Virus record (IMG/VR): IMGVR_UViG_2778261139_000004
Location: 1 to 39,211 of that record
DNA from: a virus
Taxonomy: Duplodnaviria > Heunggongvirae > Uroviricota > Caudoviricetes
DNA: 39,211 bases
Strand: one strand, 5' to 3'
In this document: positions 1 to 39,211 of the stretch, piece by piece
Layout of the letters: every line of letters starts with the position of its first letter
Numbering within the stretch: the stretch's first letter is position 1
Program-made: the position numbers and the translations under genes
Notes under the pieces: model-generated
Seen by the model: only the letters and a program-made list of their open reading frames with translations
Databases searched by the model: none
What the model was told of the DNA's origin: nothing

Positions 1-1053
1 TTACGGGGTAATGCCAACCGCTGCCGCCACTTTGTCGCCATTTGGCAGCGTTGCCAGAGGATTGAAACGGAGCGCCGTTTCCAGATGATCCGGTGCCAGA
101 TGTGCGTAACGCATAGTCATTTTTATATCGTGGTGTCCGAGAATTTTTTGTAAGGCCAGAATGTTTCCACCCGACATCATGAAGTGCGCCGCAAACGTAT
201 GGCGCAGAACGTGTGTGAGTTGACCGCGAGGGAGCACGATAGACGTTTTTTCCATCACGGATAAAAATTGAAAATAGCAGTCTGTGAAGAAATTGAACCC
301 ATCAAGCGCCATAATCTCTTCGTAAAGCTCTTTACTGATAGGGATACTTCTGTTTTTCTTCCCCTTCGTTCTTACAAAGGTAATTCGGTATTTGGTCACC
401 TGTGAACGAGTAAGATTTACGGCTTCTCGCCAGCGTGCGCCTGTGCTTAAGCATATCTTAACTACCAGTGCCAGAATTGGGTCCTGACGTTTGCAATCAG
501 CCAGTAATTCAACAATCTGCTCATGGGTAAGCCATGCCATCTCTTTTTCTGAGATGGTGAATTTTCGCATGTTCTCCAGTGGGTTCGGATACGACCATTC
601 GCCCAGACGGGATAGTTCGCTAAAAACACTACTTAGATAGCTTTGCTCCAGGTTAATGGTGACCGGGCTTGCTCCTTTCTTCCATTTCTCGCTGAAGTAG
701 ATCTCGCCTGTCAGGCGTTTATCTCGATAGTGGGCAAACATTTTAGAGGTGAGATCGGTTGCAAGGGGATTGCCCAGAGCGTCAACCATCAACAGCAATT
801 TGTCATAGACATGCTGCCCAGCGGTTAGAGATTTACCATGTAGTTTGAACCATAGCTCAACCACGTCTTTCAGTGTTCGACGATCCACTGATTCTCCCAG
901 CCAGGGCTTTGCTTCGGTTTCTTCCATCGTATGGCGCTCAAAAGCCAGAGCTTCGCCTTTGGTGGCGAATTGTTTACGCACACGACGCCCACTACGTCCG
1001 GCGGGGTAACATTCGCAAAGCCATTTTCCTGTGGTGAGTTTTCGTACTGCCAT
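1..1053 (-). CDS. int: Phage integrase, tyrosine recombinase (P2/186 family)
   Basis: Long minus-strand ORF with the C-terminal tyrosine-recombinase signature (LRHTFA ... HHDIKMTMRYAHL, catalytic Tyr). Sits at the prophage left end next to the repressor. Preferred start is ATG at 1053 (MAVRK); the ORF-track start at 1068 lies inside a hairpin. Confidence 0.9.
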   Translation of the reverse strand: MAVRKLTTGKWLCECYPAGRSGRRVRKQFATKGEALAFERHTMEETEAKPWLGESVDRRTLKDVVELWFKLHGKSLTAGQHVYDKLLLMVDALGNPLATDLTSKMFAHYRDKRLTGEIYFSEKWKKGASPVTINLEQSYLSSVFSELSRLGEWSYPNPLENMRKFTISEKEMAWLTHEQIVELLADCKRQDPILALVVKICLSTGARWREAVNLTRSQVTKYRITFVRTKGKKNRSIPISKELYEEIMALDGFNFFTDCYFQFLSVMEKTSIVLPRGQLTHVLRHTFAAHFMMSGGNILALQKILGHHDIKMTMRYAHLAPDHLETALRFNPLATLPNGDKVAAAVGITP

Positions 1054-1078
1054 AAAAAATGCCCTCATGTCAGAGGGC
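1054..1078 (-). terminator. Putative intrinsic terminator directly upstream of the int start codon
   Basis: On the minus strand, GCCCTC-N6-GAGGGC (1061-1078) is followed by a T-tract (complement of the A-run at 1054-1060). It lies after the stop of the cargo membrane-protein gene. Confidence 0.4.
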
Positions 1079-1134
1079 TAAATTTAACTGTATGTTTGAC
1101 CAGTGGTCAATGTATGGTTTGTGAAATCCATACA

Positions 1135-1665
1135 TTACCTTAATTTATCAAGCTCTCGTTTATTTCTTTTATCATGTATATCATTAAGAAATAATATATT
1201 ACTAGCAATGATACTAAATAACGCTATTATTTGTAGATATACTAATAACGCTGTGATAAAAAATCCAAACTTGCAGAACACGTGCTTATGCAAGGAAATG
1301 AAATCCAGATTTGAAAATATAGGTTTCGTTAAATTTATTATAACAATAGAAAATATTACAATAGCTGAAATTATAATGGTTTTCACTATCAGCGTAATTC
1401 GCTCAATATCTTTTTCTGTTTCCTTATGATAGTTTATACTAGTTATTGTTGATGGCTTTACAATTGAACTTACAGCTGCAGGGTAAATATATGCAAGCCA
1501 AATACCTGCAATAGTGAAGATCATTGCAGAAATGTTTTGCAAGGTAGATAAAATATCTTTTATATCTGCATACGTATATTTGTCTCCGAACAAATAAGCA
1601 ATAGCTATAATTGTTAGGAGAAAACATATGTGCAAAATTTTAGGTTTTATAATCATACTATGCAC
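1135..1665 (-). CDS. Small polytopic membrane protein, about four predicted TM helices, function unknown (cargo)
   Basis: 176-aa ORF with four long hydrophobic segments (ILHICFLLTIIAIAYLF, ISAMIFTIAGIWLAYIY, ITLIVKTIIISAIVIFSIVIINL, FFITALLVYLQIIALFSIIASNILFL). AT-rich. Overlaps the upstream gene by 8 nt, suggesting translational coupling. Confidence 0.6.
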   Translation of the reverse strand: MHSMIIKPKILHICFLLTIIAIAYLFGDKYTYADIKDILSTLQNISAMIFTIAGIWLAYIYPAAVSSIVKPSTITSINYHKETEKDIERITLIVKTIIISAIVIFSIVIINLTKPIFSNLDFISLHKHVFCKFGFFITALLVYLQIIALFSIIASNILFLNDIHDKRNKRELDKLR

Positions 1666-2860
1666 CTATTTTATGAATCTGCACTGCTGTATCATTATCA
1701 GCTTCTGGTTGTTCTATTATATCTTCATTTTTAAAACAATTCACCAAATCATTTCTATGAGCTTTTACTACACTCATTAAATATGAAGAAGAGTAATGTT
1801 TGTTTCTGTTAGAAAGGTCAACGTGAATTTCATGGCGATAAACATATTCATCTAACCAAGTAGTTGAACCATTTTTTCCATTTATTTTGAATCCGATGCG
1901 TGCGTGATCATTCCCTACATTCTCATTGTTGTTTTCTGTATCTTCTGAAATAGGATTGTGGTTTTCTATATATTCATCGATGAGTTTAGTGAACTCTTCA
2001 GGCGTAGGCGTTCCTTCGACTAATAATTCAACGCGATGTTTTTTTGATAAAATAGGAGAGCTTCTTGAGAAAACATCTCCAACTGCATCAAATAACTTCT
2101 GCCATTTTTCCCGTGTATCAGGTATGTTTGTTTCTATTACGTCATGGTAAACAATGTGAGTGATTTTTTTACACAGTTCTTCTATGTTTGCTCCACTCGT
2201 GATCATCCTTGTTTGTTTAGTCTGTACTTTAAAAACTAAACTTTCATCATCACCTTGAGAAAAAAGAACACGTTTGTAATGAACGTCTTCAGGTGAGTCA
2301 TTACGAGGACGAGTCATATCTATGACTTTTTTATTAGGATGCTCCATCCTAAAGTCAACGTATGCTTTAATATAATGACAGAAAAGATCTGTATCCGTAT
2401 TAGAACTTGGGAATCGTATGGATGCAATTTTGTTATATTCTGGAATTACCCAATAGTAGCAAGGTACGCCCCAGATATATTTACCGCCACCTTGAGTATC
2501 AGAGGCGGATACAACATTATCTGAAGTGCCGTCAATCTTACTTTCAGCATCTATACCTTGAATATTTCCAGAGTTATCACCAAGCGTTTTCCAGATAACA
2601 AATAGATAATCTCCTGTCGTACTGTCATATGAAATATTTTTACAGTATGCTTTTGTTCTTCTATTATTATCCTTTCCCCATGGAACAGATTGTTCAACTG
2701 TTCTTGAACAGATCCAGCTATGTAAGTTACACAGAACATGGGATAAGTTCTTTTCGACTAATTCCGGCGATTTACCTTGTCGTATTTTATAAAGGCCAAA
2801 CATTTCTAAATCAAAAAATGTTATAATGCCGCGTTCAGTTTTAAAGTTGGTTTTACTCAT
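1658..2860 (-). CDS. Hypothetical 400-aa soluble protein of unrecognised family (cargo, first gene of a two-gene operon)
   Basis: 400-codon ORF in AT-rich DNA between cI and int. No Walker A, HNH, nucleotidyltransferase or other motif I can recognise. Same strand as cI and int. Confidence 0.6.
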   Translation of the reverse strand: MSKTNFKTERGIITFFDLEMFGLYKIRQGKSPELVEKNLSHVLCNLHSWICSRTVEQSVPWGKDNNRRTKAYCKNISYDSTTGDYLFVIWKTLGDNSGNIQGIDAESKIDGTSDNVVSASDTQGGGKYIWGVPCYYWVIPEYNKIASIRFPSSNTDTDLFCHYIKAYVDFRMEHPNKKVIDMTRPRNDSPEDVHYKRVLFSQGDDESLVFKVQTKQTRMITSGANIEELCKKITHIVYHDVIETNIPDTREKWQKLFDAVGDVFSRSSPILSKKHRVELLVEGTPTPEEFTKLIDEYIENHNPISEDTENNNENVGNDHARIGFKINGKNGSTTWLDEYVYRHEIHVDLSNRNKHYSSSYLMSVVKAHRNDLVNCFKNEDIIEQPEADNDTAVQIHKIGA

Positions 2861-2940
2861 TGTTATTGCTTCTCTTCACCTTTTAAATCTTTCGCTTAAT
2901 ATAATCACTTCTATTAGAATGACATTTGTTGAATGTCACT

Positions 2941-3822
2941 TTAATTCGAAATGATTGTGCTTCTTATGCATGCAACTACCTCGATATCAGAAAATGCACA
3001 TTCAAAGTAAGTTTCTTTACTTCTGATATTTATCATACCTTTAGGTAGCCTAGTAATTTGTCTGACGGAATAGGTTCCATCAATATTAATTAACCAGTAT
3101 CCATCTAATACATCAGAAAATTTCTGATCACAGATGTATGTCACTAAACCATCCTGAACGACAATTGGTGCTGAAAGATTAGCGGGTAAAAATGACGAAT
3201 CGAAAATATATGAGCCACTCTCAACCATTTTGCCTGCATTGAGATGAAATTTAGGCAGTTCTTTTACCGATGTTGTGAGAGCATTGTGCTCGCTGCCTTG
3301 TCCAGTGGCTAGCCATAAAAGAGAATTTCCTGTTTCCAACGAACATTTTATGATCCAATCAGCCGGGAATGTGTCTCGCAAATATCTATTTGCCATAGTG
3401 CTTTTAGATACATTCAGATGGTCGGCAAGTTCTTGTCTTGTTTTAAAGCCATACGCTTTCATTAGCCTGTCTATTGCATCACGTCCGCCTGAGTCCAAAT
3501 TCAGATCGTTCCCAATTGGGGACTTCAGTGTGGTGGCTTGGGAAACGTGCTGAACCTTTGATGCAGTTGCCTTTGACATGACCGGAGCCTCAGTACTCTG
3601 AGGGAATGGTACGCCTTTTCCGAATGAGAGCCACTCGATAGATGCACCCGTTTCAATTGCACACTGAATTACCCAGTCAGCAGGAAATACGTCACGCATC
3701 CAGCGCGTGCCCATAGTGCTTGCAGATACGTTGAACTGTTCGCACAGAGCTTGCCTTGTCTTGAATCCATACGCTTCAAGCATGCGCGTTATGACTGCTT
3801 GTCCTCCGTTTTTGAAATTCAT
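2941..3822 (-). CDS. cI: CI-like immunity repressor (186 type) with a tandemly duplicated N-terminal DNA-binding domain
   Basis: 293-aa ORF divergent from the apl/cII operon. Two related segments occur in tandem (MLEAYGFKTRQALCEQFNVSASTMGTRWMRDVFPADWVIQCAIETGASIEWL and LMKAYGFKTRQELADHLNVSKSTMANRYLRDTFPADWIIKCSLETGNSLLWL), followed by one C-terminal domain. Confidence 0.75.
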   Translation of the reverse strand: MNFKNGGQAVITRMLEAYGFKTRQALCEQFNVSASTMGTRWMRDVFPADWVIQCAIETGASIEWLSFGKGVPFPQSTEAPVMSKATASKVQHVSQATTLKSPIGNDLNLDSGGRDAIDRLMKAYGFKTRQELADHLNVSKSTMANRYLRDTFPADWIIKCSLETGNSLLWLATGQGSEHNALTTSVKELPKFHLNAGKMVESGSYIFDSSFLPANLSAPIVVQDGLVTYICDQKFSDVLDGYWLINIDGTYSVRQITRLPKGMINIRSKETYFECAFSDIEVVACIRSTIISN

Positions 3823-3947
3823 TTATTACGCCTTTGAGTAATTTTTGGTTGACTCTTCTCAAGTGAAGAATTAGTGTGTGCGAAAGTGAACTGAACAGGA
3901 TTAATCACCAGTTACCACACATCTTGTTAAACGAGGAATCTTGCATC
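3823..3947. promoter_or_regulatory. Lysis/lysogeny switch region between divergent cI and apl (face-to-face pR/pL type)
   Basis: 125-bp intergenic region between divergent regulator genes. TTGACT at 3858-3863 followed 17 bp later by TAGTGT is a possible rightward promoter. Operator positions not resolved. Confidence 0.45.
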
Positions 3948-4169
3948 ATGGCTCCACATATTTCAATCACCTTAGCTGTCCCATCTGTTTCTATTGAGAA
4001 ATACAGTGAACTGACTGGGTTATCTATCGATACTATCAATGACATGCTGGCTGATGGACGCCTTATTCGCCATCGTCTCCGTAAAGATAAAAAGCGAGAA
4101 AAGGTAATGATCAATATCGCAGCAATGACCGTTGATGCGCTCTCTGAATGCAATTTGAGTATTAACTAG
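3948..4169 (+). CDS. Apl/Cox-like excisionase and transcriptional regulator (small HTH protein)
   Basis: First gene of the rightward early operon, divergent from cI. Small basic protein with an HTH-like segment (IEKYSELTGLSIDTINDMLADGRL). Start chosen at the internal ATG 3948; the ORF track extends to 3876. Confidence 0.55.
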   Translation: MAPHISITLAVPSVSIEKYSELTGLSIDTINDMLADGRLIRHRLRKDKKREKVMINIAAMTVDALSECNLSIN

Positions 4170-4201
4170 TTCCATTTTGGGATACATCAGGGGGGTCGAC
4201 T

Positions 4202-4711
4202 ATGTTTGATTACCAAGTTTCCAAACATCCACATTTTGACGAAGCCTGTCGTGCATTCGCACTGCGCCACAACCTGGTGCAACTGGCAGAACGTGCAGGC
4301 ATGAATGTACAGATTCTGCGGAACAAGCTGAACCCAGCTCAACCTCATTTATTAACCGCACCAGAAATCTGGTTGCTTACCGATCTGACTGAAGATTCAA
4401 CGCTGGTAGATGGCTTTCTGGCACAGATTCACTGCCTGCCATGTGTACCGATTAATGAGGTGGCAAAAGAGAAACTGCCGCATTACGTCATGAGTGCAAC
4501 CGCAGAGATCGGGCGTGTTGCTGCAGGTGCGGTATCTGGCGATGTAAAAACCAGTGCAGGCCGTCGTGATGCGATCAGCAGCATTAACTCTGTTACACGA
4601 CTGATGGCGCTGGCCGCTGTTTCATTGCAGGCCCGTTTACAGGCTAATCCTGCGATGGCGAGTGCAGTTGATACAGTGACTGGCCTCGGTGCTTCATTCG
4701 GTTTGCTGTGA
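4202..4711 (+). CDS. CII-like establishment regulator (186 CII position and size)
   Basis: 169-aa ORF immediately after the apl-like gene; matches the position and, from recall, the size of 186 CII. Confidence 0.5.
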
Positions 4712-4718
4712 GGTGCTT

Positions 4719-4919
4719 ATGCTGACGAAAGAACCATCATTTGCATCGCTGCTGGTAAAACAAAGCCCGGCAATGCACTACGGTCACGGCTGGATCATGG
4801 GTGAGGATGGTAAACGCTGGCATCCGTGCCGTTCACAAGATGAATTGCTGGCAGAACTATCTACGAAAAAACGGGGGAACAAATGGCTATTGAAGGCGCT
4901 GCGGCGACTGTTCCATTAA
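4719..4919 (+). CDS. Hypothetical small early protein
   Basis: ATG at 4719 preceded by GAGGTG; the ORF track starts at a GTG at 4689. Confidence 0.4.
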   Translation: MLTKEPSFASLLVKQSPAMHYGHGWIMGEDGKRWHPCRSQDELLAELSTKKRGNKWLLKALRRLFH

Positions 4920-5224
4920 GCCCCGGTGAACGCCTGAATGGACTTAATCACATAGCGGAATTAAGGGCGAAAGTTTTTGGCCTGAATATTGAGTCAGAGC
5001 TTGAGCGGTTTATTAAAGATATGCGTGATCCACGGGATATCAATAATGAACAAAATAAACGGGCACTGGCTGCCATATTCTTTATGGCAAAAATTCCAGC
5101 TGAACGTCATAGCATCAGCATTAATGAGCTGACCACTGACGAAAAGCGGGAGCTGATTAAAGCAATGAATCATTTTCGTGCAGTGGTGAGCTTATTTCCC
5201 AGACGGCTAACCATGCCGAATTAA
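4883..5224 (+). CDS. Hypothetical early protein (113 aa)
   Basis: ORF in the early operon, preceded by GGGGGA. Confidence 0.5.
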   Translation: MAIEGAAATVPLSPGERLNGLNHIAELRAKVFGLNIESELERFIKDMRDPRDINNEQNKRALAAIFFMAKIPAERHSISINELTTDEKRELIKAMNHFRAVVSLFPRRLTMPN

Positions 5225-5291
5225 CCAATTACTGAAATTCATGGCGTAAACCCGCCGGGCATCCCTTTATCTAAATTCAGGAGAATTGATT

Positions 5292-5525
5292 ATGCGTAAT
5301 ATTGAAACCCTCTCGACTAAAACCGGACCGGATGACGCAGGGCTTAATATTTTACTGACAGAGGCTCGTCTGGAAGAACGCCGGGCAAGGGGTGAGGCAA
5401 TGGCTGCCCGCCTTGATAGCCTGGCGTGTCATATCACATCCCGCCAGCTAAACCACGTCGAAGCGGCAGAACTGCTGCGTGTGACTGCTGAAGCAATCCA
5501 GAACGAAGCGCAGGAGATCCACTAA
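5292..5525 (+). CDS. Hypothetical early protein
   Basis: ATG at 5292 preceded by AGGAG; the ORF track begins at a TTG at 5286. Confidence 0.5.
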   Translation: MRNIETLSTKTGPDDAGLNILLTEARLEERRARGEAMAARLDSLACHITSRQLNHVEAAELLRVTAEAIQNEAQEIH

Positions 5526-5752
5526 TGGCTGATGCAATGGATCTCGTACAGCAGCGCGTTGAAGAAGAACGTCAGCGCCATATCCGTGCTGCCCGTGCCA
5601 AAACACCGGGCGTGTCTCGCGTGCTTTGCATTGAATGTGAAGCGCCAATTCCGCCAGCAAGACGCCGCGTCATTCCGGGAGTGCAGCTTTGCATTACCTG
5701 CCAGGAAATCGCAGAGCTGAAAGGCAAACATTACAACGGAGGTGCTGTATGA
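5525..5752 (+). CDS. TraR/DksA-type C4 zinc-finger protein
   Basis: 75 aa with CIEC ... CITC cysteine pairs (C-x2-C ... C-x2-C); a typical P2-like early-region small zinc-finger protein. Confidence 0.6.
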   Translation: MADAMDLVQQRVEEERQRHIRAARAKTPGVSRVLCIECEAPIPPARRRVIPGVQLCITCQEIAELKGKHYNGGAV

Positions 5753-6606
5753 GCACCATCCTGAAATGGGCGGGTAATAAAACCGCCATTATGTCCGAAC
5801 TGAAAAAACATCTTCCTGCTGGCCCGCGACTGGTTGAACCTTTCGCGGGTTCTTGTGCTGTGATGATGGCGACGGATTACCCCAGCTATCTGGTTGCGGA
5901 TATTAATCCTGATTTAATCAACCTCTATAAAAAGGTTGCTGCTGATTGTGAGGCGTTTATATCTCGCGCCAGAGTTTTATTTGAGGAAGCAAACAGGGAA
6001 GTGGCTTATTACAACATAAGGCAGGAGTTTAATTACTCCACTGAAATTACTGATTTCATGAAAGCAGTATATTTCCTGTATCTCAATCGTCACGGTTACC
6101 GTGGGTTATGTCGCTATAACAAAAGCGGGTATTTCAACATTCCCTACGGTAATTATAAAAATCCGTATTTCCCTGAAAAAGAAATTCGCGCTTTTGCAGA
6201 AAAAGCCCAGCGAGCAACGTTTATCTGCGCCAGCTTTGATGAAACGCTGGCGATGTTGAAGGCGGGGGATGTGGTGTATTGCGATCCGCCTTATGACGGT
6301 ACGTTTTCCGGCTATCACGCTGACGGCTTTACTGAAGATGACCAGTATCACCTGGCATCCGTTCTTGAACATCGGTCATCAGAAGGACATCCGGTCATTG
6401 TTTCTAACAGTGACACATCCCTGATCCGTTCGCTGTATCGCAATTTTACTCACCACTATATCAAGGTAAAACGCAGCATCGGCGTAGCAGCTGGTGAGAG
6501 TAAATCAGCAACAGAAATCATTGCTGTTTCCGGGCCGCGCTGCTGGGTGGGATTTGATTATTCGCGTGGCGTGGATAGTTCTGCCGTGTACGGAGTACGT
6601 GCATGA
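5749..6606 (+). CDS. dam: DNA adenine methyltransferase (Dam-like, N6-adenine)
   Basis: N-terminal LKWAGNK and FAGS motifs and the catalytic DPPY motif (VYCDPPYDG). ATGA start/stop overlap with the upstream gene. Confidence 0.85.
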
Positions 6607-9017
6607 GCCATGCCGATATGAGCAACTGCTGCGGCTTTAAAGAGGCTGCCGCATCGTTCTCATGGAACAGCCCGAAAAAGGCCATTAACCCTTATCTGGA
6701 CCCGGCGGAAGTTGCGCCGGTTTCTGCGCTTTCAAACCTGATCACTCTGTACGCTGCCGATAACGAGCAGGAACAACTGCGCCGCGAGGCACTGAGTGAT
6801 CAGGTCTGGGAGCGTTATTTCTTTAATGAATCCCGTGATCCTGTCCAACGCGAAATAGAACAGGATAAGCTCATTAGCCGGGCAAAGTTGGCGCATGAGC
6901 AGCAGCGTTTTAACCCGGACATGGTCATTCTGGCAGACGTCAGCGTCCAGCCCTCCCATATCAGCAAGCCGCTGATGCAACGTATTGAATACTTCAGCAG
7001 CCTGGGCAGGCCAAAGGCTTATTCCCGCTATTTACGTGAGACGATTAAGCCATGTCTGGAACGACTGGAGCATGTACGCGACAGCCAGCTATCTGCATCT
7101 TTTCGTTTTATGGCAAGCCATGTAGGGCTGGACGGCCTGCTGATTCTGCCTGAAATGAGTCAGGATCAGGTGAAACGCCTGTCTACCCTTGTCGCTGCGC
7201 ATATGAGCATGTGCCTTGATGCAGCTTGTGGTGATTTGTATGCCACCGATGACGTTAAGCCAGAAGAAATCCGCAAGACATGGGAAAAGGTGGCAGCGGA
7301 AACCCTGCGTCTGGATGTCATCCCGCCTGCGTTTGAGCAACTCCGTCGGAAAAGAAACCGCCGTAAACCCGTGCCCTATGAACTCATTCCGGGTTCGCTG
7401 GCGCGTATGTTGTGCGCCGACTGGTGGTACCGGAAATTATGGAAAATGCGTTGCGAATGGCGGGAAGAGCAGTTGCGTGCTGTCTGCCTGGTCAGCAAAA
7501 AAGCATCTCCCTATGTCAGCTATGAAGCCGTGATGCATAAACGTGAGCAGCGCCGCAAGTCACTGGAGTTTTTCCGTTCTCATGAACTGGTGAACGAAGA
7601 GGGCGACACGCTGGATATGGAAGACGTGGTAAACGCCAGCAGCAGCAACCCGGCGCACCGCCGCAATGAGATGATGGCCTGTGTTAAAGGTCTGGAGCTT
7701 ATCGCGGAAATGCGCGGTGACTGCGCCGTTTTCTACACCATTACCTGTCCGTCACGTTTCCATTCCACGCTCAATAACGGCAGACCAAACCCAACCTGGA
7801 CAAATGCGACGGTAAGACAAAGCAGCGATTATCTGGTCGGCATGTTTGCTGCATTTCGTAAGGCGATGCACAAAGCCGGGTTGCGCTGGTATGGCGTGCG
7901 GGTGGCTGAGCCGCATCATGACGGTACAGTTCACTGGCACCTGTTGTGTTTCATGCGCAAAAAAGACCGCCGCGCCATTACTGCATTGTTGCGTAAGTTT
8001 GCCATCCGTGAAGACCGCGAGGAACTGGGTAATAACACTGGTCCACGCTTTAAATCTGAGCTGATAAACCCGCGCAAAGGAACGCCGACAAGCTACATCG
8101 CGAAATACATCAGTAAGAACATTGACGGGCGTGGTCTGGCTGGCGAGATCAGCAAGGAAACGGGTAAATCCCTGCGTGATAACGCTGAATACGTTAATGC
8201 CTGGGCGTCTCTGCATCGTGTTCAGCAATTCCGCTTCTTTGGCATTCCGGGGCGTCAGGCTTACCGTGAACTGCGATTGCTGGCTGGTCAGGCGGCAAGG
8301 CAACAGGGCGACAAAAAAGCAGGTGCGCCGGTACTGGATAACCCGCGCCTTGATGCCATCCTGGCTGCTGCTGATGCTGGTTGTTTTGCCACCTACATCA
8401 TGAAGCAGGGCGGCGTACTGGTTCCCCGCAAATATCACCTCATCAGAACCGCTTATGAAATTAACGAAGAGCCGACCGCCTATGGCGATCACGGCATTCG
8501 TATTTATGGCATCTGGTCACCCATTGCAGAGGGCAAGATCTGCACTCATGCCGTGAAGTGGAAAATGGTTCGTAAGGCCGTTGACGTTCAGGAGGCGGCA
8601 GCCGACCAGGGCGCTTGCGCCCCTTGGACTCGTGGCAATAACTGTCCCCTTGCTGAAAATTTGAACCAGCAGGAGAAAGATAAATCAGCTGATGGGGACA
8701 CCAGAACGGACATTACCCGCATGGATGACAAGGAGTTGCACGATTATCTGCACAGTATGAGCAAAAAAGAGCGCCGGGAACTGGCTGCAAGGTTACGCCT
8801 GGTTAAGCCGAAACGGCGTAAAGACTACAAACAGCGAATTACAGATCATCAGCGACAGCAGCTCGTCTATGAACTGAAGTCCAGAGGATTTGATGGCAGC
8901 GAGAAAGAGGTCGATTTACTCCTTCGCGGTGGCAGTATTCCGTCAGGAGCAGGCCTGCGTATCTTCTATCGGAACCAGCGTTTGCAGGAAGATGATAAGT
9001 GGCGGGATCTGTATTAA
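6603..9017 (+). CDS. A: Replication initiation endonuclease (P2 gpA family, rolling-circle initiator)
   Basis: 804-aa ORF containing the conserved YIAKYISK active-site tyrosine region; ATGA overlap with dam. Confidence 0.85.
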
Positions 9018-9109
9018 TTATGCGGGTTAACAATTCGTGCTCTTAATAATACCAGGTATATCAGGCTGATGATCGTAAAAAAACGTTTTACATCAGTAAG
9101 ATTATTATA

Positions 9110-9129
9110 TACTGTAAATATAAACAGTG
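9110..9129. promoter_or_regulatory. LexA (SOS) box overlapping a putative -10 element
   Basis: TACTGTAAATATAAACAGTG has CTGT-N8-ACAG and matches the LexA consensus TACTGTATATATATACAGTA at 17 of 20 positions. A TATACT -10 candidate at 9108-9113 overlaps it. Confidence 0.6.
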
Positions 9130-9168
9130 GTTATGCATACAGTATTGCTTGGTGTCATAGGAGGAAAG

Positions 9169-9357
9169 ATGCAGGACTATTTTTTGGAGTCTTTGAAGCT
9201 CCAGCGCATTGATTTTTTTCTTAAGCTTGTAGCGGCTAGTGAGTGTAGTGATGAAGAGAAGGGGCTGGCTTTGCAGTGGGTTTCTGAACTAACAGATGAA
9301 CTCATGGCAAAAATCAGAACCCACGAATACAACCGCTCAATGGATGTCATCAGCTGA
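9169..9357 (+). CDS. Small hypothetical protein, possible N-terminal part of a Tum-like SOS antirepressor
   Basis: 62-aa ORF with AGGAGGA upstream of ATG 9169; directly downstream of the LexA box and upstream of the dinI-like gene. Confidence 0.45.
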   Translation: MQDYFLESLKLQRIDFFLKLVAASECSDEEKGLALQWVSELTDELMAKIRTHEYNRSMDVIS

Positions 9358-9367
9358 GGTGACTTTT

Positions 9368-9601
9368 ATGCGCATTGAAATAATGATCGATAAAGAGCAG
9401 AAGATTAGCCAGTCTACCCTGGACGCCCTTGAATCCGAGCTTTACCGCAATCTGCGCCCCCTGTATCCCAAAACGGTAATTCGTATCCGTAAAGGTAGCT
9501 CTAACGGTGTGGAACTGACTGGACTGCAACTGGACGAAGAAAGGAAGCAAGTGATGAAAATTATGCAGAAGGTGTGGGAAGACGACAGCTGGCTGCATTA
9601 A
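9368..9601 (+). CDS. dinI: DinI-like protein
   Basis: 77 aa, MRIEIMIDKEQ ... VWEDDSWLH; resembles the DinI family in length and pattern (MRIEV ... start, acidic C-terminus with W). Confidence 0.7.
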   Translation: MRIEIMIDKEQKISQSTLDALESELYRNLRPLYPKTVIRIRKGSSNGVELTGLQLDEERKQVMKIMQKVWEDDSWLH

Positions 9602-9736
9602 GAAACGTTGCTGGCGTCTGAACTTGTTTCTGGCGTCAGCAAGGTTTAACAACGAGCCCTTGTGAGGCGTTAGCTCTGTAGTGCATGTCTATGCCGCATG
9701 AGATCGCATGATCGTTTGAGGATCGTTTTTGCTAAG

Positions 9737-9760
9737 GCCCGCCAGAACTGGCGGGCTTTT
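9737..9760 (+). terminator. Rho-independent terminator ending the early operon
   Basis: GCCCGCCAG-aac-CTGGCGGGC stem-loop followed by TTTT. Confidence 0.6.
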
Positions 9761-9807
9761 GCGTAGATCATGCAGGTGCATGAAAACCACTACATAAAGC
9801 GGGCAGG

Positions 9808-9826
9808 CGTGGCGGGGATACGAGCG
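9808..9826. other. cos-like motif resembling the P2/186 cohesive-end core
   Basis: GGCGTGGCGGGGATACGAG; the first 13 nt match my recollection of the 186 cohesive end (GGCGTGGCGGGGAAAGCAT). Recollection only, not verified. Confidence 0.3.
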
Positions 9827-9832
9827 CGCGCC

Positions 9833-9861
9833 TTGCCTTATATCTATTTGTTCATTAAAAT
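9833..9861 (+). promoter_or_regulatory. Putative sigma70 promoter for the retron ncRNA/RT operon
   Basis: TTGCCT (9833-9838), 17-bp spacer, TAAAAT (9856-9861). Confidence 0.3.
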
Positions 9862-10075
9862 CATTATGCTCTTTAGTGTAGGAACATTGGTTCCAGCCGG
9901 GTGATTAGCCAGGCTTAAATTTATTGTCCGGTTTAGGGTTGCGAAAGACACAGATTTCTCCTTCGCATCCCTGCCCGGGGCAGATATGCGAAGGAGAAAT
10001 CTGTGTCTTTCGCTGTCTTTAGTGAAGAGTCAAAGCGCTATGTAAAGTTGCATAGCGCTTTGGTTTTAAGAGGGG
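9862..10075 (+). ncRNA. Candidate retron msr-msd non-coding RNA region; boundaries approximate
   Basis: Structured non-coding DNA directly upstream of a retron-type RT: palindrome GGAAC-attg-GTTCC (9881-9894), perfect 28-bp inverted repeat (9941-10013) and a perfect 12-bp hairpin (10031-10062). a1/a2 repeats not confidently identified. Confidence 0.4.
9941..10013. repeat. Perfect 28-bp inverted repeat with a 17-nt partly palindromic spacer (candidate msd stem-loop)
   Basis: GCGAAAGACACAGATTTCTCCTTCGCAT (9941-9968) and its exact reverse complement (9986-10013); spacer CCCTGCCCGGGGCAGAT. Confidence 0.9.
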
Positions 10076-10079
10076 TTAT

Positions 10080-11015
10080 ATGCAACTAACTTCTAAAATT
10101 ATCAGTAAGTTTAATTATAATAGATTAGCTTTCCAATTACTTTTAAATGAGGCCCCCAAAAAATATAAAGTTTATTATATTCCTAAACGTGGCGCAGGTT
10201 TTCGGGTGATAGCTCAGCCGACAAAGGAACTAAAAAACGTACAGAGATTTATAGTATCTTTGCTACAGCCAAAGCTGCCTGTTCATCATAAGGCAATGGC
10301 ATATGAATATAAAAAAAGTATTAAAGATAATGCATTGTTGCATAAAGATAATAATTATATTCTTAAAATGGATTTTCAGAACTTCTTTAACAAAATTAAA
10401 CCTGATATATTTTTCTCGAAACTTGAGAACACAGGGCTGAAATTGGATTCATTTGATGAGAATACCCTACGTAATTTGCTTTTTTGGCGTCCGGGAAAAA
10501 AGAGAAGTACAACGTTGATATTAAGTGTAGGGGCGCCAAGCTCACCATTTATTAGTAATTTTGTTATGTATGACTTTGACAAGAGTCTTGATGATTGGTG
10601 CCGTAACAATGGTATCACTTATTCAAGGTATGCAGATGATATAACTTTTTCAACTAATATTAAGGATATATTGTGCAGGGTTCCTAAGGTGGTAAAAAAA
10701 ATGTTGTCGCTCCATGTTCCCGGTCTATCAATCAATGAATCTAAAACAATTTTTACATCGATGGCTCATAATCGGCACGTGACTGGTGTAACACTTACAC
10801 CTCAGGGCAATTTATCAATTGGTCGCGATCGTAAAAGGATGCTGTTTGCAAAGATTCATAAATATTCTTTGGGACTCTTATCTTCCGAAGAAATAAATAA
10901 AACCAAAGGGATGATTGCGTTTGCAAATTATTTGGAGGGTGATTTTTTATTAAGGTTACAAAAAAAATATGGTTGTGAGTTAATAACTAAGTTCCTGATG
11001 GAAGGAAACAAATAA
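10080..11015 (+). CDS. Retron-type reverse transcriptase
   Basis: 311 aa with the RT active-site motif YADD (SRYADDITFS), an upstream GAPSSP motif, and the retron-typical VTG motif (NRHVTGV) downstream. AT-rich cargo. Confidence 0.85.
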   Translation: MQLTSKIISKFNYNRLAFQLLLNEAPKKYKVYYIPKRGAGFRVIAQPTKELKNVQRFIVSLLQPKLPVHHKAMAYEYKKSIKDNALLHKDNNYILKMDFQNFFNKIKPDIFFSKLENTGLKLDSFDENTLRNLLFWRPGKKRSTTLILSVGAPSSPFISNFVMYDFDKSLDDWCRNNGITYSRYADDITFSTNIKDILCRVPKVVKKMLSLHVPGLSINESKTIFTSMAHNRHVTGVTLTPQGNLSIGRDRKRMLFAKIHKYSLGLLSSEEINKTKGMIAFANYLEGDFLLRLQKKYGCELITKFLMEGNK

Positions 11016-12649
11016 TGATAAATAAAATGAATTTAGAGACTTGCTATGTTGATTTTTTAGAGTTGGAATCACATGTGATAAACGAGGATTATTTGAAGGA
11101 GTCTGTTGAGCTTCAAAAGCTAATATCTACTTTAAATGAGAGTAAGTTTCATTTAAATAAAATAGGTATACATGATTTTAAACGGATAAGAGAACTACAG
11201 ATTTCTTTAGAAGATGATTTGACTGTTTTTGTCGGGGATAACGGATTCGGTAAAAGCACTATTTTGGATGCAATAGCAATTGTTTTGAGTTGGTTGAGAT
11301 CAAATATTGAAAAGGAGAGTAAGCCTGGTACTTATATTAAAAGCCATGAAGTTAATAACTCTGTTGATGTTGAGTATGCATCAATTGATGCAAATATAAA
11401 ACTCAAGGACTTTAATACCAGTATTTTGATTACTAAAGCGAAAGAGGGGGCATATTATTCTAGAAATAATGAATTGTTGGAGGTAAAAAAACTTGCAAGT
11501 ATTTATAGACTTGTGAATAAATATGTTGATAATGCAAGCTTGCCTTTGATGGCATATTATTCTATTGCGCGTTCTTATATAGGCGGCGGGGTTGATAGGA
11601 AAAGAAAAAATGCTAAAACTAAAACTGTATGGTCAAAATTCGATGTGTATGATGAAATCGAGTTTGACAGAAATGATTTTACCGATTTTTTTCAATGGCT
11701 TGTATTTCTTCATAACAGAGCTTCACAAGAGAAATTGAGTGAGTCACAAACGACAATCAATGCGTTATTTTCAGATATTCAGAGTTTGAAAGCAACATTA
11801 ACTCAACTATCTGCGATTGATAATATTGATTCAACAGTTATAAAAGGTTTAGAGCTTTCGCTTAAAGAAAAATTGAACTACATGAAATCTCTGCAATCAG
11901 GAGAACATAAGTTTAATAATGCAGTATCACTTTATGATAGTGTTATAAATACCATTCTAAAGTTCTTGCCTGAATTTCAGTGGATTAAGCTTGTTTATGG
12001 TGATGATGATTATAAGATTATCCTTAAAAAAGGAGAGGTTGAATTAGATATTCAACAGTTGTCTCAAGGTGAGAAAACTATATTTACTTTAGTTGGTGAT
12101 TTGGCTCGACGTTTAATTTTACTTAATCCAAATTTATCTAATCCTCTATTGGGATATGGGATTGTTTTAATTGATGAAATTGATTTGCATTTGCATCCGC
12201 AATGGCAACAGACAATTATTGAGCGTTTGACATCTACATTCCCAAATGTTCAATTTGTAATTACTACCCATAGCCCACAGGTTTTATCCACTGTTAGCTC
12301 TCGTTCAGTGCGTATTCTACAGGAAGTGGAAGTAGATGGTGTTAATGATTTGATAGTGTCTCACCCCGACTATCAAATAAAAGGTGTTAGTAATCAGGAT
12401 GCACTTTTATATGGAATGAGAACTGATCCTATACCCTCTACTAAAGAAAATGGTTGGCTTGAAGAATATAAAAAATTGGTTGAGCTTAATCGTTATAGCA
12501 GTGACGAGGCTCTTTTGTTAAGAGAAAAAGTTATTAAACATTTCGGATTAGACCATCCTTTAGTTCAAGAGTGTGATGATCTTATATCTGTTTTGGAGTT
12601 CAAAAATAAGATAAATCAGCACTTTTCTGGAAGTAAGGATGTAAAATGA
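11015..12649 (+). CDS. PtuA-like ABC/AAA-type ATPase (Septu-type effector partner of the RT)
   Basis: Walker A GDNGFGKST, Walker B VLIDEIDLHLHP, TTHSP motif. Start overlaps the RT stop. Confidence 0.8.
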   Translation: MINKMNLETCYVDFLELESHVINEDYLKESVELQKLISTLNESKFHLNKIGIHDFKRIRELQISLEDDLTVFVGDNGFGKSTILDAIAIVLSWLRSNIEKESKPGTYIKSHEVNNSVDVEYASIDANIKLKDFNTSILITKAKEGAYYSRNNELLEVKKLASIYRLVNKYVDNASLPLMAYYSIARSYIGGGVDRKRKNAKTKTVWSKFDVYDEIEFDRNDFTDFFQWLVFLHNRASQEKLSESQTTINALFSDIQSLKATLTQLSAIDNIDSTVIKGLELSLKEKLNYMKSLQSGEHKFNNAVSLYDSVINTILKFLPEFQWIKLVYGDDDYKIILKKGEVELDIQQLSQGEKTIFTLVGDLARRLILLNPNLSNPLLGYGIVLIDEIDLHLHPQWQQTIIERLTSTFPNVQFVITTHSPQVLSTVSSRSVRILQEVEVDGVNDLIVSHPDYQIKGVSNQDALLYGMRTDPIPSTKENGWLEEYKKLVELNRYSSDEALLLREKVIKHFGLDHPLVQECDDLISVLEFKNKINQHFSGSKDVK

Positions 12650-13329
12650 AATATCTATCTAGGCAAATGCCAGGGCCTTCCGTTCTTAATAAATTTGACT
12701 ATAGGAGGGATGATTGGAATTCCCTATCATCAAATGATAAAAAAGAAATATGGGAAGAAATAATAAAAATGCAAGGTAAATTATGTGCTTATTGCGAGAA
12801 AAAAATAGAGCATCATAAAAGTGGTGGCAAAAATAAAGTTGAGAGGCATATTGAGCATTTTTACAGGAAAAGTTATTACAAAAATTTAACTTTCGAGTGG
12901 TCTAATTTGTTTGGCTCATGTGGTGAGCCGCAAAGGTGTGGGTTTTATAAGGATAAGCAAAAATATAACGATGATGATTTAATTAAAGCTGATAGACAAA
13001 ATCCAGATGTTTTTTTCCATTTTTTGGAAAATGGTGATGTTCATATTAGAGAAGGCTTGAATGAGAAAGAACACAAAATGGCAGAGGTTACGTTAAGAGT
13101 ATTTAACTTAAACCCGTCCTCAGGAGGAGTCAAGGCGGAAAGAAGACGTGCAATAGAATTAAGCATGACATTAATAAAGGAACTGGTCGGATGTGCATCT
13201 CAGCTTATTGAATCAGGATGTGAAATTGAAGATGTTAGATCTATGGTCTTTGATGAGTTTAAAAAGAATGTAAAAGATAGATGCTTTACCACTGCGATAA
13301 AGCATGTTTTTGAGAATAGAATGCCTTAA
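12646..13329 (+). CDS. PtuB-like HNH-type nuclease
   Basis: CAYCEKKIEHH ... ERHIEHF ... SCGEPQRCG cysteine/histidine pattern consistent with an HNH zinc-finger nuclease. Overlaps the ATPase stop by 4 nt. Confidence 0.65.
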   Translation: MKYLSRQMPGPSVLNKFDYRRDDWNSLSSNDKKEIWEEIIKMQGKLCAYCEKKIEHHKSGGKNKVERHIEHFYRKSYYKNLTFEWSNLFGSCGEPQRCGFYKDKQKYNDDDLIKADRQNPDVFFHFLENGDVHIREGLNEKEHKMAEVTLRVFNLNPSSGGVKAERRRAIELSMTLIKELVGCASQLIESGCEIEDVRSMVFDEFKKNVKDRCFTTAIKHVFENRMP

Positions 13330-13352
13330 AGGTTAGAGGGATGTATATATAA

Positions 13353-14384
13353 TTAATCTATATTATATTCTGAGAAATTGATAATATGCATCCCTATCCA
13401 CTGATTAAATTCATGGATTTTTTTTTGTAGAGGTACTAATTCATTTGTCACAAAAACCTTACTAGCTTTCTCCACATCCCCAAACCCCCCAACATTATTC
13501 GGCATAATCCCCATCATTTGCGGCGGCACACGGTGTGCCGCCATCATGTCGTCCCGGCTCACGTTCTTGATATTCAGAAATTCATCCTTCGCTGCAACTT
13601 CTGACAACGGGATGATCTGAAGCCCGTCCTTTTTGCCGTTAGGCGAGTACATAAACAAGTTACGGAAGTTGCCCGGTCCTTTGGCGCTTTTCATCGCGTT
13701 GCGGAGGTTGTTCACATCCTCCTGGTTCTGCGCGGCGTCAGTCATATACATGATGAAGCCTGCATGACTGCCGTTAATGTAATACTTGCGGCGGAACAGC
13801 GTGGCGGACTCGTTGAGCAGGGCTGACGGAATGGCAGAAAGATAACCGGGCAGGCCGTAGATCTCCTGGTTGATGTCCGGTTCCATCAGATGAAAAATGC
13901 TGCCTTTCGCGAACTGATACGGCTGGGTTGTCATACCGTATTGCACAAACCAGTAGGTATCCAGGTCTAACCCGCGTCGGGTGTATTTTGCCAGCGCAGG
14001 CTCAAGGGCGATAACTTCACCGAATCGGTTCGTGCGTTTCTCCAGGTAGGCGTTACCAAATACCAGATAGTCCAGCACAAAACGCGAAAAAGCCTGCTGG
14101 CTGAGAAGCGGGTGAGGGATGTAGGTGCTGGTCAGAATGTTGCATTTCACTGCAATTGGTGAACTGTGATGCACGGCAGCGCGGAAGGTGCGCGCCAGTC
14201 CGTCAAAGCTGACGGGAGGCTCATACCAGCGATCTGTCTGTACGCATTCCACATAGTCCAGCAGTTCGCGGCGGTCAAGTACTGGAATGGGATCACCGAA
14301 GCTGAATGCTTCGGCTGAAGCTTGGCTTTTATGCTGGATCTGGTTCGTCGCCGCAGCGCGTTTTTTTTTACTCTTTCCCATCAA
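13353..14384 (-). CDS. Q: Portal protein (P2 gpQ-like)
   Basis: 343 aa, syntenic with P2 Q immediately before the terminase ATPase gene; overlaps the P stop by 4 nt. Its 3' end is AT-rich. Confidence 0.85.
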   Translation of the reverse strand: MMGKSKKKRAAATNQIQHKSQASAEAFSFGDPIPVLDRRELLDYVECVQTDRWYEPPVSFDGLARTFRAAVHHSSPIAVKCNILTSTYIPHPLLSQQAFSRFVLDYLVFGNAYLEKRTNRFGEVIALEPALAKYTRRGLDLDTYWFVQYGMTTQPYQFAKGSIFHLMEPDINQEIYGLPGYLSAIPSALLNESATLFRRKYYINGSHAGFIMYMTDAAQNQEDVNNLRNAMKSAKGPGNFRNLFMYSPNGKKDGLQIIPLSEVAAKDEFLNIKNVSRDDMMAAHRVPPQMMGIMPNNVGGFGDVEKASKVFVTNELVPLQKKIHEFNQWIGMHIINFSEYNID

Positions 14385-16147
14385 AAAATCTCCACAATAT
14401 TGCTGGTATTGGCGGACTCGCCCTGCAGCGGTTCGTTAAACAGTGCGTGCATTGTTGCCCAGGCCAGATCGGCATGGCTGGCTTCTTCACTGCGGCTTGC
14501 TTCATAGGTCGGGCGGTTGCCGCTGGCGGTGGTTGCGCGACGGATTGCCATAAATGACTGCGCTATGTCGGTGTGTCCGGCGTCAAACTCCAGACGACGG
14601 TGACTGATAATGTCGTAGGCCTTGAGTACCAGGGCGTTTTTAACGTTGGGGTTGTAGACAAACTCCCGGACGGCTGGAAAAAACGCTTTCACGTTTTCAT
14701 AAACCCCGTGACCGACACCCGTCGAGTCGATGCCGATATAGGTCACGTTGTACTGTTCGGTCAGTTTTTTGATGGCGTCAGCCTGGGCGCGGAAGTCCAT
14801 CCCGCGCCACTGGTGACGCTCAAGAATGCGGAACTTACCGCCCGGCACGGCTGGCGGTGCCACCACCACGCATCCGGCGCTGTCGCCGTTTTGCGTACCT
14901 TTTGCCGGGTCATAACCGATCCACACCTCGCGCCAGCCAAACGGGCGCAGGGCCAGTGCATGAAAGTCGGTCCAGACTTCCCAGCTGTCCACCATGCACG
15001 CCTGCAGCTCGCTGAGCGGGAACACGGACGCGAGATCGTCCACGAACTCGCACATCAGCAGGTTCTGGTATTCGTCCGGGCTGTACTCCATGCGCAACTG
15101 GTCAAGGTCGAACAGGTTACAGCCGCCGCGCACCGCATCTTCCACGGTGACTATCTGGCGGTATTGCCCGTCTGCGCACAGCAGGCCGGGGGCCAGATTG
15201 CTATGGGACAGGTCGATGTCCACCTTGTCGGCTTTGTTGCGTCCACGGTTGAACAGCGCACCGGACCAGAACGGATAAGCACTGTGGGTCAGGCTGGATG
15301 GCGTGGAAAAATAGGTTTGTCGCCATTTTTTGTGAATAGCCATACCGGAAGCCACTTTGCGCAGCTCCTGGAATTTCGGTATCCAGAAATATTCATCCAG
15401 ATACAGGTTGCCGTGGTAACTCTGGGCCGTGCGGGCATTGGTGCCGAGGAAGTAAAGAGTGGCCCCGTTGGGAAGCACCATCGGATCGCCTTTCAGCTCC
15501 ACCTCCACTTCTTTGGCGAAGTCGATGATGTACTGTTTAAAGACGTGGGCCTGTGCCTTACTGGCGGAAAGGAAAATCTGGTTACGTCCGGTTAGCAGGG
15601 CGTCAATCAGGGCTTCACGGGCAAAATAGAAGGTCGCGCCGATCTGGCGTGACTTCAGCAGGTTGCGGATGCGGTTGGTTTTTCCGGCTTCCCACCAGTG
15701 GCGCTGGTAGTTGAACATGGAGGAATGGAAGATTTCTTCCAGCTTCTCAATCTGTTCATCGGTGAAAACATTCTTTTCCGGCTGACGGCGCGGGCCTTTG
15801 TTGCGGTTGGCGACGTTAGGGTTTAAGTCGGCTTCGTTGCCGCCATTGTTAAACTTGCCGATCCGCGCGTGGCGCTCCGACTGGCGCGCCAGCAGGTCAA
15901 TTTCTTTAAAGTCTTTCCCTTCTTTGTGCTCCTTCATGATGAGCTGGCAGTAGCGTGCGGCGGTGGTGAGCTGCATCTGATCCAGCGGCCCATAGTAACC
16001 CCACTTGTCGCGTTTTTTCCAGCTGTGAACGGTTGCAACTTTCTCGCCCAGCATTTCAGCAATGCGGGCTACGCGGTATCCCTGAAAGTACAGCAGCATG
16101 GCCTGCCGACGGGGATCGAGATCTGCGGATGTCAGTGTGGTGTTCAT
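14381..16147 (-). CDS. P: Terminase large (ATPase) subunit (P2 gpP-like)
   Basis: 588-aa ORF divergent from the O-N-M-L operon, in the P2 position. Confidence 0.85.
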   Translation of the reverse strand: MNTTLTSADLDPRRQAMLLYFQGYRVARIAEMLGEKVATVHSWKKRDKWGYYGPLDQMQLTTAARYCQLIMKEHKEGKDFKEIDLLARQSERHARIGKFNNGGNEADLNPNVANRNKGPRRQPEKNVFTDEQIEKLEEIFHSSMFNYQRHWWEAGKTNRIRNLLKSRQIGATFYFAREALIDALLTGRNQIFLSASKAQAHVFKQYIIDFAKEVEVELKGDPMVLPNGATLYFLGTNARTAQSYHGNLYLDEYFWIPKFQELRKVASGMAIHKKWRQTYFSTPSSLTHSAYPFWSGALFNRGRNKADKVDIDLSHSNLAPGLLCADGQYRQIVTVEDAVRGGCNLFDLDQLRMEYSPDEYQNLLMCEFVDDLASVFPLSELQACMVDSWEVWTDFHALALRPFGWREVWIGYDPAKGTQNGDSAGCVVVAPPAVPGGKFRILERHQWRGMDFRAQADAIKKLTEQYNVTYIGIDSTGVGHGVYENVKAFFPAVREFVYNPNVKNALVLKAYDIISHRRLEFDAGHTDIAQSFMAIRRATTASGNRPTYEASRSEEASHADLAWATMHALFNEPLQGESANTSNIVEIF

Positions 16148-16193
16148 GGCACAAACCTACAGCCTTGAATAAAGGCTTTCCCCGCCTGCGGTT

Positions 16194-16211
16194 TGTGTGG
16201 TTGTCGGTACA
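16194..16211. promoter_or_regulatory. TGT-N12-ACA element, candidate Ogr-dependent late promoter activator site in the P/O divergent region
   Basis: TGTGTGGTTGTCGGTACA in the 142-bp region between divergent P and O. Confidence 0.35.
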
Positions 16212-16289
16212 AATACCGCGCATTGTTTCACTGCCCCCATCACCGCAACCATAAGGCTCCAGTAAGTTTTTTCTAACGGAGCACGGCTC

Positions 16290-17123
16290 ATGACAGTGAA
16301 AGCAAAGCGTTTTCGCATCGGGGTGGAAGGTGCCACCACCGACGGACGCGAAATCCAGCGTGAATGGCTGGAACAGATGGCAGCCAGCTACAACCCGGCG
16401 GTGTACACCGCGCTGATTAACCTTGAGCACATCAAGTCTTATCTGCCGGACAGCACCTTTAACCGCTACGGCAAGGTGACGGCGCTGTTTGCTGAAGAAA
16501 TCACGGAAGGTCCGCTGGCAGGCAAGATGGCATTGTATGCCGACGTTGAGCCAACGGAGTCCCTGGTGGAACTGGTGAAAAAAGGCCAGAAATTATTCAC
16601 CTCTATGGAAGTCAGCCCGAAGTTCGCTGATACGGGCAAAGCCTACCTGGTTGGCCTGGCCGCCACTGATGATCCCGCCAGTCTGGGTACGGAAATGCTG
16701 ACATTCAGCGCCAGTGCAGCCCATAACCCGCTGGCAAACCGCAAGCAGAATCCCGCCAATCTTTTTACCGCTGCAGAGGAAACGGTGATCGAACTGGAAG
16801 AAATCCAGGAGGACAAGCCGTCCCTGTTTGCCCGTGTCACGGCGCTGTTTACCAAAAAAGAGCAGTCCGATGACGCCCGGTTCTCTGATGTGCATAAGGC
16901 CGTGGAGCTGGTCGCCACTGAGCAGCAGAACCTGAGCGCACGCACCGAAAAATCCCTGTCTGAGCAGGAAGAACGCCTGTCTGAGCTGGAGACTGCTCTG
17001 CAGGAGCAGCAAACCGCCTTTAACGAACTGGTGAATAAGCTGAGTCATGAAGACAGCCGCCAGGACTACCGCCAGCGTGCAACAGGCGGTAACGCCCCCG
17101 CTGACACTCTGACCAATTGCTGA
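16290..17123 (+). CDS. O: Capsid scaffolding protein (P2 gpO-like)
   Basis: 277 aa, first gene of the rightward head operon; coiled-coil-rich C-terminus. Confidence 0.85.
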   Translation: MTVKAKRFRIGVEGATTDGREIQREWLEQMAASYNPAVYTALINLEHIKSYLPDSTFNRYGKVTALFAEEITEGPLAGKMALYADVEPTESLVELVKKGQKLFTSMEVSPKFADTGKAYLVGLAATDDPASLGTEMLTFSASAAHNPLANRKQNPANLFTAAEETVIELEEIQEDKPSLFARVTALFTKKEQSDDARFSDVHKAVELVATEQQNLSARTEKSLSEQEERLSELETALQEQQTAFNELVNKLSHEDSRQDYRQRATGGNAPADTLTNC

Positions 17124-17139
17124 TGGAGCACAAAACCTG

Positions 17140-18198
17140 ATGAAGAAGAATACCCGCTTTGCTTTTAACGCTTACCTGCAGCAACTGGCACGTCTGAACG
17201 GTGTGGCAGTTGAAGAACTGTCCAGCAAGTTCACTGTAGAGCCGTCTGTGCAGCAGACGCTGGAAGACCAGATCCAGCAGTCCGCCGCTTTCCTGACGCT
17301 GATTAACGTCACGCCAGTGCCTGAGCAGTCCGGTCAGCTGCTGGGGCTGGGTGTTGGCAGCACCATTGCCGGAACCACTGACACCACCGCGAAAGAGCGT
17401 GAACCTGTCGATCCGACGCTGATGGTCGATGTGGAATACAAATGCGAACAGACCAACTTTGACACGGTGCTGACCTACGCGAAGCTGGACCTGTGGGCGA
17501 AGTTTCAGGATTTCCAGGTGCGTATCCGTAACGCCATCGTGAAACGTCAGGCACTGGACCGCATCATGATTGGCTTTAACGGCGTGAAGCGTGCGAAAAC
17601 CTCTAACCGTAGCGAAAACCCGCTGCTGCAGGATGTGAACAAAGGCTGGCTGCAGAAAATCCGTGAGGATGCACCGGATCACGTCATGGGCAGCACCATC
17701 ACGGGCGGTGAAACCACACCGGGTGCGGTGAAAGTCGGGAAAGGTGGCGAATATGCCAACCTGGACGCCGTGGTGATGGATGCCGTCAATGAGCTTATCG
17801 ACGTGGTCTACCAGGACGATGACGATCTGGTGGTGATTTGCGGTCGTGAACTGCTGTCTGACAAGTATTTCCCGCTGGTCAACAAAGAGCAGGAAAACAG
17901 TGAAAAACTGGCTGCCGATATGATCATCAGTCAGAAACGCATGGGTGGCCTTCAGGCCGTGCGTGCGCCGTTCTTCCCGCCGAATGCGCTGCTGATCACC
18001 CGTCTGGATAACCTGTCCATCTACTGGCAGGAAGACACCCGCCGCCGTTCAGTTATCGACAACCCGAAACGTGACCGGATTGAAAACTTTGAATCCGTTA
18101 ACGAAGCCTATGTGGTTGAGGACTACCGCTGCGCCGCACTGGTGGAAAACATCCAGATTGGTGATTTCAGCGCCGCCGCAGCCGAAACCGGAGCGTAA
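17140..18198 (+). CDS. N: Major capsid protein (P2 gpN-like)
   Basis: 352-aa ORF after the scaffold gene. Confidence 0.9.
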   Translation: MKKNTRFAFNAYLQQLARLNGVAVEELSSKFTVEPSVQQTLEDQIQQSAAFLTLINVTPVPEQSGQLLGLGVGSTIAGTTDTTAKEREPVDPTLMVDVEYKCEQTNFDTVLTYAKLDLWAKFQDFQVRIRNAIVKRQALDRIMIGFNGVKRAKTSNRSENPLLQDVNKGWLQKIREDAPDHVMGSTITGGETTPGAVKVGKGGEYANLDAVVMDAVNELIDVVYQDDDDLVVICGRELLSDKYFPLVNKEQENSEKLAADMIISQKRMGGLQAVRAPFFPPNALLITRLDNLSIYWQEDTRRRSVIDNPKRDRIENFESVNEAYVVEDYRCAALVENIQIGDFSAAAAETGA

Positions 18199-18201
18199 TC
18201 C

Positions 18202-18852
18202 ATGAGCCTGAGTCCCGCACGGCAGCATCGCCTGCGCGTTCAGGCTGAACAGGCCGCCCGCGAGGGCGGCAGTGTTCGCCACGCATCGGGCTATGATCTG
18301 ATGCTGCTGCAACTGGCGGAAGACCGCCGCCGTCTCAAGGGCGTTCAGTCCACGGTCAAAAAAGCGGAAATCAAGGTGGAGCTGCTGCCGAAGTACGCCG
18401 CCTGGGCAGAGGGTGTCCTGGCTGCCGGAGGCGCTCAACAGGATGACGTGCTGATGTACGTGATGCTGTGGCGCATTGATGCCGGAGATTATGCCGGGGC
18501 GCTGGAGATCGGGCGTCATGCCCTGCGTCATGGCTGGGTGATGCCGCTGGGTAACCGCAACGTGCAGACCGTGCTGGCAGAGGAAATGGCAGATGCAGCC
18601 CAGAGCGCAATGCTTGCCGCCACCGGCTTTGATGCCGATCTGTTGTTGCAGACGCTGGAGCTGACAGACGGTCTGGATATGCCGGACCAGTCACGGGCGC
18701 GTCTGCATAAAGCGATTGGCGCTGTCCTGAGTGAAAGCAATCCGGCTTCCGCCCTTAATCATCTCAACCATGCGTTACAGCTCGATCCCCGCTGTGGCGT
18801 GAAAAAAGACAAACAGCAGCTGGAGCGCAGACTGCGCAATGACAGCCGCTGA
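18202..18852 (+). CDS. M: Terminase small (endonuclease) subunit (P2 gpM-like)
   Basis: 216-aa ORF in the P2 M position. Confidence 0.8.
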   Translation: MSLSPARQHRLRVQAEQAAREGGSVRHASGYDLMLLQLAEDRRRLKGVQSTVKKAEIKVELLPKYAAWAEGVLAAGGAQQDDVLMYVMLWRIDAGDYAGALEIGRHALRHGWVMPLGNRNVQTVLAEEMADAAQSAMLAATGFDADLLLQTLELTDGLDMPDQSRARLHKAIGAVLSESNPASALNHLNHALQLDPRCGVKKDKQQLERRLRNDSR

Positions 18853-18946
18853 CAGAACGTGCCCCGCGCACGGGCGGCACGGGGTGGCGAAAGGCACTGC
18901 CACATCAAAACCCCGTCCACCGCCCTCTATTTCAGGAGAAAGCAGC

Positions 18947-19411
18947 ATGAAGTTTGTTGCGCCAGAACAGGCACCGGAACAGGCGGAAATCATCAGGAAT
19001 ACGCCGTTCTGGCCTGATGTGAACTTGTCGGAGTTTCGCAGTGTCATGCGCACTGACGGTACGGTGACGCAGCCGCGTTTAAAGCAGGTTGCGCTGTCGG
19101 CAATTTCGGAGGTCAACGCAGAGCTGTATGAGTTTCGCAGACGTCAGCAGATGCTGGGGTATGCGTCGCTGGCTGAGGTTCCGGCGGAACAGCTGGACGG
19201 CAAAAGTGAGCGCATTCAGCATTATTTCAACGCGGTTTACTGCTGGGCACGCGCCATGCTCAACGAACGTTACCAGGACTATGACGCCACGGCGTCCGGT
19301 GTGAAGCGGGGCGAGGAACTGGCGGAAGCAAGCGGTGATTTGTGGCGTGACGCCCGCTGGGCCATCAGCCGGGTGCAGGATGCGCCGCACTGCACAGTGG
19401 AGCTTATCTGA
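18947..19411 (+). CDS. L: Head completion/stabilisation protein (P2 gpL-like)
   Basis: ATG at 18947 with GGAGAAAG upstream; the ORF track extends upstream to 18839. Confidence 0.8.
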   Translation: MKFVAPEQAPEQAEIIRNTPFWPDVNLSEFRSVMRTDGTVTQPRLKQVALSAISEVNAELYEFRRRQQMLGYASLAEVPAEQLDGKSERIQHYFNAVYCWARAMLNERYQDYDATASGVKRGEELAEASGDLWRDARWAISRVQDAPHCTVELI

Positions 19412-19614
19412 TGAAAGTGCGTGCGCATCAGTATGACACGGTGGACGCGCTTTGCTGGCGTCATTACGGGCGCACGCAGGGTGTCACGGAGCAGGTACTG
19501 AAGGCAAATCCGGGGCTTGCCGAATACGGCCCCTTTTTACCTCACGGGCTGCAGGTGGAGCTGCCGGACATTCCGACCACCACCACCGTGCAGACCGTCC
19601 AGCTATGGGACTGA
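19411..19614 (+). CDS. X: Tail protein X (P2 gpX-like)
   Basis: 67-aa ORF in the P2 X position. Confidence 0.75.
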   Translation: MKVRAHQYDTVDALCWRHYGRTQGVTEQVLKANPGLAEYGPFLPHGLQVELPDIPTTTTVQTVQLWD

Positions 19615-19617
19615 ATT

Positions 19618-19833
19618 ATGACGCTTGAGCGAATCAGCGCCTTTATCACGTATTGCATCGCCGTCGTGCTGGCCTGGCTGGGCGATTTGTCCATCAAGGA
19701 TGCCTCAACGCTGGGCGGCCTGATGATTGGTGTGCTGATGCTGGCTATCAACTGGTACTACAAACATAAAGCCTACCAGCTTCTGCGCGACGGGCAGATC
19801 TCGCGGGAGGACTATGAATCCATCAATCGTTAA
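19618..19833 (+). CDS. Holin
   Basis: 71 aa with two hydrophobic helices and a charged C-terminus, immediately upstream of the lysozyme gene. Confidence 0.65.
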   Translation: MTLERISAFITYCIAVVLAWLGDLSIKDASTLGGLMIGVLMLAINWYYKHKAYQLLRDGQISREDYESINR

Positions 19834-20329
19834 ACGCTGCCTTGTCGGGGCCGTGCTGGCTATTGCAGCTACGTTGCCGGGTTTTCAGCAGCTTCACACC
19901 TCCGTGGAGGGGCTGAAACTAATTGCCGATTACGAAGGCTGCCGTCTGCAGCCGTATCAGTGCAGTGCAGGTGTCTGGACCGACGGCATTGGTAATACAT
20001 CGGGCGTCATTCCCGGCAAAACAATCACGGAACGACAGGCAGCAGAAGGGCTGATTTCCAACGTGCTGCGTGTGGAGCGGGCGCTGGAAAGGTGTGTGAA
20101 GCAACAGCCGCCGCAGAAGGTATATGACGCTACGGTGTCGTTTGCCTTCAACGTGGGAACGGGCAATGCCTGCAGTTCCACACTGGTGAAATTACTCAAT
20201 CAGCGGCGCTGGGCAGAAGCGTGCCGACAGTTGCCGCGCTGGGTTTATGTGAAAGGTGTGTTTAATCAGGGGCTGGATAACCGCCGTGCGCGGGAGATGG
20301 CCTGGTGCTTTAAAGGAGCTGGACTATGA
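19814..20329 (+). CDS. Endolysin (lysozyme family) with an N-terminal hydrophobic, possibly signal-anchor-release segment
   Basis: 171 aa; N-terminal Gly/Ala-rich hydrophobic stretch (LVGAVLAIAATL) followed by a lysozyme-like E ... D ... T region (DYEG ... GVWTDGIGNT). Confidence 0.7.
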   Translation: MNPSIVKRCLVGAVLAIAATLPGFQQLHTSVEGLKLIADYEGCRLQPYQCSAGVWTDGIGNTSGVIPGKTITERQAAEGLISNVLRVERALERCVKQQPPQKVYDATVSFAFNVGTGNACSSTLVKLLNQRRWAEACRQLPRWVYVKGVFNQGLDNRRAREMAWCFKGAGL

Positions 20330-20754
20330 CGCGTGCGCTGGCGGTAGTGGCGGCGCTGGCACTCGTTGCGCTGGGCTGGCAGTCGTGGCGGCTTAACAGC
20401 GCCAGCCACACCATCGAAACGCAGCGCGCGGCGCTGAAAAGTAAAGCGCACGAACTAACGAAGAAAAATAGCCAGCTGATCAGTCTGTCCATTCTGGCTG
20501 AAACCAATAACCGGGAGCAGGCGCGGCTCTATGCCGAAGCAGAACAGACCAGCGCGCTGCTGAGACAACGACAACACCGGATCGAGGAACTGAAACGTGA
20601 GAACGAGGATTTACGCCGCTGGGCTGATACTCCTTTGCCTGCTGACATTATCCGGCTGCGAAAACGTCCGGTATTCACCGGAGGTGCAGCTTACCGTCAG
20701 TGGTTGTCCGCGAGTGACGCCGTGTCGGCTGGATCAGGCAACGCCGCGCACTAA
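20326..20754 (+). CDS. i-spanin (Rz / LysB-like)
   Basis: 142 aa with an N-terminal TM segment and a coiled-coil-like charged region. Confidence 0.65.
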   Translation: MTRALAVVAALALVALGWQSWRLNSASHTIETQRAALKSKAHELTKKNSQLISLSILAETNNREQARLYAEAEQTSALLRQRQHRIEELKRENEDLRRWADTPLPADIIRLRKRPVFTGGAAYRQWLSASDAVSAGSGNAAH

Positions 20755-20887
20755 CGGTGATCTGAACGCGTTGCTGGATGAAACGGAGGCCGCCTGGGCG
20801 GTCTGTGCAGACAAAGTGGACATGATTATTGCGTGTCAGGAGCGAAACAGTGAACAAACCACAATCCCTGCGCCACGCCCTCAATAA
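20597..20887 (+). CDS. o-spanin (Rz1 / LysC-like outer-membrane lipoprotein) in an overlapping frame
   Basis: Signal peptide with lipobox LSGC (MRTRIYAAGLILLCLLTLSGC); encoded in a different frame overlapping the i-spanin 3' end and the R 5' end. Confidence 0.55.
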   Translation: MRTRIYAAGLILLCLLTLSGCENVRYSPEVQLTVSGCPRVTPCRLDQATPRTNGDLNALLDETEAAWAVCADKVDMIIACQERNSEQTTIPAPRPQ

Positions 20888-21281
20888 AGCAGTGCCTTAT
20901 GTCCGCAATAACCCGGACAAACTGCATCTGTTTGTGGATAACGGTTCGCTGGTTGCCACGGGGGCCAGCTCCATGTCATGGGAGTACCGCTATACCCTGA
21001 ACGTGGTGATTGAGGATTTCAGCGGCGACCAGAATCTGCTGATGGCCCCGGTTTTGCTGTGGCTGCGGGATAATCAGCCTGATGCCATCAATAACCCGGC
21101 GTTACGGGAAAAGTTATTCACCTTTGAGGTGGATATTCTGCGCAATGATGTCTGTGATATCAGCCTTAACCTGCAACTGACGGAGCGTGTGCTGGTCAGC
21201 ACTGATGGCAGTGTGTCGAGTGTTGAAGCTGTAGCGGAACCCGATGAACCTGAAGAAATGTGGACGGTGAAACGTGGCTGA
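20850..21281 (+). CDS. R: Tail completion protein R (P2 gpR-like)
   Basis: GTG start at 20850 preceded by AGGAG; the N-terminus (NKPQSLRHALNKAV ... FVDNGS) resembles P2 R as recalled. Confidence 0.75.
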   Translation: MNKPQSLRHALNKAVPYVRNNPDKLHLFVDNGSLVATGASSMSWEYRYTLNVVIEDFSGDQNLLMAPVLLWLRDNQPDAINNPALREKLFTFEVDILRNDVCDISLNLQLTERVLVSTDGSVSSVEAVAEPDEPEEMWTVKRG

Positions 21282-21720
21282 ATTGCAGAAGGTGGACGAC
21301 TGGTTGAGTGCCTTGCTGGCGAATCTGGAGCCAGCCGCAAGAAGCCGTATGATGCGCCAGCTGGCGCAAGAACTGCGCCGGACACAGCAGCAGAACATCA
21401 GGATGCAGCGCAATCCAGATGGCAGTAGTTATGAGCCGCGCAGAGTAACAGCACGCAGCAAAAAGGGGCGCATCAAACGTCAGATGTTTGCAAAGCTGCG
21501 CACCAAAAAATACCTGAAAACTGCCGCCAGCGCCGATTCTGCCAGCGTGCAGTTTGAAGGTAAGGTGCAGCGCATTGCCCGCGTTCATCACTACGGCCTG
21601 CGTGATCGTGTTAGTCGTAAGGGGCCGGAGGTACGTTATGCTGAGCGGCGGCTATTGGGTTTCAACGATGAAACTACTCTTCAAATTAAAACAATTTTAT
21701 CTAGTTACTTAATGGGGTGA
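21274..21720 (+). CDS. S: Tail completion protein S (P2 gpS-like)
   Basis: 148-aa ORF with a GTG start overlapping the R stop; the last codons are AT-rich. Confidence 0.75.
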   Translation: MAELQKVDDWLSALLANLEPAARSRMMRQLAQELRRTQQQNIRMQRNPDGSSYEPRRVTARSKKGRIKRQMFAKLRTKKYLKTAASADSASVQFEGKVQRIARVHHYGLRDRVSRKGPEVRYAERRLLGFNDETTLQIKTILSSYLMG

Positions 21721-21806
21721 AGATTCACGCTTTTGCTAGCTTCTACAAGGTTTTATGCTTCTAAACACTGTATGTTTAATTTGACATATAACTATTTGTA
21801 CAAGCG

Positions 21807-23036
21807 GTGAGTATGAAAAAGCAAGATGAGTCCCCCAAAGCTGATAAATCAAATTTAGATAAAAGTGAGTCTGAACCACCAAAAGCGAACTCTATGGCAG
21901 ATGCCATGGCCATAGCGGCAGAGGTTGCTACGACAGCAACGTCAGTTCAAACATCAACCTTTGCAATTATCGCGGATTTTCTACGTTCAGGTGGTATAGA
22001 AAAACTAACTTCAAATGCTATCAAAAATTTAGAAATAAAAGTAAAGGGCCATTCTCAAGCGACAAGAACTACGGTATTGAGGAACCTGAAGACCTCTTTC
22101 AAAGAGGAGAATTTAGTTCTTGTTTTAGGTGCTGGCATTTCTTTAGATTACAGCATACCAACATGGAGTGAATTATTAAAGCGGCTATTGGCAAGAGCTT
22201 TGGATGATAAAAATGAAAATCAGAAAATGGTATCGGTTTTGTTTAATGAGGTTTTCGGTCCGAACGCACTCATAGCAGCCAGATATCTAAAACTACACTT
22301 TGATGGTATTAATACTCCCTTGGAAAAAGAAATTCAGCATGTTTTGTATGAATATTATCAGGAGGAAGAAAGCAGTACATTGAAAGCAATCAAGAAATTG
22401 TGCATATCGGCAGGCAAGTCACCAGGTCTAGATTCCGTTATTACATATAACTATGATGATATTTTGGAACAGACATTAACTAGAGCTGATGTTGGTATAA
22501 AGTATAAGGTGATTTCAAAGACGGGGCAGCATGCAAAAAATGATGAACTGCCGATCTACCATGTGCATGGCTATCTCCCATTGCAGGGGAAAGTTGAACT
22601 CGATGACACGCTAGTCCTTTCTGATGAAAGCTATCATAGGCAATACATGGATTTATACCATTGGAGCAATATGGTTCAGTTGAATAAATTCAAAGATGGA
22701 AATTGCCTGTTTGTTGGTCATTCCTTTACAGATCCAAACCTCAGAAGGTTGATGGATACAGCCAAAAAACTTAGAGGGAATGATTCTAAACCTCATTATT
22801 TAATTAAGTGTAGACATTCGAAAGAAGATGTGATTGCTAATATTCAAAGAATTGTTAGTGACTCAAGAAATGGATTTGATAATAAACTGAATATTAATGA
22901 GGATGCAATCGCGACCTCTCTTTTACAGACAGTGCATACTTTTGAAGAAATCGATGCTAATTCATTTGGCGTGAATGTTATTTGGATCGACTCTTACGAT
23001 GAGATTGCACCAATACTTAATGATCTAACACAATAA
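21807..23036 (+). CDS. SIR2-like (SIR2_2 / DUF4020-type) domain protein, putative NAD-depleting defence effector (cargo)
   Basis: 409 aa with the SIR2-like motifs VLVLGAGIS ... PTWSELL, ITYNYDDILEQ, IYHVHGYL, LVLSDESY and LFVGHSFTDPNL. AT-rich, inserted between S and V. Confidence 0.75.
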   Translation: MSMKKQDESPKADKSNLDKSESEPPKANSMADAMAIAAEVATTATSVQTSTFAIIADFLRSGGIEKLTSNAIKNLEIKVKGHSQATRTTVLRNLKTSFKEENLVLVLGAGISLDYSIPTWSELLKRLLARALDDKNENQKMVSVLFNEVFGPNALIAARYLKLHFDGINTPLEKEIQHVLYEYYQEEESSTLKAIKKLCISAGKSPGLDSVITYNYDDILEQTLTRADVGIKYKVISKTGQHAKNDELPIYHVHGYLPLQGKVELDDTLVLSDESYHRQYMDLYHWSNMVQLNKFKDGNCLFVGHSFTDPNLRRLMDTAKKLRGNDSKPHYLIKCRHSKEDVIANIQRIVSDSRNGFDNKLNINEDAIATSLLQTVHTFEEIDANSFGVNVIWIDSYDEIAPILNDLTQ

Positions 23037-23047
23037 TCTCCCTAAGT

Positions 23048-23065
23048 TGTGCCAGAAATGGCACA
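23048..23065. promoter_or_regulatory. TGT-N12-ACA dyad, candidate Ogr-dependent late promoter element for the V operon
   Basis: TGTGCCAGAAATGGCACA just upstream of V; could alternatively act as a terminator hairpin for the SIR2 gene. Confidence 0.35.
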
Positions 23066-23113
23066 GCTTTAAATCCTATCCTAATGACGGCAGCATTTGG
23101 CAATCTAATTGCC

Positions 23114-23692
23114 ATGAACGCTCAACTAACAGAAATCATGCGCCTTATCACCAATCTGATCCGCACTGGTGTAGTCACCGAAGTGGACCGGGAAAACTGG
23201 CTTTGTCGGGTGAAAACGGGCGACCTTGAAACCAACTGGATTAACTGGCTGACACTGCGCGCGGGCAAATCGCGCACCTGGTGGAAACCGTCTGTGGGTG
23301 AGCAGGTTGTGCTGTTCAGCCTTGGCGGCAATCTGGAAACCGCGTTTGCCCTGCCTGCGGTCTACTCAAACCAGTTTCCGCCACCTTCAGACTCTGAGGA
23401 CGGTAACGTGACGGAATACCCAGACGGTGGCTGGTTTGAATACGAACCCGCCACCGGGCGCTGGTATGTCAGGGGCATCAAATCCATGGTCATTGAGGCC
23501 ACTGACAACATCACCCTGAAAACCAGTGAGTTTGTACTGGAGGCTGACCGCACGCGCATTAACAGCGAAGTGGTGATCAATGGTGGCGTTACCCAGGGCG
23601 GCGGTGCAATGAGTTCTAACGGAATCGTGGTTGATACGCATCAGCATACAGGCGTCCTGAAAGGCGGTGATACCACCGGAGGCCCGGTATGA
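23114..23692 (+). CDS. V: Baseplate spike/assembly protein V (P2 gpV-like)
   Basis: N-terminus MNAQLTEIMRLITNLIRTGVV resembles P2 V as recalled (... IRTGI ...); the ORF track start at 23084 is upstream of the likely ATG at 23114. Confidence 0.85.
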   Translation: MNAQLTEIMRLITNLIRTGVVTEVDRENWLCRVKTGDLETNWINWLTLRAGKSRTWWKPSVGEQVVLFSLGGNLETAFALPAVYSNQFPPPSDSEDGNVTEYPDGGWFEYEPATGRWYVRGIKSMVIEATDNITLKTSEFVLEADRTRINSEVVINGGVTQGGGAMSSNGIVVDTHQHTGVLKGGDTTGGPV

Positions 23693-24048
23693 CGCTTTAT
23701 ATCGGTATGAATAATACCAGCGGTAAAACCATTACTGATATTGGCCATCTGCGCCAGTCGGTGCGGGACATTTTGCTGACGCCGCAGGGTAGCCGCATTG
23801 CCCGTCGGGATTATGGTTCCCTGCTGTCGGCACTGATAGACCAGCCACAAAATCCGGCGTTACGCCTGCAGGTCATGTCGGCAGTGTATGTGGCGCTGAG
23901 TCGCTGGGAGCCACGGCTGACGCTGGATTCCATCACCATCAACAGCAACTTTGACGGTTCAATGGTGGTGGAGCTGACCGGGCGGCGTAATAACGGTGTG
24001 CCTGTTTCCCTTTCCGTATCAACAGGAGCAGAGAATGGCAGTGATTGA
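23689..24048 (+). CDS. W: Baseplate protein W (gp25-like)
   Basis: 119-aa ORF overlapping the V stop, in the P2 W position. Confidence 0.8.
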   Translation: MTLYIGMNNTSGKTITDIGHLRQSVRDILLTPQGSRIARRDYGSLLSALIDQPQNPALRLQVMSAVYVALSRWEPRLTLDSITINSNFDGSMVVELTGRRNNGVPVSLSVSTGAENGSD

Positions 24049-24943
24049 CCTTTCGCAGTTGCCTGCGCCGCAGATTGTGGATGTGCCCGACTTTGAGACG
24101 CTGCTTGCCGAACGCAAGGCAGAATTTGTGGCGCTTCATCCGAAAGATGAACAGGAGGCTGTGATGCGTACGCTGGAACTGGAATCTGAACCCGTCACCA
24201 AATTGTTGCAGGAGAACGCGTACCGTGAGTTGCTTCTGCGCCAGCGCATTAACGAAGCCGCACAGGCGGTGATGGTGGCTTACGCGATGGGCGGGGACCT
24301 TGACCAGCTCGCTGCCAACTACAACGTGAAACGCCTGACGGTGACGCCTGCTGATGATGACGCTGTGCCGCCCGTTGCGGCAGTGATGGAAAGCGATGAA
24401 GCGTTACGCCTGCGTGTGCCTGCAGCCTTTGAGGGGCTTTCAGTTGCGGGACCAACTGCAGCTTATGAATTTCATGCCCGAAGCGCTGACGGTCGGGTGG
24501 CGGATGCCAGTGCAACCAGTCCGGCGCCTGCAGAGGTGGTGCTGACTGTCCTTAGCCGCGAAGGCGACGGAACAGCAGAAAAAGACCTGCTGGATGTGGT
24601 GGAGAACGCCCTGAACAGTGAGAACGTCCGCCCGGTGGCAGATCGTCTGACGGTTCGCAGCGCAGAAATCATCCCGTACCGGGTGGAAGCCACCATTTTT
24701 CTCTATCCGGGGCCGGAAGCCGAGCCGGTAATGGCAGCGGCAAAAGCCAGCCTGCAGAAGTACATCGCCAGTCAGACGCGGCTTGGTCGGGATATTCGCC
24801 GTAGCGCCATTTTTGCCGCCCTGCATGTTGAGGGTGTGCAGCGTGTGGAGCTGGCTTCGCCGCTGGCGGATGTGGTCCTGAACAAAACGCAGGCGGCATC
24901 ATGTACGCAGTGGAGCGTGACCAACGGGGGAACGGATGAATAG
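24035..24943 (+). CDS. J: Baseplate assembly protein J
   Basis: ATG at 24035 (MAVIDLSQLP); the ORF track extends to 23996. Confidence 0.8.
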   Translation: MAVIDLSQLPAPQIVDVPDFETLLAERKAEFVALHPKDEQEAVMRTLELESEPVTKLLQENAYRELLLRQRINEAAQAVMVAYAMGGDLDQLAANYNVKRLTVTPADDDAVPPVAAVMESDEALRLRVPAAFEGLSVAGPTAAYEFHARSADGRVADASATSPAPAEVVLTVLSREGDGTAEKDLLDVVENALNSENVRPVADRLTVRSAEIIPYRVEATIFLYPGPEAEPVMAAAKASLQKYIASQTRLGRDIRRSAIFAALHVEGVQRVELASPLADVVLNKTQAASCTQWSVTNGGTDE

Positions 24944-25541
24944 TCTGCTGCCACCGGGTTCAACACCACTGGAGCGCCGACTGGCGCAGACCTGCAGCGG
25001 GATTTCTGATCTGCAGGTGCCGCTGCGTGACTTGTGGAATCCGGCTACCTGCCCGGTCAGCTTCCTGCCTTATCTCGCCTGGGCGTTCTCTGTGGATCGC
25101 TGGGACGAGGGCTGGACGGAAAGCGTCAAACGACAGGTGGTGAAGGATGCTTTTTATATTCATCAGCATAAAGGAACCACCAGTGCCGTGCGGCGGGTGG
25201 TGGAGCCGTTCGGCTTCCTGATCCGCATTATTGAGTGGTGGCAGACCGGAGAAACACCGGGTACGTTTCGCCTGGATATCGGCGTGCAGGACCAGGGCAT
25301 CACTGAAGATACCTATCTGGAACTTGAGCGACTGATAAGCGATGCCAAACCATGTAGCCGTCACATGATCGGCATGTCCATCAATCTGCAGACCAGCGGC
25401 CCGCATTGGGTGGGAGCCGCCAGCTATCTTGGCGAAGAAATCACGATCTATCCGTATATCAACGAAACAATTATTTCCGGCGGCACCGCGCATGAAGGTG
25501 GGGCGGTCCATGTTATTGACACAATGAGAGTGAATCCATGA
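24936..25541 (+). CDS. I: Tail protein I
   Basis: 201-aa ORF overlapping the J stop. Confidence 0.8.
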   Translation: MNSLLPPGSTPLERRLAQTCSGISDLQVPLRDLWNPATCPVSFLPYLAWAFSVDRWDEGWTESVKRQVVKDAFYIHQHKGTTSAVRRVVEPFGFLIRIIEWWQTGETPGTFRLDIGVQDQGITEDTYLELERLISDAKPCSRHMIGMSINLQTSGPHWVGAASYLGEEITIYPYINETIISGGTAHEGGAVHVIDTMRVNP

Positions 25542-27022
25542 GCACAAAATTTTATACCCTGCTGACGGATATTGGCGCGGCGAAACTTGCCAGCGCCGCC
25601 GCGCTCGGTGTGCCTTTAAAAATTACCCATATGGCGGTGGGCGATGGTGGCGGAACATTGCCGACGCCGGACGCAAAGCAGAGTGCACTGGTAAATGAGA
25701 AACGCCGGGCTGCGCTGAATATGCTCTATATCGACCCGCAGAACAGCAGCCAGATTATTGCTGAACAGGTGATCCCTGAAAACGAGGGCGGTTGGTGGAT
25801 ACGTGAAGTGGGCCTGTTTGATGAGTCAGGGGCATTGATTGCCGTGGGAAACTGCCCGGAAAGCTATAAACCGCAACTAGCTGAAGGCAGCGGGCGCACC
25901 CAGACCGTGCGCATGGTGCTGATTACCAGCAGTACGGACAATATCACCCTGAAAATCGACCCTGCTGTAGTGCTGGCAACCCGTAAATACGTGGATGATG
26001 AAGTCCTGGAATTAAAGCTGTATGTGGATGACCAGATGAGAAACCACATTGCCGCACAAGATCCTCATACCCAGTATGCGCAGAAACATAATCCGACATT
26101 TACCGGAGAACCAAAAGCGCCGACGCCTGCAGCAGGAAATAACACCACGCGGATTGCGACCACTGAGTTTGTTCAGGCCGCTATTACTGCTCTGATTAAC
26201 GGTGCGCCAGCCACGCTGGACACACTGAAAGAAATTGCCGCAGCCATTAACAATGACCCGAAATTCAGTACCACCATTAACAATGCGCTGGCACTAAAAG
26301 CCCCGCTGTCGAGTCCGGCACTCACCGGAACGCCAACAGCACCTACTGCGGCACAGTCGGTCAACAATACACAGATTGCCACTACAGCTTTTGTGAAATC
26401 AGCGATTGCAGCAATGGTGGGTTCTGCACCTGCGGCACTGGATACACTGAACGAACTGGCGGCGGCATTGGGGAATGATCCGAACTTTGCCACGACAATG
26501 CTTAATGCGCTGGCAGGTAAACAACCGCTGGACAATACGCTTACCAATTTGAGTGGAAAGGATGTAGCTGGTCTTCTCGCATACCTTGGTTTGGGAGAAG
26601 GCTCTGCATTACCTGTTGGTGTGCCTGTTCCATGGCCTTCAGCCACACCGCCAACAGGCTGGCTGAAATGCAACGGTGCGGCATTTTCTGCTGAAGAATA
26701 CCCGGAACTGGCAAAGGCTTATCCAACAAATAAATTACCTGATTTACGCGGTGAGTTTATTCGTGGCTGGGATGATGGGCGCGGGGTGGATTCCTCTCGT
26801 GGTTTGTTGACATCTCAAGACCATTTATTTGCTTCTCATGGGCACTGGTTTGACAAGTACTATGCGCTAACAGGTTTTGATCCAACGGGAGGTCGGTTCG
26901 TAGTTACGGCTGATGCTTTCGGGGAACTTATTACGGCAAATTCAATTTCTACGGTATCGGTTGGTGGTTCTGAAACCCGGCCGCGCAACGTCGCATTTAA
27001 CTATATCGTGAGGGCAGCCTGA
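25538..27022 (+). CDS. H: Tail fibre protein H, with the C-terminal variable part inside the invertible segment
   Basis: 494 aa with Ala/Thr-rich internal repeats; the C-terminal region lies beyond the recombination site at about 26586. Confidence 0.85.
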   Translation: MSTKFYTLLTDIGAAKLASAAALGVPLKITHMAVGDGGGTLPTPDAKQSALVNEKRRAALNMLYIDPQNSSQIIAEQVIPENEGGWWIREVGLFDESGALIAVGNCPESYKPQLAEGSGRTQTVRMVLITSSTDNITLKIDPAVVLATRKYVDDEVLELKLYVDDQMRNHIAAQDPHTQYAQKHNPTFTGEPKAPTPAAGNNTTRIATTEFVQAAITALINGAPATLDTLKEIAAAINNDPKFSTTINNALALKAPLSSPALTGTPTAPTAAQSVNNTQIATTAFVKSAIAAMVGSAPAALDTLNELAAALGNDPNFATTMLNALAGKQPLDNTLTNLSGKDVAGLLAYLGLGEGSALPVGVPVPWPSATPPTGWLKCNGAAFSAEEYPELAKAYPTNKLPDLRGEFIRGWDDGRGVDSSRGLLTSQDHLFASHGHWFDKYYALTGFDPTGGRFVVTADAFGELITANSISTVSVGGSETRPRNVAFNYIVRAA

Positions 27023-27624
27023 TGAATAAAGCCGTATTAAATAGCGAACTCATTACTACAAAGGCAGGAAACATTACCGTTTATAATTTTGATGCTGAGA
27101 CGAAGGAATATCTTTTCACATCAACCGAATATCTTGTTGTGGGTGTCGGTATTCCGGCGTATTCCTGTTTAGATGCTCCTGGTACATATAAGGCTGGTTA
27201 TACTATCTGCCGTTCAGCAGATTTAAAATCATGGGAATATATGCCAGACCATCGCGGTGAAATCGTTTTTAGCACCGAAACAGGGGAATCAAAAGAAATC
27301 ACAGCTCCGGGTGATTACCCTGATAATACAACCACTATCGCCCCGTTAACGCCATACGATAAATGGGATGGTGAGAAATGGGTGACGGATACCGAGGCAC
27401 AGCACGGCGCAGCAGTAGATGCAGCAGAAGCACAGCGCCAGTCGCTGATTGATACTGCAATGGCCTCCATCAGTCTGATTCAGCTGAAATTGCAGGCCGG
27501 ACGTAAACTGACGCAGGCAGAAACAACCCGCCTTAACGCTGTGCTGGATTACATTGACGCGGTGACGGCAACAGATACCAGCACCGCGCCGGATGTCATC
27601 TGGCCTGAACTGCCGGAGGCGTAG
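27022..27624 (+). CDS. G: Tail fibre assembly protein (G-like)
   Basis: 200 aa, ends ... APDVIWPELPEA. Confidence 0.8.
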   Translation: MNKAVLNSELITTKAGNITVYNFDAETKEYLFTSTEYLVVGVGIPAYSCLDAPGTYKAGYTICRSADLKSWEYMPDHRGEIVFSTETGESKEITAPGDYPDNTTTIAPLTPYDKWDGEKWVTDTEAQHGAAVDAAEAQRQSLIDTAMASISLIQLKLQAGRKLTQAETTRLNAVLDYIDAVTATDTSTAPDVIWPELPEA

Positions 27625-28048
27625 GCCATTCAATATCTGGCGCACCGGAAGTATCGACCAGCTCCAGTGCGTCCAGATAATCCAGCCACAAATTATATTG
27701 CGCCAGTTCATCATCTTTCAGACGACCAATAGCGGCTTTACCGGGCCATTGCTTACTGTTCATGTATTCGTTGGCCTGGTTAATTAGTAGCTGTCTTTCT
27801 GATTCAGTAATTTCAATAAGTTCTTCATGCGTGGGTGGAGGAATATCTGCCCACGCAGGCAGCCCATCATCTCCGGCAATACGGATTTTTCCTTGTGGCG
27901 GTTCAGCCATAAACTCACTGATAATATTTTGATTTACTTCCTTAGCGTCTGATAAATCCCATCCCTCTGATTTATATTTATCAATCATATCCACAGGGAA
28001 AAAAGCATTATGCCTTGCGCTATAAACATATTCGTTCATATAAATCAC
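27596..28048 (-). CDS. Alternative tail fibre assembly protein (G') in inverted orientation
   Basis: 150 aa, ends ... APDIEWPTPP, paralogous to the G C-terminus; convergent with G. Confidence 0.75.
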   Translation of the reverse strand: MIYMNEYVYSARHNAFFPVDMIDKYKSEGWDLSDAKEVNQNIISEFMAEPPQGKIRIAGDDGLPAWADIPPPTHEELIEITESERQLLINQANEYMNSKQWPGKAAIGRLKDDELAQYNLWLDYLDALELVDTSGAPDIEWPTPPAVQAR

Positions 28049-28059
28049 CCTGAATAAAA

Positions 28060-28434
28060 TTACTCACCAACAGCCCACCAACTGTAATTCATCGATACCG
28101 TGTCGCTGGTTGATGACGTTCTGTAAGCAGAATTAAAGCCGGTTAACGTTGGGCCTTCTGCAGTCATCACGAACCCTCGCCCAGCGCCTAAAGGCGCACC
28201 GCCATCACCAGAATGAGTAAGCATGGCGCAGTCCGCTTTTTTGGGGAAAGGGATGCTGAATGTAATTCTCATTGTTTGCGTCGATAATGTCGGCGTAACC
28301 GCACCACGACCATATTGCAGGATTTTCCCGTTAGGTAATTTCATCCATCCATCACCACTGGCAAAAGAGGCCATGTCCGGTATCTGATTTTCCCCTGTCC
28401 CCACATCCCGTTTTGCCGCTTCTCCCAAACCAAC
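28060..28434 (-). CDS. Promoterless alternative tail-fibre C-terminal cassette (H'), expressed only after inversion
   Basis: Minus-strand reading frame running from the right crossover site to a stop at 28060; it shares the LGLGE junction with H. The Met in the ORF track is unlikely to be a real start. Confidence 0.55.
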   Translation of the reverse strand, partial: VGLGEAAKRDVGTGENQIPDMASFASGDGWMKLPNGKILQYGRGAVTPTLSTQTMRITFSIPFPKKADCAMLTHSGDGGAPLGAGRGFVMTAEGPTLTGFNSAYRTSSTSDTVSMNYSWWAVGE

Positions 28435-28500
28435 GTTTAAGAAAATGCAGAGATAATGGCTAACTGGCATCATCCCCGGTTTTTATTCAGGGGATTGATC

Positions 28501-29058
28501 ATGCTTATTGGCTATGTACGCGTGTCAACAAATGACCAGAACACCGATTTGCAACGTAATGCACTGAACTGCGCGGGATGTGAGCGGATTTTTGAGGATA
28601 AAATCAGTGGCACTAAGTCCGACAGACCGGGGCTGAAAAAACTGCTCAGGACACTATCGGCAGGAGACACGCTGGTCGTCTGGAAGCTGGACAGGTTGGG
28701 GCGCAGTATGCGGCATCTTGTTACGCTGATAGAAGAGTTGCGCCAGCGTGGCGTGAATTTCCGAAGCCTGACTGACAGTATTGATACCAGTACCCCAATG
28801 GGCCGTTTCTTTTTTCATGTCATGGGTGCCCTGGCTGAAATGGAACGCGAACTGATAGTTGAACGCACTATGGCAGGGCTGGCTGCAGCTCGTGCCAAAG
28901 GCAGAGTAGGTGGACGCCGTCCTAAGTTGACCACCGAACAGTGGGCACAGATTGGACGTTTACTCGAGGCCGGAGAATCAAGACAGCGTATTGCGCTGAT
29001 TTTTGACGTGGGCGTTTCTACCATTTATAGAAAATTTCCGGCGAATAAGAGCAATTAA
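28501..29058 (+). CDS. pin: Serine DNA invertase (Pin/Gin/Hin/Cin family)
   Basis: MLIGYVRVSTNDQNTDLQRNAL ... with the catalytic serine in YVRVSTNDQ, DRLGRS, and a C-terminal HTH; very close to e14 Pin as recalled. Confidence 0.9.
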   Translation: MLIGYVRVSTNDQNTDLQRNALNCAGCERIFEDKISGTKSDRPGLKKLLRTLSAGDTLVVWKLDRLGRSMRHLVTLIEELRQRGVNFRSLTDSIDTSTPMGRFFFHVMGALAEMERELIVERTMAGLAAARAKGRVGGRRPKLTTEQWAQIGRLLEAGESRQRIALIFDVGVSTIYRKFPANKSN

Positions 29059-29115
29059 TCGCCCTGAATCAGCATTCTTTTGATTTTTCCTGTAAGCGGA
29101 CAAATACCGTCATTT

Positions 29116-29133
29116 TGTGTGAATAACGGCACA
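29116..29133. promoter_or_regulatory. TGT-N12-ACA element, candidate Ogr-dependent late promoter for the FI operon
   Basis: TGTGTGAATAACGGCACA about 75 bp upstream of the FI ATG, which has CAGGAGG as its Shine-Dalgarno. Confidence 0.35.
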
Positions 29134-29209
29134 ACTGCGATTAGCTGTTTGTCAGGCACAATCACTTCAACATAGGGCGAAGCCTAATCCAATCAGGAGG
29201 TTCGCCACT

Positions 29210-30382
29210 ATGGCTCAGGATTACCACCACGGGGTGCGCGTTGTTGAAGTCAACGAAGGCACCCGATCCATTACCACGGTGAGCACCGCCATCGTGGGTA
29301 TGGTCTGCACGGGCGATGATGCCGATGCAAAAATGTTCCCTCTTAATAAACCCGTGCTGATCACTGATGTGCTGACTGCCAGCGGTAAAGCGGGTGAGTC
29401 CGGTACTCTGGCCCGTTCGCTGGATGCCATCGCTGACCAGGCAAAACCCGTGACCGTTGTTGTGCGTGTGCCGCAGGGTGAAACGGAAGACGAAACCACG
29501 ACCAATATCATCGGCGCAGTGACCGCTGAAGGTAAAAAAACTGGCATGAAAGCCCTGTTATCTGCCCAGTCACAGCTCGGCGTTAAACCACGCATTCTGG
29601 GTGTACCTGGTCACGACACCAAGGCGGTAGCTACTGAGTTGCTGAGCGTGGCGCAAAGCCTGCGTGGGTTTGCTTACCTGTCAGCGTATGGCTGCAAGAC
29701 GATACAGGAGGCGATCACTTACCGTGAAAACTTCAGCCAGCGCGAAGGGATGCTGATCTGGCCTGACTTTACGGGCTGGGACACGGTGCTGAATGCCGAA
29801 GCAACGGCATATGCCACCGCTCGTGCGCTCGGTCTGCGCGCCAAAATTGATGAGCAGACCGGATGGCACAAAAGCCTGTCCAACGTGGGCGTGAACGGTG
29901 TCACCGGAATTTCTGCTGATGTGTTCTGGGATCTGCAGGACCCGGCAACCGATGCAGGTCTGCTTAACCAGAACGACGTTACCACGCTTATCCGCAAAGA
30001 CGGTTTCCGCTTCTGGGGTTCCCGCTGTCTGAGCGATGATCCGCTCTTTGCCTTCGAAAACTACACCCGAACCGCGCAGGTACTGATGGACACGATGGCA
30101 GAAGCGCACATGTGGGCAGTGGACAAACCGCTGAATCCGTCGCTGGCCCGCGACATTATCGAAGGTATCCGCGCCAAAATGCGCAGCCTGGTCAGTCAGG
30201 GGTATCTCATTGGTGGTGATTGCTGGCTGGACGAGTCGGTGAATGACAAAGACACTCTGAAAGCCGGGAAACTCACTATCGACTACGACTACACGCCAGT
30301 GCCGCCACTTGAAAACCTGATGCTGCGTCAGCGCATCACCGATCAGTACCTGGTGAATTTCGCCAGCCAGGTCAGCGCGTAA
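29210..30382 (+). CDS. FI: Tail sheath protein (P2 FI-like)
   Basis: 390-aa ORF with strong RBS, in the P2 FI position. Confidence 0.9.
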
Positions 30383-30391
30383 GGGGACAAC

Positions 30392-30907
30392 ATGGCTTTA
30401 CCACGCAAATTAAAACACCTGAACCTGTTTAACGACGGGAACAACTGGCAGGGGATCGTTGAGTCGCTGACGCTGCCGAAATTCACCCGCAAATATGAGA
30501 AGTATCGCGGCGGCGGAATGCCGGGGGCGGTGGATGTGGATCTGGGGCTTGATGACAGTGCTCTGGACACAGAATTTTCCATTGGTGGTACTGAACTGCT
30601 GCTGTTTAAGCAGATGGGCAAAGCCACTGTGGATGGCATCCAGCTGCGCTTTACTGGCTCTATCCAGCGTGACGATACCGGGGAAGTGCAGGCTGTGGAG
30701 CTTGTGGTGCGTGGACGTCACAAAGAAGTGGATTCCGGCGAGTGGAAGACGGGCGAAAGCAACACCACCAAAGTGACCAGTACCAACAGCTACGCGAAGC
30801 TGACCATCAATGGTGAGGTGCTCTATGAAGTGGACCTTATCAACATGGTGGAAATTGTGGACGGTGTGGACCTGATGGAAGCGCACCGCAACGCCCTCGG
30901 CCTCTAA
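30392..30907 (+). CDS. FII: Tail tube protein (P2 FII-like)
   Basis: 171-aa ORF immediately after the sheath gene. Confidence 0.9.
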   Translation: MALPRKLKHLNLFNDGNNWQGIVESLTLPKFTRKYEKYRGGGMPGAVDVDLGLDDSALDTEFSIGGTELLLFKQMGKATVDGIQLRFTGSIQRDDTGEVQAVELVVRGRHKEVDSGEWKTGESNTTKVTSTNSYAKLTINGEVLYEVDLINMVEIVDGVDLMEAHRNALGL

Positions 30908-30961
30908 TGTATCTGAACGGCGCGGGATACCGCGCCAGAACCCAATTTACAGGACAATAAA

Positions 30962-31264
30962 ATGAGCGATAAGCAGACTGAAAAGACCATTCAACTGGAT
31001 ACCCCCATCATGCGCGGTAAAACAGAAATTACCGAAATTGTGCTGCGTAAACCGCAGTCCGGTGCGCTGCGCGGTACACGCCTGCAGGCCATTATGGATA
31101 TGGATGTGAACGCGATGATGACCGTGATCCCCCGCATCTCCAGTCCGGCACTGACTGCACAGGAAATCGCAGAGATGGACCCGGCAGATCTCACAGCCAT
31201 GTCGGTTGAGGTTGTCACTTTTTTGTTGAAGAAGTCGGTGCTTGCCGGTTTACCGACAGCCTGA
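30962..31264 (+). CDS. E: Tail assembly chaperone E
   Basis: 100-aa ORF upstream of the tape-measure gene; contains the slippery heptamer. Confidence 0.8.
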   Translation: MSDKQTEKTIQLDTPIMRGKTEITEIVLRKPQSGALRGTRLQAIMDMDVNAMMTVIPRISSPALTAQEIAEMDPADLTAMSVEVVTFLLKKSVLAGLPTA

Positions 31265-31398
31265 CGGTTGACGATCTGGTGGCAGATATCGCCACCATTT
31301 TTCACTGGCCGCCATCCGTTACTGACGTTATGCCGCTGACCGAAGTGCTGGAATGGCGGTATAAAGCGATTCAGAGAAGCGGGGCCAACGATGAGTGA
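31219..31398 (+). CDS. E' extension produced by programmed -1 frameshift (E+E' fusion chaperone)
   Basis: Slippery TTTTTTG at 31219-31225; the -1 frame stays open to TGA at 31396-31398, overlapping the T start. Confidence 0.55.
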   Translation, partial: FFVEEVGACRFTDSLTVDDLVADIATIFHWPPSVTDVMPLTEVLEWRYKAIQRSGANDE

Positions 31399-34300
31399 TA
31401 ATAACCTGCGCCTGCAGGTCATTCTTAATGCGGTTGACAAACTCACCCGCCCATTCCGTACTGCACAGGCCAGTTCGAAAGAGCTGGCTGGCGCAATCAG
31501 AAACTCCCGTGACGCATTAAAGCAACTCAATCAGGCGGGTAACAGCCTGGAAAAATTTCGCAAGCTGCAGGCCGATAACAAGAAGTTAGGCGACAGGCTG
31601 AACTATGCCAGACAGAAGGCTAATTTGCTTAGCTCTGAGCTGGAGTCGATGGAACGACCATCACAACGGCACCTTGTGGCTTTAGGTCGGCAAACGCTGG
31701 CAGTCCAACGTCTGGAAGAACAACAAAAATATTTGCAGAAGCAAACGGCGCTTGTGCGTGCAGAACTGTACCGGGCGGGAATTTCTGCGAAAGATGATGC
31801 GGGAGCAACTGCCCGTTTAGCCCGTGAAACATCACGTTATAACCAGGAACTGTCGAAACAGGAGGCGCGGCTGAAGCGACTGGGGGAAGCTCAGCGCAGG
31901 ATGAATGCAGCGCGTGCCAGTTATGCCCGTTCGCTGGAGGTGCGCGATCGCATCGCAGGAGCCGGAGCCACCACCACGGCTGCAGGGCTGGCAATGGGGA
32001 CGCCAGTGATGGCGGCAGTAAAAAGCTATACCAGCATGGAAGATGCCATGAAAGGTGTGGCAAAGCAGGTCAATGGTCTGCGTGACGATAATGGCAACCG
32101 CACTGCACGTTTTTATGAAATGCAGGATGCCATCAAAGCTGCCAGCGAACAGTTGCCGATGGAAAACGGTGCGGTGGACTTCGCTGCACTGGTTGAAGGT
32201 GGTGCGCGCATGAACGTCGCAAACCCTGACGACAGCTGGGAAGACCAGAAACGTGACCTGCTGGCCTTCGCCAGTACGGCAGCAAAGGCGGCAACAGCCT
32301 TTGAGCTGCCAGCGGATGAACTGTCAGAAAGTCTGGGGAAAATCGCCCAGCTCTACAAAATTCCCACCCGCAATATTGAACAGCTCGGTGATGCGCTGAA
32401 CTATCTGGATGATAACGCCATGTCGAAAGGGGCAGACATCATTGATGTGATGCAACGTCTGGGCGGTGTGGCTGACCGTCTGGATTATCGTAAAGCGGCG
32501 GCGCTGGGTTCCACCTTCCTGACACTGGGCGCTGCGCCGGAGGTTGCAGCCAGTGCAGCAAACGCGATGGTGCGTGAATTGTCCATTGCCACCATGCAAA
32601 GCAAGAGTTTCTTTGAAGGGATGAATCTGCTGAAACTCAATCCTGAAGTGATTGAAAAGCAGATGACGAAGGATGCGATGGGAACCATCCAGCGCGTGCT
32701 GGAGAAGGTGAACGCACTGCCGCAGGACAAGCGTCTGTCTGCTATGACCATGTTGTTTGGTAAAGAGTTTGGCGATGACGCGGCGAAACTGGCAAACAAC
32801 CTGCCGGAACTGCAGCGCCAGTTAAAGCTGACAGCGGGCAATGATGCGCTCGGTTCCATGCAGAAAGAATCCGACATCAACAAAGACTCACTTTCTGCTC
32901 AGTGGTTGCTGGTCAAAGCCGGAGCGCAGAACACCTTCAGCAGCCTGGGCGAAACGCTGCGCCAGCCGCTGATGGATATTCTGTACACGGTGAAAAGCAT
33001 CACGGGGGCGTTGCGCCGCTGGGTGGAAGCTAACCCGGAACTGACAGGCACACTGATGAAAGTAGCGGCTGTTGTGGCTGCGGTTACCGTAGGCCTCGGC
33101 ACCTTAGCGGTGGCGCTGGCTGCAGTTCTGGGGCCGCTGGCAGTGATCCGTCTGGGATTCTCTGTGCTGGGTATCAAAACGTTACCTTCCGTTACGGCAG
33201 CAGTAACTCGAACCAGCAGCGCGTTGTCCTGGCTGGCTGGCGCACCACTGGCACTGCTGCGACGCGGGCTTGCTTCATCGGGCAACGCCGCAGGTTTACT
33301 TACTGCGCCGTTGTCGTCTTTGCGCCGCACGGCATCACTGACGGGAAATGTCCTGAAAACTGTAGCAGGTGCGCCGGTTGCACTTTTGCGGTCTGGATTA
33401 TCCGGTTTACGTGCTGTTGCTGTGATGTTTATGAATCCACTGGCGGTACTGCGCGGTGGACTGGCTGCCGCAGGTGCGGTGCTGCGTATGCTGGCATCTG
33501 GTCCGCTGGCGATGCTGCGCGTTGCCCTGTATGCCATCTCTGGTTTGTTAGGTGCACTGTTTAATCCGATAGGTCTTGTGGTTACTGCACTGGCGGGCGT
33601 GGCGCTGGTTGTCTGGAAATACTGGCAACCCATCACCGCATTTCTTGGTGGCGTGGTGGAAGGATTCAAAGCGGCGGCAGGTCCCATCAGTGCTGCATTC
33701 GAACCACTTAAGCCTGTATTTCAGTGGATTGGCGACAAAGTGCAGGCGTTGTGGGGCTGGTTTACTGATCTGCTGACGCCCGTTAAGTCGACCTCTGCCG
33801 AACTGCAGAGCGCAGCGGCAATGGGGCGACGATTCGGGGAGGCACTGGCGGAAGGGCTGAATATGGTTATGCATCCGCTGGACTCCCTCAAATCCGGCGT
33901 ATCCTGGTTGCTGGAAAAACTCGGCATTGTCAGTAAAGAGGCCGCAAAGGCAAAACTGCCGGAAAGCGTGACGCGTCAGCAACCTGCGACGGTGAATGCA
34001 GACGGTAAAGTGATGATGACATCGGGTGGTTTTCCGTCATGGGGATATGGCTTTGCGGGGATGTATGACAGCGGGGGGTATATCCCGCGCGGGCAGTTCG
34101 GCATTGTCGGTGAAAACGGGCCTGAAATTGTCAACGGCCCGGCAAAGGTGACCAGCCGGAGAAATACAGCTGCACTGGCTGCCGTTGTTGCCGGAATGAT
34201 GGGTGTTGCTGCCGCGCCAGCAGAGCTTCCACCGTTGCATCCTTTGGCACTTCCCACGAAAGGCGGTGAAGCAATGGTGAGTCGTGCAGCCACTGTGCCG

Positions 34301-34468
34301 CCCGCTCAACGGATTGAGGCACCGACGCAGATCATCATTCAGACGCAGCCAGGACAAAGTGCGCAGGATATTGCGCGGGAGGTGGCCCGCCAGCTTGATG
34401 AACGTGAACGCAGGCTGAAGGCAAAAGCCAGGAGTAACTACAGCGATCAGGGGGGATACGACGCATGA
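31391..34468 (+). CDS. T: Tail tape-measure protein (P2 gpT-like)
   Basis: 1025 aa, Ala-rich with coiled-coil and hydrophobic repeats. Confidence 0.9.
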   Translation: MSDNNLRLQVILNAVDKLTRPFRTAQASSKELAGAIRNSRDALKQLNQAGNSLEKFRKLQADNKKLGDRLNYARQKANLLSSELESMERPSQRHLVALGRQTLAVQRLEEQQKYLQKQTALVRAELYRAGISAKDDAGATARLARETSRYNQELSKQEARLKRLGEAQRRMNAARASYARSLEVRDRIAGAGATTTAAGLAMGTPVMAAVKSYTSMEDAMKGVAKQVNGLRDDNGNRTARFYEMQDAIKAASEQLPMENGAVDFAALVEGGARMNVANPDDSWEDQKRDLLAFASTAAKAATAFELPADELSESLGKIAQLYKIPTRNIEQLGDALNYLDDNAMSKGADIIDVMQRLGGVADRLDYRKAAALGSTFLTLGAAPEVAASAANAMVRELSIATMQSKSFFEGMNLLKLNPEVIEKQMTKDAMGTIQRVLEKVNALPQDKRLSAMTMLFGKEFGDDAAKLANNLPELQRQLKLTAGNDALGSMQKESDINKDSLSAQWLLVKAGAQNTFSSLGETLRQPLMDILYTVKSITGALRRWVEANPELTGTLMKVAAVVAAVTVGLGTLAVALAAVLGPLAVIRLGFSVLGIKTLPSVTAAVTRTSSALSWLAGAPLALLRRGLASSGNAAGLLTAPLSSLRRTASLTGNVLKTVAGAPVALLRSGLSGLRAVAVMFMNPLAVLRGGLAAAGAVLRMLASGPLAMLRVALYAISGLLGALFNPIGLVVTALAGVALVVWKYWQPITAFLGGVVEGFKAAAGPISAAFEPLKPVFQWIGDKVQALWGWFTDLLTPVKSTSAELQSAAAMGRRFGEALAEGLNMVMHPLDSLKSGVSWLLEKLGIVSKEAAKAKLPESVTRQQPATVNADGKVMMTSGGFPSWGYGFAGMYDSGGYIPRGQFGIVGENGPEIVNGPAKVTSRRNTAALAAVVAGMMGVAAAPAELPPLHPLALPTKGGEAMVSRAATVPPAQRIEAPTQIIIQTQPGQSAQDIAREVARQLDERERRLKAKARSNYSDQGGYDA

Positions 34469-34950
34469 TGATGGTGCTGGGATTGTACGTGTTTATGCTG
34501 CGCACCGTGCCGTATCAGGAACTGCAGTATCAGCGCAGCTGGCGACATGCGGCTAACAGCCGGGTAAATCGTCGTCCGTCCACGCAGTTTCTGGGACCGG
34601 ACAACGACATGCTGACGCTTTCCGGTGTTCTTATGCCGGAGATAACAGGCGGCAGGCTGTCGTTGCTGGCACTGGAGCAGATGGCAGAACAGGGGAAAGC
34701 ATGGCCTCTGATTGAAGGCAGCGGCACGATTTACGGCATGTATGTGATTGAGGGACTGAATCAGACTAAAACGGAGTTTTTCCGCGACGGTATGCCGCGC
34801 CGGATTGAGTTCACCCTGTCGCTCAAACGGGTGGATGAATCCCTGTCCGATATGTTCGGTGATCTCAGTTCGCAGCTGAATAATCTGCAGGACACGGCAA
34901 CATCTGCATTAAGCGATATCAGTAAAACGGTGGGAGGGCTGCTGTCGTGA
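34465..34950 (+). CDS. U: Tail protein U
   Basis: 161-aa ORF overlapping the T stop. Confidence 0.8.
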   Translation: MMMVLGLYVFMLRTVPYQELQYQRSWRHAANSRVNRRPSTQFLGPDNDMLTLSGVLMPEITGGRLSLLALEQMAEQGKAWPLIEGSGTIYGMYVIEGLNQTKTEFFRDGMPRRIEFTLSLKRVDESLSDMFGDLSSQLNNLQDTATSALSDISKTVGGLLS

Positions 34951-36047
34951 ATTTCAGCTCTGAACTGCTTAACAAAGGCAACAAAACTCCGGCATTCAGC
35001 ATCAGTATTGAAGGCAAGGATATCACCACTGTGCTGGACAACCGCCTGATGGGGCTTACGCTGACGGATAACCGGGGCTTTGAAGCAGACCAACTGGAGC
35101 TGGAGCTGGACGACGCCGACGGAAAAATCGTGCTGCCGCGCCGTGGTGCGGTGATTACGCTGGCGCTGGGTTGGAAGGGGCAGCCGCTTTTCCCGAAAGG
35201 GGCATTCACGGTGGATGAAATTGAACACACTGGCGCACCGGACCGCCTGACTATCCGGGCGCGAAGTGCTGATTTTCGTGAAACGCTGAATACCCGCCGT
35301 GAAAAGTCGTGGCACAAGACCACCGTTGGGGAAGTGGTGAAGGAAATAGCTGCGCGGCACAAACTGAAGATGGCACTGGGTAAAGATCTGTCTGATAAAC
35401 CCGTAGAGCATATAGACCAGACTAATGAGAGTGACGGCAGTTTTCTGATGCGGCTGGCGCGACAGTACGGTGCTATTGCGTCGGTGAAAAATGGCAATCT
35501 GTTATTCATCCGGCAGGGACAGGGTAAAAGCGCCAGCGGTAAACCACTACCGATGATCACTATCACACGTAAGGACGGCGACAGTCACCGTTTTACCCTG
35601 GCGGATCGCGGAGCTTACACGGGTGTAATTGCCAGCTGGTTGCATACCCGCGAACCCGCGAAGAAAGAAAGCACCACGGTGAAGCGTAAGCGCAGGACTA
35701 AGAAGCAGAAGAAAGAGCCGGAAGCGAAGCAGGGCGATTACCTGGTGGGTACGGATGAAAACGTGCTGGTACTTAATCGCACTTATGCCAACCGGAGCAA
35801 CGCCGAACGAGCGGCGAAAATGCAGTGGGAACGCCTGCAACGCGGAGTTGCGTCATTCTCGCTACAACTGGCGGAAGGGCGGGCAGATCTCTACACGGAA
35901 ATGCCAGTGAAAGTCAGTGGCTTTAAACAGCCGATAGATGATGCGGAATGGACCATTACGACTCTGACGCATACCGTCAGCCCGGATAACGGTTTTACGA
36001 CCAGTCTGGAGCTTGAAGTGAGGATTGATGATTTCGAAATGGAATGA
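34947..36047 (+). CDS. D: Tail protein D
   Basis: 366 aa with a GTG start overlapping the U stop. Confidence 0.8.
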   Translation: MNFSSELLNKGNKTPAFSISIEGKDITTVLDNRLMGLTLTDNRGFEADQLELELDDADGKIVLPRRGAVITLALGWKGQPLFPKGAFTVDEIEHTGAPDRLTIRARSADFRETLNTRREKSWHKTTVGEVVKEIAARHKLKMALGKDLSDKPVEHIDQTNESDGSFLMRLARQYGAIASVKNGNLLFIRQGQGKSASGKPLPMITITRKDGDSHRFTLADRGAYTGVIASWLHTREPAKKESTTVKRKRRTKKQKKEPEAKQGDYLVGTDENVLVLNRTYANRSNAERAAKMQWERLQRGVASFSLQLAEGRADLYTEMPVKVSGFKQPIDDAEWTITTLTHTVSPDNGFTTSLELEVRIDDFEME

Positions 36048-36137
36048 TTCTTCGCAATGGAGAACTTTTAAGTTTTTAAAATGGAATAATGCGGTATCAT
36101 TATTGTGAATTTAGCAAAAATGGGGAGAGCTCGAAAA

Positions 36138-36356
36138 ATGATGATTTGCCCACTGTGTGGAAGTGCCGCCCATACTCGCAGCAGTTTTCAGGTATCTTCA
36201 TTGACCAAAGAGCGTTACAACCAGTGCCAGAACATTAACTGCAGCCATACTTTTGTTACCCATGAAACTTTTGTTCGTTCGATTGCAACGCCAAAAGAGT
36301 CAAATCCGGTTCAGCCGCATCCAATGAAATCAGGACAGGTGGCGCTCTCTCTTTGA
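36138..36356 (+). CDS. ogr: Ogr/Delta-type zinc-finger late transcription activator
   Basis: CPLCG ... C-x2-C zinc finger (MMICPLCGSAAHTRS ... CQNINCSHTF), resembling P2 Ogr; last prophage gene. Confidence 0.8.
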   Translation: MMICPLCGSAAHTRSSFQVSSLTKERYNQCQNINCSHTFVTHETFVRSIATPKESNPVQPHPMKSGQVALSL

Positions 36357-36436
36357 CGCTGCCGCCAATTTGTCGCCATCATTAAAAAACAGTGCTTCTA
36401 ACATCATGATTTTAAAAGGAATAAATTTCAGGCAAC

Positions 36437-36479
36437 AAAAAACCCATCAACCTTGAACCGAAATGGCGGGGTTGATGGG
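36437..36479 (-). terminator. Possible intrinsic terminator downstream of ybjL, at the prophage/host junction
   Basis: On the minus strand, CCCATCAACC ... GGTTGATGGG (10-bp arms) followed by a T-run; the loop is long and the element lies about 110 nt past the ybjL stop. Confidence 0.3.
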
Positions 36480-36591
36480 CTCCACAAAATGGGGACATCA
36501 AAGAAAAGCAGTGGCACTAATTAAGACTGATGCCCTGCGGAAAAGTTCTGCGGTTGTGCAAAAAAATTTCATTTTCAGGGCAACTTCAGTT

Positions 36592-38277
36592 TTATCCTAA
36601 TCCTGGCCATACCATGACGATGATTGTCCCTGCCAGCGTCAGCAGGACGTTGGCGATTGCGTAGGTGCCCGCGTAGCCCAGCGCAGGGATGTTACTGCGA
36701 GCTGTATCACTGATGATCTCCATTGCCGGCGCGCAGGTGCGTGCGCCCATCATTGCGCCGAACAACAGTGCGCGGTTCATTCGCAATACATAAGCACCGA
36801 ACAAGAAACAGATAACCACGGGCACAAGACTGACAATTAATCCGGCAATCAACATCTGACCGCCAATCGCGCCCAGGCCGTTATTAATACCGCTACCGGC
36901 GCTCAGACCAACGCCTGCCATAAACACCATCAAGCCGAACTCTTTCACCATGCTTAATGCACCTTGCGGAATGTAACCGAAGGTCGGGTGGTTAGCACGC
37001 ATAAAGCCCAGCATAATTCCGGCGAATAACAACCCGGCAGCGTTCCCCATGCCGAAACTGAATGTGCTGAACTGGAAGGTGATCATCCCGATCATCAGCC
37101 CAATAACAAAGAAGGCGCAAAATGCCAGCAGGTCAGTGACCTGGCTGTGAATCGAGATAAAGCCGATGCGATCGGCGATGGTTTTTACGCGACGGGCATC
37201 ACCGCTGACTTGTAAAACGTCACCTTTGTTAAGCACGACGTTGTCATCTATCGGCATCTCAATCTGGCTACGAATGACGCGGTTAAGGAAGCAACCGTGA
37301 TCGGTCAACTTCAGTTGTGCGAGACGTTTACCTACAGCGTTATGGTTTTTAACGACCACTTCTTCAGTGACGATACGCATGTCGAGAAGGTCACGATCGA
37401 AAACTTCTTTACCGTTACGGAAGCTGGGATCGAGTCGGGCATGGGCGTCGGGATAGCCTACCAACGCTATTTCATCGCCCATTTGTAGCACGGCATCACC
37501 GTCTGGATTTGCCAGAATCCCGTTACGTCGAATACGTTCAATGTAGCAGCCGGTTTGTCGATAAATACCCAGTTCACGCAGATTTTTGCCGTCGGTCCAG
37601 GCCACCAGCTCCGGGCCGACGCGATAGGCGCGGATCACCGGTAAATAAACCTTACGGTTGGCATCAGTGTCCAGGCCACGTTCGCGGGCGATTTGCTGGG
37701 CGCTGGTCTGTAAGTCCTGATGCTGCAATTTCGGCAAGTAACGCGCACCAACAATCAAACTCACCAGACCGATTAAATAGGTTAAGGCATACCCGAGGCT
37801 CAGATTATCCAGTGCCAGTGAGAGCTGCCTGCTTTCCATGCCGGAATGACGCAGTGTATCGCCAGCACCGACCAGAACCGGTGTCGACGTCATAGAGCCT
37901 GCTAACATACCGGCCGTCAGGCCAATATCCCAGCCAAACAGCTTACCTAACCCTAAGGCGATCACCAGCGCACTGCCAACCATCACCAGTGCTAACATTA
38001 GGTAATTTTTCCCATCGCGAAAAAAAATGGAAAAAAAGTTCGGTCCGGCTTCGACCCCGACGCAGAAAATAAACAGCATAAAGCCAAGATTAAGCGCATC
38101 GGTGTTAATGCTGAAATGTTGTTGGCCTAATAACAGCGATACGACTAAAACGCCAATGGAATTACCCAGTTGGATCGAACCAAGTCGTAACTTTCCGAGA
38201 CATAGCCCAAGCGCGAGGACCACAAATAATAACAGAATGTAATTCCCATTTAACAATTCGGCGACGTTTATATTCAC
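36592..38277 (-). CDS. ybjL: Putative transport protein YbjL (host)
   Basis: 561-aa multi-TM protein; recognised as the E. coli ybjL product by sequence recall and by synteny with ybjM and grxA. Confidence 0.8.
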
Positions 38278-38546
38278 GGAGGCTAACTTCTTGTTTACTA
38301 GTAAGCTGTTGAAAGAAATGGTAATTTACGATAATGTTTTTTACCAGAATTCAGGGCGCAGATTCATTCAGCGCACCTAAACGATAGTAAAGTAACAATA
38401 TATTTTACTAGTGTAATCACATTAGGTATCAACGGCTATATGAATTGCGTTGGCCTATATTAGCATGGAATGCGAAGCGGCTTTATCTTACTGAACGCCA
38501 CACTGGCGAAAAATGTGTTCGATAGACGCAGTGTCAGGAGGAACGA

Positions 38547-38924
38547 GTGAAACATAAACAACGTTGGGCGGGGGCAATCTGCTGTTTTGTCCTCTTCATT
38601 GTGGTGTGCCTTTTTCTGGCGACGCACATGAAAGGCGCTTTTCGGGCTGCCGGGCATCCTGAAATCGGCTTGCTATTTTTCATTCTTCCTGGAGCAGTTG
38701 CCAGTTTCTTTTCACAGCGTAGAGAAGTCCTGAAACCTCTATTTGGCGCAATGCTGGCGGCACCCTGTTCAATGCTCATTATGCGGCTGTTTTTTTCACC
38801 GACGCGCTCATTCTGGCAAGAGCTGGCATGGTTACTAAGCGCGGTGTTCTGGTGTGCGCTGGGGGCACTGTGTTTCTTATTTATCAGTAGTTTGTTTAAA
38901 CCACAGCACAGAAAAAATCAGTAA
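38547..38924 (+). CDS. ybjM: Inner membrane protein YbjM (host)
   Basis: 125-aa hydrophobic protein between ybjL and grxA, as in E. coli. Confidence 0.75.
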   Translation: MKHKQRWAGAICCFVLFIVVCLFLATHMKGAFRAAGHPEIGLLFFILPGAVASFFSQRREVLKPLFGAMLAAPCSMLIMRLFFSPTRSFWQELAWLLSAVFWCALGALCFLFISSLFKPQHRKNQ

Positions 38925-38953
38925 AGCCCTCAACGCGAGGGCTTGTCAGACGA

Positions 38954-39211
38954 TCAGGCGTCCAGATTTTCTTTCACCCATGCAGCAAAATCGGTATAGC
39001 CGCCGATATGTTGCTGATCGACAAAAATCTGCGGCACGGTTTCTACGGGTTTACCTGCCTTTTGTTGTAGATCTTCTTTAGTGATCCCTTCCGCACGAAT
39101 ATCTACATACTGATACTGAAAATCATCGCGTTCATTGCTCAATTTCTCAGCCAGATCTTTTGCACGCACACAGTAAGGGCAACCCGAACGACCAAAAATA
39201 ACGGTTTGCAT
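38954..39211 (-). CDS. grxA: Glutaredoxin 1 (host)
   Basis: 85 aa with the CPYC active site (MQTVIFGRSGCPYCVRAKDLAEKL ...); the start codon is at the window edge. Confidence 0.9.
   Translation of the reverse strand: MQTVIFGRSGCPYCVRAKDLAEKLSNERDDFQYQYVDIRAEGITKEDLQQKAGKPVETVPQIFVDQQHIGGYTDFAAWVKENLDA

Follow-up and report, generated by a model that had tools for sequence, protein, structure and literature searches.

A natural two-headed form of the 186-type CI repressor encoded by a mosaic gene

A prophage of the 186 type (P2-like, Peduoviridae) encodes the protein described here, a naturally two-headed version of the immunity repressor CI. Each head is an intact helix-turn-helix (HTH) domain of five helices and is under strong purifying selection, and the tether between them is relaxed. 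The DNA of the gene is a mosaic from three different immunity regions. By sequence, head 1 belongs to the repressor class called P0113 here, head 2 to the commonest class, and the tail is P0005-like. The two-headed layout is undescribed yet common in prophages of gut bacteria, and represents an established subfamily rather than the peculiarity of one phage.

Phage 186 CI is the textbook alternative to lambda CI. The structural and quantitative models of 186 CI known to us all assume one head per subunit. The gene lies in a stretch of viral DNA of 39,211 nucleotides (IMG/VR record IMGVR_UViG_2778261139_000004), which was analysed as a whole and is called the window below. Its features are collected in Table 1.

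Table 1. Features of the two-headed repressor gene and its surroundings in the window
Feature	Position	Strand	Basis
int	1-1068		
cI, two-headed 186-type immunity repressor, 293 aa	2941..3822	-	ORF, Pfam, alignment to 186 CI, RefSeq
cI stop codon	2941-2943	-	
C-terminal oligomerisation domain (residues 186-293)	2944..3267	-	PF16452, fold match
Head 2 (NTD2, residues 106-180), recognition helix SKSTMANRYLRD, common class	3283..3507	-	second PF07022 match
Inter-head tether (residues 73-105), predicted disordered	3508..3606	-	pLDDT and dN/dS
Palindrome GTTCCCAATTGGGGAC in tether-coding DNA, candidate head-2-class operator	3508..3523	.	sequence
TTGACA overlapping M82, possible relic -35 of the second gene's pR	3573..3578	+	inference
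M82 ATG, possible relic start codon of a second (downstream) cI	3577..3579	-	read from sequence
Head 1 (NTD1, residues 1-72), recognition helix SASTMGTRWMRD	3607..3822	-	first PF07022 match
Predicted pR: TTGACT (3850-3855), 17 nt, TAGTGT (3873-3878), towards apl/cII	3850..3878	+	homology
Dyad TCTTC-N6-GAAGA within the pR spacer, candidate for the central CI operator, head-1 assignment	3854..3869	.	
Divergent gene for a 73-aa apl/cox-like protein (excisionase, lytic repressor)	3948..4169	+	phrog_575
cII, lysogeny-establishment activator	4202..4711	+	PF06892 Phage_CP76, E 3.2e-42
LexA box TACTGTAAATATAAACAGTG over promoter-like TTTACA-17-TATATA, p95 equivalent	9110..9129	+	read from sequence
Split tum-like SOS module: 62-aa ORF and DinI-like ORF	9169..9601	+	
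62-aa ORF, candidate antirepressor	9169-9357	+	phrog_698 match
DinI-like ORF	9296-9601	+	PF06183 DinI, E 1.3e-22
TCTTCGCAATGGAGAA before the ogr/B gene (late activator), at a pB equivalent, possible operator of head-1 type	36049..36064	.	weak

Domain architecture

In Pfam, the protein matches PF07022 (Phage_CI_repr) twice, with E 4.6e-59 for the whole protein; a single match to PF16452 (Phage_CI_C) covers residues 189-285 (E 6.7e-26). The 189-residue CI of phage 186 (PDB 2fjr) aligns with residues 114-284 only (E 2.4e-27), which leaves residues 1 to about 105 as an addition to the known repressor. An earlier note, made from the letters of the DNA, had read this open reading frame as a CI-type immunity repressor with two related N-terminal DNA-binding domains and a single C-terminal domain. 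The Pfam matches agree with that reading, and the alignment to 186 CI that it proposed finds the protein longer by one head. Both Pfam families of a 186-type CI are present, with two heads in place of one per monomer. The second head thus makes the protein a sub-architecture within these families rather than excluding it from them.

The AlphaFold2 model contains three confident domains, two of five helices each (residues 7-67 and 112-173) and one of beta structure (186-291). Residues 75-108, between the heads, have a pLDDT below 50, which corresponds to a flexible tether of about 33 residues. No packing between the heads is seen in the monomer model (pTM 0.41). The modelled C-terminal domain superposes on that of 186 CI (2fkd_A) with a TM-score of 0.93 and an rmsd of 1.2 A, and its fold is distantly similar to LexA (Foldseek E 2e-6). 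In Pfam, Peptidase_S24 (PF00717) gives no match to the protein at E<0.01, and NCBIfam gives no model for it.

In each head the HTH signature is complete and the family-invariant residues are retained. The dN/dS ratio is 0.02 in NTD1, 0.02-0.10 in NTD2 and 0.36-0.73 in the tether, which differs in sequence and length from relative to relative.

A mosaic of three immunity regions

The two heads are clearly related. Residues 1-105 match the remainder of the protein with 54% identity over 70 residues, gapless, at an E-value of 9e-32 (BLASTP). With codons 5-70 set in register against 111-176, identity is 56% at the amino-acid level and 61% at the nucleotide level. The third codon positions are 39% identical and the longest exact word in common is 11 nt, which agrees with the observation in the earlier note that the copies had diverged at the nucleotide level.

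Each head is closer to single-head repressors than to its partner. NTD1 and the single head of P0113 share 89% identity, and the P0113 class (E. coli, 206 aa) also has switch DNA homologous to that of the window. For NTD2, identity with the heads of P0083, P0108 and P0089 is 80%; the P0083/P0108 class is 197 aa long and likewise has one head. By comparison, the heads are about 55% identical to each other. The recognition helix of each is identical or nearly so to those of functional single-head CIs, and that of head 2, SKST[LM]ANRY[LM]RD, is the helix of the LANRY-class single-head CIs, the commonest class.

The same change of affiliation can be followed along the DNA with blastn. Window positions 4143-3614, which cover head 1, the switch and apl, form a 543-nt block with 71% identity to L003, the P0113 locus. 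Positions 3525-3296 (head 2) match L006 at 71%. Positions 3458-2941 (the tail) match the single-head cI of L008/P0005 at about 75% nucleotide identity; P0005, together with Escherichia phage vB_EcoM-813R9 (ON470620) and Klebsiella phage KP12, represents a one-headed class of 198 aa, and the two phages are of the LANRY class. The immunity regions of these single-head relatives are not mosaics of one another, unlike that of the window. The single-head classes P0113, P0083/P0108 and P0005 look like parental classes.

The cI family recombines freely. For instance, P0003 retains both heads and has a different tail.

In this lineage, the two copies are not each other's closest relatives, as would be expected after duplication in place. 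They are so only in the distant lineages P0190, P0236, P0240 and P0252, where the heads are 53-68% identical to each other and 36-45% identical to any single-head CI. We infer an in-frame fusion, in which one cI gave its head and another, complete cI received it at its 5' region. Evolution could also have run the other way, with single-head forms arising from two-headed ones by deletion.

The junction between the heads

A fusion origin is further suggested by apparent relics at the junction. The strongest of these is the operator-like palindrome in the tether-coding DNA; the M82 start codon and the TTGACA box are weaker.

The palindrome lies about 346 bp from the pR dyad, at an FL-like position; the FL site of 186 is annotated at +270..286 of cI (U32222). 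Its core, CCCAATTGGG, occurs once in the 39 kb window. The palindrome matches 15 of 16 positions of the dyad GTTCCCATTTGGGGAC of LANRYMRD-class single-head phages (L016-18 and L024), in which the dyad stands just downstream of the pR -10 element. It is also homologous to a dyad at cI codons 5-10 of L006: the local alignment scores 33, and shuffled sequences reach 29 at most. The palindrome is degraded in both of the nearest two-headed relatives, to CCCTATTGGG in L011 through the synonymous change CCA>CCT, and to CCCAATTGTG in L001 through GGG>GTG. Because of this degradation, it may be a functionless relic of the fusion.

At M82, the sequence ATGTCAA...CATCAAAG resembles ATGTCAACATCAAAG of single-head cI genes, and GAGG at 3588-3591 stands 8 nt upstream of the ATG. 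A start at this codon could, judging from the sequence, give a one-headed isoform of 212 aa. The codon encodes Met in the P0002-type L011 and is AAA in the P0003-type L001; most two-headed CIs have no Met at this position. As an ancestral start codon, M82 was not adopted: the likeness is suggestive, shuffled sequences align just as well with the start region (local alignment score 17, equal to the shuffle mean), and M82 stays a possibility.

In single-head phages of the L006, L008, L012 and L016 types, the -35 element TTGACA of pR overlaps the cI start codon as TTGACAT. The TTGACA at 3573-3578 is probably a dead element, as no good -10 sequence follows at a spacing of 17 nt.

The internal start proposed in the earlier note was a different one, M121 (MKAYGFK). 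It is implausible, since in the model it falls within the first helix of head 2 (residues 112-124), its sole Shine-Dalgarno-like element is an AGG 3 nt from the ATG, and most relatives have V, I or L in its place. M82 is the better candidate of the two, though unconserved.

Switch region and candidate operators

The predicted pR was placed by its position relative to the annotated pR of 186 (TTTACT-17-TATATT) and that of L003 (TTGACA-17-TATTTT). A consensus promoter scanner called neither pR nor pL; pR was missed because of its weak -10 element.

The dyad TCTTC-N6-GAAGA in the pR spacer is the sole exact match in the window, where 0.93 matches are expected by chance at up to one mismatch. Its position is that of the central operator of 186, ATCTCTCAATTGGGAGAT, and of ACTTTCCAAATGGAAAGT in the P0113-class L003. 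The TCTTC and GAAGA arms recur in an intragenic palindrome of L003, GTCTTCAATTGAAGAA. The switch DNA aligns with the head-1-class phage only. As for all the operators assigned here, position, symmetry and homology are the grounds on which head 1 would read the pR dyad, and its inheritance along with the switch could also be simple linkage. The earlier note had expected that two heads per monomer would change the operator spacing. No such change is visible, the dyad being exactly where the single-head relatives have it.

Single-head phages of the LANRY class have the dyads GTTCCCATTTGGGGAC and GTACCCAAATGGGTAC flanking pR. The resident switch shows no dyad of the head-2 type, so the part of head 2 in the regulation of its own prophage is putative. 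The two different kinds of symmetric dyad fit homotypic pairs of heads. In 186 CI, one head reads two operator types (PMC3675496), and a code of one head for one site is therefore not guaranteed.

Two further sequences were considered. GTTCCATTTTGGGATAC, between apl and cII, was rejected as a head-2-type FR: it is conserved across all immunity classes examined, and is likelier part of pE or the cII RBS than a class-specific FR. TCTTCGCAATGGAGAA, upstream of the ogr-like gene (PF04606), matches the pR dyad at 11 of 16 positions by eye; the corresponding promoter pB is repressed by 186 CI via two sites. The A-type 186 operator pattern TTCAC-N5-GTGAA matches the window at chance level.

An operator code was sought by eye in 12 switch regions and then in 80 plus 80 loci. 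The scan of genome contigs gave almost only single-head genes of Xenorhabdus and Photorhabdus. The scan of IMG/VR gave many loci of the large two-headed clade described below, in which the pR-spacer sequence ATGTGAACC occurs only together with SKSTLATRYMRD, a co-variation with head-2 type that may be the linkage of one clade. Much of the pR spacer (GATCC) is common to all classes. No firm operator code was obtained from these switch regions and fetched loci.

Neighbouring genes and induction

The apl-like gene matches phrog_575 ('Cox-like excisionase and repressor', E 3e-28) and is syntenic with apl of 186. The Fil gene belongs to PF10893, and the gene order int-cI / apl-cII-fil is that of 186 (U32222).

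Further along the window, a LexA box lies over a promoter-like sequence; in 186, a putative LexA site is annotated over p95 ahead of tum (U32222). The DinI-like ORF shares 41% identity with 186 Tum over the C-terminal half of Tum, and the 62-aa ORF has no similarity to the N-terminal half. Split tum genes are on record for Fels-2 and PSP3 (PMC3121763), and 186-type CIs are inactivated through the binding of antirepressors (PMC3121763, PMC7708051). Judging from the sequence, induction is expected to proceed via the split tum-like module under putative LexA control (9110-9601) and not by self-cleavage.

Distribution of two-headed repressors

The cI locus is present at 99% identity or more in 12 complete E. 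coli genomes, where the RefSeq annotation has one CDS, named 'phage repressor protein CI'. These genomes come from different hosts and different countries. Variants of the gene at 92% and 89% identity stay in frame.

Among the 120 closest protein clusters (clustered at 90% identity), 46 have two heads. In a library at 50% identity, the same holds for 19 of the 81 representatives of at least 180 aa; 10 of these 19 were checked by Pfam, and among them is a distant relative, P0252, with a Peptidase_S24 tail. About one fifth to one third of the sampled relatives of 186 CI are two-headed, and their two heads differ in recognition class. The length of the family is dimorphic, at about 186-210 aa against about 285-330 aa. 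The earlier note had named a uniform length among the relatives as an outcome that would make this a normal two-domain family. The lengths are not uniform, although the two-headed form is indeed a large and established subfamily.

Two-headed CIs can be found in Klebsiella phage 4LV2017 (Elveevirus, ARB15674.1), in ST437-OXA245phi4.2 and in others, as well as in E. coli (WP_001009712.1, WP_065523357.1). These CIs have the same domain order (two PF07022 and one PF16452) at the same place in a P2-like genome. All of them are annotated only as 'repressor CI'. Two heads are not mentioned in the literature found on PF07022, on tandem or two-HTH 186-type repressors, or in the survey by Nilsson and Haggard-Ljungquist; the nearest remarks there are only of a 'longer coupler' and a 'longer C-terminal domain'.

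A large, independent two-headed clade is only 43-48% identical to the 293-aa CI. Its head 1 is of a different class (SQSTMANRYARD), the protein starts with a leader of 21 aa, and most of the switch belongs to another class. In this clade too, a block homologous to single-head phages of the head-1 class extends from head 1 to the pR core (-38..+249, 77%), and most of the switch (-442..+12) is homologous to phages of a head-2-like class. The rule that head 1 is the resident reader may therefore not generalise.

Proposed mechanism and alternatives

On balance, the sequence somewhat favours a two-headed chimera in which pairs of head 1 would occupy the dyad in the pR spacer and head 2 would provide a second specificity. 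The tail would dimerise and multimerise in the fashion of 186 CI; the identity of its modelled fold is suggestive of dimers and of a 14-mer wheel that wraps DNA. Pairs of head 1 would bind the TCTTC-N6-GAAGA dyad and weaker flanking sites, and this binding at pR would stop apl-cII-lytic transcription, so that pL would be favoured. Pairs of head 2 would have an independent specificity for GT(T/A)CCC-AWTT-GGG(G/T)AC dyads. One such dyad lies within the prophage, inside cI at 3508-3523, and dyads of this form flank pR of heteroimmune single-head relatives. Head 2 could thus act as a loop anchor, as a repressor of incoming phages, or as both.

More tentatively, such proteins may be dual-specificity repressors, with one head for the resident switch and the other for a co-circulating class, and may also form a viable intermediate in a change of immunity. 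Since the same heads occur alone and paired, on mosaic switches, the two-headed state could be such an intermediate. The route would run from the gain of a second head, through the re-wiring of operators, to the loss of the first head.

Other explanations concern how the protein arose. An artefact of sequencing or assembly is hardly credible, and neither is a recent fusion of adjacent genes into a pseudogene: only the unusual length speaks for either, whereas the same gene occurs in 12 complete genomes, its 92% and 89% variants remain in frame, and purifying selection acts on both heads. At 61% nucleotide identity, the copies are too different for an assembler to have collapsed or expanded them, and the concern of the earlier note about a duplication artefact falls away. 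Its own view, a tandem duplication of the N-terminal domain, is right in that the heads are homologous. An origin in situ, with later divergence and a likeness to single-head CIs acquired through recombination or head loss, is nevertheless quite unlikely for this gene, each head being far closer to single-head CIs (89% and 80%) than to its partner (55%). The flanking DNA switches affiliation along with the heads, and neighbour-joining (NJ) and identity data point to NTD1 nesting within the P0113-class single heads. Duplication would also not generate the palindrome in the tether or the weaker candidate relics of the start codon and -35 box of a second cI. True cases of duplication do exist in the distant P0190, P0236, P0240 and P0252, free recombination in the family is seen in the tail swap of P0003, and the change could have run in either direction; these points, with the homology of the heads, are what the explanation draws on.

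Other alternatives concern how the two heads are used. The two-headed protein of 293 aa and a one-headed form of 212 aa started at M82 might mix in the oligomer and tune repression. The GAGG and the ATGTCAA start, the retention of M82 in the P0002-type L011 and the nested starts annotated in 186 tum (U32222) suit this idea, which is unlikely given the AAA codon of the P0003-type L001, the absence of Met there in most two-headed CIs and a start-region similarity not above shuffles; M121, within helix 1 of head 2, behind an AGG 3 nt upstream and usually V, I or L in relatives, offers no better start. It is rather unlikely that both heads of one chain sit on the two halves of one asymmetric operator, as in engineered 434 repressors of the single-chain type; in such a pseudo-dimer, each tail dimer would cover two operators. 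The best candidate sites are symmetric and of two kinds (TCTTC..GAAGA and GTTCCC..GGGGAC), the pR dyad and its position are unchanged relative to single-head relatives, and AlphaFold2 shows no head-head packing (pTM 0.41). The tether of about 33 disordered residues would be long enough for this arrangement, which is the one the earlier note had in mind, and the half-sites flanking pR appear asymmetric. Finally, one head might not bind DNA and might serve instead as a docking site or decoy for Tum-like antirepressors or those of other prophages, altering the sensitivity to induction. The inactivation of 186-type CIs by antirepressors (PMC3121763, PMC7708051), the split module under putative LexA control with its 62-aa first ORF unrelated to 186 Tum, and the lack of a visible head-2-type operator in the resident switch would fit. 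A loss of DNA binding is improbable, however, for heads that both have a complete HTH signature and all invariant residues, a dN/dS of 0.02-0.1 and recognition helices (nearly) identical to those of functional single-head CIs, with no degeneracy in either.

Comparison with known repressors

The chimera favoured above shares its head family, its C-terminal fold and its gene order with 186 CI (PDB 2FJR/2FKD). Alike in both phages are also a dyad in the pR spacer and a LexA-controlled tum/DinI module, each of them a candidate in the window. They differ in that 186 CI has one head, whereas the CI of the window has two, of different classes and joined by a disordered tether. Identity in the structural alignment is only 28%, the operator sequences differ (again a candidate in the window), and tum is represented in the window by two ORFs, the first unrelated to 186 Tum. 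With the S24 repressors LexA and lambda CI, the protein shares the plan of an HTH followed by a beta tail, but S24 itself is not matched.

Two heads in one chain have also been made artificially. The 434 repressor RR69 is an engineered single chain with two covalently linked DNA-binding domains, and in engineered single-chain repressors heterologous pairs of heads give a new composite specificity. Like the CI of the window, these have two HTH domains of the same family in one chain with a flexible linker. In contrast, they are artificial, lack an oligomerisation tail and use one operator per chain. The symmetric candidate sites in the window suggest pairing of heads across chains, unlike in the engineered proteins.

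Implications

If the second head does read the operators of other phages, the protein would give built-in cross-immunity between prophages, and one prophage would exclude two classes of 186-like phages. It would also offer a plausible route for the evolution of immunity specificity, in which repressor and operators could change without a non-immune stage. If both heads work on the resident switch, the wheel-and-wrap model would need a version with 28 heads. The natural chimeras of heads and tails would be ready-made modular repressors for synthetic circuits.

The repressor protein

The window holds a P2-like, 186-type prophage (see table). Its CI combines two heads of different recognition classes on one oligomerising tail, a form of the 186-type CI repressor that is real, under selection and widespread. 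Pfam finds two Phage_CI_repr HTH domains (heads 1 and 2) and a single Phage_CI_C domain (the tail) in the protein. Residues 107-176 align with the first 70 residues without a gap (54% identity, E 9e-32). The two copies have diverged at the DNA level, as the earlier note had stated: they are 61% identical, third codon positions agree at 39%, and the longest common word is 11 nt. Phage 186 CI (2fjr) can be aligned with residues 114-284 only.

AlphaFold2, given a 42-sequence alignment of two-headed relatives, confidently predicts five-helix heads at 7-67 and 112-173 and a beta-rich tail at 186-291. Because the segment between the heads (75-108) has a pLDDT below 50 and the overall pTM is 0.41, the modelled arrangement resembles beads on a string. 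The C-terminal domain of 186 CI superposes on the tail with a TM-score of 0.93 at 1.2 A. Since Pfam, the self-alignment, the model and the superposition agree, two related N-terminal DNA-binding domains followed by one C-terminal domain were correctly recognized in the earlier note.

Main features of the prophage, in window coordinates
Feature	Position	Strand	Remarks
Integrase gene	1-1068	-	
Two cargo genes	1135-2860	-	400 aa and 176 aa; between cI and int
cI	2941-3822	-	293-aa product
Predicted pR	3850-3878		TTGACT-17-TAGTGT; positional homologue of 186 pR
Candidate operator dyad	3854-3869		TCTTC-N6-GAAGA in the pR spacer; sole exact occurrence in 39 kb
apl/cox-like gene	3948-4169		Divergent from cI
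cII, fil, Dam-type methylase, replication gene, LexA-controlled tum-like module			Downstream of apl/cox-like gene
LexA box	9110-9129	+	TACTGTAAATATAAACAGTG; perfect-looking, overlaps a promoter-like site
SOS module	9110-9601	+	LexA box, 62-aa ORF, DinI-like ORF
Type I-A retron-like defence module	10080-13329	+	Complete; between tum region and portal gene
Morphogenesis genes, ogr/B			After the retron
Asp-Al_Ex/TrkA_C transporter gene	36592-38277	-	561 aa; after ogr

Occurrence and selection

A sequencing or assembly artefact can be dismissed. Twelve complete E. coli genomes, whose sources are water, goat, dog, human and deer, carry the 1.6-kb region at an identity of at least 99%. A 92% variant is present in six further genomes, and an 89% variant with a different tail in others; the gene is always annotated as one CDS, 'phage repressor protein CI'. 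Among these variants dN/dS is 0.02 for head 1, 0.02-0.10 for head 2, 0.36-0.73 for the tether that joins them, and 0.3-0.5 for the tail.

Nor do all relatives have the same length. Of the 120 closest 90%-identity clusters in a large protein database, two heads are present in 46 (285-330 aa) and a single head in 74 (186-218 aa). Two heads are likewise seen in 19 of the 81 representatives of 50%-identity clusters that are at least 180 aa long, including lineages just 28-36% identical to the window CI. One such representative, the 330-aa P0252, carries its two Phage_CI_repr heads on a Peptidase_S24 (LexA-like) tail instead of a 186-type tail, so the layout recurs on a different induction chassis. 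It is also found in published Klebsiella phages, for example 4LV2017 and the ST437/ST11/ST258 prophage series.

A literature search found no paper mentioning the two-headed layout of 186-type CIs, and the variant is apparently undescribed. A survey of P2-like regulatory genes records some CI proteins with longer 'couplers' or C-terminal domains, and nothing more.

A single-head CI homologue of 204-206 aa (MKNTNIEIKMGADSGG...) is highly conserved in nearly every Xenorhabdus and Photorhabdus species genome (loci L030-L062 and L071-L089), which suggests a domesticated or fixed P2-like element.

Origin of the two heads

The earlier note had described a tandem duplication. The heads are indeed related (55% identity between them), but each is far closer to the head of a single-head CI: head 1 is 89% identical to the sole head of P0113, a 206-aa E. 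coli CI, and head 2 shares 80% identity with the heads of P0083, P0108 and P0089, which are CIs of 197 aa. Their DNA affiliations differ as well. Window 4143-3614, which covers apl, the whole switch and head 1, matches the P0113 locus as a single 543-nt block (71% identity); the P0083 locus matches 3525-3296 (the end of the tether and head 2), and that of P0005, another single-head CI, matches 3458-2941 (head 2 and tail) at 75%. The recognition helix of head 1, SASTMGTRWMRD, is common to the P0113 class, and that of head 2, SKSTMANRYLRD, is the commonest class among single-head CIs. Judged by sequence, the window CI is two different heads joined and not a fresh duplication.

In a wider set, both heads of about 85 of 92 two-headed proteins have a nearer relative among the single-head CIs than in each other. 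The opposite pattern is seen in four distant ones, P0190, P0236, P0240 and P0252, which seem to be true in-situ duplications. In the large two-headed clade the head-1 class is SQSTMANRYARD, and IMG/VR also has CIs of 206-209 aa in which this head stands alone. Single-head forms could also have arisen from two-headed ones by head loss, and the order of events is not polarised. In this large, independent two-headed clade too, DNA homologous (77%) to single-head phages of the head-1 class extends from head 1 across the start codon and ends shortly beyond the -10 (-38 to +249); the remaining switch resembles phages of a head-2-like class. The two-headed relative P0003 has kept both heads and has another tail; the CI family recombines readily.

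The tether DNA looks as if another cI gene had left remnants of its 5' end there. Its AAGTCCCCAATTGGGAACGATCTG matches codons 5-12 of the P0083 gene (score 33, shuffle maximum 29), and the opposite strand at M82 reads TTGACAT; in P0083-type phages this sequence forms the -35 box of pR and overlaps the start codon of cI. The likeness of M82 and its GAGG to the MSTSK start of P0083-type genes is not statistically significant.

The single-domain form proposed from the internal start M121 (MKAYGFK) is implausible. This residue lies within helix 1 of head 2, so the product would lack part of the fold; an AGG is just 3 nt upstream, and most relatives have V, I or L there. A short isoform from M82, which has a well-spaced GAGG, is possible. 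It cannot be the reason for the upkeep of the architecture, since M82, kept in the 92% variant, is replaced by Lys in the 89% variant, and most two-headed CIs lack it.

Operators

The 186 GenBank record places three CI sites at pR, the central dyad ATCTCTCAATTGGGAGAT lying within the promoter spacer. It also lists FL within cI (+270..286), FR in the interval from apl to cII, and a pair of pB sites. A P0113-class phage has ACTTTCCAAATGGAAAGT at the same spacer position as the window dyad, and its intragenic palindrome GTCTTCAATTGAAGAA has the same TCTTC/GAAGA arms. Because the head class is shared with this phage and the window switch aligns only there, head 1 would read the candidate pR operators.

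The class of head 2 appears to read GT(T/A)CCC-AWTT-GGG(G/T)AC dyads, as these flank pR in single-head phages. The resident switch has no dyad of this type. Exactly one occurs in the window, GTTCCCAATTGGGGAC at 3508-3523, inside the tether-coding DNA at a distance of 346 bp from the pR dyad. In Klebsiella, Raoultella and Citrobacter prophages, a dyad that agrees with it at 15/16 positions lies downstream of pR. This site could be an FL-like anchor read by head 2. Alternatively, it may be only a relic, since both of the closest two-headed relatives have degraded versions of it, one of the changes being synonymous.

Upstream of the ogr/B late-activator gene lie TCTTCGCAATGGAGAA (36049-36064), which resembles the pR dyad, and TTGTGAATTT (36103-36112). 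As 186 CI represses pB via two sites, these may by analogy be their equivalent.

Other switches show further motifs. In most immunity classes (L006, L008, L012, L016-L024, L096-L175) a GATC (Dam site) lies in GATCC directly upstream of the pR -10, and these phages encode their own Dam-type methylase; the motif is absent at the window's own pR. Single-head switches of the SQSTMANRYARD class (IMG/VR L097, L099, L100, L101, L106, L142, L145) have an inverted repeat with 8-bp arms around TAGTGAG, some 60-100 nt upstream of cI in the pR-to-apl direction. Its arms covary compensatorily between phages (GTGCCTAA..TTAGGCAC, GTGACGAA..TTCGTCGC, GTGCTGAA..TTCAGCGC), and a conserved operator is a less likely reading of it than an RNA hairpin or a class-specific protein site.

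Cargo and prophage ends

The retron-like module encodes a reverse transcriptase (PADLOC RT_I-A, E 4.9e-131), along with a PtuA-like ATPase (E 1.7e-193) and a protein of PtuB/HNH-like type (E 1.5e-117). Its ncRNA is expected upstream, at about 9650-10080, and its site is the known P2 hotspot near cos. The cargo proteins between cI and int match no Pfam domain; in PADLOC their hits are to PDC-M18 A/B, a candidate defence system (E 2e-36 and 5e-24). In related phages this slot is occupied by different cargo (an AAA ATPase with DUF4276, GmrSD_N (PF03235) beside HEPN_RiboL-PSP, or a SNIPE/T5orf172 nuclease), so that it behaves as a second hotspot. The transporter gene looks like host DNA, which should place the right end (attR) at about 36360-36590. 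The left end is beyond the window start.

Proposed mechanism

CI would be inactivated through the SOS module. Its 62-aa ORF (phrog_698, function unknown) overlaps the DinI-like ORF in another frame. The latter shares 41% identity with the C-terminal half of 186 Tum, and the 62-aa protein shows no similarity to the N-terminal half; it is likely the antirepressor. A split tum arrangement has been reported for Fels-2 and PSP3 (PMC3121763).

The two heads of one chain could pair with each other as an intramolecular pseudo-dimer, or like heads could pair across the tail dimer. The latter is favoured, because the candidate sites fall into two kinds, each a symmetric dyad.

In the most economical view of its function, head 2 would supply a second specificity, directed against operators of heteroimmune relatives (cross-immunity) and perhaps also towards the intragenic site. 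A mechanism combining head 1 at pR with such a second specificity is somewhat probable. That the protein confers dual immunity, or is an intermediate in immunity switching, is a tentative and rather unlikely reading, which would be of high interest if confirmed.

Follow-up and report, generated by a model that had tools for sequence, protein, structure and literature searches.

In phage 186, the promoter p95 is LexA-controlled and SOS-inducible, and the antirepressor Tum sequesters the repressor CI once p95 has been derepressed (PMC7708051). In Fels-2 and PSP3, tum is split in two and the antirepressor activity resides in the upstream gene (Lemire et al., 2011; PMC3121763), and a lethal lexA-null phenotype is ascribed to Fels-2 according to Bunny et al. 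(2002) as cited there (PMC3121763). Genetic data are available for the Escherichia coli HS prophage DuoHS, in which the deletion of tum (ECHS_RS04495, a 62-aa gene) as well as lexA(Ind-), which encodes a non-cleavable LexA, abolish mitomycin C induction (PMC12055606). In the Gifsy prophages, the deletion of a dinI homologue remained without measurable effect on induction (PMC3121763). Our analyses indicate that two small genes in the window, by which we mean the whole analyzed stretch of 39,211 nucleotides, very probably constitute the SOS induction operon (tumA-tumB) of a Fels-2/186-type (Peduoviridae) E. coli prophage, with ORF1 as the antirepressor of CI and ORF2 as an accessory protein. 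The arrangement itself is not new, as it has already been described and genetically tested in the near-identical prophage DuoHS, and the dependence on LexA cleavage, the requirement for the 62-aa gene and the sequestration of CI would carry over to the window from published work on modules that are near-identical or homologous. The DuoHS experiments amount, on a gene 61/62 identical to ORF1, to the SOS-induction tests by which the initial annotation could have been refuted. The initial annotation had read the pair as a Tum-like SOS antirepressor module, and this reading is supported by the sequence identity of ORF2 and the profile homology of ORF1 to Tum.

The module lies directly 3′ of gene A (gpA at 6603–9017) in a P2/186-like prophage with a 186-type CI-Apl-CII switch, and the window also contains cII, fil and related genes. 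This position after gene A is common to 186, Fels-2, PSP3, 813R9 and DuoHS; in 186, gene A is followed by p95 with its LexA box and then by tum, in agreement with the position after the replication gene that the initial annotation gave for tum. The presumed target is a 186-type CI repressor encoded at 2941–3822 on the minus strand, in which Pfam recognizes two Phage_CI_repr HTH domains and one CI_C domain but no S24 peptidase domain. As this CI thus lacks the domain for autocleavage, SOS induction needs an antirepressor route.

The LexA box of the module is TACTGTAAATATAAACAGTG at 9110–9129 on the plus strand, which agrees with the consensus TACTGTATATATATACAGTA at 17 of 20 positions and bears out the claim of a near-consensus box. 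No other site in the 39-kb window matches the consensus with three or fewer mismatches, and none of 100 shuffled sequences contained such a match. The bare core CTGT-N8-ACAG is not rare, as it occurred at least once in 37 of 100 shuffles, so that it is the full 20-mer and its conservation that make the box significant. The 20-mer is identical in Fels-2, in E. coli HS DuoHS and in vB_EcoM-813R9, and of 38 loci compared, 33 have a box with up to 4 mismatches in the 130 nt preceding the ORF1 homologue, as opposed to only 0.4% of 9018 equal-sized background windows. With its first hexamer TACTGT (9110–9115), the box would overlap the presumed −10 element of the promoter, as is expected of a 186 Tum/PSP3 TumA-TumB module. 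A −35-like hexamer TTTACA (9087–9092, plus strand), conserved across genera in most of the 38 loci, is located 17 nt upstream of TACTGT, and this TTTACA-17 nt-TACTGT arrangement resembles the annotated p95 promoter of 186 (TTCACA-18 nt-TACTGT), where the LexA box contributes its first hexamer as the −10. The initially claimed overlap of the box with a −10 element thus stands as far as the p95-type geometry is reproduced; the generic sigma-70 promoter scan, however, did not call the TTTACA-TACTGT promoter, because TACTGT agrees with TATAAT at only 3 of 6 positions and is a weak −10, which we continue to term presumed. The lexA(Ind-) phenotype of DuoHS implies LexA binding and SOS-inducible transcription at its identical box, and the same would be expected for the box in the window. 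A further LexA-type right half-site, ATACAGTAT (9137–9145, plus strand), follows 11 nt past the box; it recurs across most loci of the Fels-2 type, and in the alignment it falls where 186 and PSP3 have their only LexA box.

As initially described, the module comprises a 62-aa ORF and a 77-aa DinI-like ORF with a gap of 10 nt, both on the plus strand. ORF1, the tumA-type antirepressor gene, extends from the ATG at 9169 to the TGA at 9357 and is preceded by the Shine-Dalgarno sequence GGAGG, which can be read at 9160–9164 (plus strand) and is kept in nearly all of the 38 compared loci. Its product is 61/62 identical to STM2728 of Fels-2 and to ECHS_RS04495 of E. coli HS, and with a dN/dS of 0.04–0.14 at a dS of about 1 or more, ORF1 is under strong purifying selection. 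The alignment to 186 Tum proposed in the initial annotation worked for both ORFs, directly for ORF2 and by profiles only for ORF1. When ORF1 was compared to 186 Tum by BLASTP, nothing aligned, and the link needed profiles. ORF1 belongs to phrog_698 (E 3.6e-38), which the N-terminal 70 residues of Tum match in register (E 5.9e-6), and phrog_8554 and phrog_1993 are matched by both ORF1 and Tum. In hhalign, the comparison of the ORF1 family with the Tum N-terminal family scored 23.6 (E 3e-4) at a probability of only 40%, and the maximum in 200 column shuffles was 16.9. Sequence identities are as low as 21% to the N-terminal part of 186 Tum and 22% to PSP3 TumA. These matches are consistent with each other and show ORF1 to be distantly homologous to the N-terminal half of Tum, a relationship that is visible by profiles only. 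AlphaFold2 predicted a two-helix hairpin for ORF1 (pLDDT 90.8), and a Foldseek search of this model against PDB and BFVD found only generic helical hairpins, none of them better than E 0.4. A sequence search of the PDB with 186 Tum retrieved only DinI (1GHH, 7YWA) and no solved antirepressor–CI structure. Pfam, NCBIfam and PADLOC contained no model matching ORF1, and tblastn of ORF1 against 50,697 phage records found P2-like records only. A longer ORF1 call (GTG at 9127, 76 aa) was dismissed as an over-extended start: the extension crosses the LexA box, and a frame-breaking 2-nt indel relative to DuoHS speaks against it. Database entries of 84–106 aa were likewise dismissed as over-extended.

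ORF2, the tumB-type gene, begins with the ATG at 9368 and ends with the TAA at 9601. A longer call (ATG at 9296, 101 aa) again represents an over-extended start, and the upstream extension is closed in most loci. The protein matches the Pfam family DinI (PF06183) with an E-value of 6.6e-23 and 81.3 bits, compared to a gathering cut-off of 24.2, and the match is full-length, with residues 14–76 on profile positions 1–63 of 63. It aligns to residues 71–145 of 186 Tum with about 41–42% identity (E 3e-24), and the C-terminal half of Tum is DinI-like, as the initial annotation had stated. ORF2 is 100% identical to STM2726.1 of Fels-2 and to ECHS_RS04500 of E. coli HS, 78% identical to PSP3 TumB, and 30% identical to the sequence that we take to be that of E. 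coli DinI. With NF007893, the NCBIfam equivalog model for host DinI, it reached 42.7 bits and stayed below the cut-off of 111, which identifies ORF2 as a phage DinI-like paralogue and not as an orthologue of chromosomal dinI. ORF2 is also under strong purifying selection (dN/dS 0.06–0.16).

Directly 3′ of ORF2, a strong hairpin with a weak U tract is found at 9603–9647 on the plus strand (−24.4 kcal/mol, z −4.2), and none of 200 shuffled sequences folded equally well. It is possibly a partial terminator like t95a of 186, which is found at the equivalent place. Further downstream, at 9734–9763 (plus strand), the sequence reads as an intrinsic terminator with the GC stem GCCCGCCA/TGGCGGGC followed by TTTT; the region 9690–9770 folds with −32.6 kcal/mol (z −3.3), and the SOS transcript likely ends at this terminator. 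A type I-A retron follows downstream of the module. We considered that the SOS transcript might read through into the retron, but this would be opposed by the strong hairpin, by the canonical terminator, and by the retron's own promoter-like site and msr.

In the window, there is no single continuous ORF of about 146 aa as in 186, but two frames with a stop codon and a Shine-Dalgarno sequence between them. The initial annotation had considered a split of the tum equivalent or a naturally bicistronic arrangement, and only the latter stood. One could regard ORF1 and ORF2 as one 186-like 146-aa tum that was broken by a frameshift or stop and is now a pseudogene. The frame of ORF2 is indeed open for 25 codons 5′ of its ATG, and one +1 shift in the interval 9293–9354 could therefore join both ORFs, which answers positively whether one frameshift would fuse them. 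However, among 33 compared loci from other genomes, the 17 that carry both an ORF1-type and an intact DinI-type gene have gaps of 9, 10, 11 or 12 nt, with ORF2 in relative frame 0 in 5, +1 in 4 and +2 in 8 of them, and the open stretch before ORF2 is often only 1–6 codons long. The length of 62 aa, the stop of ORF1 and the Shine-Dalgarno sequence of ORF2 are conserved in more than 15 genera, both ORFs are under purifying selection, and stand-alone proteins of about 63 aa predominate among the homologues of the N-terminal half of 186 Tum. Within tum of 186, an internal Shine-Dalgarno sequence (AAGGAGG) and a GTG start yield a DinI-only product, which fits the view that 186 Tum is the fused, derived form. 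A broken tum is thus refuted by the comparative data, and we consider its probability negligible. An additional fused Tum-like protein, made by programmed +1 ribosomal frameshifting close to the 3′ end of ORF1, is in our view hardly conceivable either. In the window, in Fels-2 and in DuoHS, ORF2 does occupy the +1 frame with respect to ORF1 and has an overlap-free open stretch of 25 codons, but the relative frame differs among homologous loci, a conserved slippery or stall motif was not apparent, and the hairpin between the ORFs is neither significant (z −1.34) nor conserved. Fusion by frameshift and programmed frameshifting are both rejected because the relative frame varies among the loci. 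The same inter-ORF hairpin (9346–9363) had appeared terminator-like and was discarded as such (z −1.34, not conserved), also because its T run contains the start codon of ORF2. The pair is, judged from the comparison of these loci, naturally bicistronic. The TGA of ORF1 overlaps the Shine-Dalgarno sequence of ORF2 (TGAGGTG, 9355–9361, plus strand), and a stop codon fused to a G-rich Shine-Dalgarno sequence (TAAGGGG, TAGGGGG, TGAGGGG) recurs in all loci with both genes, which suggests translational coupling. The DinI gene is absent beside ORF1 in 13 of the 33 loci and truncated in 3 more, and this fits a core function of ORF1 and an accessory function of ORF2.

The specificity of ORF1 deserves a closer consideration. 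The CI of the window is only 49% identical to that of DuoHS and 43% to that of Fels-2, and it contains an extra HTH domain, and a cognate pairing with ORF1 is therefore an assumption here. The module could be intact and SOS-controlled but not cognate to this CI, as a result of recombination that brought a Fels-2-type tum module, linked to gene A, together with an immunity region of a heterologous double-HTH type; in this case, ORF1 would leave the CI active, and the prophage would respond poorly or not at all to induction. In agreement with this, an identical or almost identical ORF1 accompanies CI alleles with 74%, 49%, 44% and 43% identity to that of the window, 1125 of the 5426 complete E. 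coli genomes contain the module, whereas the CI allele of the window occurs in only 31 E. coli genomes, and at one locus of Pantoea stewartii, a Fels-2-type ORF1 as in the window is paired with a 186-type CI. We nevertheless consider a non-cognate module unlikely. The dN/dS of ORF1 is 0.04–0.14 in all these mixed contexts, a constraint that would be surprising if ORF1 had no function in the majority of them, and the module in the window shows no decay. The N-terminal domain of CI may track the ORF1 type better than the C-terminal domain (58–80% versus 25–43% identity), although the Pantoea stewartii locus is an exception. As the partner HTH domains share 58–80% identity and the motif RD.FPA(D/E)W, a common target remains plausible. 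A still less probable view, to which we give little credence, holds that ORF1 is needed for induction without binding CI, and that it might target Apl/Cox, CII or a host factor, with ORF2 as the main SOS modulator. CI binding was shown for 186 Tum alone, which is 21% identical to ORF1, and across the loci, the conservation of ORF1 far exceeds that of CI, which is unusual for a specific protein–protein antagonist. Against this, ORF1 is homologous to the N-terminal half of Tum and has the same position and control, the phenotype of the tum deletion in DuoHS equals that of 186 tum, and antirepressor activity was reported for tumA of PSP3 (PMC3121763). We would tentatively suggest that the Fels-2-type 62-aa antirepressor could be a broad-specificity antagonist of a conserved surface of 186-type CI proteins, most plausibly of the HTH N-terminal domain with its RD.FPA(D/E)W motif, and that it did not co-evolve with one CI. 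In that case, the SOS induction of one P2-like prophage could relieve repression in heteroimmune P2-like prophages of the same cell, as well as in satellites with such repressors, and immunity and induction specificity would be uncoupled in a very common prophage family. A promiscuous ORF1 would thus lead to the cross-induction of P2-like prophages, as already shown for Gifsy phages.

We return to the reading of the module as a tumA-tumB operon directed against CI. In the lysogen, host LexA would bind the box at 9110–9129, cover the −10/start region, and keep the operon off. Upon DNA damage, RecA would become active, LexA would cleave itself, and the promoter would fire, giving a transcript that spans ORF1 and ORF2 and would stop at the hairpin and terminator between 9603 and 9763. 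The helical hairpin of ORF1 would bind the 186-type CI non-covalently and keep it off its operators, upon which the early lytic promoter would be derepressed and the prophage would enter lytic growth. We infer by analogy with the homologous modules that ORF1 acts on the window's own CI. Translation of ORF2 would probably be coupled to that of ORF1. Drawing on the annotations of DinI and 186, we further infer an accessory role for ORF2, which may modulate the activity of the RecA filament or its co-protease activity, and thereby the strength or duration of the SOS signal, and which would be dispensable for the switch itself.

The value of the finding is practical more than conceptual. The 62-aa gene decides whether these prophages respond to DNA damage, and it is labeled 'hypothetical protein' by PGAP in about one fifth of the complete E. 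coli genomes, lacks an annotation in at least one phage record of RefSeq, and is sometimes misnamed 'levan regulatory protein'. As Pfam and NCBIfam have no model for this 62-aa family, a tumA family model would correct thousands of annotations.

Among the known systems, DuoHS is like the window in ORF1 (61/62), ORF2 (100%), the LexA 20-mer, the spacing of 10 nt between the ORFs and the location behind gene A. It differs in its CI, which has a single HTH domain and is 49% identical to the double-HTH CI of the window, and in the downstream cargo, which consists of hypothetical genes in DuoHS and of the type I-A retron in the window. Fels-2 shares both genes (STM2728 with 61/62 and STM2726.1 with 100% identity), as well as the promoter and the LexA box, but its CI (210 aa, single HTH, 43% identical) is different, and its module is followed by the orf97-sized gene STM2726 instead of the retron. 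PSP3 also has a bicistronic pair after gene A, tumA ('UV induction of prophage') and the DinI-like tumB, with 78% identity of TumB to ORF2, and its CI (286 aa) likewise has two HTH domains; in contrast to the window, the identity of TumA to ORF1 is only 22%, the two genes are 3 nt apart, and a single LexA box lies about 40 nt from the start codon, without the extra half-site. In 186 p95-tum, the LexA box likewise starts with the hexamer that serves as the −10, the position after gene A is the same, and Tum (146 aa) consists of an antirepressor N-terminal part and a DinI-like C-terminal part; however, 186 has one fused ORF with internal starts instead of two cistrons, and its operon runs on into orf97. 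The dinI-gfoA/gftA operons of Gifsy-1/2/3 are similar in being LexA-repressed, in combining a small antirepressor with a DinI homologue, and in leaving the repressor uncleaved (PMC3121763), but dinI comes first in the reversed order, and these are lambdoid phages with unrelated repressors. The chromosomal DinI of E. coli (PDB 1GHH), finally, shares with ORF2 the DinI fold family and the acidic C-terminal helix motif W-E-D-D-S-W.

The two open reading frames that the initial annotation placed behind a LexA box lie in a P2/186-like (Peduoviridae) prophage of Escherichia coli, and DNA identical to the window is found, for example, in E. coli strain 98208. ORF1 (62 aa, + strand) runs from an ATG at 9169 to the TGA at 9357, with a GGAGG at 9160–9164 ahead of its start, and after a 10-nt gap ORF2 (77 aa, + strand) extends from an ATG at 9368 to the TAA at 9601. 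ORF2 is a clear DinI family member (PF06183, E 6.6e-23), and this match and the coordinates confirm the proposed arrangement of a 62-aa gene and a 77-aa DinI-like gene 10 nt apart. ORF1 had no match in Pfam, NCBIfam, or PADLOC; it belongs to phrog_698, a family of ~63-aa proteins without assigned function, and AlphaFold2 predicts a two-helix hairpin (pLDDT 90.8), with which structure searches found generic hairpins only. The pair is located directly 3' of the replication endonuclease gene A (6603–9017), and a 186-type switch with CI (2941–3822, − strand), an Apl/Cox-like gene, cII, and fil lies upstream. A strong hairpin (9603–9647; −24.4 kcal/mol, z −4.2) comes after ORF2, then a canonical terminator (9734–9763), and the SOS transcript probably ends at these two elements.

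The LexA box TACTGTAAATATAAACAGTG at 9110–9129 matches 17 of the 20 consensus positions and is the only site with at most three mismatches in the 39-kb window, and none of 100 dinucleotide-preserving shuffles gave any; the box is near-consensus, as had been described. As the bare CTGT-N8-ACAG core occurs at least once in 37 of 100 shuffles and is thus common by chance, we place the weight on the full 20-mer and on its conservation: in 33 of 38 loci, the 130 nt preceding the ORF1 homologue or tum contain a site with at most four mismatches, against a background of 0.4% of 9018 equal-sized windows from the same loci. The other five comprise one truncated contig, three loci with 5-mismatch sites, and one decayed locus, in which ORF1 is shortened to 20 aa. 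The suggested overlap with a −10 element agrees with the geometry of p95, the tum promoter of coliphage 186, whose −10 coincides with the first six nucleotides of the LexA box: the annotated TTCACA-18 nt-TACTGT is mirrored by TTTACA (9087–9092), 17 nt, and TACTGT (9110–9115). However, a generic promoter scan called no promoter at the box. A conserved right half-site of LexA type, (A)TACAGT(A/T), was also seen at 9137–9145 (+ strand), 11 nt past the right arm of the box, and at the equivalent place in loci L006–L026 of our comparison. The 20-mer at this half-site has three to four mismatches with the LexA consensus in many loci, the critical CTGT being replaced by GTGG or GTGT, and the single LexA box of 186 and of PSP3, a phage with annotated tumA and tumB, aligns with its position, as if the extra half-site were a partial duplication of the box.

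In the 186 record, p95 with its LexA box precedes tum (146 aa), which encodes the SOS antirepressor, and internal tum starts are also annotated, including a GTG for a 76-aa DinI-only product. ORF2 aligns with Tum residues 71–145 (41% identity, E 3e-24), and the 186 layout cited in the initial annotation, an SOS-inducible tum after the replication gene with a DinI-like C-terminal part, is borne out. For ORF1, BLASTP gave no alignment with Tum (21% identity in a multiple alignment), and the relationship emerged from profiles. ORF1 matches phrog_698 (3.6e-38), phrog_8554 (2.4e-8), and phrog_1993 (2.2e-3), and Tum residues 1–70 match phrog_1993 (1.5e-23), phrog_8554 (3.4e-12), and phrog_698 (5.9e-6), the last in register, with residues 6–44 on profile positions 6–44. 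An hhalign comparison of the ORF1-family and Tum-N-family alignments gave E 3e-4 over 53 columns from Met1, and its score of 23.6 was higher than that of the reversed alignment (5.7) and of every one of 200 column-shuffled alignments (mean 10.2, maximum 16.9). These cross-matches and controls indicate that ORF1 is a distant homologue of the N-terminal half of Tum.

A pair of this kind could be a split tum or a natural bicistronic unit, and both had been considered. The ORF2 frame has no stop for 25 codons ahead of its ATG, so that one +1 shift anywhere in 9293–9354 would indeed join ORF1 to ORF2. We compared 33 loci with an ORF1 homologue (61–100% identical; one genome per species) from Escherichia, Citrobacter, Enterobacter, Klebsiella, Kluyvera, Serratia, Pantoea, Erwinia, Tatumella, and other genera. 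ORF1 has 62 aa in almost all of them, and 17 have an adjacent DinI-like ORF after a gap of 9, 10, 11, or 12 nt, so that its frame relative to ORF1 varies (0 in five, +1 in four, +2 in eight); a G-rich Shine-Dalgarno sequence is always fused to the ORF1 stop codon. The variable frame, the conserved ORF1 length, and the stop–Shine-Dalgarno fusion rule out a broken tum, and the naturally bicistronic alternative stands. No DinI-like gene is present within 900 nt downstream in 13 of the 33 loci, and in three more it is truncated to 9–28 codons; evidently, ORF1 can do without its DinI-like partner, which has been lost repeatedly. Pairwise Nei–Gojobori dN/dS values against the window, for which dS was often saturated, are 0.04–0.14 for ORF1 and 0.06–0.16 for ORF2, and Tum-N homologues in a large protein collection are mostly stand-alone proteins of 63–78 aa, several named 'Tum protein'. 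Together with the split loci, this argues that the two-gene arrangement is the common state. In 186, an AAGGAGG Shine-Dalgarno sequence is kept inside the fused tum, 5 nt before the GTG of the DinI-only product (both within 7279–7295), exactly at the tumB start position of split phages. This fits an origin by tumA–tumB fusion, and 186 Tum looks like the derived form.

The CI domains are Phage_CI_repr and Phage_CI_C, an S24 peptidase domain is absent, and RecA-stimulated self-cleavage is therefore not expected; an antirepressor would be the natural link between the SOS response and this prophage. The evidence best supports the 186 model, carried over to a bicistronic operon. LexA would hold the promoter off until its removal on SOS induction, and the TumA-type ORF1 would then sequester CI and derepress the lytic promoter, the mechanism known for 186 Tum (PMC3121763, PMC7708051). 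The TumB-type ORF2 would be made by translational coupling and modulate RecA activity, and the transcript would stop at the hairpin or terminator downstream.

ORF1 is conserved far above CI, its presumed target. Among 5426 complete E. coli genomes, just 31 have the window CI allele, vs 1125 with the module, and (near-)identical ORF1 proteins stand beside CIs with 74% (phage vB_EcoM-813R9), 49% (the E. coli HS prophage DuoHS and locus L005), 44% (Klebsiella phage 4LV2017), and 43% (Salmonella phage Fels-2) identity to that of the window, as a possibly broad specificity of the antirepressor for divergent CIs would allow. Across loci, the HTH domain is kept (58–80% identity, shared RD.FPA(D/E)W motif) while the C-terminal domain diverges down to 25–43%, a hint that ORF1 targets the HTH domain. 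This hint is countered by a locus in the Pantoea stewartii ATCC 8199 chromosome (~1186–8186), in which a Fels-2-type 62-aa ORF1, 84% identical to that of the window, is paired with a 186-type CI (63% identical to 186 CI) that has RYTRGTISYD in place of RD.FPADW. The pairing is consistent with broad specificity, but some ORF1–CI pairs may also be mismatched, and this one may be a mismatched recombinant. The window CI (293 aa) itself carries two Phage_CI_repr HTH domains in tandem (residues ~6–72 and 113–178) before one CI_C, an architecture shared with PSP3 CI (286 aa) and the 4LV2017-type CIs (314 aa, 44% identical), whereas most relatives have a single HTH.

Between the module and the portal gene Q, a cargo site holds a complete type I-A retron (Ec78/Eco7-like; 9833–13329, + strand) with its own promoter-like site (9833–9861), an msr (9868–9932; Rfam RF00170, 45.9 bits against a gathering score of 52), an STnc400-like match that is probably the msd (9934–10071; 73 bits vs 80), RT_I-A (10080–11015), a PtuA-like ATPase (11015–12649), and a PtuB-like HNH nuclease (12646–13329). 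Relatives differ at this site: Fels-2 has an orf97-like gene there, vB_EcoM-813R9 a Ymh-domain gene, and 4LV2017 a St85-type retron. Between integrase and cI (1135–2860, − strand) lie two low-GC ORFs (400 and 176 aa) that lack Pfam domains and match the PADLOC candidate defence system PDC-M18A (2.1e-36) and PDC-M18B (5.2e-24).

In conclusion, the observation is real, the initial interpretation was essentially right, and the module is both well known and very common. The 1125 E. coli genomes annotate it as 'hypothetical protein', the PGAP name of ORF1, and 'DinI-like family protein'; neither Pfam nor NCBIfam has a model for ORF1, a few records call it 'levan regulatory (domain) protein', seemingly a misnomer that has spread between records, and in 4LV2017 (NC_047818.1, 9406–9838) both ORFs are 100% identical to those of the window and unannotated in RefSeq. 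The PSP3 record describes tumA (60 aa) as 'similar to 5' end 186 tum; UV induction of prophage' and tumB as 'similar to dinI and 3' end of 186 tum', and Lemire et al. 2011 (PMC3121763) report tum in two parts in Fels-2 and PSP3, with antirepressor activity in the upstream gene, and cite Bunny et al. [quoted passage not shown] In Fels-2, STM2726.1 is 100% identical to ORF2 and STM2728 is identical to ORF1 at 61 of 62 positions; its operon STM2726–STM2728 is among those flagged as MX (mutagen)-responsive (PMC2225428), which lends weak support. E. coli HS has an identical LexA box, ECHS_RS04500 is 100% identical to ORF2, and ECHS_RS04495, 61/62 identical to ORF1, is the 62-aa gene deleted as 'tum (locus tag ECHS_RS04495)' of DuoHS in the Phollow study (PMC12055606). 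The experiment proposed for the window has therefore already been run on an almost identical module: the DuoHS tum deletion and lexA(Ind−) each abolished lytic replication after mitomycin C (PMC12055606).

Follow-up and report, generated by a model that had tools for sequence, protein, structure and literature searches.

The locus described here raises a simple question: is a short motif that precedes a retron in an E. coli prophage the cohesive-end (cos) site of that prophage, and does the retron lie as cargo between cos and the portal gene Q? The window (the whole stretch of DNA that was analysed, 39,211 nucleotides in length) contains a P2/186-like (Peduoviridae) E. coli prophage, and the segment from 9700 to 13400 is 100% identical to NZ_LR778148.1. 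The window begins within the integrase gene, with attL outside, and the gene order is integrase, CI repressor, CII, A (6603-9017), tum/DinI, the motif, the retron, Q and P (both on the minus strand), O, N, M, L, the tail genes, D and ogr; the host genes ybjL and ybjM are at the far end, after ogr. The prophage carries genes for terminase, portal, scaffold, capsid and head completion, including the portal gene (13353-14384, minus strand; Pfam Phage_portal), which is the homologue of P2 Q and 186 W, and the terminase large subunit gpP (14381-16147, minus strand; Pfam Terminase_6N, Terminase_6C and Terminase_5) and small subunit gpM (18202-18852, plus strand; Pfam Phage_term_smal, E = 2.2e-40). 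We note that two minus-strand open reading frames between the integrase and CI genes (1135-1665 and 1658-2860) are without Pfam domains and match the PADLOC candidate system PDC-M18 (B, E = 5e-24; A, E = 2e-36); this PDC-M18-like pair represents a second cargo slot in the prophage.

A search of the whole window finds a single exact match to GGCGTGGCGGGGA, at 9806-9818 on the plus strand, and this is the opening part of the 19-mer GGCGTGGCGGGGATACGAG at 9806-9824, the predicted 19-nt cohesive-end sequence. The first-pass annotation had noticed the same motif and was right as to its presence, but had placed it at 9808-9826, 2 nt too far to the right. Its further claim, that the motif matches the 5′ part of the P2/186 cohesive end, is borne out by the 186 genome (NC_001317), where positions 1-13 of the cohesive end are exactly GGCGTGGCGGGGA. 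The annotated cohesive ends open the GenBank records of both phages (GGCGTGGCGGGGAAAGCAT in 186 and GGCGAGGCGGGGAAAGCAC in P2). Over its full length the window 19-mer matches that of 186 at 15 of 19 positions, with the differences at positions 14, 16, 17 and 19 (ATACGAG as compared to AAAGCAT), and 9806-9824 belongs to the P2/186-type cos pattern GGCG(A/T)GGCGGGGAAAGCA(C/T). The annotations of SEN8 and Cartapus mark an identical 19-mer as putative cos, in both cases by homology only, and a literature search for experimental mapping of ends with GGCGTGGCGGGGATACGAG returned only the SEN8 genome announcement (PMC5427200), in which cos was identified by annotation.

The similarity reaches far past the 13-mer, as emerges from the alignment to the P2 and 186 cos regions that the first-pass annotation had proposed as a check. 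Local alignment with the segment 9560-10080 as query places window positions 9739-9832 against the 186 junction (right end joined to left end) in 95 columns, spanning the t95b terminator region, the cohesive end and the GCGCGCC that follows it, and places 9773-9831 against the joined ends of P2 over 58 nt. When the junctions of P2, 186, P4, Cartapus, 813R9, Fels-2, SopEPhi and MLG42 are laid side by side, all eight read ...GCAT(T/G)AAAACC...AAAG(C/T)GGGC(A/G), then the 19-mer, then (C/T)GCGCGC, after which each phage diverges; in the window the 19-mer is followed directly by the conserved CGCGCGC. The block of identity between P2 and P4 is exactly 29 + 19 + 7 = 55 bp and corresponds to window 9777-9831, which is thus a 55-bp core common to P2, P4 and 186 and extending from -29 to +26 as counted from the first cohesive-end base. 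Passages in PMC9594776 and PMC3931495 describe a 55-bp cos region as conserved and needed for packaging, and credit it to Ziermann & Calendar 1990. Dozens of deposited peduovirus genomes contain the somewhat larger block 9736-9832 at 92-100% identity (e.g. Fels-2, E = 3e-39), and the identical 19-mer followed by CGCGCGC is present in plaque-forming or virion-derived phages (SEN8 for example), as well as in Cartapus, Fels-2, SopEPhi, MLG42 and 813R9. The SEN8 genome was sequenced from CsCl-purified plaque-forming particles and has ~2 kb of cargo in the cos-to-Q slot, showing that phages with such cargo are viable.

The position of the core agrees with those of the cos sites in 186 and P2. The last early-region gene before it is a tum/DinI-family gene (9296-9601, plus strand; Pfam DinI, E = 1.3e-22) equivalent to 186 tum, and it is followed on the same strand by a Rho-independent terminator at 9734-9762, the counterpart of 186 t95b. 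The terminator consists of an inverted repeat (9731-9745 and 9748-9762) and a TTTT run; the hairpin has a predicted stability of -24.6 kcal/mol (z = -4.25) and aligns to the 186 t95b region. The gene order at this point in 186 is tum, orf97, t95b, cos, and there are no genes between tum and cos in the window. The overall order A, tum, terminator, cos, Q (minus strand) and P (minus strand) is as in 186 and P2.

Comparison with close relatives shows where the conserved region ends. We fetched 80 IMG/VR loci in which the portal gene is at least 91% identical to that of the window, and in 75 of them there is a cos site 518-3528 nt beyond the portal stop codon; in the remaining five the available flank is at most 2.1 kb, which is too little to tell. 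The short cos-to-portal spacing of P2 and 186 was found in none of the fetched IMG/VR loci. The 19-mer is identical to that of the window in 71 of the 75 sites, and the other four (L035, L048, L052 and L071) share a variant ending ...ATACGAT, with position 19 changed from G to T. A further variant, GGCGTGGCGGGCATACGAG, with a G to C change at position 12, is present in Klebsiella phage 4LV2017 (L006, 1624-1642). Among 71 distinct relatives, the columns from -29 through +25 have a conservation of at least 0.8, which falls to 0.06-0.4 from +26 (window 9832), with a few columns of lower conservation further upstream between -120 and -30. This drop places the left edge of the slot exactly at 9831|9832, where the 55-bp core ends; deposited phages and E. 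coli B have the same junction between core and cargo.

The cargo beyond this edge is highly varied, with 47 types among the 75 IMG/VR loci. Deposited phages carry a DUF4145 protein (Cartapus), a Hypoth_Ymh protein (813R9), an AIPR/Abi protein (Klebsiella phages) or two open reading frames (SEN8) in the slot; a putative HNH endonuclease is also among the cargoes of deposited relatives, and the slot of phage 4LV2017 is occupied by an St85-family retron. Cargo between cos and Q is thus the rule in this phage lineage rather than something unusual. We also observe that cos is flanked by accessory open reading frames, in the DinI-to-cos interval as well as in the cos-to-Q interval, in Fels-2 (L010, 2719-5415) and SopEPhi (L011, 2037-5326), and the hotspot between A and Q can therefore be regarded as two slots with the invariant cos core between them. 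Of these, the window has cargo in the Q-side slot only, and P2 in the A-side slot only.

In the window the Q stop codon (13353) is separated by 3528 nt from the last base of the 19-mer (9824), as compared to gaps of 167 nt in P2 and 176 nt in 186. The first-pass estimate of about 3.5 kb of cargo between the motif and Q was thus accurate, the interval being filled by an RT-PtuA-PtuB retron, and the P2 record agrees with its statement that the variable genes come before cos with Q soon after: old and tin lie between A and cos, and the terminator tQ is in the 167-nt cos-to-Q gap. The equivalent gap in 186 contains tW. Neither 186 nt 28-195 nor P2 nt 27-186 has any similarity to sequences anywhere in the window. 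A P2-like cos adjoining Q was considered and rejected, as there are only 23 nt between the ptuB and Q stop codons, and there is no cos-like sequence with up to two mismatches between 9833 and 13353. The motif is preceded by right-arm sequence, and the left arm starts at 9806, from which it follows that the cargo is on the left arm, between cosL and Q. The sequence comparisons thus support a location of the retron between the predicted cos and Q. What the sequences show directly is the homology of the site, where it lies and which way it points, the abrupt left edge of the slot, the varied cargo of relatives and the terminase genes of the prophage, and with a probability of about 0.88 we interpret 9777-9831 as the cos site of an apparently complete P2/186-like (Peduoviridae) E. 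coli prophage with a type I-A retron in its cargo slot.

Three other interpretations of the motif need to be weighed. Chance similarity of a G+C-rich 13-mer unrelated to cos has in its favour that G-rich heptamers such as GGCGGGG are common in the window and occur more often than expected (8 versus 4.7). Nonetheless, of 300 random windows generated by a first-order Markov model only 5 contain any 13-mer match to the P2 or 186 19-mers (~1.7% per window), and this expectation, together with the extended alignments and the conservation in databases, refutes a chance match; the alignments to the 186 and P2 junctions and the conservation of columns among relatives rule it out, and we give it almost no credence. 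A separate concern is that 9777-9831 is a true cos homologue that is no longer used, the prophage being defective and the motif a relic carried along with the retron. There is a precedent in E. coli B, where a cos-retron-portal block persists in a prophage with truncated cII and replication genes, and attL of the window prophage lies outside the window. However, full-length homologues of A, tum, Q, P, O, N, M, L, D and ogr are kept in the window, the packaging genes are without frameshifts, and the core is identical to that of the plaque-forming SEN8; we therefore regard a relic as unlikely.

The third interpretation concerns a second cos-like motif, GGCTTTCCCCGCC, in the intergenic region between P and O. 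A partial match (CCCCGCC, within the sequence at 16174-16186) had led the first-pass annotation to call the cos assignment uncertain; its position was correctly given and the match is stronger than was thought, as positions 5-17 of P2 cos recur exactly, as the 13-mer AGGCGGGGAAAGC, on the minus strand from 16187 to 16175. Could this motif (16175-16187, minus strand) be the functional cos and the 9806 site a decoy? The exact identity to P2 cos, of a kind found in 5 of 300 random windows, and conservation of the motif in 69 of 70 close relatives speak for such a role. However, the surrounding intergenic region is equally conserved, the 55-bp core similarity is absent on both sides of the motif, and it has only GGCGGGGA in common with the window's own 19-mer. 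The Fels-2 version of the motif differs by one mismatch, and P2 and 186 have nothing like it at the corresponding positions. Moreover, a cut here would leave P and Q without their promoter in the linear packaged DNA until recircularisation, and would break synteny with every mapped relative. A cos at this second site is accordingly most improbable.

The location of the second motif suggests another origin for it. A dyad resembling an activator site (TGT-N12-ACA) is present at 16194-16211, and the motif lies between this dyad and the P start codon; in P2 and 186 an activator site and the late promoter for P are at the corresponding place. Direct comparison of the P/O intergenic region with 186 gives no alignment, the region having diverged, and a four-way comparison with Fels-2 and P2 is informative. 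The motif is probably a coincidence inside the late promoter for P; a weaker possibility is that the 13-mer at 16175-16187 could be a terminase-binding or regulatory element. With no core around it, no equivalent in P2 or 186 and a promoter for P beside it, the second site gives little remaining cause to doubt 9777-9831 as the cos site.

The variable cargo module to the right of the predicted cos occupies 9832-13352 on the plus strand, with the variable stretch running on into the 3′ end of Q to about 13460. Its GC content is 30-38%, as compared to ~53% in the flanks. Putative retron RNA elements lie at the left end, with an msr at 9868-9932 (Rfam RF00170, 45.9 bits, E = 8.7e-6, under the gathering score of 52) and an msd region at 9934-10071 (Rfam RF02058 STnc400, 73 bits, E = 5e-13, under the gathering score of 80), both on the plus strand. 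The msd has a long hairpin at about 9940-10015 with a visible inverted repeat, and the placement of msr and msd upstream of the reverse transcriptase fits a retron ncRNA. A promoter-like site for the ncRNA and operon at 9833-9861 (plus strand; TTGCCT, 17 nt, TAAAAT, with 9 of 12 matches) starts 1 nt past the cos core, and is a consensus match only, from a scan in which promoter-like matches are not enriched relative to shuffled sequences.

Three plus-strand genes follow. The first codes for a type I-A retron reverse transcriptase (10080-11015; Pfam RVT_1, E = 3.7e-30; PADLOC RT_I-A, E = 4.9e-131), the second for a PtuA-type AAA ATPase effector (11015-12649; PADLOC PtuA, E = 1.7e-193 and ATPase_I-A, E = 1.2e-151; Pfam AAA_15), and the third for a PtuB-type HNH nuclease effector (12646-13329; PADLOC PtuB, E = 1.5e-117 and HNH_I-A, E = 3.7e-57); an identical ptuB is named in RefSeq as 'retron Ec78 anti-phage system effector HNH endonuclease PtuB'. 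Judged by its RT, PtuA and PtuB content, the cassette is a type I-A (Ec78-like) retron. A PtuB search for a donor of the AT-rich cassette, with one genome per species, yielded only one distant match, in Nostoc. Other type I-A retrons with RT, AAA ATPase and PtuB genes are present in the cos-to-Q slot of E. coli N10 (L098, 5107-8603) and M37H (L099, 5107-8632); these have 82-89% nucleotide identity to the window over the cos core and msr/msd only, and their coding parts are unmatched by megablast.

Inside the 3′ end of ptuB there is a terminator-like match on the strand of the Q operon, a hairpin with a T-rich tail (13281-13305, minus strand; -10.6 kcal/mol, z = -3.3). The hairpin has T-rich tails on both strands, and no other terminator-like element lies where the retron and Q-P operons converge. 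The hairpin is a candidate that may functionally replace the lost tQ/tW terminator.

The right edge of the slot has a different character from the left. The portal gene is 92-93% identical overall to its closest relatives, but the last ~35 codons (13353 to about 13460) have diverged and are AT-rich, and high nucleotide identity resumes inside Q at about 13455-13465. The GC content of this tail is 25% in the window and averages ~32% in relatives, as compared to 53% for the rest of Q. Even so, key residues in the variable tail are kept (V310, F311, V312, N314, E315, L316, P318, L319, Q320, N327, W329, F337 and Y340). Among the 75 IMG/VR loci, the 47 cargo types pair one-to-one with 47 nucleotide types of the Q tail, and the GC contents of tail and cargo are correlated (r = 0.62). 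The one-to-one pairing indicates that the exchangeable module includes the C-terminus of the portal. The simplest reading is that the linkage is a passive footprint of recombination, with cassettes moving together with a piece of the donor portal gene. A more elaborate one, which we consider doubtful, is that the portal tail is functionally coupled to the cargo, or that it is a mutation-tolerant recombination buffer that lets defence cassettes be swapped without damage to packaging; if true, either coupling or buffering would represent an undescribed design feature of peduovirus defence hotspots. As an observation, the linkage between portal tail and cargo may be new.

How the prophage would use the site can be outlined from these comparisons. 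The terminase of P2 and 186, composed of gpM and gpP, recognises the cos core and nicks the two strands 19 nt apart. By homology, gpM and gpP of the window prophage would recognise the ~55-bp core and make nicks staggered by 19 nt, with predicted cleavage at 9806/9824, so that the top strand of virion DNA would have its first base at 9806, with 5′ overhangs of GGCGTGGCGGGGATACGAG. The retron would then be the left-most gene block of the packaged chromosome, travelling with the phage as a lysogenic-conversion or defence cassette. In the lysogen, the terminator at 9734-9762 would shield cos and the cargo from early and SOS transcription, and the candidate promoter at 9833-9861, if used, would express the retron independently of the early and late operons of the phage. 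Exchange of cassettes is probably by homologous recombination, with the cos core and the portal gene as anchors, and the sharp left boundary and conserved flanks agree with this.

The predicted site has two consequences. It places the expected start of the packaged chromosome, and makes the retron a phage-borne cargo at the extreme left end of virion DNA; carriage in this position would explain the spread of Ec78-type retrons among E. coli. It also defines the slot to the base pair, with a left edge at +26 from the cos cut and a right edge that is fuzzy inside the portal gene, and such a definition could aid automated annotation of defence cargo in peduoviruses. The cos-adjacent retron arrangement itself is not new, even as to the kind of cargo: that this slot adjoins cos and is used by retrons has been on record since 1996, and a large-scale survey of the slot followed in 2022.

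The cos region resembles those of 186, P2 and P4 in its G+C-rich 19-nt cohesive end and in a 55-bp core whose left half contains ...AAAACC...AAAGCGGGC(A/G) and whose right edge is (C/T)GCGCGC. As in 186 and P2, it is located between the early-region terminator and the portal-terminase operon, and in equal orientation relative to Q. The ends of P2, 186 and P4 are known experimentally, whereas the cohesive end of the window variant is predicted from sequence. P2 and 186 also differ in having ~140-150 bp between the core and the portal stop codon, including tQ/tW, where the window has 3.5 kb of cargo. In P4-like satellites the variable genes (gop etc.) likewise begin just past the same core edge.

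Several described systems are organised in a similar way. According to PMC7826664 and PMC5694545, in the passages that cite Dodd & Egan 1996 (Virology 219:115), retrons Ec67 and Ec86 occupy the cos-to-Q slot, and as there described the arrangement is like that of the window, with the retron replacing DNA between cos and the packaging gene/terminator of a 186-related prophage. An Ec86 msr-msd query matches E. coli B strains, one example being BLR(DE3) (L100, 3498-6682), which has the identical 19-mer followed by CGCGCGC, the Ec86 effector, msr-msd and RT, with the portal gene next in line but oppositely oriented. These retrons differ in content from the type I-A retron of the window (RT, PtuA and PtuB; Ec78-like), as Ec86 has an effector and RT and Ec67 an RT-Toprim, and the E. 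coli B prophage is visibly degraded (truncated cII and A), whereas the window prophage looks complete. In P2-like phages of the phiCTX and Ralstonia phiRSY1 type, PMC5694545 describes foreign genes between cosL and the gpQ homologue and calls this a suggested hotspot; the likeness is drawn from that published description rather than from sequence, and the hosts and cargo differ from those of the window. A further parallel is the gpA-gpQ interval in E. coli as described by Rousset et al. 2022 (PMC9122126), a hotspot adjoining cos with 18,150 loci and 1,650 gene arrangements, retrons included. The interval is the same and the cargo similarly diverse, with retrons next to cos, but in the portions of that account on which we draw A-to-Q is treated as one locus, whereas here it resolves into two sub-slots flanking cos.

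Follow-up and report, generated by a model that had tools for sequence, protein, structure and literature searches.

The cassette at positions 9833-13329 of the window, by which we mean the whole stretch of 39,211 nucleotides that was analysed, is almost certainly (we put the probability at roughly 0.95) another copy of "Retron-FORC", the type I-A retron known in E. coli FORC_082, which here travels as cargo of a P2-like prophage and is lodged between cos and the portal gene Q. Because it is nearly identical to the FORC_082 retron, solved in 2025, it is an already known system: both structure and mechanism have been published (George et al., Nat Commun, PMC12475279) and the cassette adds no new biology to them. 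Its value is contextual, in that the P2-like prophage which carries this FORC_082-type retron is to all appearance intact, that diverged type I-A retrons form a family that occupies the same cos-Q slot, and that two further features have come to light: a natural variant of the ATPase (E156) and, between the ncRNA and the reverse transcriptase (RT) gene, a hairpin whose position is conserved.

Across 9600-13400 the DNA shares 99.8% identity with FORC_082 and 100% with E. coli SC475, and the part running from 9664 to 10079, which holds the ncRNA and the spacer ahead of the RT gene, has zero differences from FORC_082. What separates the two loci is one residue of the ATPase (E156 here, G156 there) and seven further nucleotide differences. 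The counterparts of the cassette proteins in the PDB are the FORC_082 retron entries 9N69, 9N6B and 9N6C: the RT is identical to 9n69_E at 311/311 residues, the ATPase to 9n69_A at 542 of the 543 aligned residues (2-544; the structure has G in place of E156) and to the FORC_082 genomic protein at 543/544, while the HNH protein matches 9n69_F over its full length (1-227) and the FORC_082 genomic HNH at 227/227. The residues mutated in PMC12475279 are all kept under the same numbers, namely D387, Q454 and V73 of the ATPase, H71 and G44 of the HNH protein, and S217, N219 and E220 of the RT. No deposited phage genome was found to carry this retron, whether searched at the nucleotide or at the protein level; the best protein match there was 47.8%, to a Vibrio phage record. 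The features of the locus are as follows.

9806-9824, no strand assigned: cos-like core of 19 nt, equivalent to the cohesive end; bounds the cargo site on the left, outside the retron
9833-9861, + strand: predicted sigma-70 promoter (TTGCCT, 17-nt spacer, TAAAAT)
9869-10029, + strand: msr-msd ncRNA, 161 nt, from fold, covariation and identity to FORC_082
9869-9875 and 10023-10029: inverted repeats of the ncRNA, a2 pairing with a1
9875/9876: A7/G8 of the ncRNA, G8 being the branching/priming guanosine (numbering agrees with PMC12475279)
9881-9894 and 9895-9915: SL-1 and SL-2 of the ncRNA
About 9914-9926: conserved clamp/termination stretch of the ncRNA
9941-10013: long msd hairpin of the ncRNA
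9932-10022, - strand: predicted msDNA, ssDNA of about 90 nt complementary to msd and dominated by a 28+5 bp hairpin
10030-10063, + strand: hairpin after a1, 15 bp, then GGUUUU
10068-10075, + strand: ribosome-binding site of the RT gene (AAGAGGGG), downstream of the hairpin
10080-11015, + strand: retron RT, type I-A, 311 aa; YADD 184-187, VTG 234-236
11015-12649, + strand: PtuA-like SMC/ABC-family ATPase, 544 aa; Walker A GDNGFGKST 74-82
12646-13329, + strand: PtuB-like HNH nuclease, 227 aa; HIEH 68-71, catalytic H71

The first-pass annotation had described a three-gene AT-rich operon with short overlaps, and coordinates and composition bear it out: the three genes all lie on the + strand, RT and ATPase overlap by 1 nt (TAATG) and ATPase and HNH by 4 nt (ATGA), and the GC content is 0.337 as against 0.498 and 0.562 in the flanks. 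None of the three ORFs is disrupted and no catalytic motif is missing. The YADD, VTG and Walker A/B motifs and the HNH-like protein that the first-pass annotation had named are indeed there; Walker B of the ATPase (VLIDEIDLHLHP, 384-395) includes D387, and LSQGE stands at 349-353. These genes are not chance ORFs, the PADLOC matches being RT_I-A for the RT (4.9e-131), PtuA for the ATPase (1.7e-193) and PtuB for the HNH protein (1.5e-117). The proposal of PtuA/PtuB-like effectors likewise stands, since the two proteins match both the Septu PtuA/PtuB profiles and the retron effector profiles (ATPase_I-A, 1.2e-151; HNH_I-A, 3.7e-57). Further matches are to Pfam AAA_15, AAA_21 and SMC_N for the ATPase, and to NCBIfam TIGR02646 (105 bits, cut-off 52) for the HNH protein.

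A structured non-coding region had been noticed upstream of the RT gene, and folding confirms it: 9869-10030 folds at -85 kcal/mol (z = -11.6), and none of 200 shuffles folded as well. When Rfam was run over the whole window at its gathering thresholds, RybB (36434-36512) was the one match and the retron ncRNA drew none; folding and a comparison of relatives therefore served to define the ncRNA. The same architecture appears in the folds of all ten diverged relatives, compensatory changes occur in 24 of the 48 pairs (RNAalifold, 9 sequences), and the CTCTTTAG motif is nearly invariant across the 10 loci. Retron priming takes place beside the a1/a2 stem. The predicted msDNA would probably end at 9932 and 10022; with the identical ncRNA and RT, urea-PAGE and cryo-EM revealed msDNA some 90 nt long (PMC12475279). 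As regards transcription, the promoter candidate is the sole + strand promoter-like site upstream of the ncRNA and its first base is the cassette start, 9833. It matches the consensus at 9/12 positions, in a scan that gave fewer sites than shuffled controls, and TTGNNN-17-TANNNT recurs at an equal distance from the GCTCTTTAG start in those diverged loci whose extract extends far enough. Transcription would probably start at about 9868-9869.

The published work allows a course of events to be proposed. The FORC_082 retron defends against T3 and T5; its msDNA of about 90 nt scaffolds four ATPases and restrains the HNH protein until phage flap nucleases destroy the msDNA, whereupon HNH cuts tRNA-Ser (PMC12475279). 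By analogy, the promoter at 9833-9861 would drive the ncRNA and the three genes, the RT would bind SL-1, prime from the 2'-OH of G8 (9876) and reverse-transcribe the msd hairpin to give about 90 nt of msDNA (experimental steps, both on identical sequence), and the msDNA "harpoon" would recruit two ATPase homodimers and so keep HNH inactive, as seen by cryo-EM with the same proteins. Upon infection, a phage flap endo/exonuclease (T3 exonuclease or T5 D15 in the FORC_082 system) would degrade the msDNA, and HNH, now active, would cleave tRNA-Ser, so that translation and phage growth stop, again as in the FORC_082 system. A second study treats the FORC_082 retron as type I-A and as likewise D15-triggered, and adds that msDNA cleavage alone gave no tRNA cleavage in vitro with Eco7 (PMC12673091). 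That this strain expresses the cassette from its prophage, makes msDNA and is defended would follow by extrapolation from the plasmid-borne FORC_082 clone; in a lysogen, the cassette would then presumably shield the host and the prophage from rivals such as T3 and T5.

A reading to which we give no credence would put the RT outside the retrons, with group II introns, DRT/UG or Abi, and would make the upstream hairpin a mere terminator or structural element of the phage. Nothing speaks for it beyond the generic RVT_1 domain that the RT matches in Pfam, and profile scores rule these identities out: the group II, Drt2, Drt3a and AbiA models reach 30-66 bits against cut-offs of 200-390, whereas NCBIfam retron_St85_RT is passed at 321 bits (cut-off 235), RT_I-A is the best PADLOC profile (434.6 bits, followed by RT_II-A with 368.9 bits), and every one of the best 25 PADLOC matches is a retron RT class. 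The ncRNA, with its a1/a2 stem, conserved AG branch site and covariation, is also against it, and msDNA has been observed for the identical locus (PMC12475279). The retron-class RT of the first-pass annotation is thus upheld, and profile scores and nearest structures together support its assignment to type I-A. After the identical FORC_082 chain (698 bits), the nearest solved RT structures are those of Ec78 and then Ec83 (288 and 269 bits), the very group that had been named at first sight. The cassette lies within that Ec78/Ec83 group (type I-A), yet it is neither Ec78 nor Ec83. With Ec78 (Retron-Eco7) it shares the ncRNA, RT, PtuA ATPase and PtuB HNH in the same order, the same complex architecture, the T5 D15 flap nuclease as a trigger that cuts msDNA, and a tRNA-cleaving effector. 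With Ec83 (Retron-Eco4, "Retron-Septu"), also type I-A, it shares an RT, a PtuA-like ATPase, an HNH protein and an msr-msd ncRNA. The Ec78 chains, however, give only 256-258 bits for the ATPase and 112-123 bits for HNH, as against 1190 and 526 bits for the FORC_082 chains, and Ec83 is farther off still (ATPase 225 bits). Among the NCBIfam Ec78 equivalog models, PtuB scores 160.7 against a cut-off of 150 and PtuA 471.8 against a cut-off of 500; these values and the low bit scores together indicate one and the same type, probably in another lineage. With Septu the likeness lies in the effectors, through the PtuA/PtuB matches and homology to structures 8EE4/8EE7. Septu itself has neither RT nor ncRNA and degrades DNA, whereas here msDNA would restrain the effectors and the target would be tRNA; a stand-alone Septu identity was rejected on the grounds that the effector genes are co-oriented and overlapping with a retron RT gene preceded by an ncRNA.

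These likenesses raise the question of whether the cassette might act as other members do, by cleaving tRNA-Tyr (Ec78/Eco7), by degrading ssDNA (Ec83/Eco4) or by degrading phage DNA (Septu). In its favour, Septu and Ec78 are the sources of the PtuA/PtuB profiles that the effectors match, and close relatives do differ in target: Ec78 cleaves tRNA-Tyr, with T5 tRNAs and ORF75 as means of evading it, while FORC_082 cuts tRNA-Ser and is not so evaded, and Ec83 is reported, as cited in PMC12673091, to degrade ssDNA and not tRNA. We nevertheless hold such action to be extremely improbable, as the HNH protein, the nuclease that bears the specificity, is identical to the one that depletes all four tRNA-Ser species, microscopy showed no DNA degradation for the FORC_082 system, and Ec78 and Ec83 are distant by the RT and HNH scores given above. 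There is a slim chance, somewhat greater, that the cassette is silent or weakened, an ATPase with E156 or poor expression in the prophage context leaving no defence activity. The single amino-acid difference from the tested protein sits near N151 and N152, listed as msDNA-binding in PMC12475279; decayed copies exist, such as the IMG/VR locus L007 with a 50-bp frameshifting deletion in the ATPase; and disturbing the system's balance selects strongly for inactivating mutations (PMC12475279). On the other hand, the intact ORFs with their catalytic motifs and an ncRNA identical to that of FORC_082 argue for a working copy, E156 recurs in no fewer than two independent sources (SC475 and the IMG/VR locus L005, each with an ATPase 100% identical to the one here), and single alanine substitutions at neighbouring msDNA-contact residues left defence unaffected (PMC12475279).

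Conservation of the effectors beside the RT in relatives had been set beforehand as a point on which the retron reading could fail, and the order RT-ATPase-HNH was found in all ten of the diverged loci (48-60% RT identity); in 9/10 the portal gene Q adjoins the cassette. Two of the relatives, N10 and M37H, were considered as Ec78 or Ec83 and rejected as such, their nearest solved RT being that of FORC_082. The prophage of the window is integrated between rcdA and rybB. The FORC_082 retron has the same insertion point, between a DinI-like gene/cos and portal Q in a P2-like prophage at the rcdA-ybjL site; that prophage is devoid of terminase, capsid and lysis genes, whereas the present one looks complete. 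On the left of the cassette, a short-word BLAST of the P2 cos junction showed 9774-9831 to be collinear with the P2 cosR/cosL junction, and the core GGCGTGGCGGGGATACGAG matches the P2 core GGCGAGGCGGGGAAAGCAC at 15/19 positions; a search for the P2/186 cos 19-mer with at most 3 mismatches found none, the site having 4. From this likeness, 9806-9824 probably functions as cos. Homology to other P2-like prophages stops at 9831, 2 nt before 9833, and because the cassette begins about 7 nt past the 19-nt cos core, the retron would come to lie at the very left end of the DNA that the phage packages. The interval gpA-gpQ is a defence hotspot of P2-like phages with retrons among its listed cargo (Rousset et al. 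2022, PMC9122126). The cassette had at first been placed in the variable region of P2-like phages where old and tin reside: the hotspot stands, and like old and tin the cassette is an AT-rich accessory unit between the replication gene A and Q, by cos, but it lies on the Q side of cos and old and tin on the A side. No mention of a position between cos and Q was found in the text of PMC12475279 or PMC12673091.

It is worth considering, finally, the hairpin at 10030-10063 (-21.8 kcal/mol, z = -7.3). The words "terminator" and, in the RNA sense, "hairpin" do not occur in the text of PMC12475279, whose figures and covariance model may show the hairpin; "terminator" was not found in the text of the Eco7 paper (PMC12673091), and nothing relevant emerged when the literature was searched for terminators located between msd and the RT gene. 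One may tentatively suggest, with the odds somewhat against it, that the hairpin is an undescribed functional element of type I-A retrons. It could possibly be a leaky terminator, or a 3'-end or processing structure by which the amount of ncRNA relative to RT/effector mRNA is set, and control of this ratio could matter given that a shortage of RT or msDNA makes the system toxic; another possible role is that of an insulator shielding the a1/a2 stem from ribosomes that load at the adjacent ribosome-binding site. In all ten diverged type I-A loci, a hairpin stands in the same place with a stem of unrelated sequence.

The retron cassette at positions 9833-13329 is, on sequence evidence, effectively the same entity as Retron-FORC, the type I-A retron of E. 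coli FORC_082, and represents a system that is already known. In a PDB sequence search, the reverse transcriptase (RT) was identical to chain 9n69_E across all 311 residues, the HNH protein matched 9n69_F over its full length (1-227, 525.8 bits) and the ATPase aligned with 9n69_A over residues 2-544 with one difference, E156 in the window versus G in the structure. The additional N-terminal residues of the ATPase PDB chain are consistent with the N-terminal Strep tag described in PMC12475279. The 9N69 structure comes from George et al. (Nat Commun 2025; PMC12475279), whose subject was the FORC_082 retron. At the DNA level, 9600-13400 shares 100% identity with E. coli SC475 (NZ_LR778148.1) and 99.8% with FORC_082, the whole window differs from SC475 by 1 mismatch in 33,400 bases compared, and among 5,426 complete genomes of E. 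coli only 4 carry the cassette DNA. The eight nucleotide differences from FORC_082 in 9600-13400 all lie outside 9664-10079, and therefore the non-coding RNA (ncRNA) is identical. All residues mutated in PMC12475279 are conserved under the same numbering (ATPase D387, Q454 and V73; HNH H71 and G44; RT S217, N219 and E220). The cassette is laid out as follows.

9833-9861, + strand: promoter-like site, TTGCCT-17-TAAAAT
9869-9875 paired with 10023-10029, + strand: a2/a1 stem (terminal inverted repeats of the ncRNA)
9881-9894, + strand: SL-1
9895-9915, + strand: SL-2
9941-10013, + strand: msd hairpin, 28+5 bp
10030-10063: hairpin 3' of a1 and 5' of the RT ribosome-binding site (z = -7.3)
10080-11015, + strand: RT ORF, 311 aa, with YADD (aa 184-187) and VTG (aa 234-236)
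11015-12649, + strand: ATPase ORF, 544 aa, with GDNGFGKST (aa 74-82) and VLIDEIDLHLHP (aa 384-395)
12646-13329, + strand: HNH ORF (third protein), 227 aa, with HIEH (aa 68-71)

The first-pass annotation had described an AT-rich operon of three genes with short overlaps, preceded by a structured non-coding region, and this description holds: the three ORFs are co-oriented on the + strand, they overlap by 1 nt (RT/ATPase, TAATG) and 4 nt (ATPase/HNH, ATGA), the GC content of the cassette is 0.337 versus 0.498 and 0.562 for the phage genes on either side, and the RT and ATPase motifs it quoted were all located in the translations. Upstream of the RT, the predicted fold of 9869-10030 has an energy of -85 kcal/mol (z = -11.6). 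When C9869 is taken as position 1, A7 and G8 fall at 9875 and 9876, which agrees with the ncRNA numbering of PMC12475279, where A7 is an adenosine and G8 the priming guanosine; we infer the exact ncRNA and msDNA ends as placed in the window. Rfam returned no match within the retron ncRNA region. Folding predicted the same ncRNA architecture in ten diverged loci, and RNAalifold on nine of these found compensatory double changes at 24 of 48 pairs. TTGNNN-17-TANNNT recurs at an equal distance from the conserved GCTCTTTAG in those diverged relatives for which the aligned sequence reaches far enough upstream.

Profile matches place the cassette in retron type I-A (the Ec78/Ec83 group) with PtuA/PtuB-like effectors, as had been proposed: PADLOC profiles assigned the RT to RT_I-A (4.9e-131), the ATPase to PtuA (1.7e-193) and ATPase_I-A (1.2e-151) and the third protein to PtuB (1.5e-117) and HNH_I-A (3.7e-57). 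Pfam recognized RVT_1 in the RT and AAA_15, AAA_21 and SMC_N in the ATPase, with no domain match in the HNH protein. Among NCBIfam models, the RT passed retron_St85_RT (321, cut-off 235), the third protein passed PtuB (160.7, cut-off 150) and TIGR02646, and the ATPase fell slightly below the Ec78 PtuA equivalog (471.8, cut-off 500). Clustering of the RT with a non-retron class would have overturned the proposal; the NCBIfam group II intron, Drt2, Drt3a and AbiA models all scored far under their cut-offs, so these rival classes were excluded and the RT stands as retron-type, a class assignment made from profile scores and nearest solved structures instead of a phylogenetic tree. The effectors are Septu-like, but the cassette is not a stand-alone Septu system.

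The mechanistic steps were established on the cloned FORC_082 operon (PMC12475279), whose proteins and ncRNA are identical to those of the window except at ATPase residue 156. That operon defends against T3 and T5 and not against T4 or T7; defence is lost with ATPase D387A or HNH H71A, and RT active-site mutants were uncloneable, which points to toxicity (PMC12475279). A complex of about 350-364 kDa was purified, in which the RT is accompanied by a portion of the ncRNA, an msDNA of ~90 nt, four ATPases and one HNH protein, the msDNA threading the ATPase dimers in a harpoon-like manner (PMC12475279). Flap nucleases of T3, T5 (D15) and T7 degrade the msDNA, leading to HNH-dependent growth arrest with depletion of all four tRNA-Ser species and nucleoid compaction instead of DNA degradation (PMC12475279). 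The study of Retron-Eco7 (Ec78) independently regards D15 as a trigger conserved among type I-A retrons and reports that msDNA cleavage by itself is insufficient in vitro (PMC12673091). By analogy, we would expect expression from the native promoter and msDNA production in the window's strain, with E156 being neutral.

ATPase codon 156 (11480-11482) encodes E156 in the window and G156 in FORC_082 and the PDB chain, and the residue lies near N151 and N152, which contact msDNA. Both forms are seen in independent genomes and contigs; we found no mention of this natural variant in the text of PMC12475279 or the Eco7 paper. One IMG/VR contig (L007) has identical RT and HNH proteins and a frame-shifting 50-bp ATPase deletion (6105-6115, corresponding to window 11191-11240), so that this copy looks decayed.

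RTs 48-60% identical to that of the window were found in two E. coli prophages (N10 and M37H) and eight IMG/VR viral contigs. ATPase and HNH homologues follow the RT directly, in the same order, in all ten, and the link between the three genes, which would have been undermined by their separation in relatives, is thereby upheld; portal gene Q comes next on the opposite strand in 9/10. N10 and M37H were considered as Ec78 or Ec83 (Retron-Eco4) and rejected, their closest solved RT being that of FORC_082, and the retrons thus form a P2-associated type I-A lineage distinct from these two classical members. Among deposited phage genomes, the nearest RT homologues occur in an 11.5-kb Vibrio phage record (47.8%) and in Pseudomonas phage PfAC records of ~11.6-11.9 kb (40.9%) (PQ189325.1, OR863250.1, OR801192.1 and OR863249.1), and no isolated P2-like phage record with the retron was found there.

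A stable hairpin occupies 10030-10063, and each of the ten diverged loci has one at the equivalent position; the stems (7-15 bp) are unrelated in sequence, z ranges from -2.5 to -7.3 and a U-tract or U-run follows only some copies. Nine of these counterparts are located as follows.

L003: 5431-5477
L004: 5365-5402
L009: 1597-1645
L011: 807-847
L012: 4951-5000
L013: 629-668
L014: 2884-2929
L015: 4819-4880
L016: 2228-2276

Its candidate roles are those of a leaky terminator, a processing site or an insulator. The text of the FORC_082 paper (PMC12475279) mentions neither a terminator nor a hairpin matching it, and the Eco7 paper mentions no terminator; the published covariance model may already include it.

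The window is a P2-like prophage (integrase, CI, early operon, gene A, DinI-like gene, retron, Q, P, capsid and tail genes) whose insertion site lies between rcdA and rybB/ybjL; the chromosomal flank is recognizable by the RybB small RNA gene (36434-36512, - strand; 105 bits in Rfam). Two features upstream of the cassette are placed as follows.

6603-9017: replication gene A
9806-9824: cos core of a cos-like site, 19 nt, matching P2 at 15/19 positions

The alignment of 9774-9831 is collinear with the P2 cosR/cosL junction and backbone homology to other P2-like prophages ends at 9831, and therefore the cassette sits between cos and Q, its promoter -35 hexamer beginning 9 nt past the cos core. 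The first-pass annotation had put it in the variable region of P2-like phages that holds old and tin. It does lie within the gpA-gpQ hotspot, where retrons are already among the listed cargo (PMC9122126), whereas old and tin of P2 are on the opposite side of cos. We found no mention of this cos-adjacent, Q-side position in the text of PMC12475279 or the Eco7 paper. Within the 3' end of the HNH gene, 48 nt past the Q stop codon, a terminator-like stem-loop with a T-run (13281-13305, - strand) may serve as the terminator of the P-Q operon, the cassette having replaced the tQ spacer seen in P2.

Two other AT-rich islands were observed. One, 1135-2860 (- strand), is flanked by the integrase and CI repressor genes and carries two genes (173 and 400 aa) without Pfam domains that match PDC-M18, a candidate defence system in PADLOC (M18B 5.1e-24, M18A 2.1e-36); FORC_082 lacks this island. 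The adjacent CI repressor (2941-3822, - strand) is 293 aa long and that of FORC_082 189 aa, the extra length coming from a tandem duplication of the N-terminal CI helix-turn-helix domain (aa 1-70 are similar to aa 106-176, with two Pfam Phage_CI_repr stretches). The other island (21813-23036, + strand, GC about 0.36) separates the virion morphogenesis gene from baseplate gene V; its product is a SIR2_2-domain protein that PADLOC matched to LmuA, ThsA and SIR2 at ~1e-20, and the same slot holds a TIR-domain protein gene in FORC_082. The FORC_082 prophage, the source of the published retron, is degraded (L001, the FORC_082 locus, 16782-22114 versus window 14381-30000), with a truncated terminase, some pseudogenes and loss of the capsid, lysis and several tail genes; that of the window appears complete, and the retron may therefore still be carried on a viable phage.

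Follow-up and report, generated by a model that had tools for sequence, protein, structure and literature searches.

The perfect 28-bp inverted repeat at positions 9941-10013 of the window (the whole stretch of 39,211 nucleotides analysed here, to which all coordinates refer) is almost certainly the msd stem of a type I-A retron ncRNA that is carried as cargo by a P2-like prophage. The sequence-only reading had put this hairpin forward as the msd template stem-loop, and the assignment is supported by a full-length msr alignment directly 5' of it, by covarying a1/a2 repeats, by the identity of the neighbouring reverse transcriptase (RT) to chain E of PDB entry 9N69 and by a published msDNA of ~90 nt, while no evidence against it was found in this analysis. 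The feature is already known, as structure and mechanism have been published for an identical ncRNA and RT, those of the retron of E. coli FORC_082 (George et al., Nat Commun 2025;16:8459, PMC12475279), a system that a second group refers to as Retron-FORC (Eco7 structure paper). Raw sequence alone thus sufficed to locate the DNA that serves an anti-phage retron as sensor and scaffold, but its biology is not new: the msd hairpin itself calls for no novel reading, and the role of a conserved hairpin after a2 is the sole loose end.

[quoted passage not shown] A stem of this length had been called unusual, and it is: when the entire 39,211 bases were scanned for perfect stems with loops of up to 60 nt, no other perfect hairpin came near it in length, the runners-up reaching 12 bp, and the longest perfect hairpins in 20 mononucleotide shuffles of the window measured 9-11 bp. 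The RNA from 9868 to 10070 folds at -108.2 kcal/mol (z = -11.9) and the predicted cDNA (the reverse complement of 9933-10022), folded as DNA, at -41.1 kcal/mol (z = -12.7), with none of 200 shuffles doing as well in either case and with the same 28-bp stem forming in RNA and in DNA. The inverted repeat is real and lies far beyond chance. Its spacer, initially described as palindromic, does span 17 nt and does contain a self-complementary part, but the motif in question (CTGCCCGGGGCAG) is an imperfect rather than an exact palindrome, in which CTGCC and GGCAG pair over 5 bp with a 3-nt loop between them when folded as RNA, and the DNA fold gives 6 bp. This tip corresponds to the variable, poorly ordered "tip of the harpoon" of the published structure. 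The hairpin does not have the make-up of an intrinsic terminator (a G+C-rich stem with a T-run), as the stem is followed by TGTCTTTAG, no T-run lies 3' of it (10014-10021 reads TGTCTTTA) and a terminator scan made no call there.

The hairpin lies 67 nt upstream of the RT reading frame. The RT is identical at 311 of 311 residues to chain E of PDB entries 9N69, 9N6B and 9N6C and also to the FORC_082 gene product; the PtuA-type ATPase matches chain A of 9N69 over its full length (1189.7 bits), with one substitution (E156 in the window versus G156 in FORC_082), and the PtuB HNH nuclease matches chain F over its full length (525.8 bits) and is identical to FORC_082 PtuB. Since genes for a PtuA-type ATPase and a PtuB-type HNH protein follow directly 3' of the RT gene, the system is assigned to the type I-A retrons. 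Four hallmarks of a retron are present: an adjacent RT of the retron clade, an msr with its branching G, a1/a2 repeats and a long and stable msd stem (Table 1).

Table 1. Features of the retron locus in the window
Feature	Position	Strand	Description and basis
Candidate sigma-70 promoter of the retron ncRNA/operon	9833-9861	+	TTGCCT, 17-nt spacer, TAAAAT; 9/12 consensus matches
a1 inverted repeat GCUCUUUA	9868-9875	+	5' half of the a1:a2 stem (SL-3 of George et al.); MFE fold, covariation
Branching (priming) guanosine, 2'-OH primes reverse transcription	9876	+	Invariant UUUAG context, msr alignment, published G8
msr stem-loop 1	9881-9894	+	GGAAC-AUUG-GUUCC; MFE fold
msr stem-loop 2, conserved RT-thumb "handle"	9895-9915	+	AGCC.GGU-GAUUA-GCC.GGCU; MFE fold
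Conserved single-stranded linker UAAAUUUAUUG...	9916-9940	+	Alignment of relatives; published clamp/termination descriptions
msd stem, left arm	9941-9968	+	28 nt; sequence, repeat finder, RNA and DNA folds, window scan
msd hairpin tip CCCTGCCCGGGGCAGAT	9969-9985	+	17-nt spacer; apical mini-stem of 5-6 bp in folds; variable in alignment
msd stem, right arm	9986-10013	+	28 nt; exact reverse complement of 9941-9968; same basis as left arm
Template 3' end UGUCUUUA and opposing G (10022)	10014-10022	+	Conserved motif; concept from the Eco7 structure
a2 inverted repeat UGAAGAGU	10023-10030	+	Partner of a1; MFE fold, covariation
Second hairpin	10031-10062	+	14 bp (12 perfect, one G-U, one A-U), 4-nt loop; z = -6.0; then GGUUUUAAG
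Retron reverse transcriptase, 311 aa	10080-11015	+	Pfam RVT_1 E = 3.7e-30; PADLOC RT_I-A 434.6 bits
PtuA-type SMC/ABC-family ATPase, 544 aa	11015-12649	+	Pfam AAA_15 and SMC_N; PADLOC PtuA 642.5 bits, ATPase_I-A 504.3 bits
PtuB HNH nuclease effector, 227 aa	12646-13329	+	PADLOC PtuB 389.2 bits, HNH_I-A 191.5 bits

Anatomy of the ncRNA

Structure prediction for this region, which the sequence-only reading had advised, resolves 9868-10070 into an a1:a2 stem, two msr stem-loops, the msd stem and a 3' hairpin. No convincing a1/a2 repeats had been recognised at the outset and the ncRNA boundaries had been left open, but with G-U pairs allowed, as had also been advised, the RNA fold pairs 9868-9875 with 10023-10030 in a stem that brackets both msr and msd and that is hard to see by eye because it comprises only 8 bp, two of which are G-U. 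The UUUAG directly 3' of a1 is invariant in all 11 aligned loci (see below) and recurs in the Rfam msr alignment. Position 9876 is the priming guanosine that the main text of George et al. numbers G8 and describes as preceded by A7 (PMC12475279), if nucleotide 1 of the RNA is 9869, and this numbering fits the position of the candidate promoter, a consensus match only, by which transcription would start at ~9868/9869. In the fold, this branching G lies opposite G10022, in keeping with the "opposing G" of the Eco7 structure paper, beside which DNA synthesis starts; by analogy, the first templated base would be 10021. A CUGUCUUUAG-like motif ahead of a2 is conserved in the alignment, and the only direct repeat that the repeat finder reported nearby (TCTTTAGTG) is accounted for by the sequence around the branching G, which matches that around the opposing G. 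Between the msr stem-loops and the msd stem, the segment AAUUUAUUG is nearly invariant in the 11 loci, and the published "clamp" and the termination sequence probably lie within the linker to which it belongs.

Two Rfam families cover the ncRNA. The msr family aligns over its full length (model 1-69/69) at 9868-9932 with 45.9 bits (E = 2.2e-6; gathering score of 52 not reached), and RF02058, "Gammaproteobacterial sRNA STnc400", does so (1-125/125) at 9934-10071 with 73 bits (E = 1.3e-13; gathering score of 80 not reached), a match that spans the msd part and the second hairpin. With both scores below the gathering thresholds, neither half of the ncRNA in the window would be picked up by standard Rfam annotation. 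Taken at its name, the second match would speak for a stand-alone regulatory sRNA of the STnc400 type, acting by base pairing or Hfq binding and with no reverse-transcription template, and an STnc400 transcript has indeed been seen in Salmonella by RNA-seq and on Northern blots. STnc400 was, however, defined from these transcripts between STM3844 and STM3845, and STM3845/STM3846 are the genes of the St-85 retron; as STnc400 maps directly upstream of them, RF02058 is itself a retron msd region under an sRNA name, one that hides the retron nature of the msd half. Moreover, msDNA from the same retron is described in the main text of George et al. (PMC12475279), and the pattern of changes in the stem core points to selection on a DNA duplex (see next section). 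A small regulatory RNA in place of an msd is therefore very improbable.

Compensatory changes preserve the msd stem in type I-A relatives

Two further E. coli prophage retrons (L002 and L003) have ncRNAs that are 87% and 80% identical, and the changes in their stems are already compensatory. As candidates for Ec78 or Ec83 both were rejected, the FORC RT being the closest to each. A scan with the window RT, using one genome per species, yielded 12 further RT loci at 45-50% identity in Vibrio cholerae, Shewanella, Cellvibrio, Ketobacter, Methylococcaceae and others. An Rfam msr match above the gathering score lies just upstream of the RT gene in 10 of the 10 relatives with usable upstream sequence, and PtuA and/or PtuB are encoded downstream in all five loci tested. 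The layout is the same throughout, with a near-perfect stem of 19-33 bp and unrelated sequence placed between a conserved UUGCG(G/A)AA and UU(C/U)CGC; the exception, L015, has an msd of only 37 nt with an 8-bp stem, so that not every member of the group has a long stem.

We aligned the a1-to-a2 segments of 11 loci, leaving out L015 (for its 37-nt msd), L005 (whose ncRNA region equals that of L004) and L007 and L013 (upstream sequence unusable). RNAalifold predicted 45 pairs for these 11 ncRNAs, 28 of them with a compensatory change, and within the msd helix compensatory (double) changes were found at 25 of 30 pairs. In this alignment, whose sequences are related and from which the structure itself was taken, 95.2% of cells were paired, versus 74.0 ± 1.3% after shuffling (0 of 500 shuffles reached the observed value) and 44-47% with partners slid by 1-3 columns, and the covariation score was 0.613, versus 0.19 for shuffles and 0.08-0.14 for slid partners; the slid control, together with how many distinct pair types occur, makes a phylogenetic artefact unlikely. 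The a1:a2 stem (helix 1) was paired in 97.7% of cells and showed two pairs with changes on both sides, its versions among relatives including GCUCUUUA/UAAAGAGC, GCCC.../...GGGC and UCUC.../...GAGA, and the handle stem-loop (helix 2) was 100% paired in the 11 loci with one covarying pair.

The core of the msd helix has no single-sided (wobble-type) changes in any of the 11 loci. G-U pairs number 0-3 per msd region in the folds, and they are present at the stem base and in the a1:a2 stem, which exists as RNA only. A wobble-free core is expected if the stem must also pair in its DNA copy, where a G-U pair would turn into a C-A mismatch, and this pattern in the alignment points to selection on a DNA duplex.

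The hairpin is prophage cargo shared with E. coli FORC_082

The retron cassette is flanked by a P2-type gene A (6603-9017) and a DinI-like gene (9296-9601) on one side and by a portal gene on the minus strand (13353-14384) on the other. Within the P2-like prophage it occupies the gpA-gpQ cargo hotspot, a known carrier of retrons and other defence systems in such phages (PMC9122126), and has a GC content of ~32%, versus ~53% in the phage flanks. The hairpin is intergenic and lies near a region called cos-proximal in P2-like phages, as might befit a backbone element of the prophage (a terminator or a packaging- or replication-related structure) that is next to an RT gene by coincidence. Yet P2-like phages without an RT are similar to the window only from 9760 to ~9831-9845 and lack the hairpin, no phage record matches past ~9845, and the corresponding site in Fels-2 is occupied by a different, unrelated gene of 1.7 kb, so that the hairpin is cargo and not phage backbone. 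A hairpin kept in RT-less relatives is what the sequence-only reading had named as speaking against its own assignment, and these relatives show the opposite. In addition, the hairpin region is always found beside a retron RT in E. coli (three loci inspected), the stem covaries with type I-A RTs in non-prophage settings in Vibrio, Shewanella, Cellvibrio and Methylococcaceae, and neither a T-run nor a terminator call accompanies it. We thus give a backbone element practically no credence. The same holds for the view of the inverted repeat as the terminus or a relic of a small mobile element (MITE- or IS-like) and for a chance or assembly palindrome, because, although transposon ends and some assembly artefacts typically show long perfect inverted repeats, the identical sequence occurs in four independent complete E. 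coli genomes, compensatory changes preserve the stem in diverged relatives, and there is neither a transposase nor a target-site duplication, the TCTTTAGTG repeat being otherwise explained.

Across 331 nt around the msd stem, the window matches the chromosome of E. coli FORC_082 and three further complete genomes with 100% identity, and its region comprising promoter and ncRNA (9664-10462) shows no difference from FORC_082. Across the cassette there are five nucleotide differences, all in the coding part and only one of them non-synonymous (the E156/G156 exchange in PtuA). The surrounding prophage is 98.2% identical to that of FORC_082 over 10 kb, and the window therefore comes from a close relative of the FORC_082 prophage. 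An indel upstream distinguishes the window from L001. Judging from these sequences, the retron is presumably active in the window's own strain as well, a statement that we qualify because of the five cassette differences and the PtuA substitution among them.

The msDNA and its proposed mode of action

Reverse transcription would probably stop in the linker, within 9926-9933, as estimated by analogy with Eco7, by analogy with Ec86 and from a gel size of ~90 nt. In Eco7, the RT stops 50 nt after the branching G (Eco7 structure paper). Mapping on this basis puts the msDNA at ~89-96 nt, and the predicted DNA product is the reverse complement of ~9929-10021, TAAAGACAGCGAAAGACACAG...CGCAACCCTAAACCG; if its 5' end is trimmed as in Ec78/Ec83, it would be ~4 nt shorter. 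A length of 75-85 nt, as suggested from the sequence at first, is somewhat too short, since the purified 364-kDa complex of the FORC_082 retron contains an msDNA of ~90 nt on the published gel along with an RNA of ~40 nt (George et al., PMC12475279). The main text of that paper limits its coordinates to G8/A7, "~90 nt" and "12 unmodelled bases" and states no exact msDNA ends. The window coordinates of a1, the branching G, the opposing G, a2 and the stem can be used for mapping msDNA ends or for msd retargeting in retron-based editing.

Cryo-EM structures of the FORC_082 retron (PDB 9N69, 9N6B and 9N6C) and the accompanying main text (George et al., PMC12475279) describe a covariance model with "a long stem-loop" and a "harpoon" of msDNA that passes through two ATPase dimers and whose tip has 12 unmodelled bases. 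The msDNA scaffolds the RT and PtuA4-PtuB and forms the structural core of the complex, while truncation of the loop has no effect on defence. Co-expression of T3 exonuclease leads to degradation of the msDNA, T5 D15 being a trigger as well, and the HNH nuclease is then released and cleaves tRNA-Ser (PMC12475279, main text).

Transferred to the window, these data suggest a course of events in four steps. The transcript from ~9868/9869, a probable start, would fold such that a1 pairs with a2 and G9876 faces G10022, an arrangement for which fold and covariation are given above. The RT would then bind the msr stem-loops, prime on the 2'-OH of G9876 and copy the template leftwards, starting at 10021 and passing the entire hairpin, until it stops in the linker at about 9926-9933; this step draws on retron biochemistry and the published structure, with the stop site as estimated above. 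The resulting single-stranded DNA of ~90 nt would re-form the 28-bp perfect stem as DNA, making up the shaft of the harpoon, and two PtuA ATPase dimers would clamp the shaft and thereby keep the PtuB HNH nuclease inactive, as published for the same retron. Upon infection, expression of a phage flap nuclease (such as T3 exonuclease or T5 D15) would lead to degradation of the msDNA, the complex would disassemble and PtuB would cut tRNA-Ser and so arrest translation, again in line with the published mechanism.

A conserved hairpin follows a2

A second hairpin with a perfect 12-bp stem had been noted just before the RT start codon, and it is likewise real: the repeat finder and the window scan both recover 10031-10042/10051-10062 (z = -6.0). 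It begins at the base after a2 and ends ~17-18 nt before the RT start codon, leaving a Shine-Dalgarno-like AAGAGGGG at 10066-10073 unpaired on its 3' side. Of 12 type I-A loci, 11 have a stable hairpin in this position (z from -2.5 to -8.3; L006 is without one). The sequences of these hairpins are unrelated across loci, and this holds also for the three E. coli retrons, despite 80-87% identity between their msd regions. The GGTTTTAA that follows the hairpin in the window contains four T, whereas an intrinsic terminator would have at least five T within 8 nt, and the terminator scan made no call; clear U/T-runs follow the equivalent hairpins of L011, L014 and L015, and none follows those of L002 and L003.

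[quoted passage not shown] We suggest only tentatively, and with more doubt than conviction, that it is a dedicated, conserved module of type I-A/II-A1 ncRNAs rather than an incidental structure, and that it serves as a leaky terminator or 3'-end protector or as a ribosome insulator. As a leaky terminator or 3'-end protector, it would set the ratio of ncRNA to RT/effector mRNA; as an insulator, it would shield the 8-bp a1:a2 stem from ribosomes that load at the RT start. A limited literature search found no description of a native terminator or hairpin 3' of a2.

Comparison with known retrons

The type I-A retron of E. coli FORC_082 and that of the window are the same retron, with the same ncRNA, RT, PtuB, gene order and prophage site; the two differ by the five nucleotides in the coding part and by G156 of PtuA in FORC_082 where the window has E156.

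A locus of the Retron-Vch1 (Vc95) type in Vibrio cholerae ATCC 14035 (L012) is also of type I-A and encodes an RT that is 47% identical to that of the window. It shares the msr (78.6 bits), a near-perfect msd stem (30 bp in L012), the same a1/a2 sequence and a 3' hairpin. Unlike the window, it has an entirely different stem sequence and is chromosomal rather than located in a P2-like prophage, and its ATPase reading frame appears split in its assembly.

Type I-A and II-A1 retrons have been placed in one ncRNA family (IA1/IIA1) by Mestre et al. Retron-Sen2 (St-85) belongs to the same structural ncRNA family as the window retron and likewise has a long msd stem free of mismatches, followed by a 3' hairpin. 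It differs in its effector gene, STM3845, in place of PtuA/PtuB, and the window stays below the gathering score of the family named after its transcript (73 versus 80 bits).

A comparison with Ec78 and Ec83 had been recommended with the first description of the hairpin, and the window retron proved to be neither of them but a third type I-A retron, Retron-FORC. Retron-Eco7 (Ec78) and Retron-Eco4 (Ec83) were rejected as identities for it on RT scores of 288 and 269 bits, versus 698 bits for the FORC chain, and on unrelated msd sequences. Both share with the window the operon order ncRNA-RT-PtuA-PtuB and an ncRNA built from a1, a branching G, msr stem-loops, a long msd hairpin, an opposing G and a2, and both share with the FORC retron a PtuA tetramer that clamps the msDNA and the phage D15 nuclease as a trigger. 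The msDNA of Eco7 measures 77-78 nt and runs at ~80 nt on a gel, versus ~90 nt for that of FORC, and the reported target is tRNA-Tyr for Eco7 versus tRNA-Ser for FORC.

A hairpin adjoins a2 in most type I-A retron loci compared

Of 12 type I-A retron loci compared, 11 carry a stable hairpin (folding z -2.5 to -8.3) immediately 3' of a2, the repeat that pairs with a1 to close the retron ncRNA, and the sequences of these hairpins are unrelated between loci. Only some of the 11 are followed by a U-run. The hairpin may insulate the ncRNA, protect its 3' end or act as a leaky terminator; we found no description of it in the searchable literature.

Features in the window and in related retron loci (L002-L015)
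Feature	Locus	Coordinates	Remark
terminator-like hairpin	window	9731-9762	GCTAAGGCCCGCCAG / CTGGCGGGCTTTTGC; closes DinI-side phage genes
direct repeat	window	9870-9878 and 10016-10024	TCTTTAGTG
a2-adjoining hairpin	window	10031-10062	
a2-adjoining hairpin	L002	5273-5301	
a2-adjoining hairpin	L003	5277-5294	
a2-adjoining hairpin	L004	626-660	
a2-adjoining hairpin	L008	3871-3907	
a2-adjoining hairpin	L009	3898-3934	
a2-adjoining hairpin	L010	3937-3977	
a2-adjoining hairpin	L011	3265-3291	
a2-adjoining hairpin	L012	3917-3948	
a2-adjoining hairpin	L014	3948-3980	
a2-adjoining hairpin	L015	3943-3974	

Through the direct repeat, the branching G (9876) shares its UUUAGUG context with the opposing G (10022), and the motif preceding a2 is kept in relatives, though it is not needed for a1:a2 pairing. 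Elsewhere in the window, the P2-type replication gene A contains a perfect 12-bp inverted repeat with a 46-nt spacer (6736-6747 / 6794-6805), which ties for second-longest perfect hairpin of the window.

Phage similarity ends at the putative retron promoter

The 72-86 nt that follow the terminator-like hairpin (window 9760-9845) are 94-100% identical to P2-like phages that have no RT (Fels-2 and phages of Klebsiella and Yersinia). The left edge of the hotspot cargo is marked by the end of this similarity, which falls right at the -35 box of the putative retron promoter.

Divergent relatives

The locus of a Cellvibrionaceae MAG (L015, 3803-3925) has a normal msr and a1/a2, but its msd is minimal, measuring 37 nt and having a stem of only 8 bp. 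If this locus, whose contig terminates within the RT gene, is intact, not every member of this RT clade has a long msDNA shaft. In the Vc95-type retron of Vibrio cholerae ATCC 14035 (L012, 4916-6537), the ATPase frame 3' of the RT is split in this assembly into two ORFs, one of 265 aa and one of 203 aa, which could reflect a frameshift or a pseudogene.

Comparison with Rfam families and the FORC_082 cassette

Within window 9868-10071 the Rfam matches to msr (45.9 versus a gathering score of 52) and STnc400 (73 versus 80) both fall below threshold, and default annotation would therefore miss the retron ncRNA. In Salmonella, the 'STnc400 sRNA' (RF02058) lies between STM3844 and STM3845, adjoining the St-85 retron genes; thus, this family is really a retron msd region, filed under an sRNA name. 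Compared to the structurally characterised cassette of E. coli FORC_082, the sole protein difference is at PtuA residue 156 (codon at window 11480-11482), which is E156 in the window versus G156 in FORC_082. Four further nucleotide changes are synonymous: those at 10463 and 10721, and two of the three at 11481, 11587 and 12130.

Follow-up and report, generated by a model that had tools for sequence, protein, structure and literature searches.

The question raised by this locus is why the last several dozen codons of a phage portal gene, Q, should resemble in composition the AT-rich retron cassette beside them rather than the rest of the gene, a resemblance that a first-pass annotation had taken to suggest that the cassette was exchanged by recombination inside the 3' end of Q and carried a foreign Q tail with it. 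The window analysed, a stretch of 39,211 nucleotides identical to positions 2796116-2835326 of E. coli SC475 (NZ_LR778148.1), holds an E. coli P2/186-like prophage that is complete from int to ogr and adjoins ybjL. Within it, the replication endonuclease gene A (6603-9017) is followed by a small ORF and DinI (9169-9601) and then by cos (9806-9831, plus strand), which consists of the 19-nt cohesive-end sequence GGCGTGGCGGGGATACGAG and a conserved CGCGCGC and was assigned by its match to P2 and 186 cos. The cargo (9832-13329) lies between gpA and gpQ and adjoins cos, which matches the layout of the P2-like defence hotspot known from this position. Beyond the cargo, portal gene Q (13353-14381, minus strand, 342 residues) and terminase gene P (14381-16147) form one operon that is convergent to the retron. 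The product of Q was recognised as a P2/PBSX-type portal protein gpQ from its match to TIGR01540 (362.6 bits against a cutoff of 166, residues 52-332 of 342) and from a Pfam Phage_portal match spanning residues 95-327; a search of its sequence against solved structures gave no match.

All cassette features are on the plus strand. The putative retron non-coding RNA (9868-10071) comprises an msr (9868-9932; Rfam RF00170, 45.9 bits, E = 4e-6, below the gathering score of 52) and an msd-containing match to STnc400 (9934-10071; RF02058, 73 bits, E = 3e-13, below the gathering score of 80), both in the position expected. Next come a reverse transcriptase gene of the St85/Ec78 family (10080-11015; NF038233 retron_St85_RT, 321.3 bits against a cutoff of 235, with an additional match to Pfam RVT_1 and an agreeing RefSeq annotation), a gene for a PtuA-like ATPase effector (11015-12649; Pfam AAA_15 and AAA_21, and NF041760 over a full-length alignment, whose 471.8 bits fall just short of its curated cutoff, 500), which RefSeq labels only as 'AAA family ATPase', and ptuB, the gene for the PtuB HNH endonuclease effector (12646-13329; NF041761, 160.7 bits against a cutoff of 150). 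On these matches the cassette is taken to be retron Ec78 (Retron-Eco7, type I-A, PtuA/PtuB effectors), an already known cargo, with what appears to be the same gene set in the same order (msr/msd, reverse transcriptase, ATPase, HNH). The cargo is not new, and its junction with Q is the subject here. Two more modules of the Ec78 family were noted at the same site in E. coli N10 (L109) and AREA_497 (L110). Their reverse transcriptase, PtuA and PtuB proteins are only about 46-57% identical in amino acid sequence to those of the window, while their msr/msd DNA, at 80-87% identity, is far more conserved than the protein genes.

The stop codon of ptuB ends at 13329 and the TAA of Q occupies 13353-13355, leaving between the convergent genes a spacer of 23 bp (13330-13352), as the first-pass annotation had stated. 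Its claim that the 3' composition of Q is that of the cassette was also borne out by quantitative analysis of GC content and codon usage. The maximum-likelihood change point in the GC content of Q was at 13465 (2-log-likelihood support 13446-13479), with a GC content of 0.26 in the last ~112 nt on the 3' side of this position and of 0.53 on the 5' side. The change point was significant: the observed log-likelihood ratio was 15.3, whereas over 1000 shuffles of the codons of Q the ratio averaged 2.9 and never rose above 11.9. In codon blocks, GC3 was 0.20-0.33 over the last 45 codons and 0.47-0.87 elsewhere. Third-position GC in the tail (9/36, 0.25) differed from that in the Q body (182/280, 0.65; Fisher p = 6.5e-6) and was indistinguishable from that of ptuB (66/228, 0.29; p = 0.70); comparison with the reverse transcriptase gene gave p = 0.57 (95/312). 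At codon positions 1, 2 and 3, GC was 0.39, 0.17 and 0.25 in the tail and 0.41, 0.31 and 0.29 in ptuB. The AT-rich stretch amounts to about 37 codons (13353-13465, residues ~307-342 and the stop codon), and the conserved, GC-normal body occupies 13466-14381. Codon usage is often relaxed at gene ends, and this is the one point in favour of regarding the tail as an ordinary fluctuation of composition. Against it, none of the 1000 shuffles reached the observed log-likelihood ratio, and the GC drop was absent from P2, 186 and nine cargo-free relatives; these results refute the fluctuation explanation, to which we attach next to no probability.

Two features of the Q sequence were noted in passing. 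A run of nine A/T (13419-13427) in the tail encodes the two lysines of LQKKI, within CAA AAA AAA ATC, and an IMG/VR copy (L101) has T8 there, which would frameshift the last ~24 portal residues; the site may be prone to slippage, or the T8 may be a sequencing error. The first ~26 codons of Q (14310-14381) are hypervariable too (entropy 1.69, nucleotide identity 0.75-0.81), with no shift in GC. The N-terminus of P2 gpQ is reportedly removed in maturation.

Comparison with relatives that lack cargo indicated what the cassette displaced. P2 and 186, in which the interval from cos to the portal gene is free of cargo, have portal tails of normal GC content (0.51-0.54), no change point and a retained tQ/tW terminator. 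Nine cargo-free relatives likewise have a GC-normal tail with a terminator after it; in cargo-free relatives of the same Q lineage, this terminator is strong and GC-rich, and cos lies 143-244 nt past the Q stop codon. Homology of these sites to the window restarts exactly at 9831. Because the cargo-free relatives have a GC-normal tail and a terminator, and because homology returns only at 9831, the module is a replacement of the ~140-bp spacer between cos and Q, of the tQ/tW terminator and of the last ~37 codons of Q, and not a simple insertion.

Unrelated cargo occupies the same position in closely related prophages, with eight types in E. coli and more in other genera. Eight E. coli prophages with backbones ~95% identical, each with one cargo (retron Ec78, a pair of hypotheticals, retron Ec67, AAA+S8 peptidase, TIR, PIN, DprA-like or KAP+AAA), were compared in the alignment of Q by which the first-pass annotation had proposed to locate the breakpoint. 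Each had its own AT-rich Q tail (GC 0.23-0.31), the tails were mutually divergent, and their GC change points were 95-123 nt from the 3' end of Q. Mean pairwise identity among the eight was 0.93-0.95 over the ~45 nt of Q before 13470, stepped to 0.75 at 13469-13440, sank to 0.5 at the stop codon and was random past it; in the Q body it was mostly 0.87-0.99, with 0.75-0.81 in the 5' ~70 nt. Divergence sets in directly after the codons for GDVEKA. The alignment thus placed the breakpoint at ~13470, with different tails beside other cargos, and the 3' end of Q was not common to relatives lacking the cassette. Two prophages with identical adjacent cargo (L004 and L012) had identical Q tails. The link between tail and cargo is not absolute over long times, the AAA+S8 cargo being accompanied by an AT-rich tail in E. 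coli (L006) and by a GC-normal one in Silvania (L021). Co-divergence of the tails with cassette family was also considered and gave no such signal: among three Ec78-family cassettes (~55% amino acid identity), the tails, which are saturated, were no more alike than tails beside unrelated cassettes.

Substitution patterns bear on both the coding status and the age of the tails. Among the eight, dS was at least 1.4, with saturation in 11 of the 28 pairs, and dN was 0.29, giving a dN/dS of ~0.24, as against a dS of 0.27 and a dN of 0.0035 in the Q body. Since this ratio is low among tail variants and TIGR01540 aligns through residue 332, the AT-rich tail is to be read as genuinely coding, and the ratio marks the tails as being under purifying selection. 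From the contrast between saturated dS in the tails and 0.27 in the body it follows that the tails, dated in this way, are much older lineages than the backbone that carries them. F310, N313, E314, P317, Q319, N326, W328, F336 and Y339 are invariant in the tails. In an alignment of 64 portal proteins, column entropy rose from 0.24 over residues 27-306 to 1.16 over residues 307-342. With 64 close homologues as input, AlphaFold gave a poor model (mean pLDDT 38) that was usable in its C-terminal region alone, where a helix was predicted for residues 301-329, with block-mean pLDDT of 60-86 over residues 301-340. In this model, the swapped segment is most of the predicted C-terminal helix plus a short extension, and an exchange confined to the terminal helix plausibly explains why hybrid portals would work. 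That the hybrid portal is functional in this prophage we infer from its intact annotation and from known phages with AT-rich tails such as Fels-2.

The variable module thus extends from 9832, 7 bp past the cos cohesive end, to about codon 306 of Q (13465). Its left edge is sharp: the 26 nt of cos (GGCGTGGCGGGGATACGAGCGCGCGC) were kept in Fels-2 and in the examined E. coli loci with other cargo, L014 and Klebsiella phage 4LV2017 each having one substitution, and from 9832 on the sequence differs for every cargo. Cos was located by eye and with a relaxed pattern, an exact or 3-mismatch search for the P2 cos sequence having given no match. Some relatives carry extra cargo to the left of cos, in the position of old/tin in P2 (L004, 3198-3875; L012, 2880-3937; L014, 827-2947, with cos at 4049, 4055 and 3394, respectively). 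Because of this additional cargo across cos, the gpA-gpQ hotspot is in fact two sub-sites split by cos, and the cargo of the window is on the Q side only.

At the right edge, no intrinsic terminator was found in the 13330-13352 spacer, and the tQ/tW terminator of P2, 186 and the cargo-free relatives is absent. Scans of both strands for terminators of the convergent retron and P-Q operons in the window found nothing convincing; the sole terminator-like element, an 11-bp AT-rich hairpin (13281-13305) in the 3' end of ptuB, was flagged on the minus strand. Strong spacer hairpins were present in the diverged Ec78-family modules L109 and L110 and beside several other cargos. These observations bear on the proposal that the 3' end of Q is AT-rich through regulatory selection, as the 3' UTR or terminator of the cargo operon, as a tract for H-NS silencing, or as an antisense overlap coupling cargo and late genes. 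The loss of tQ/tW with only 23 bp left between the genes speaks for such a role, as do a T9 run that follows a weak hairpin within the tail on the cargo-sense strand (13395-13427) and the strong cargo-sense hairpins, with T-runs abutting the Q stop codon, in several sister modules. However, the window has no convincing terminator on either strand, the sister-module hairpin is in the spacer rather than in the tail, and selection for AT would leave both the saturated, module-specific divergence and the transfer junctions described next unexplained. We consider regulatory selection distinctly unlikely as the source of the composition.

Copies of the Ec78 cassette on different backbones provided direct evidence of movement. 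A 28-nt tail-specific sequence was found solely beside the Ec78 cassette, with 4 occurrences among 5426 complete E. coli genomes, 4 on contigs of IMG/VR and 2 on metagenome contigs, and no Ec78-type Q tail without the cassette was found among the 5426 complete E. coli genomes and the IMG/VR and metagenome contigs. Conversely, all copies of the cassette had this tail and, with 6-12 differences in 3.6 kb, were 99.7-99.9% identical with the tail included. Cassette and tail occurred on at least three backbones, with at least three right and at least two left junctions, all in flanking homology. In L102, identity was perfect over 9664-13484 and only ~90% from 13485 on, that is, from the composition boundary. 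For L101, the right junction was narrowed to the interval 13419-13580. The prophage of E. coli 98208 (L009) has a block near-identical to the window (8650-14073, 8 differences), whose right junction is at ~14073 and whose left one is at ~8600-9020, in gene A or the downstream spacer and not at cos; the flanks of the block are 3-4% divergent, and the block bears the marks, in its sequence, of one recent recombinational transfer of the module. L099, L100 and E. coli FORC_082 (L003) share the right-hand backbone and have a left junction bracketed at 9664-9866, an interval that includes cos. Left junctions were bracketed only, at 9664-9866 or 9794-10462, and these brackets are consistent with a left junction exactly at cos.

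Multiple junctions that all fall in flanking homology are what homologous recombination produces, and we regard it as the likely route. The occurrence of a near-identical cassette and tail on different Q bodies supports the suggestion of the first-pass annotation that the cassette was exchanged by recombination. Its further suggestion of a crossover inside the 3' end of Q fits L102, whose junction is at the composition boundary, and is too narrow for L009, whose junction at ~14073 indicates that a crossover may fall anywhere in the conserved body of Q. Similarly, the Q tail is shown to be foreign only in that it belongs to the module and not to the backbone; the searches brought up no phage of a low-GC host that could have donated it. 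Several copies of the Ec78 prophage (L003, L102 and L108) are degraded, large deletions joining Q or P to distant tail genes, and in FORC_082 a TIR-domain gene stands where capsid genes would be. In these degraded copies, the retron module and the Q tail are still intact.

Some of the same observations would suit a cassette that integrated site-specifically where Q terminates and supplied the gene with a new 3' end, an architecture that is similar in that a homologous substitute 3' end is contiguous with foreign DNA. Yet no remnant of a displaced native Q tail, terminator or spacer was found in the window, where only the cos side of the cargo-free site is matched; the cassette has no integrase; and the junctions with other backbones are scattered in flanking homology, as in homologous recombination. 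Site-specific insertion is accordingly a highly improbable account of the locus.

We prefer, and hold to be quite probable, the reading that a swappable defence module ends on its right with the AT-rich 3' part of Q, which hitchhikes with the cargo. The module forms the extreme left end of the virion chromosome in 186-like prophages, from 7 bp past the cos cohesive end, and would pass between related phage backbones by homologous recombination in conserved flanks, with the right crossover in the Q body, which provides the homology, and the left junction at or near cos or further left in DinI or gene A. Because the module lies 7 bp from the packaged left end, and the cohesive end is common to all these phages, cutting and re-joining at cos could serve as the second 'crossover', and a single exchange in Q or further right would then be enough. 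Tails of different modules, being only 50-75% identical, would be too diverged to recombine often, so that crossovers inside them would be rare and each tail would stay linked to its cargo. A tail kept linked in this way would diverge to synonymous saturation and come to have an AT composition in common with the cargo, its AT-richness presumably mirroring the module's own evolutionary regime. The phage would tolerate the swap in that the segment is a homologous C-terminal helix with a short extension, held under purifying selection. Chi-driven RecBCD exchange from the cos end was also considered and was rejected, the only Chi in the window being at 37602, far from Q and P.

The generality of the pattern was gauged in 80 loci from different species, 60 of which (9 without and 51 with cargo) entered the GC comparison. 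Mean GC of the last 105 nt of Q was 0.54 where cargo was lacking and 0.40 where it was present (Mann-Whitney p = 6e-5), whereas GC of the Q body was equal in the two groups, at 0.56. Tail GC tracked cargo GC, taken over the downstream kilobase (rho = 0.73, p = 1e-9). Change points across species ranged from 17 to 167 nt from the end of Q, with a cluster at 97-128 nt (13/37). The Q tail was AT-rich in Fels-2 and Klebsiella phage 4LV2017 as well, and in one Klebsiella phage with adjacent TIR cargo only ~24 nt of Q were AT-rich.

As to how the tails became AT-rich, one source compatible with the hitchhiking reading is import, in which modules and their tails came from P2-like phages of low-GC hosts with a wholly AT-rich Q, and diverged Q genes recombined at the last strongly conserved motif, MMGIMPNNVGGFGDVEKA, to give a hybrid Q. 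The tail of the window is homologous to Q tails and AT-shifted at all three codon positions, its amino acids are shifted (K, I, N and F replacing R, V, D and L), synonymous divergence between tails is saturated, and the change-point cluster of 13/37 at 97-128 nt is just past the conserved motif. On the other hand, no AT-rich donor Q was found by tblastn among phage genomes, where the closest phage tails were at most 70% identical, and the Q bodies of all 80 related loci had a GC content of at least 0.50. AT-rich intrusions in Enterobacterales were limited to ~170 nt or less, though a foreign donor could also cross over at upstream motifs. In addition, tail identity falls gradually toward the stop codon and partial segments are held in common, which suggests recombination in one local pool. 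A search of the 45-aa tail against a large protein collection returned 11 short fragments only and was uninformative on origin. On balance, we regard import as rather doubtful.

Decay in place is a somewhat better prospect, and we would treat it as a real possibility falling short of an even one. Balancing selection on defence cargo would have tied ancient native ends of Q to module lineages that are rare and persist for long. Shut off from homogenising recombination and efficient selection, these ends would under AT-biased mutation have drifted toward the composition of the cargo. Such decay would account for divergence that rises abruptly and then more gradually in the direction of the cargo, for change points that are continuous from 17 to 167 nt across species, and for the correlation of tail GC with cargo GC. 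The same pattern at a second hotspot (described below), where the length of the gpS-like gene is exactly kept, and the low dS of the Q body, expected of a frequently recombining or swept backbone, point in the same direction. The argument presupposes, though, both the mutation bias and the ages, and decay alone would leave unexplained the sharpness of the step and its position at the same motif in eight E. coli modules.

A second hotspot in the window (21661-23097) repeats this architecture, which speaks for the preferred reading: a gpS-like virion morphogenesis gene (21274-21720) is followed by a SIR2-family cargo gene (21813-23036). The gpS-like gene ends in ~18 AT-rich codons, with a GC content of 0.28 in the last 60 nt as against 0.57 in the rest, and its tail differs from the GC-normal tail (0.52) of the same length in the prophage of E. 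coli 98208, which is without SIR2. Homology to the latter prophage ends at ~21671 and resumes at ~23098. A third AT-rich block (1135-2860, GC 0.23-0.40) contains two hypothetical genes between the integrase and the CI repressor, a known cargo position in P2-like prophages. It might be proposed that a replacement end of the abutting core gene, as found at Q beside many cargos and at the gpS-like gene beside SIR2, is a general rule of P2-like defence hotspots, possibly functional and not passive, a proposal that we consider unlikely. One possibility under it is a portal C-terminal helix matched to the cargo, for example to escape immunity that senses the portal, or to prevent self-triggering upon induction. 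Alternatively, the AT-rich end of the gene may serve as a regulatory interface, by convergent transcription or silencing, between lysogenic defence and lytic late genes.

These results give base-level limits, 7 bp past cos and portal codon ~306, to a much-studied hotspot, and direct junction evidence for module movement via recombination in flanking homology, the mechanism being left open in the relevant passages of the two main papers on the hotspot. Pipelines that cut cargo 'between gpA and gpQ' overlook the module-specific part of gpQ, and the last ~40 codons should be left out of Peduoviridae portal-gene phylogenies. The Q tail could also be a cheap marker for the cargo lineage of a prophage. 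In P2/186 vectors, engineered payloads can probably replace the segment from 7 bp past cos to the C-terminal helix of Q. More broadly, an essential structural gene can have a terminal part that evolves with the accessory genome.

With respect to known systems, the P2-like hotspot between gpA and gpQ, beside cos, has been described as holding variable anti-phage cargo (Rousset et al. 2022, PMC9122126; Moura de Sousa et al. 2026, PMC13586616). Locus, kind of cargo and rapid swaps between near-identical backbones are the same here. As to the route, Rousset et al. (2022) offered as speculation that exchange proceeds through the cos end and one homologous crossover, while the large survey of Moura de Sousa et al. 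(2026) reported rapid swapping and, in the text concerned, left the mechanism open. Both papers bound the hotspot by whole genes, from gpA to gpQ, whereas its edges are given here at base level; the passages of PMC9122126 and PMC13586616 retrieved by term search make no mention of the last ~37 gpQ codons as variable or of nucleotide-level junctions. Retrons Ec67 and Ec86 reportedly take the place of the stretch from cos to the portal operon's end in a 186-related prophage (Dodd and Egan 1996, Virology 219:115), and Ec78 has the same placement here. The title of that paper sets the right boundary at a transcription terminator, whereas in the window the terminator is gone and replacement reaches ~112 nt into the portal gene. 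In an Ec67-carrying prophage among those compared here (L005), the terminator is also lost and replacement also extends into the portal gene, as in the window.

Mosaicism in phages places junctions inside genes or at domain boundaries. The present junction is alike in that identity steps from ~95% to below 75% within coding sequence, close to where a terminal structural element begins, and is kept because the hybrid protein apparently works; it differs in that it recurs at one place for many unrelated cargos, is coupled to a shift in composition and involves an essential portal gene flanking a defence hotspot. Some integrative elements insert in the 3' end of a gene (a tRNA gene or another) and supply a substitute end, and here, too, foreign DNA is contiguous with a homologous replacement 3' end. 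Unlike those elements, the module lacks att repeats and a dedicated recombinase, the original gene end is not retained beside it, and its junctions are scattered. What was known before, then, is the hotspot, the diversity of its cargo, the retron and the position, from cos to the portal operon, that retrons take in 186-like prophages; the new detail is the intragenic boundary, which is a refinement of that picture.

What the first reader, a model, noticed from the sequence alone, without database searches (positions are those of the whole stretch)
16194..16211. TGT-N12-ACA dyads at all three late-operon junctions; two cargo islands sit beside them
TGT-N12-ACA, the dyad I recall as the Ogr-dependent late promoter element, occurs at 16194-16211 (P/O divergent region), 23048-23065 (upstream of V, immediately after the SIR2 gene) and 29116-29133 (upstream of FI, immediately after the invertase). 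Cargo is therefore inserted upstream of these elements without displacing them. The motif is short and will occur by chance several times in a window this size, so position is the only evidence.
Basis: partly seen in the sequence, partly recalled or inferred. Interest (0 to 1): 0.35.

Follow-up and report, generated by a model that had tools for sequence, protein, structure and literature searches.

The report
Ogr-type late promoters beside cargo hotspots
The three short inverted repeats are very likely the real activator sites of this P2-family prophage's late promoters, sitting next to two already known gene-swapping hotspots, so the finding is correct but ordinary.

Summary
The window is a 186/Fels-2-like P2-family prophage with its own Ogr homologue. 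TGT-N12-ACA occurs at the three stated coordinates. It is not enriched overall: 11 matches against 10.5 expected.

The three junction copies are nevertheless real sites.
- Only 0.076 copies are expected in the 370 bp of late-operon junctions (P = 7e-5 for three or more).
- They are the three best window hits of a matrix built only from relatives' sites that are unlike the window's own.
- An exact dyad is kept in 79 of 79 V loci and 80 of 80 FI loci of relatives, whatever lies upstream.
- The geometry matches phage P2's annotated activator sites and transcript starts. The dyad centre lies about 55 bp from the start, and 40-41 bp separate the dyad from a -10 of form nAnnnT.

The P/O dyad is one shared site for two divergent promoters. 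V, and by inference P, appear to be leaderless.

The S-V and G-FI junctions are the published orf30 and Z/fun moron regions. One refinement: the pV promoter varies one-to-one with the cargo, so the whole S-V spacer is swapped as a unit. Low novelty.

The parts
16194..16211 (.). Shared activator dyad (TGTGTGGTTGTCGGTACA) for the divergent late promoters pP (leftward) and pO (rightward).
   Evidence: Exact match. Second-best hit in the window of the matrix built from relatives' sites, 21.2 bits. Kept in Fels-2, SEN8 and ST512-KPC3phi13.6 at 55.5 bp from the P ATG, and in vB_YenM_31.17 at 56.5 bp. The P2 record annotates one activator site for both pO and pP; my reading of it, TGT-N12-CCA at 3063-3080, lies 55.5 bp from each annotated transcript start.
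16154..16159 (-). Predicted -10 of pP (TAGGTT). Its last T is 40 nt from the dyad. The predicted start is 16147, which is the A of the P start codon, so the P message would be leaderless.
   Evidence: Read from the sequence. Spacing is the same as at the P2 pP start annotated in the record. Fels-2, SEN8 and ST512-KPC3phi13.6 have TATGTT in the same register. The transcript start is inferred, not measured.
16247..16252 (+). Predicted -10 of pO (AACCAT), 41 nt from the dyad. Predicted start about 16258-16259, giving a leader of about 31 nt with GGAG before the O ATG at 16290.
   Evidence: AAACAT or AACCAT conserved in relatives. Geometry follows P2 pO.
23048..23065 (.). pV activator dyad (TGTGCCAGAAATGGCACA), 11 bp after the SIR2 stop codon.
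   Evidence: Matrix score 18.6 bits. 79 of 79 related V loci keep an exact dyad 54.5-57.5 bp from the V ATG, across 17 otherwise unrelated promoter versions. A SIR2 cassette only 75% identical keeps the dyad 56.5 bp from the ATG.
23101..23106 (+). Predicted -10 of pV (CAATCT). Predicted start 23113/23114, which is the V start codon at 23114, so the V message would be leaderless. The ORF start at 23084 is probably not used.
   Evidence: Window GCAATCT-N7-ATG matches P2 GCAATCT-N7-ATG, where the record places the V transcript start on the first base of the V coding sequence. tblastn matches of relatives begin at residue 11 of the long ORF. PGAP calls the homologous V gene from this ATG. Conserved A and T columns lie 12 and 7 nt before the ATG.
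29116..29133 (.). pF activator dyad (TGTGTGAATAACGGCACA), 57 bp after the invertase stop codon.
   Evidence: Best matrix hit in the window, 22.5 bits. 80 of 80 related FI loci keep an exact dyad, mostly 78.5-85.5 bp from the FI ATG.
29168..29173 (+). Predicted -10 of pF (CAACAT), with its last T 40 nt from the dyad. Predicted start about 29180, giving a leader of about 30 nt with AGGAGG.
   Evidence: The block GAACATAGG / CAACATAGG / TACCATGG is conserved at a fixed 40-nt spacing in 18 non-redundant promoter versions.
36138..36356 (+). Gene for the Ogr-family zinc-finger late activator (72 aa).
   Evidence: Pfam Ogr_Delta, E = 7e-22. CX2CX22CX4C motif. 51% identical to P2 Ogr over 72 of 72 residues.
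21807..23036 (+). SIR2-domain cargo gene in the S-V (orf30) moron region.
   Evidence: Pfam SIR2_2. PADLOC LmuA-like and ThsA-like hits. GC 37-39% against 55-60% in the late genes. No near match in the phage collection, and full-length in only 4 of 5426 complete E. coli genomes. In relatives the S-V gap ranges from 68 to 2229 bp.
26574..29058 (.). Invertible tail-fibre segment (inverted repeats at 26574-26600 and 28419-28445) plus its serine invertase gene (28456-29058), in the G-FI (Z/fun) variable region.
   Evidence: 28 of 64 relatives carry the invertase here, 13 of 64 have no insert, and the rest carry other inserts.

Best explanation
The three dyads are the upstream activator sites of the four late promoters (pP and pO sharing one, pV, pF) of a P2-family prophage.

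Proposed mechanism: late in lytic growth the phage's 72-aa zinc-finger activator, an Ogr homologue, acts through a TGT-N12-ACA site centred about 55 bp upstream of each start. It recruits sigma-70 RNA polymerase to promoters that have a weak -10 (nAnnnT) exactly 40-41 bp downstream of the dyad and no recognisable -35. This switches on the head, lysis and tail operons.

The P/O dyad is symmetric and serves both directions. V is translated from a leaderless message, and in this lineage P probably is too.

The S-V and G-FI junctions lie between operons and so tolerate insertions. They are the known orf30 and Z/fun moron regions. At S-V the whole spacer, promoter included, is exchanged by recombination in the flanking conserved genes. 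Selection keeps only the dyad, the spacing and the -10.

Shown here: sequence, position, conservation and the presence of the activator gene. Inferred: activator binding, transcript starts and leaderless translation.
For: - Motif and positions.
- Positional enrichment: P = 7e-5.
- Independent matrix: built from 33 non-redundant sites of relatives that are unlike the window's own. Its three best window hits are exactly these sites (22.5, 21.2 and 18.6-20.2 bits), against a 95th percentile of 17.3 for the best score in shuffled windows.
- Conservation: an exact dyad in 79 of 79 V loci and 80 of 80 FI loci. The P/O dyad is kept in Fels-2, SEN8, ST512-KPC3phi13.6 and vB_YenM_31.17.
- Natural mutagenesis: between promoter versions only TTGT-N12-ACAA, the -10 A and T columns and the spacing survive. 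The 66 bp upstream of the V ATG differ by 68%, against 5% for the first 66 bp of V.
- Geometry: identical to the activator sites and transcript starts annotated in the P2 reference record.
- Activator gene.
- Literature: TGT-N12-ACA is the consensus of the four Ogr-dependent P2 late promoters (PMC3931495).
- Hotspots.
Against: - No transcript, binding or reporter data exist for this phage. All starts are predicted from spacing.
- The bare motif is not enriched in the window.
- Single matrix scores overlap the extreme tail of the shuffles (largest shuffled score 21.5).
- P2's own sites are imperfect: TGT-N12-CCA at P/O and pF, and TGT-N11-ACA at pV. The consensus is therefore loose.
- A leaderless terminase message is unusual. 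It rests only on geometry and on there being no alternative start codon.
Confidence: 0.9

Rival explanations
1. The three dyads are chance occurrences of a short, degenerate motif that happen to fall in intergenic DNA.
For: The window holds 11 matches against 10.5 expected. Other copies lie in coding or AT-rich DNA with low matrix scores. The 16136 copy appears to be such a case.
Against: P = 7e-5 for three or more in the junctions and 1.4e-5 for one in each. The dyad is kept exactly in 159 of 159 related loci while the surrounding sequence is randomised. The register is the same as at the sites annotated in the P2 record.
Confidence: 0.02
2. The palindromes act as RNA hairpins, either terminators for the upstream operon or cargo gene or processing sites, rather than as DNA sites for an activator.
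For: Several versions form good stems, such as TGTGCCA-GAAA-TGGCACA in the window and TGTATCAG-CA-CTGATACA in relatives without cargo. They lie just after the stop codon of the upstream gene.
Against: No T-run follows them, and the terminator scan finds nothing between 21600 and 23200. Many versions pair only through TGT/ACA. Hairpin formation was not tested by folding. The P/O copy lies between two divergent starts where no transcript ends. What is conserved is a fixed distance to the downstream -10 and ATG, not to the upstream stop codon.
Confidence: 0.03
3. The dyads are functional protein sites for a different regulator, such as host CRP, a satellite-encoded Delta-like activator only, or a recombinase that mediates cassette exchange.
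For: TGTG...CACA resembles CRP half-sites. The dyads mark the right edge of the swapped regions. From my own knowledge, P4 Delta uses the same sites in P2.
Against: The spacing is TGTG-N10-CACA, whereas the CRP consensus (my own knowledge) is TGTGA-N6-TCACA, two bases shorter. At S-V the mosaic boundary is at the V ATG and not at the dyad, so the dyad lies inside the swapped unit rather than at a crossover point. The phage encodes its own Ogr homologue.
Confidence: 0.04

Closest known systems
Phage P2 late promoters PP, PO, PV and PF (Ogr-dependent)
   Same: Same gene order and the same four operons. The dyad centre lies about 55.5 bp from the start. One site is shared by PP and PO. The V start falls on the V ATG. 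The activator gene lies after D.
   Different: The window's half-sites are exact (TGTG...CACA), whereas P2 has TGT-N12-CCA or TGT-N11-ACA. The predicted P leader is 0 nt here against 23 nt in P2. No terminator-like site was found between S and V here, whereas P2 annotates one after S. Nothing has been mapped experimentally for this lineage.
Coliphage 186 B-dependent late promoters and satellite P4 Delta-dependent Psid/PLL (from my own knowledge; not examined here)
   Same: Same activator family and the same type of upstream dyad. The window's immunity region is of the 186 type, with CI and CII.
The three moron regions of P2-like phages: TO region, orf30 region (S-V) and Z/fun region (G-FI)
   Same: Cargo sits in exactly these places: a retron I-A at 10080-13329 (TO), SIR2 at S-V, and the invertase module at G-FI. 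Hotspots within the P2 late genes are also reported in bioRxiv 10.64898/2026.02.27.708500.
   Different: This SIR2 cassette is rare: full-length in 4 of 5426 complete E. coli genomes and with no near match in the phage collection. I did not find the one-to-one link between cargo type and pV promoter version stated in the papers I read.

Membership tests
Ogr/B/Delta-dependent late promoters of P2-family phages | An upstream element of partial dyad symmetry with consensus TGT-N12-ACA | tested here: met
   Exact matches at 16194, 23048 and 29116. These are the top three hits of a matrix built from relatives. The consensus is as stated in PMC3931495.
Ogr/B/Delta-dependent late promoters of P2-family phages | Dyad centred about 55 bp upstream of the transcript start | tested here: inconclusive
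   Geometry fits. The -10-like hexamers lie 40-41 bp from the dyad, as at the P2 starts annotated in the record. No transcript starts are available for this phage.
Ogr/B/Delta-dependent late promoters of P2-family phages | Located in front of the P, O, V and F late operons | tested here: met
   Gene map. The dyads lie in the P/O, S(SIR2)-V and G(invertase)-FI junctions.
Ogr/B/Delta-dependent late promoters of P2-family phages | A cognate Ogr-family zinc-finger activator encoded by the same element | tested here: met
   Pfam Ogr_Delta, E = 7e-22. CX2CX22CX4C motif. 51% identity to P2 Ogr.
Ogr/B/Delta-dependent late promoters of P2-family phages | Transcription depends on the activator and on its contact with the RNA polymerase alpha subunit | not testable with these tools
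   Needs reporter fusions with and without Ogr, an rpoA109-type host, or in vitro transcription.
Ogr/B/Delta-dependent late promoters of P2-family phages | Conservation of the element in related phages | tested here: met
   79 of 79 V loci and 80 of 80 FI loci. Four divergent P/O regions also keep it.
Moron / accessory-gene hotspots of P2-like phages (orf30 and Z/fun regions) | Variable gene content between conserved core genes at S-V and G-FI | tested here: met
   The S-V gap ranges from 68 to 2229 bp with 17 content types. G-FI holds no insert in 13 of 64 relatives, the invertase in 28 of 64, and other inserts in the rest.
Moron / accessory-gene hotspots of P2-like phages (orf30 and Z/fun regions) | Atypical base composition of the inserted genes | tested here: met
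   The SIR2 region has GC 37-39% against 55-60% in neighbouring late genes. The invertase region deviates only mildly, at 46-51%.
Moron / accessory-gene hotspots of P2-like phages (orf30 and Z/fun regions) | The cargo confers a host or anti-phage phenotype | not testable with these tools
   Only domain-level hits are available: SIR2_2, and LmuA-like and ThsA-like models.

The most novel reading that the evidence does not exclude
In this phage lineage the promoter of an essential operon (pV) is part of the swappable cargo cassette. Each of 17 S-V cargo types, including the type with no cargo, has its own otherwise unrelated 66-bp promoter. The mosaic boundary falls exactly on the start codon of a leaderless V gene. 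The Fels-2-like branch also appears to make a leaderless terminase (P) message from the shared P/O dyad. If so, cassette exchange continually re-tests the minimal Ogr promoter (TTGT-N12-ACAA, 40 bp, nAnnnT, 7 bp, ATG), and cargo could tune late tail-gene expression.
Probability: 0.4. Interest if true: 0.35.

Novelty: new member of a known kind. Interest (0 to 1): 0.15.

Why it matters
The main value is for annotation. The result fixes the four late promoters, corrects the V start codon (23114, not 23084), and shows that the SIR2 gene and the invertase module occupy the classical orf30 and Z/fun moron regions. The comparative data also act as a natural mutagenesis of the Ogr-type promoter. Only the dyad, a 40-41 bp spacer and a minimal -10 are kept across unrelated promoter versions. 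That could guide design of Ogr-controlled expression cassettes and automatic annotation of P2-like prophages. It does not open a new biological question.

Tried and rejected
- Global enrichment of TGT-N12-ACA: none, 11 against 10.5 expected.
- First attempt at an extended motif had the wrong spacer length and gave 0 hits. The corrected pattern gives four sites against 0.15 expected, but it was derived after seeing the sites, so I did not rely on it.
- The fourth dyad at 16136-16153 as a second Ogr site or operator at the P start. It scores 15.1 bits, inside the shuffle range. It is lost in Fels-2, SEN8 and ST512-KPC3phi13.6 while the 16194 dyad is kept. Close relatives are too similar to be informative. 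I judged it probably chance.
- A near-dyad at 35849-35866 inside gene D (14.4 bits). Its position is not sensible and I did not pursue it.
- The TGT-N12-ACA at 21769-21786 in front of SIR2. It is not among the 16 best matrix hits (below 7.4 bits) and is too close to the gene start for the -55 geometry, so it is not a late promoter.
- CRP site: rejected on half-site spacing (my own knowledge of the CRP consensus).
- Terminator reading: the scan found none at S-V.
- The O-protein search of IMG/VR returned only 99-100% identical loci, which are uninformative for the P/O region. I used divergent GenBank phages instead.
- Three source papers were not held: Julien and Calendar 1995, and the Christie and Calendar 2016 review by DOI and by PMC id.
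- Rfam and tRNA scans found nothing relevant to the promoters.

Full report
**What the window is.** ORF listing and Pfam scans show a complete P2-family prophage with a 186-type immunity region. The map is:
- integrase 1-1068 (minus strand)
- CI 2941-3822 (minus strand) and CII from 4202
- gpA 6603-9017
- portal Q 13353-14384 (minus strand) and terminase P 14381-16147 (minus strand)
- scaffold O from 16290, followed by the head, lysis and tail-completion genes up to S (21274-21720)
- a SIR2_2-domain gene 21807-23036
- V, W, J, I, H and G
- an inverted copy of the tail-fibre tip and its assembly gene, 27596-28473 (minus strand)
- a serine invertase 28456-29058
- FI from 29210 through D
- an Ogr/Delta zinc-finger gene

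Host DNA follows on the right: RybB sRNA at 36434-36512 and an Asp-Al_Ex permease gene. The nearest sequenced phages are Escherichia phage 500465-1 and Klebsiella/Salmonella Fels-2-like phages.

**Check of the observation.** TGT-N12-ACA is present at the three stated coordinates. Position is another matter. The P/O, SIR2-V and invertase-FI junctions total 370 bp, in which 0.076 copies are expected. Three or more has P = 7e-5, and one in each junction has P = 1.4e-5. A fourth copy at 16136-16153, overlapping the P start codon, was missed.

**Independent test of the sites.** I collected the regions upstream of V and FI from 160 related IMG/VR contigs. Every locus with enough upstream sequence keeps an exact TGT-N12-ACA in the expected zone: 79 of 79 for V and 80 of 80 for FI. 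I then built a weight matrix from 33 non-redundant sites, each differing from the window's own sites at more than 8 of 30 positions. Scanned over the window, its three best hits are exactly 29116, 16194 and 23048 (22.5, 21.2 and 18.6-20.2 bits). The 95th percentile of the best score in shuffled windows is 17.3. The 16136 site scores 15.1, within the null range.

**Architecture.** The P2 reference record annotates activator-binding sites at 3057-3087 (shared by pO and pP), 10239-10266 (pV) and 17555-17583 (pF). It annotates transcript starts at 3016, 3127, 10308 and 17626-17628. Reading the P2 sequence, the P/O element is TGT-N12-CCA at 3063-3080. Its centre is 55.5 bp from both annotated starts. 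The V start coincides with the first base of the V coding sequence.

In the window the same ruler gives the following.

| Promoter | Dyad centre | Predicted -10 | Dyad to last T of -10 | Predicted start |
|---|---|---|---|---|
| pP | 16202.5 | TAGGTT, 16159-16154 (minus strand) | 40 nt | 16147, the A of the P ATG |
| pO | 16202.5 | AACCAT, 16247-16252 | 41 nt | about 16258 |
| pV | 23056.5 | CAATCT, 23101-23106 | 41 nt | 23113/23114, the V ATG at 23114 |
| pF | 29124.5 | CAACAT, 29168-29173 | 40 nt | about 29180 |

I aligned 16 non-redundant V promoters and 18 non-redundant FI promoters on the dyad. In the V set the only conserved columns are TTGT-N12-ACAA and the A and T of an nAnnnT hexamer ending 40 nt downstream. 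The FI set also keeps a conserved leader.

The window's GCAATCT-N7-ATG before V matches P2's GCAATCT-N7-ATG. Relatives' V alignments begin at residue 11 of the long ORF, and PGAP calls V from that ATG in a related prophage. The real V start is therefore 23114, not 23084.

For P, no upstream start codon exists, and the Terminase_5 domain begins at residue 11. A start of transcription at 16147 therefore implies a leaderless message. The same 55.5-56.5 bp distance from dyad centre to P ATG is kept in Fels-2, SEN8, ST512-KPC3phi13.6 and Yersinia phage vB_YenM_31.17. P2 and vB_YenM_42.18 have longer leaders. These starts are inferred, not measured.

**The activator.** The gene at 36138-36356 encodes 72 residues with CX2CX22CX4C. 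It matches Pfam Ogr_Delta (E = 7e-22) and is 51% identical to P2 Ogr without gaps. PMC3931495 states that the four P2 late promoters share TGT-N12-ACA and depend on Ogr. That Ogr works through the RNA polymerase alpha subunit is from my own knowledge.

**The fourth dyad.** 16136-16153 spans the P start codon. On the minus strand it reads TGTGCC-ATG-AAC-ACC-ACA. It is intact in near-identical relatives. Fels-2 and SEN8 have TGT...CCA there, and ST512-KPC3phi13.6 has lost the TGT half-site, while the 16194 dyad is kept in all of them. Together with its non-significant score, this points to chance, partly shaped by codons. A role as an operator cannot be excluded without binding data.

**The cargo.**
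- The SIR2 gene is AT-rich (37-39% GC against 55-60% for late genes). It hits the LmuA and ThsA SIR2 models in PADLOC. It has no near match in the phage collection and occurs full-length in only 4 of 5426 complete E. coli genomes.
- In relatives the S-V gap ranges from 68 bp, with no cargo and the dyad starting 3-4 bp after the S stop codon, to 2229 bp.
- The invertase belongs to an invertible tail-fibre segment bounded by 27-nt inverted repeats at 26574-26600 and 28419-28445.
- Among 64 relatives, 28 carry the invertase before FI, 13 have no insert and the rest carry other inserts.
- These two places, plus the region between gpA and Q (here a retron I-A: reverse transcriptase, PtuA-like ATPase and PtuB/HNH), are the three published moron regions of P2-like phages: TO, orf30 and Z/fun (PMC3091744; PMC6823313). 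Defence hotspots within the P2 late genes are also reported in a 2026 preprint.

At S-V the promoter is not an untouched landmark beside which cargo lands. The 66 bp from the dyad to the ATG fall into 17 clusters, and each cluster goes with a single gap length, that is, one cargo type. Between clusters these 66 bp differ by 68%, close to random, while the first 66 bp of V differ by 5%. The mosaic boundary is therefore the V start codon, and each cassette carries its own pV. All versions obey the same dyad, spacing and -10 rule. A SIR2 cassette only 75% identical to the window's shows the same pattern: the dyad half-sites are kept and the rest of the promoter is different. The simplest reading is exchange of the whole spacer by recombination in S and V, with purifying selection only on the functional promoter elements. 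FI promoters are less scrambled because they also carry a conserved leader and ribosome-binding site.

**Rivals.**
- Chance is excluded by conservation and position.
- A hairpin or terminator role is unlikely. No T-run follows the dyads, the scan finds no terminator at S-V, many versions pair only at TGT/ACA, and the conserved distance is to the downstream -10 and not to the upstream stop codon. I did not test hairpin formation by folding.
- A CRP site is excluded by half-site spacing (my own knowledge of the consensus).
- A recombination-site role is unlikely because the dyad lies inside the swapped unit.

**Verdict.** This is a new, unmapped instance of a textbook system, Ogr-type late promoters flanked by the classical P2 moron regions. 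Three small additions came out of the work: the shared P/O site, probable leaderless V and P messages, and the co-variation of promoter and cargo. Interest is low.

Noticed in passing
window 16136-16153: A fourth exact TGT-N12-ACA (TGTGGTGTTCATGGCACA) spans the P start codon, 58 bp from the shared P/O dyad. It is kept in near-identical relatives but lost in Fels-2, SEN8 and ST512-KPC3phi13.6, and its matrix score of 15.1 bits is within the null range. Probably chance, but an operator role has not been excluded.
   Followed up: yes
window 16147 (P start) and relatives L242-L245: The dyad centre lies exactly 55.5-56.5 bp from the A of the P ATG, and a TAGGTT or TATGTT -10 ends 7 nt before it. 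This predicts a leaderless terminase large-subunit message in the Fels-2-like lineage. P2 has a 23-nt leader.
   Followed up: partly
window 23084-23116: The longest V ORF starts at 23084. Homology, PGAP annotation of a relative and promoter geometry all point to the ATG at 23114 as the true, leaderless start.
   Followed up: yes
window 10080-13329: A retron type I-A module (reverse transcriptase, PtuA-like ATPase, PtuB/HNH; PADLOC E = 5e-131, 2e-193 and 1.5e-117) sits in the TO hotspot between gpA and Q, at GC 31-35%. Rfam found no msr/msd RNA at gathering threshold.
   Followed up: partly
window 1135-2860 (minus strand): Two AT-rich genes (GC 29-35%) between the integrase and CI match the PADLOC candidate defence pair PDC-M18B and PDC-M18A. 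This is a further cargo site inside the prophage.
   Followed up: partly
window 26574-26600 and 28419-28445: 27-nt inverted repeats (81% complementary) bracket the C-terminal part of H, G and their inverted alternative copies, next to the invertase. This is a Gin/Cin-type host-range switch.
   Followed up: partly
window 36434-36512 (minus strand): The host sRNA gene RybB (105 bits) lies about 80 bp after the ogr stop codon, followed by an Asp-Al_Ex permease gene. The prophage's right attachment site is therefore at or next to rybB. The att core was not determined.
   Followed up: no
window 35849-35866: A near-dyad (TGC-N12-ACA, 14.4 bits) lies inside gene D, about 290 bp upstream of ogr. It is probably chance.
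   Followed up: no
window 21769-21786: A TGT-N12-ACA copy in the AT-rich S-SIR2 spacer contains a perfect TTGACA. It has a low matrix score and is too close to the SIR2 start for the -55 geometry. It may belong to the cargo gene's own promoter.
   Followed up: no
window 2941-3822 (minus strand): The CI-type repressor ORF is 293 aa with two matched stretches of the Phage_CI_repr domain. This is longer than I recall for 186 CI (my own knowledge). The start codon or a duplication was not examined.
   Followed up: no
window 21720-23113: The simple scan found no terminator-like site between S, the SIR2 gene and V. In cargo-free relatives the dyad begins 3-4 bp after the S stop codon. O-operon transcripts may therefore read through SIR2 into the V operon in this lineage, unlike P2, which annotates a terminator after S.
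   Followed up: partly
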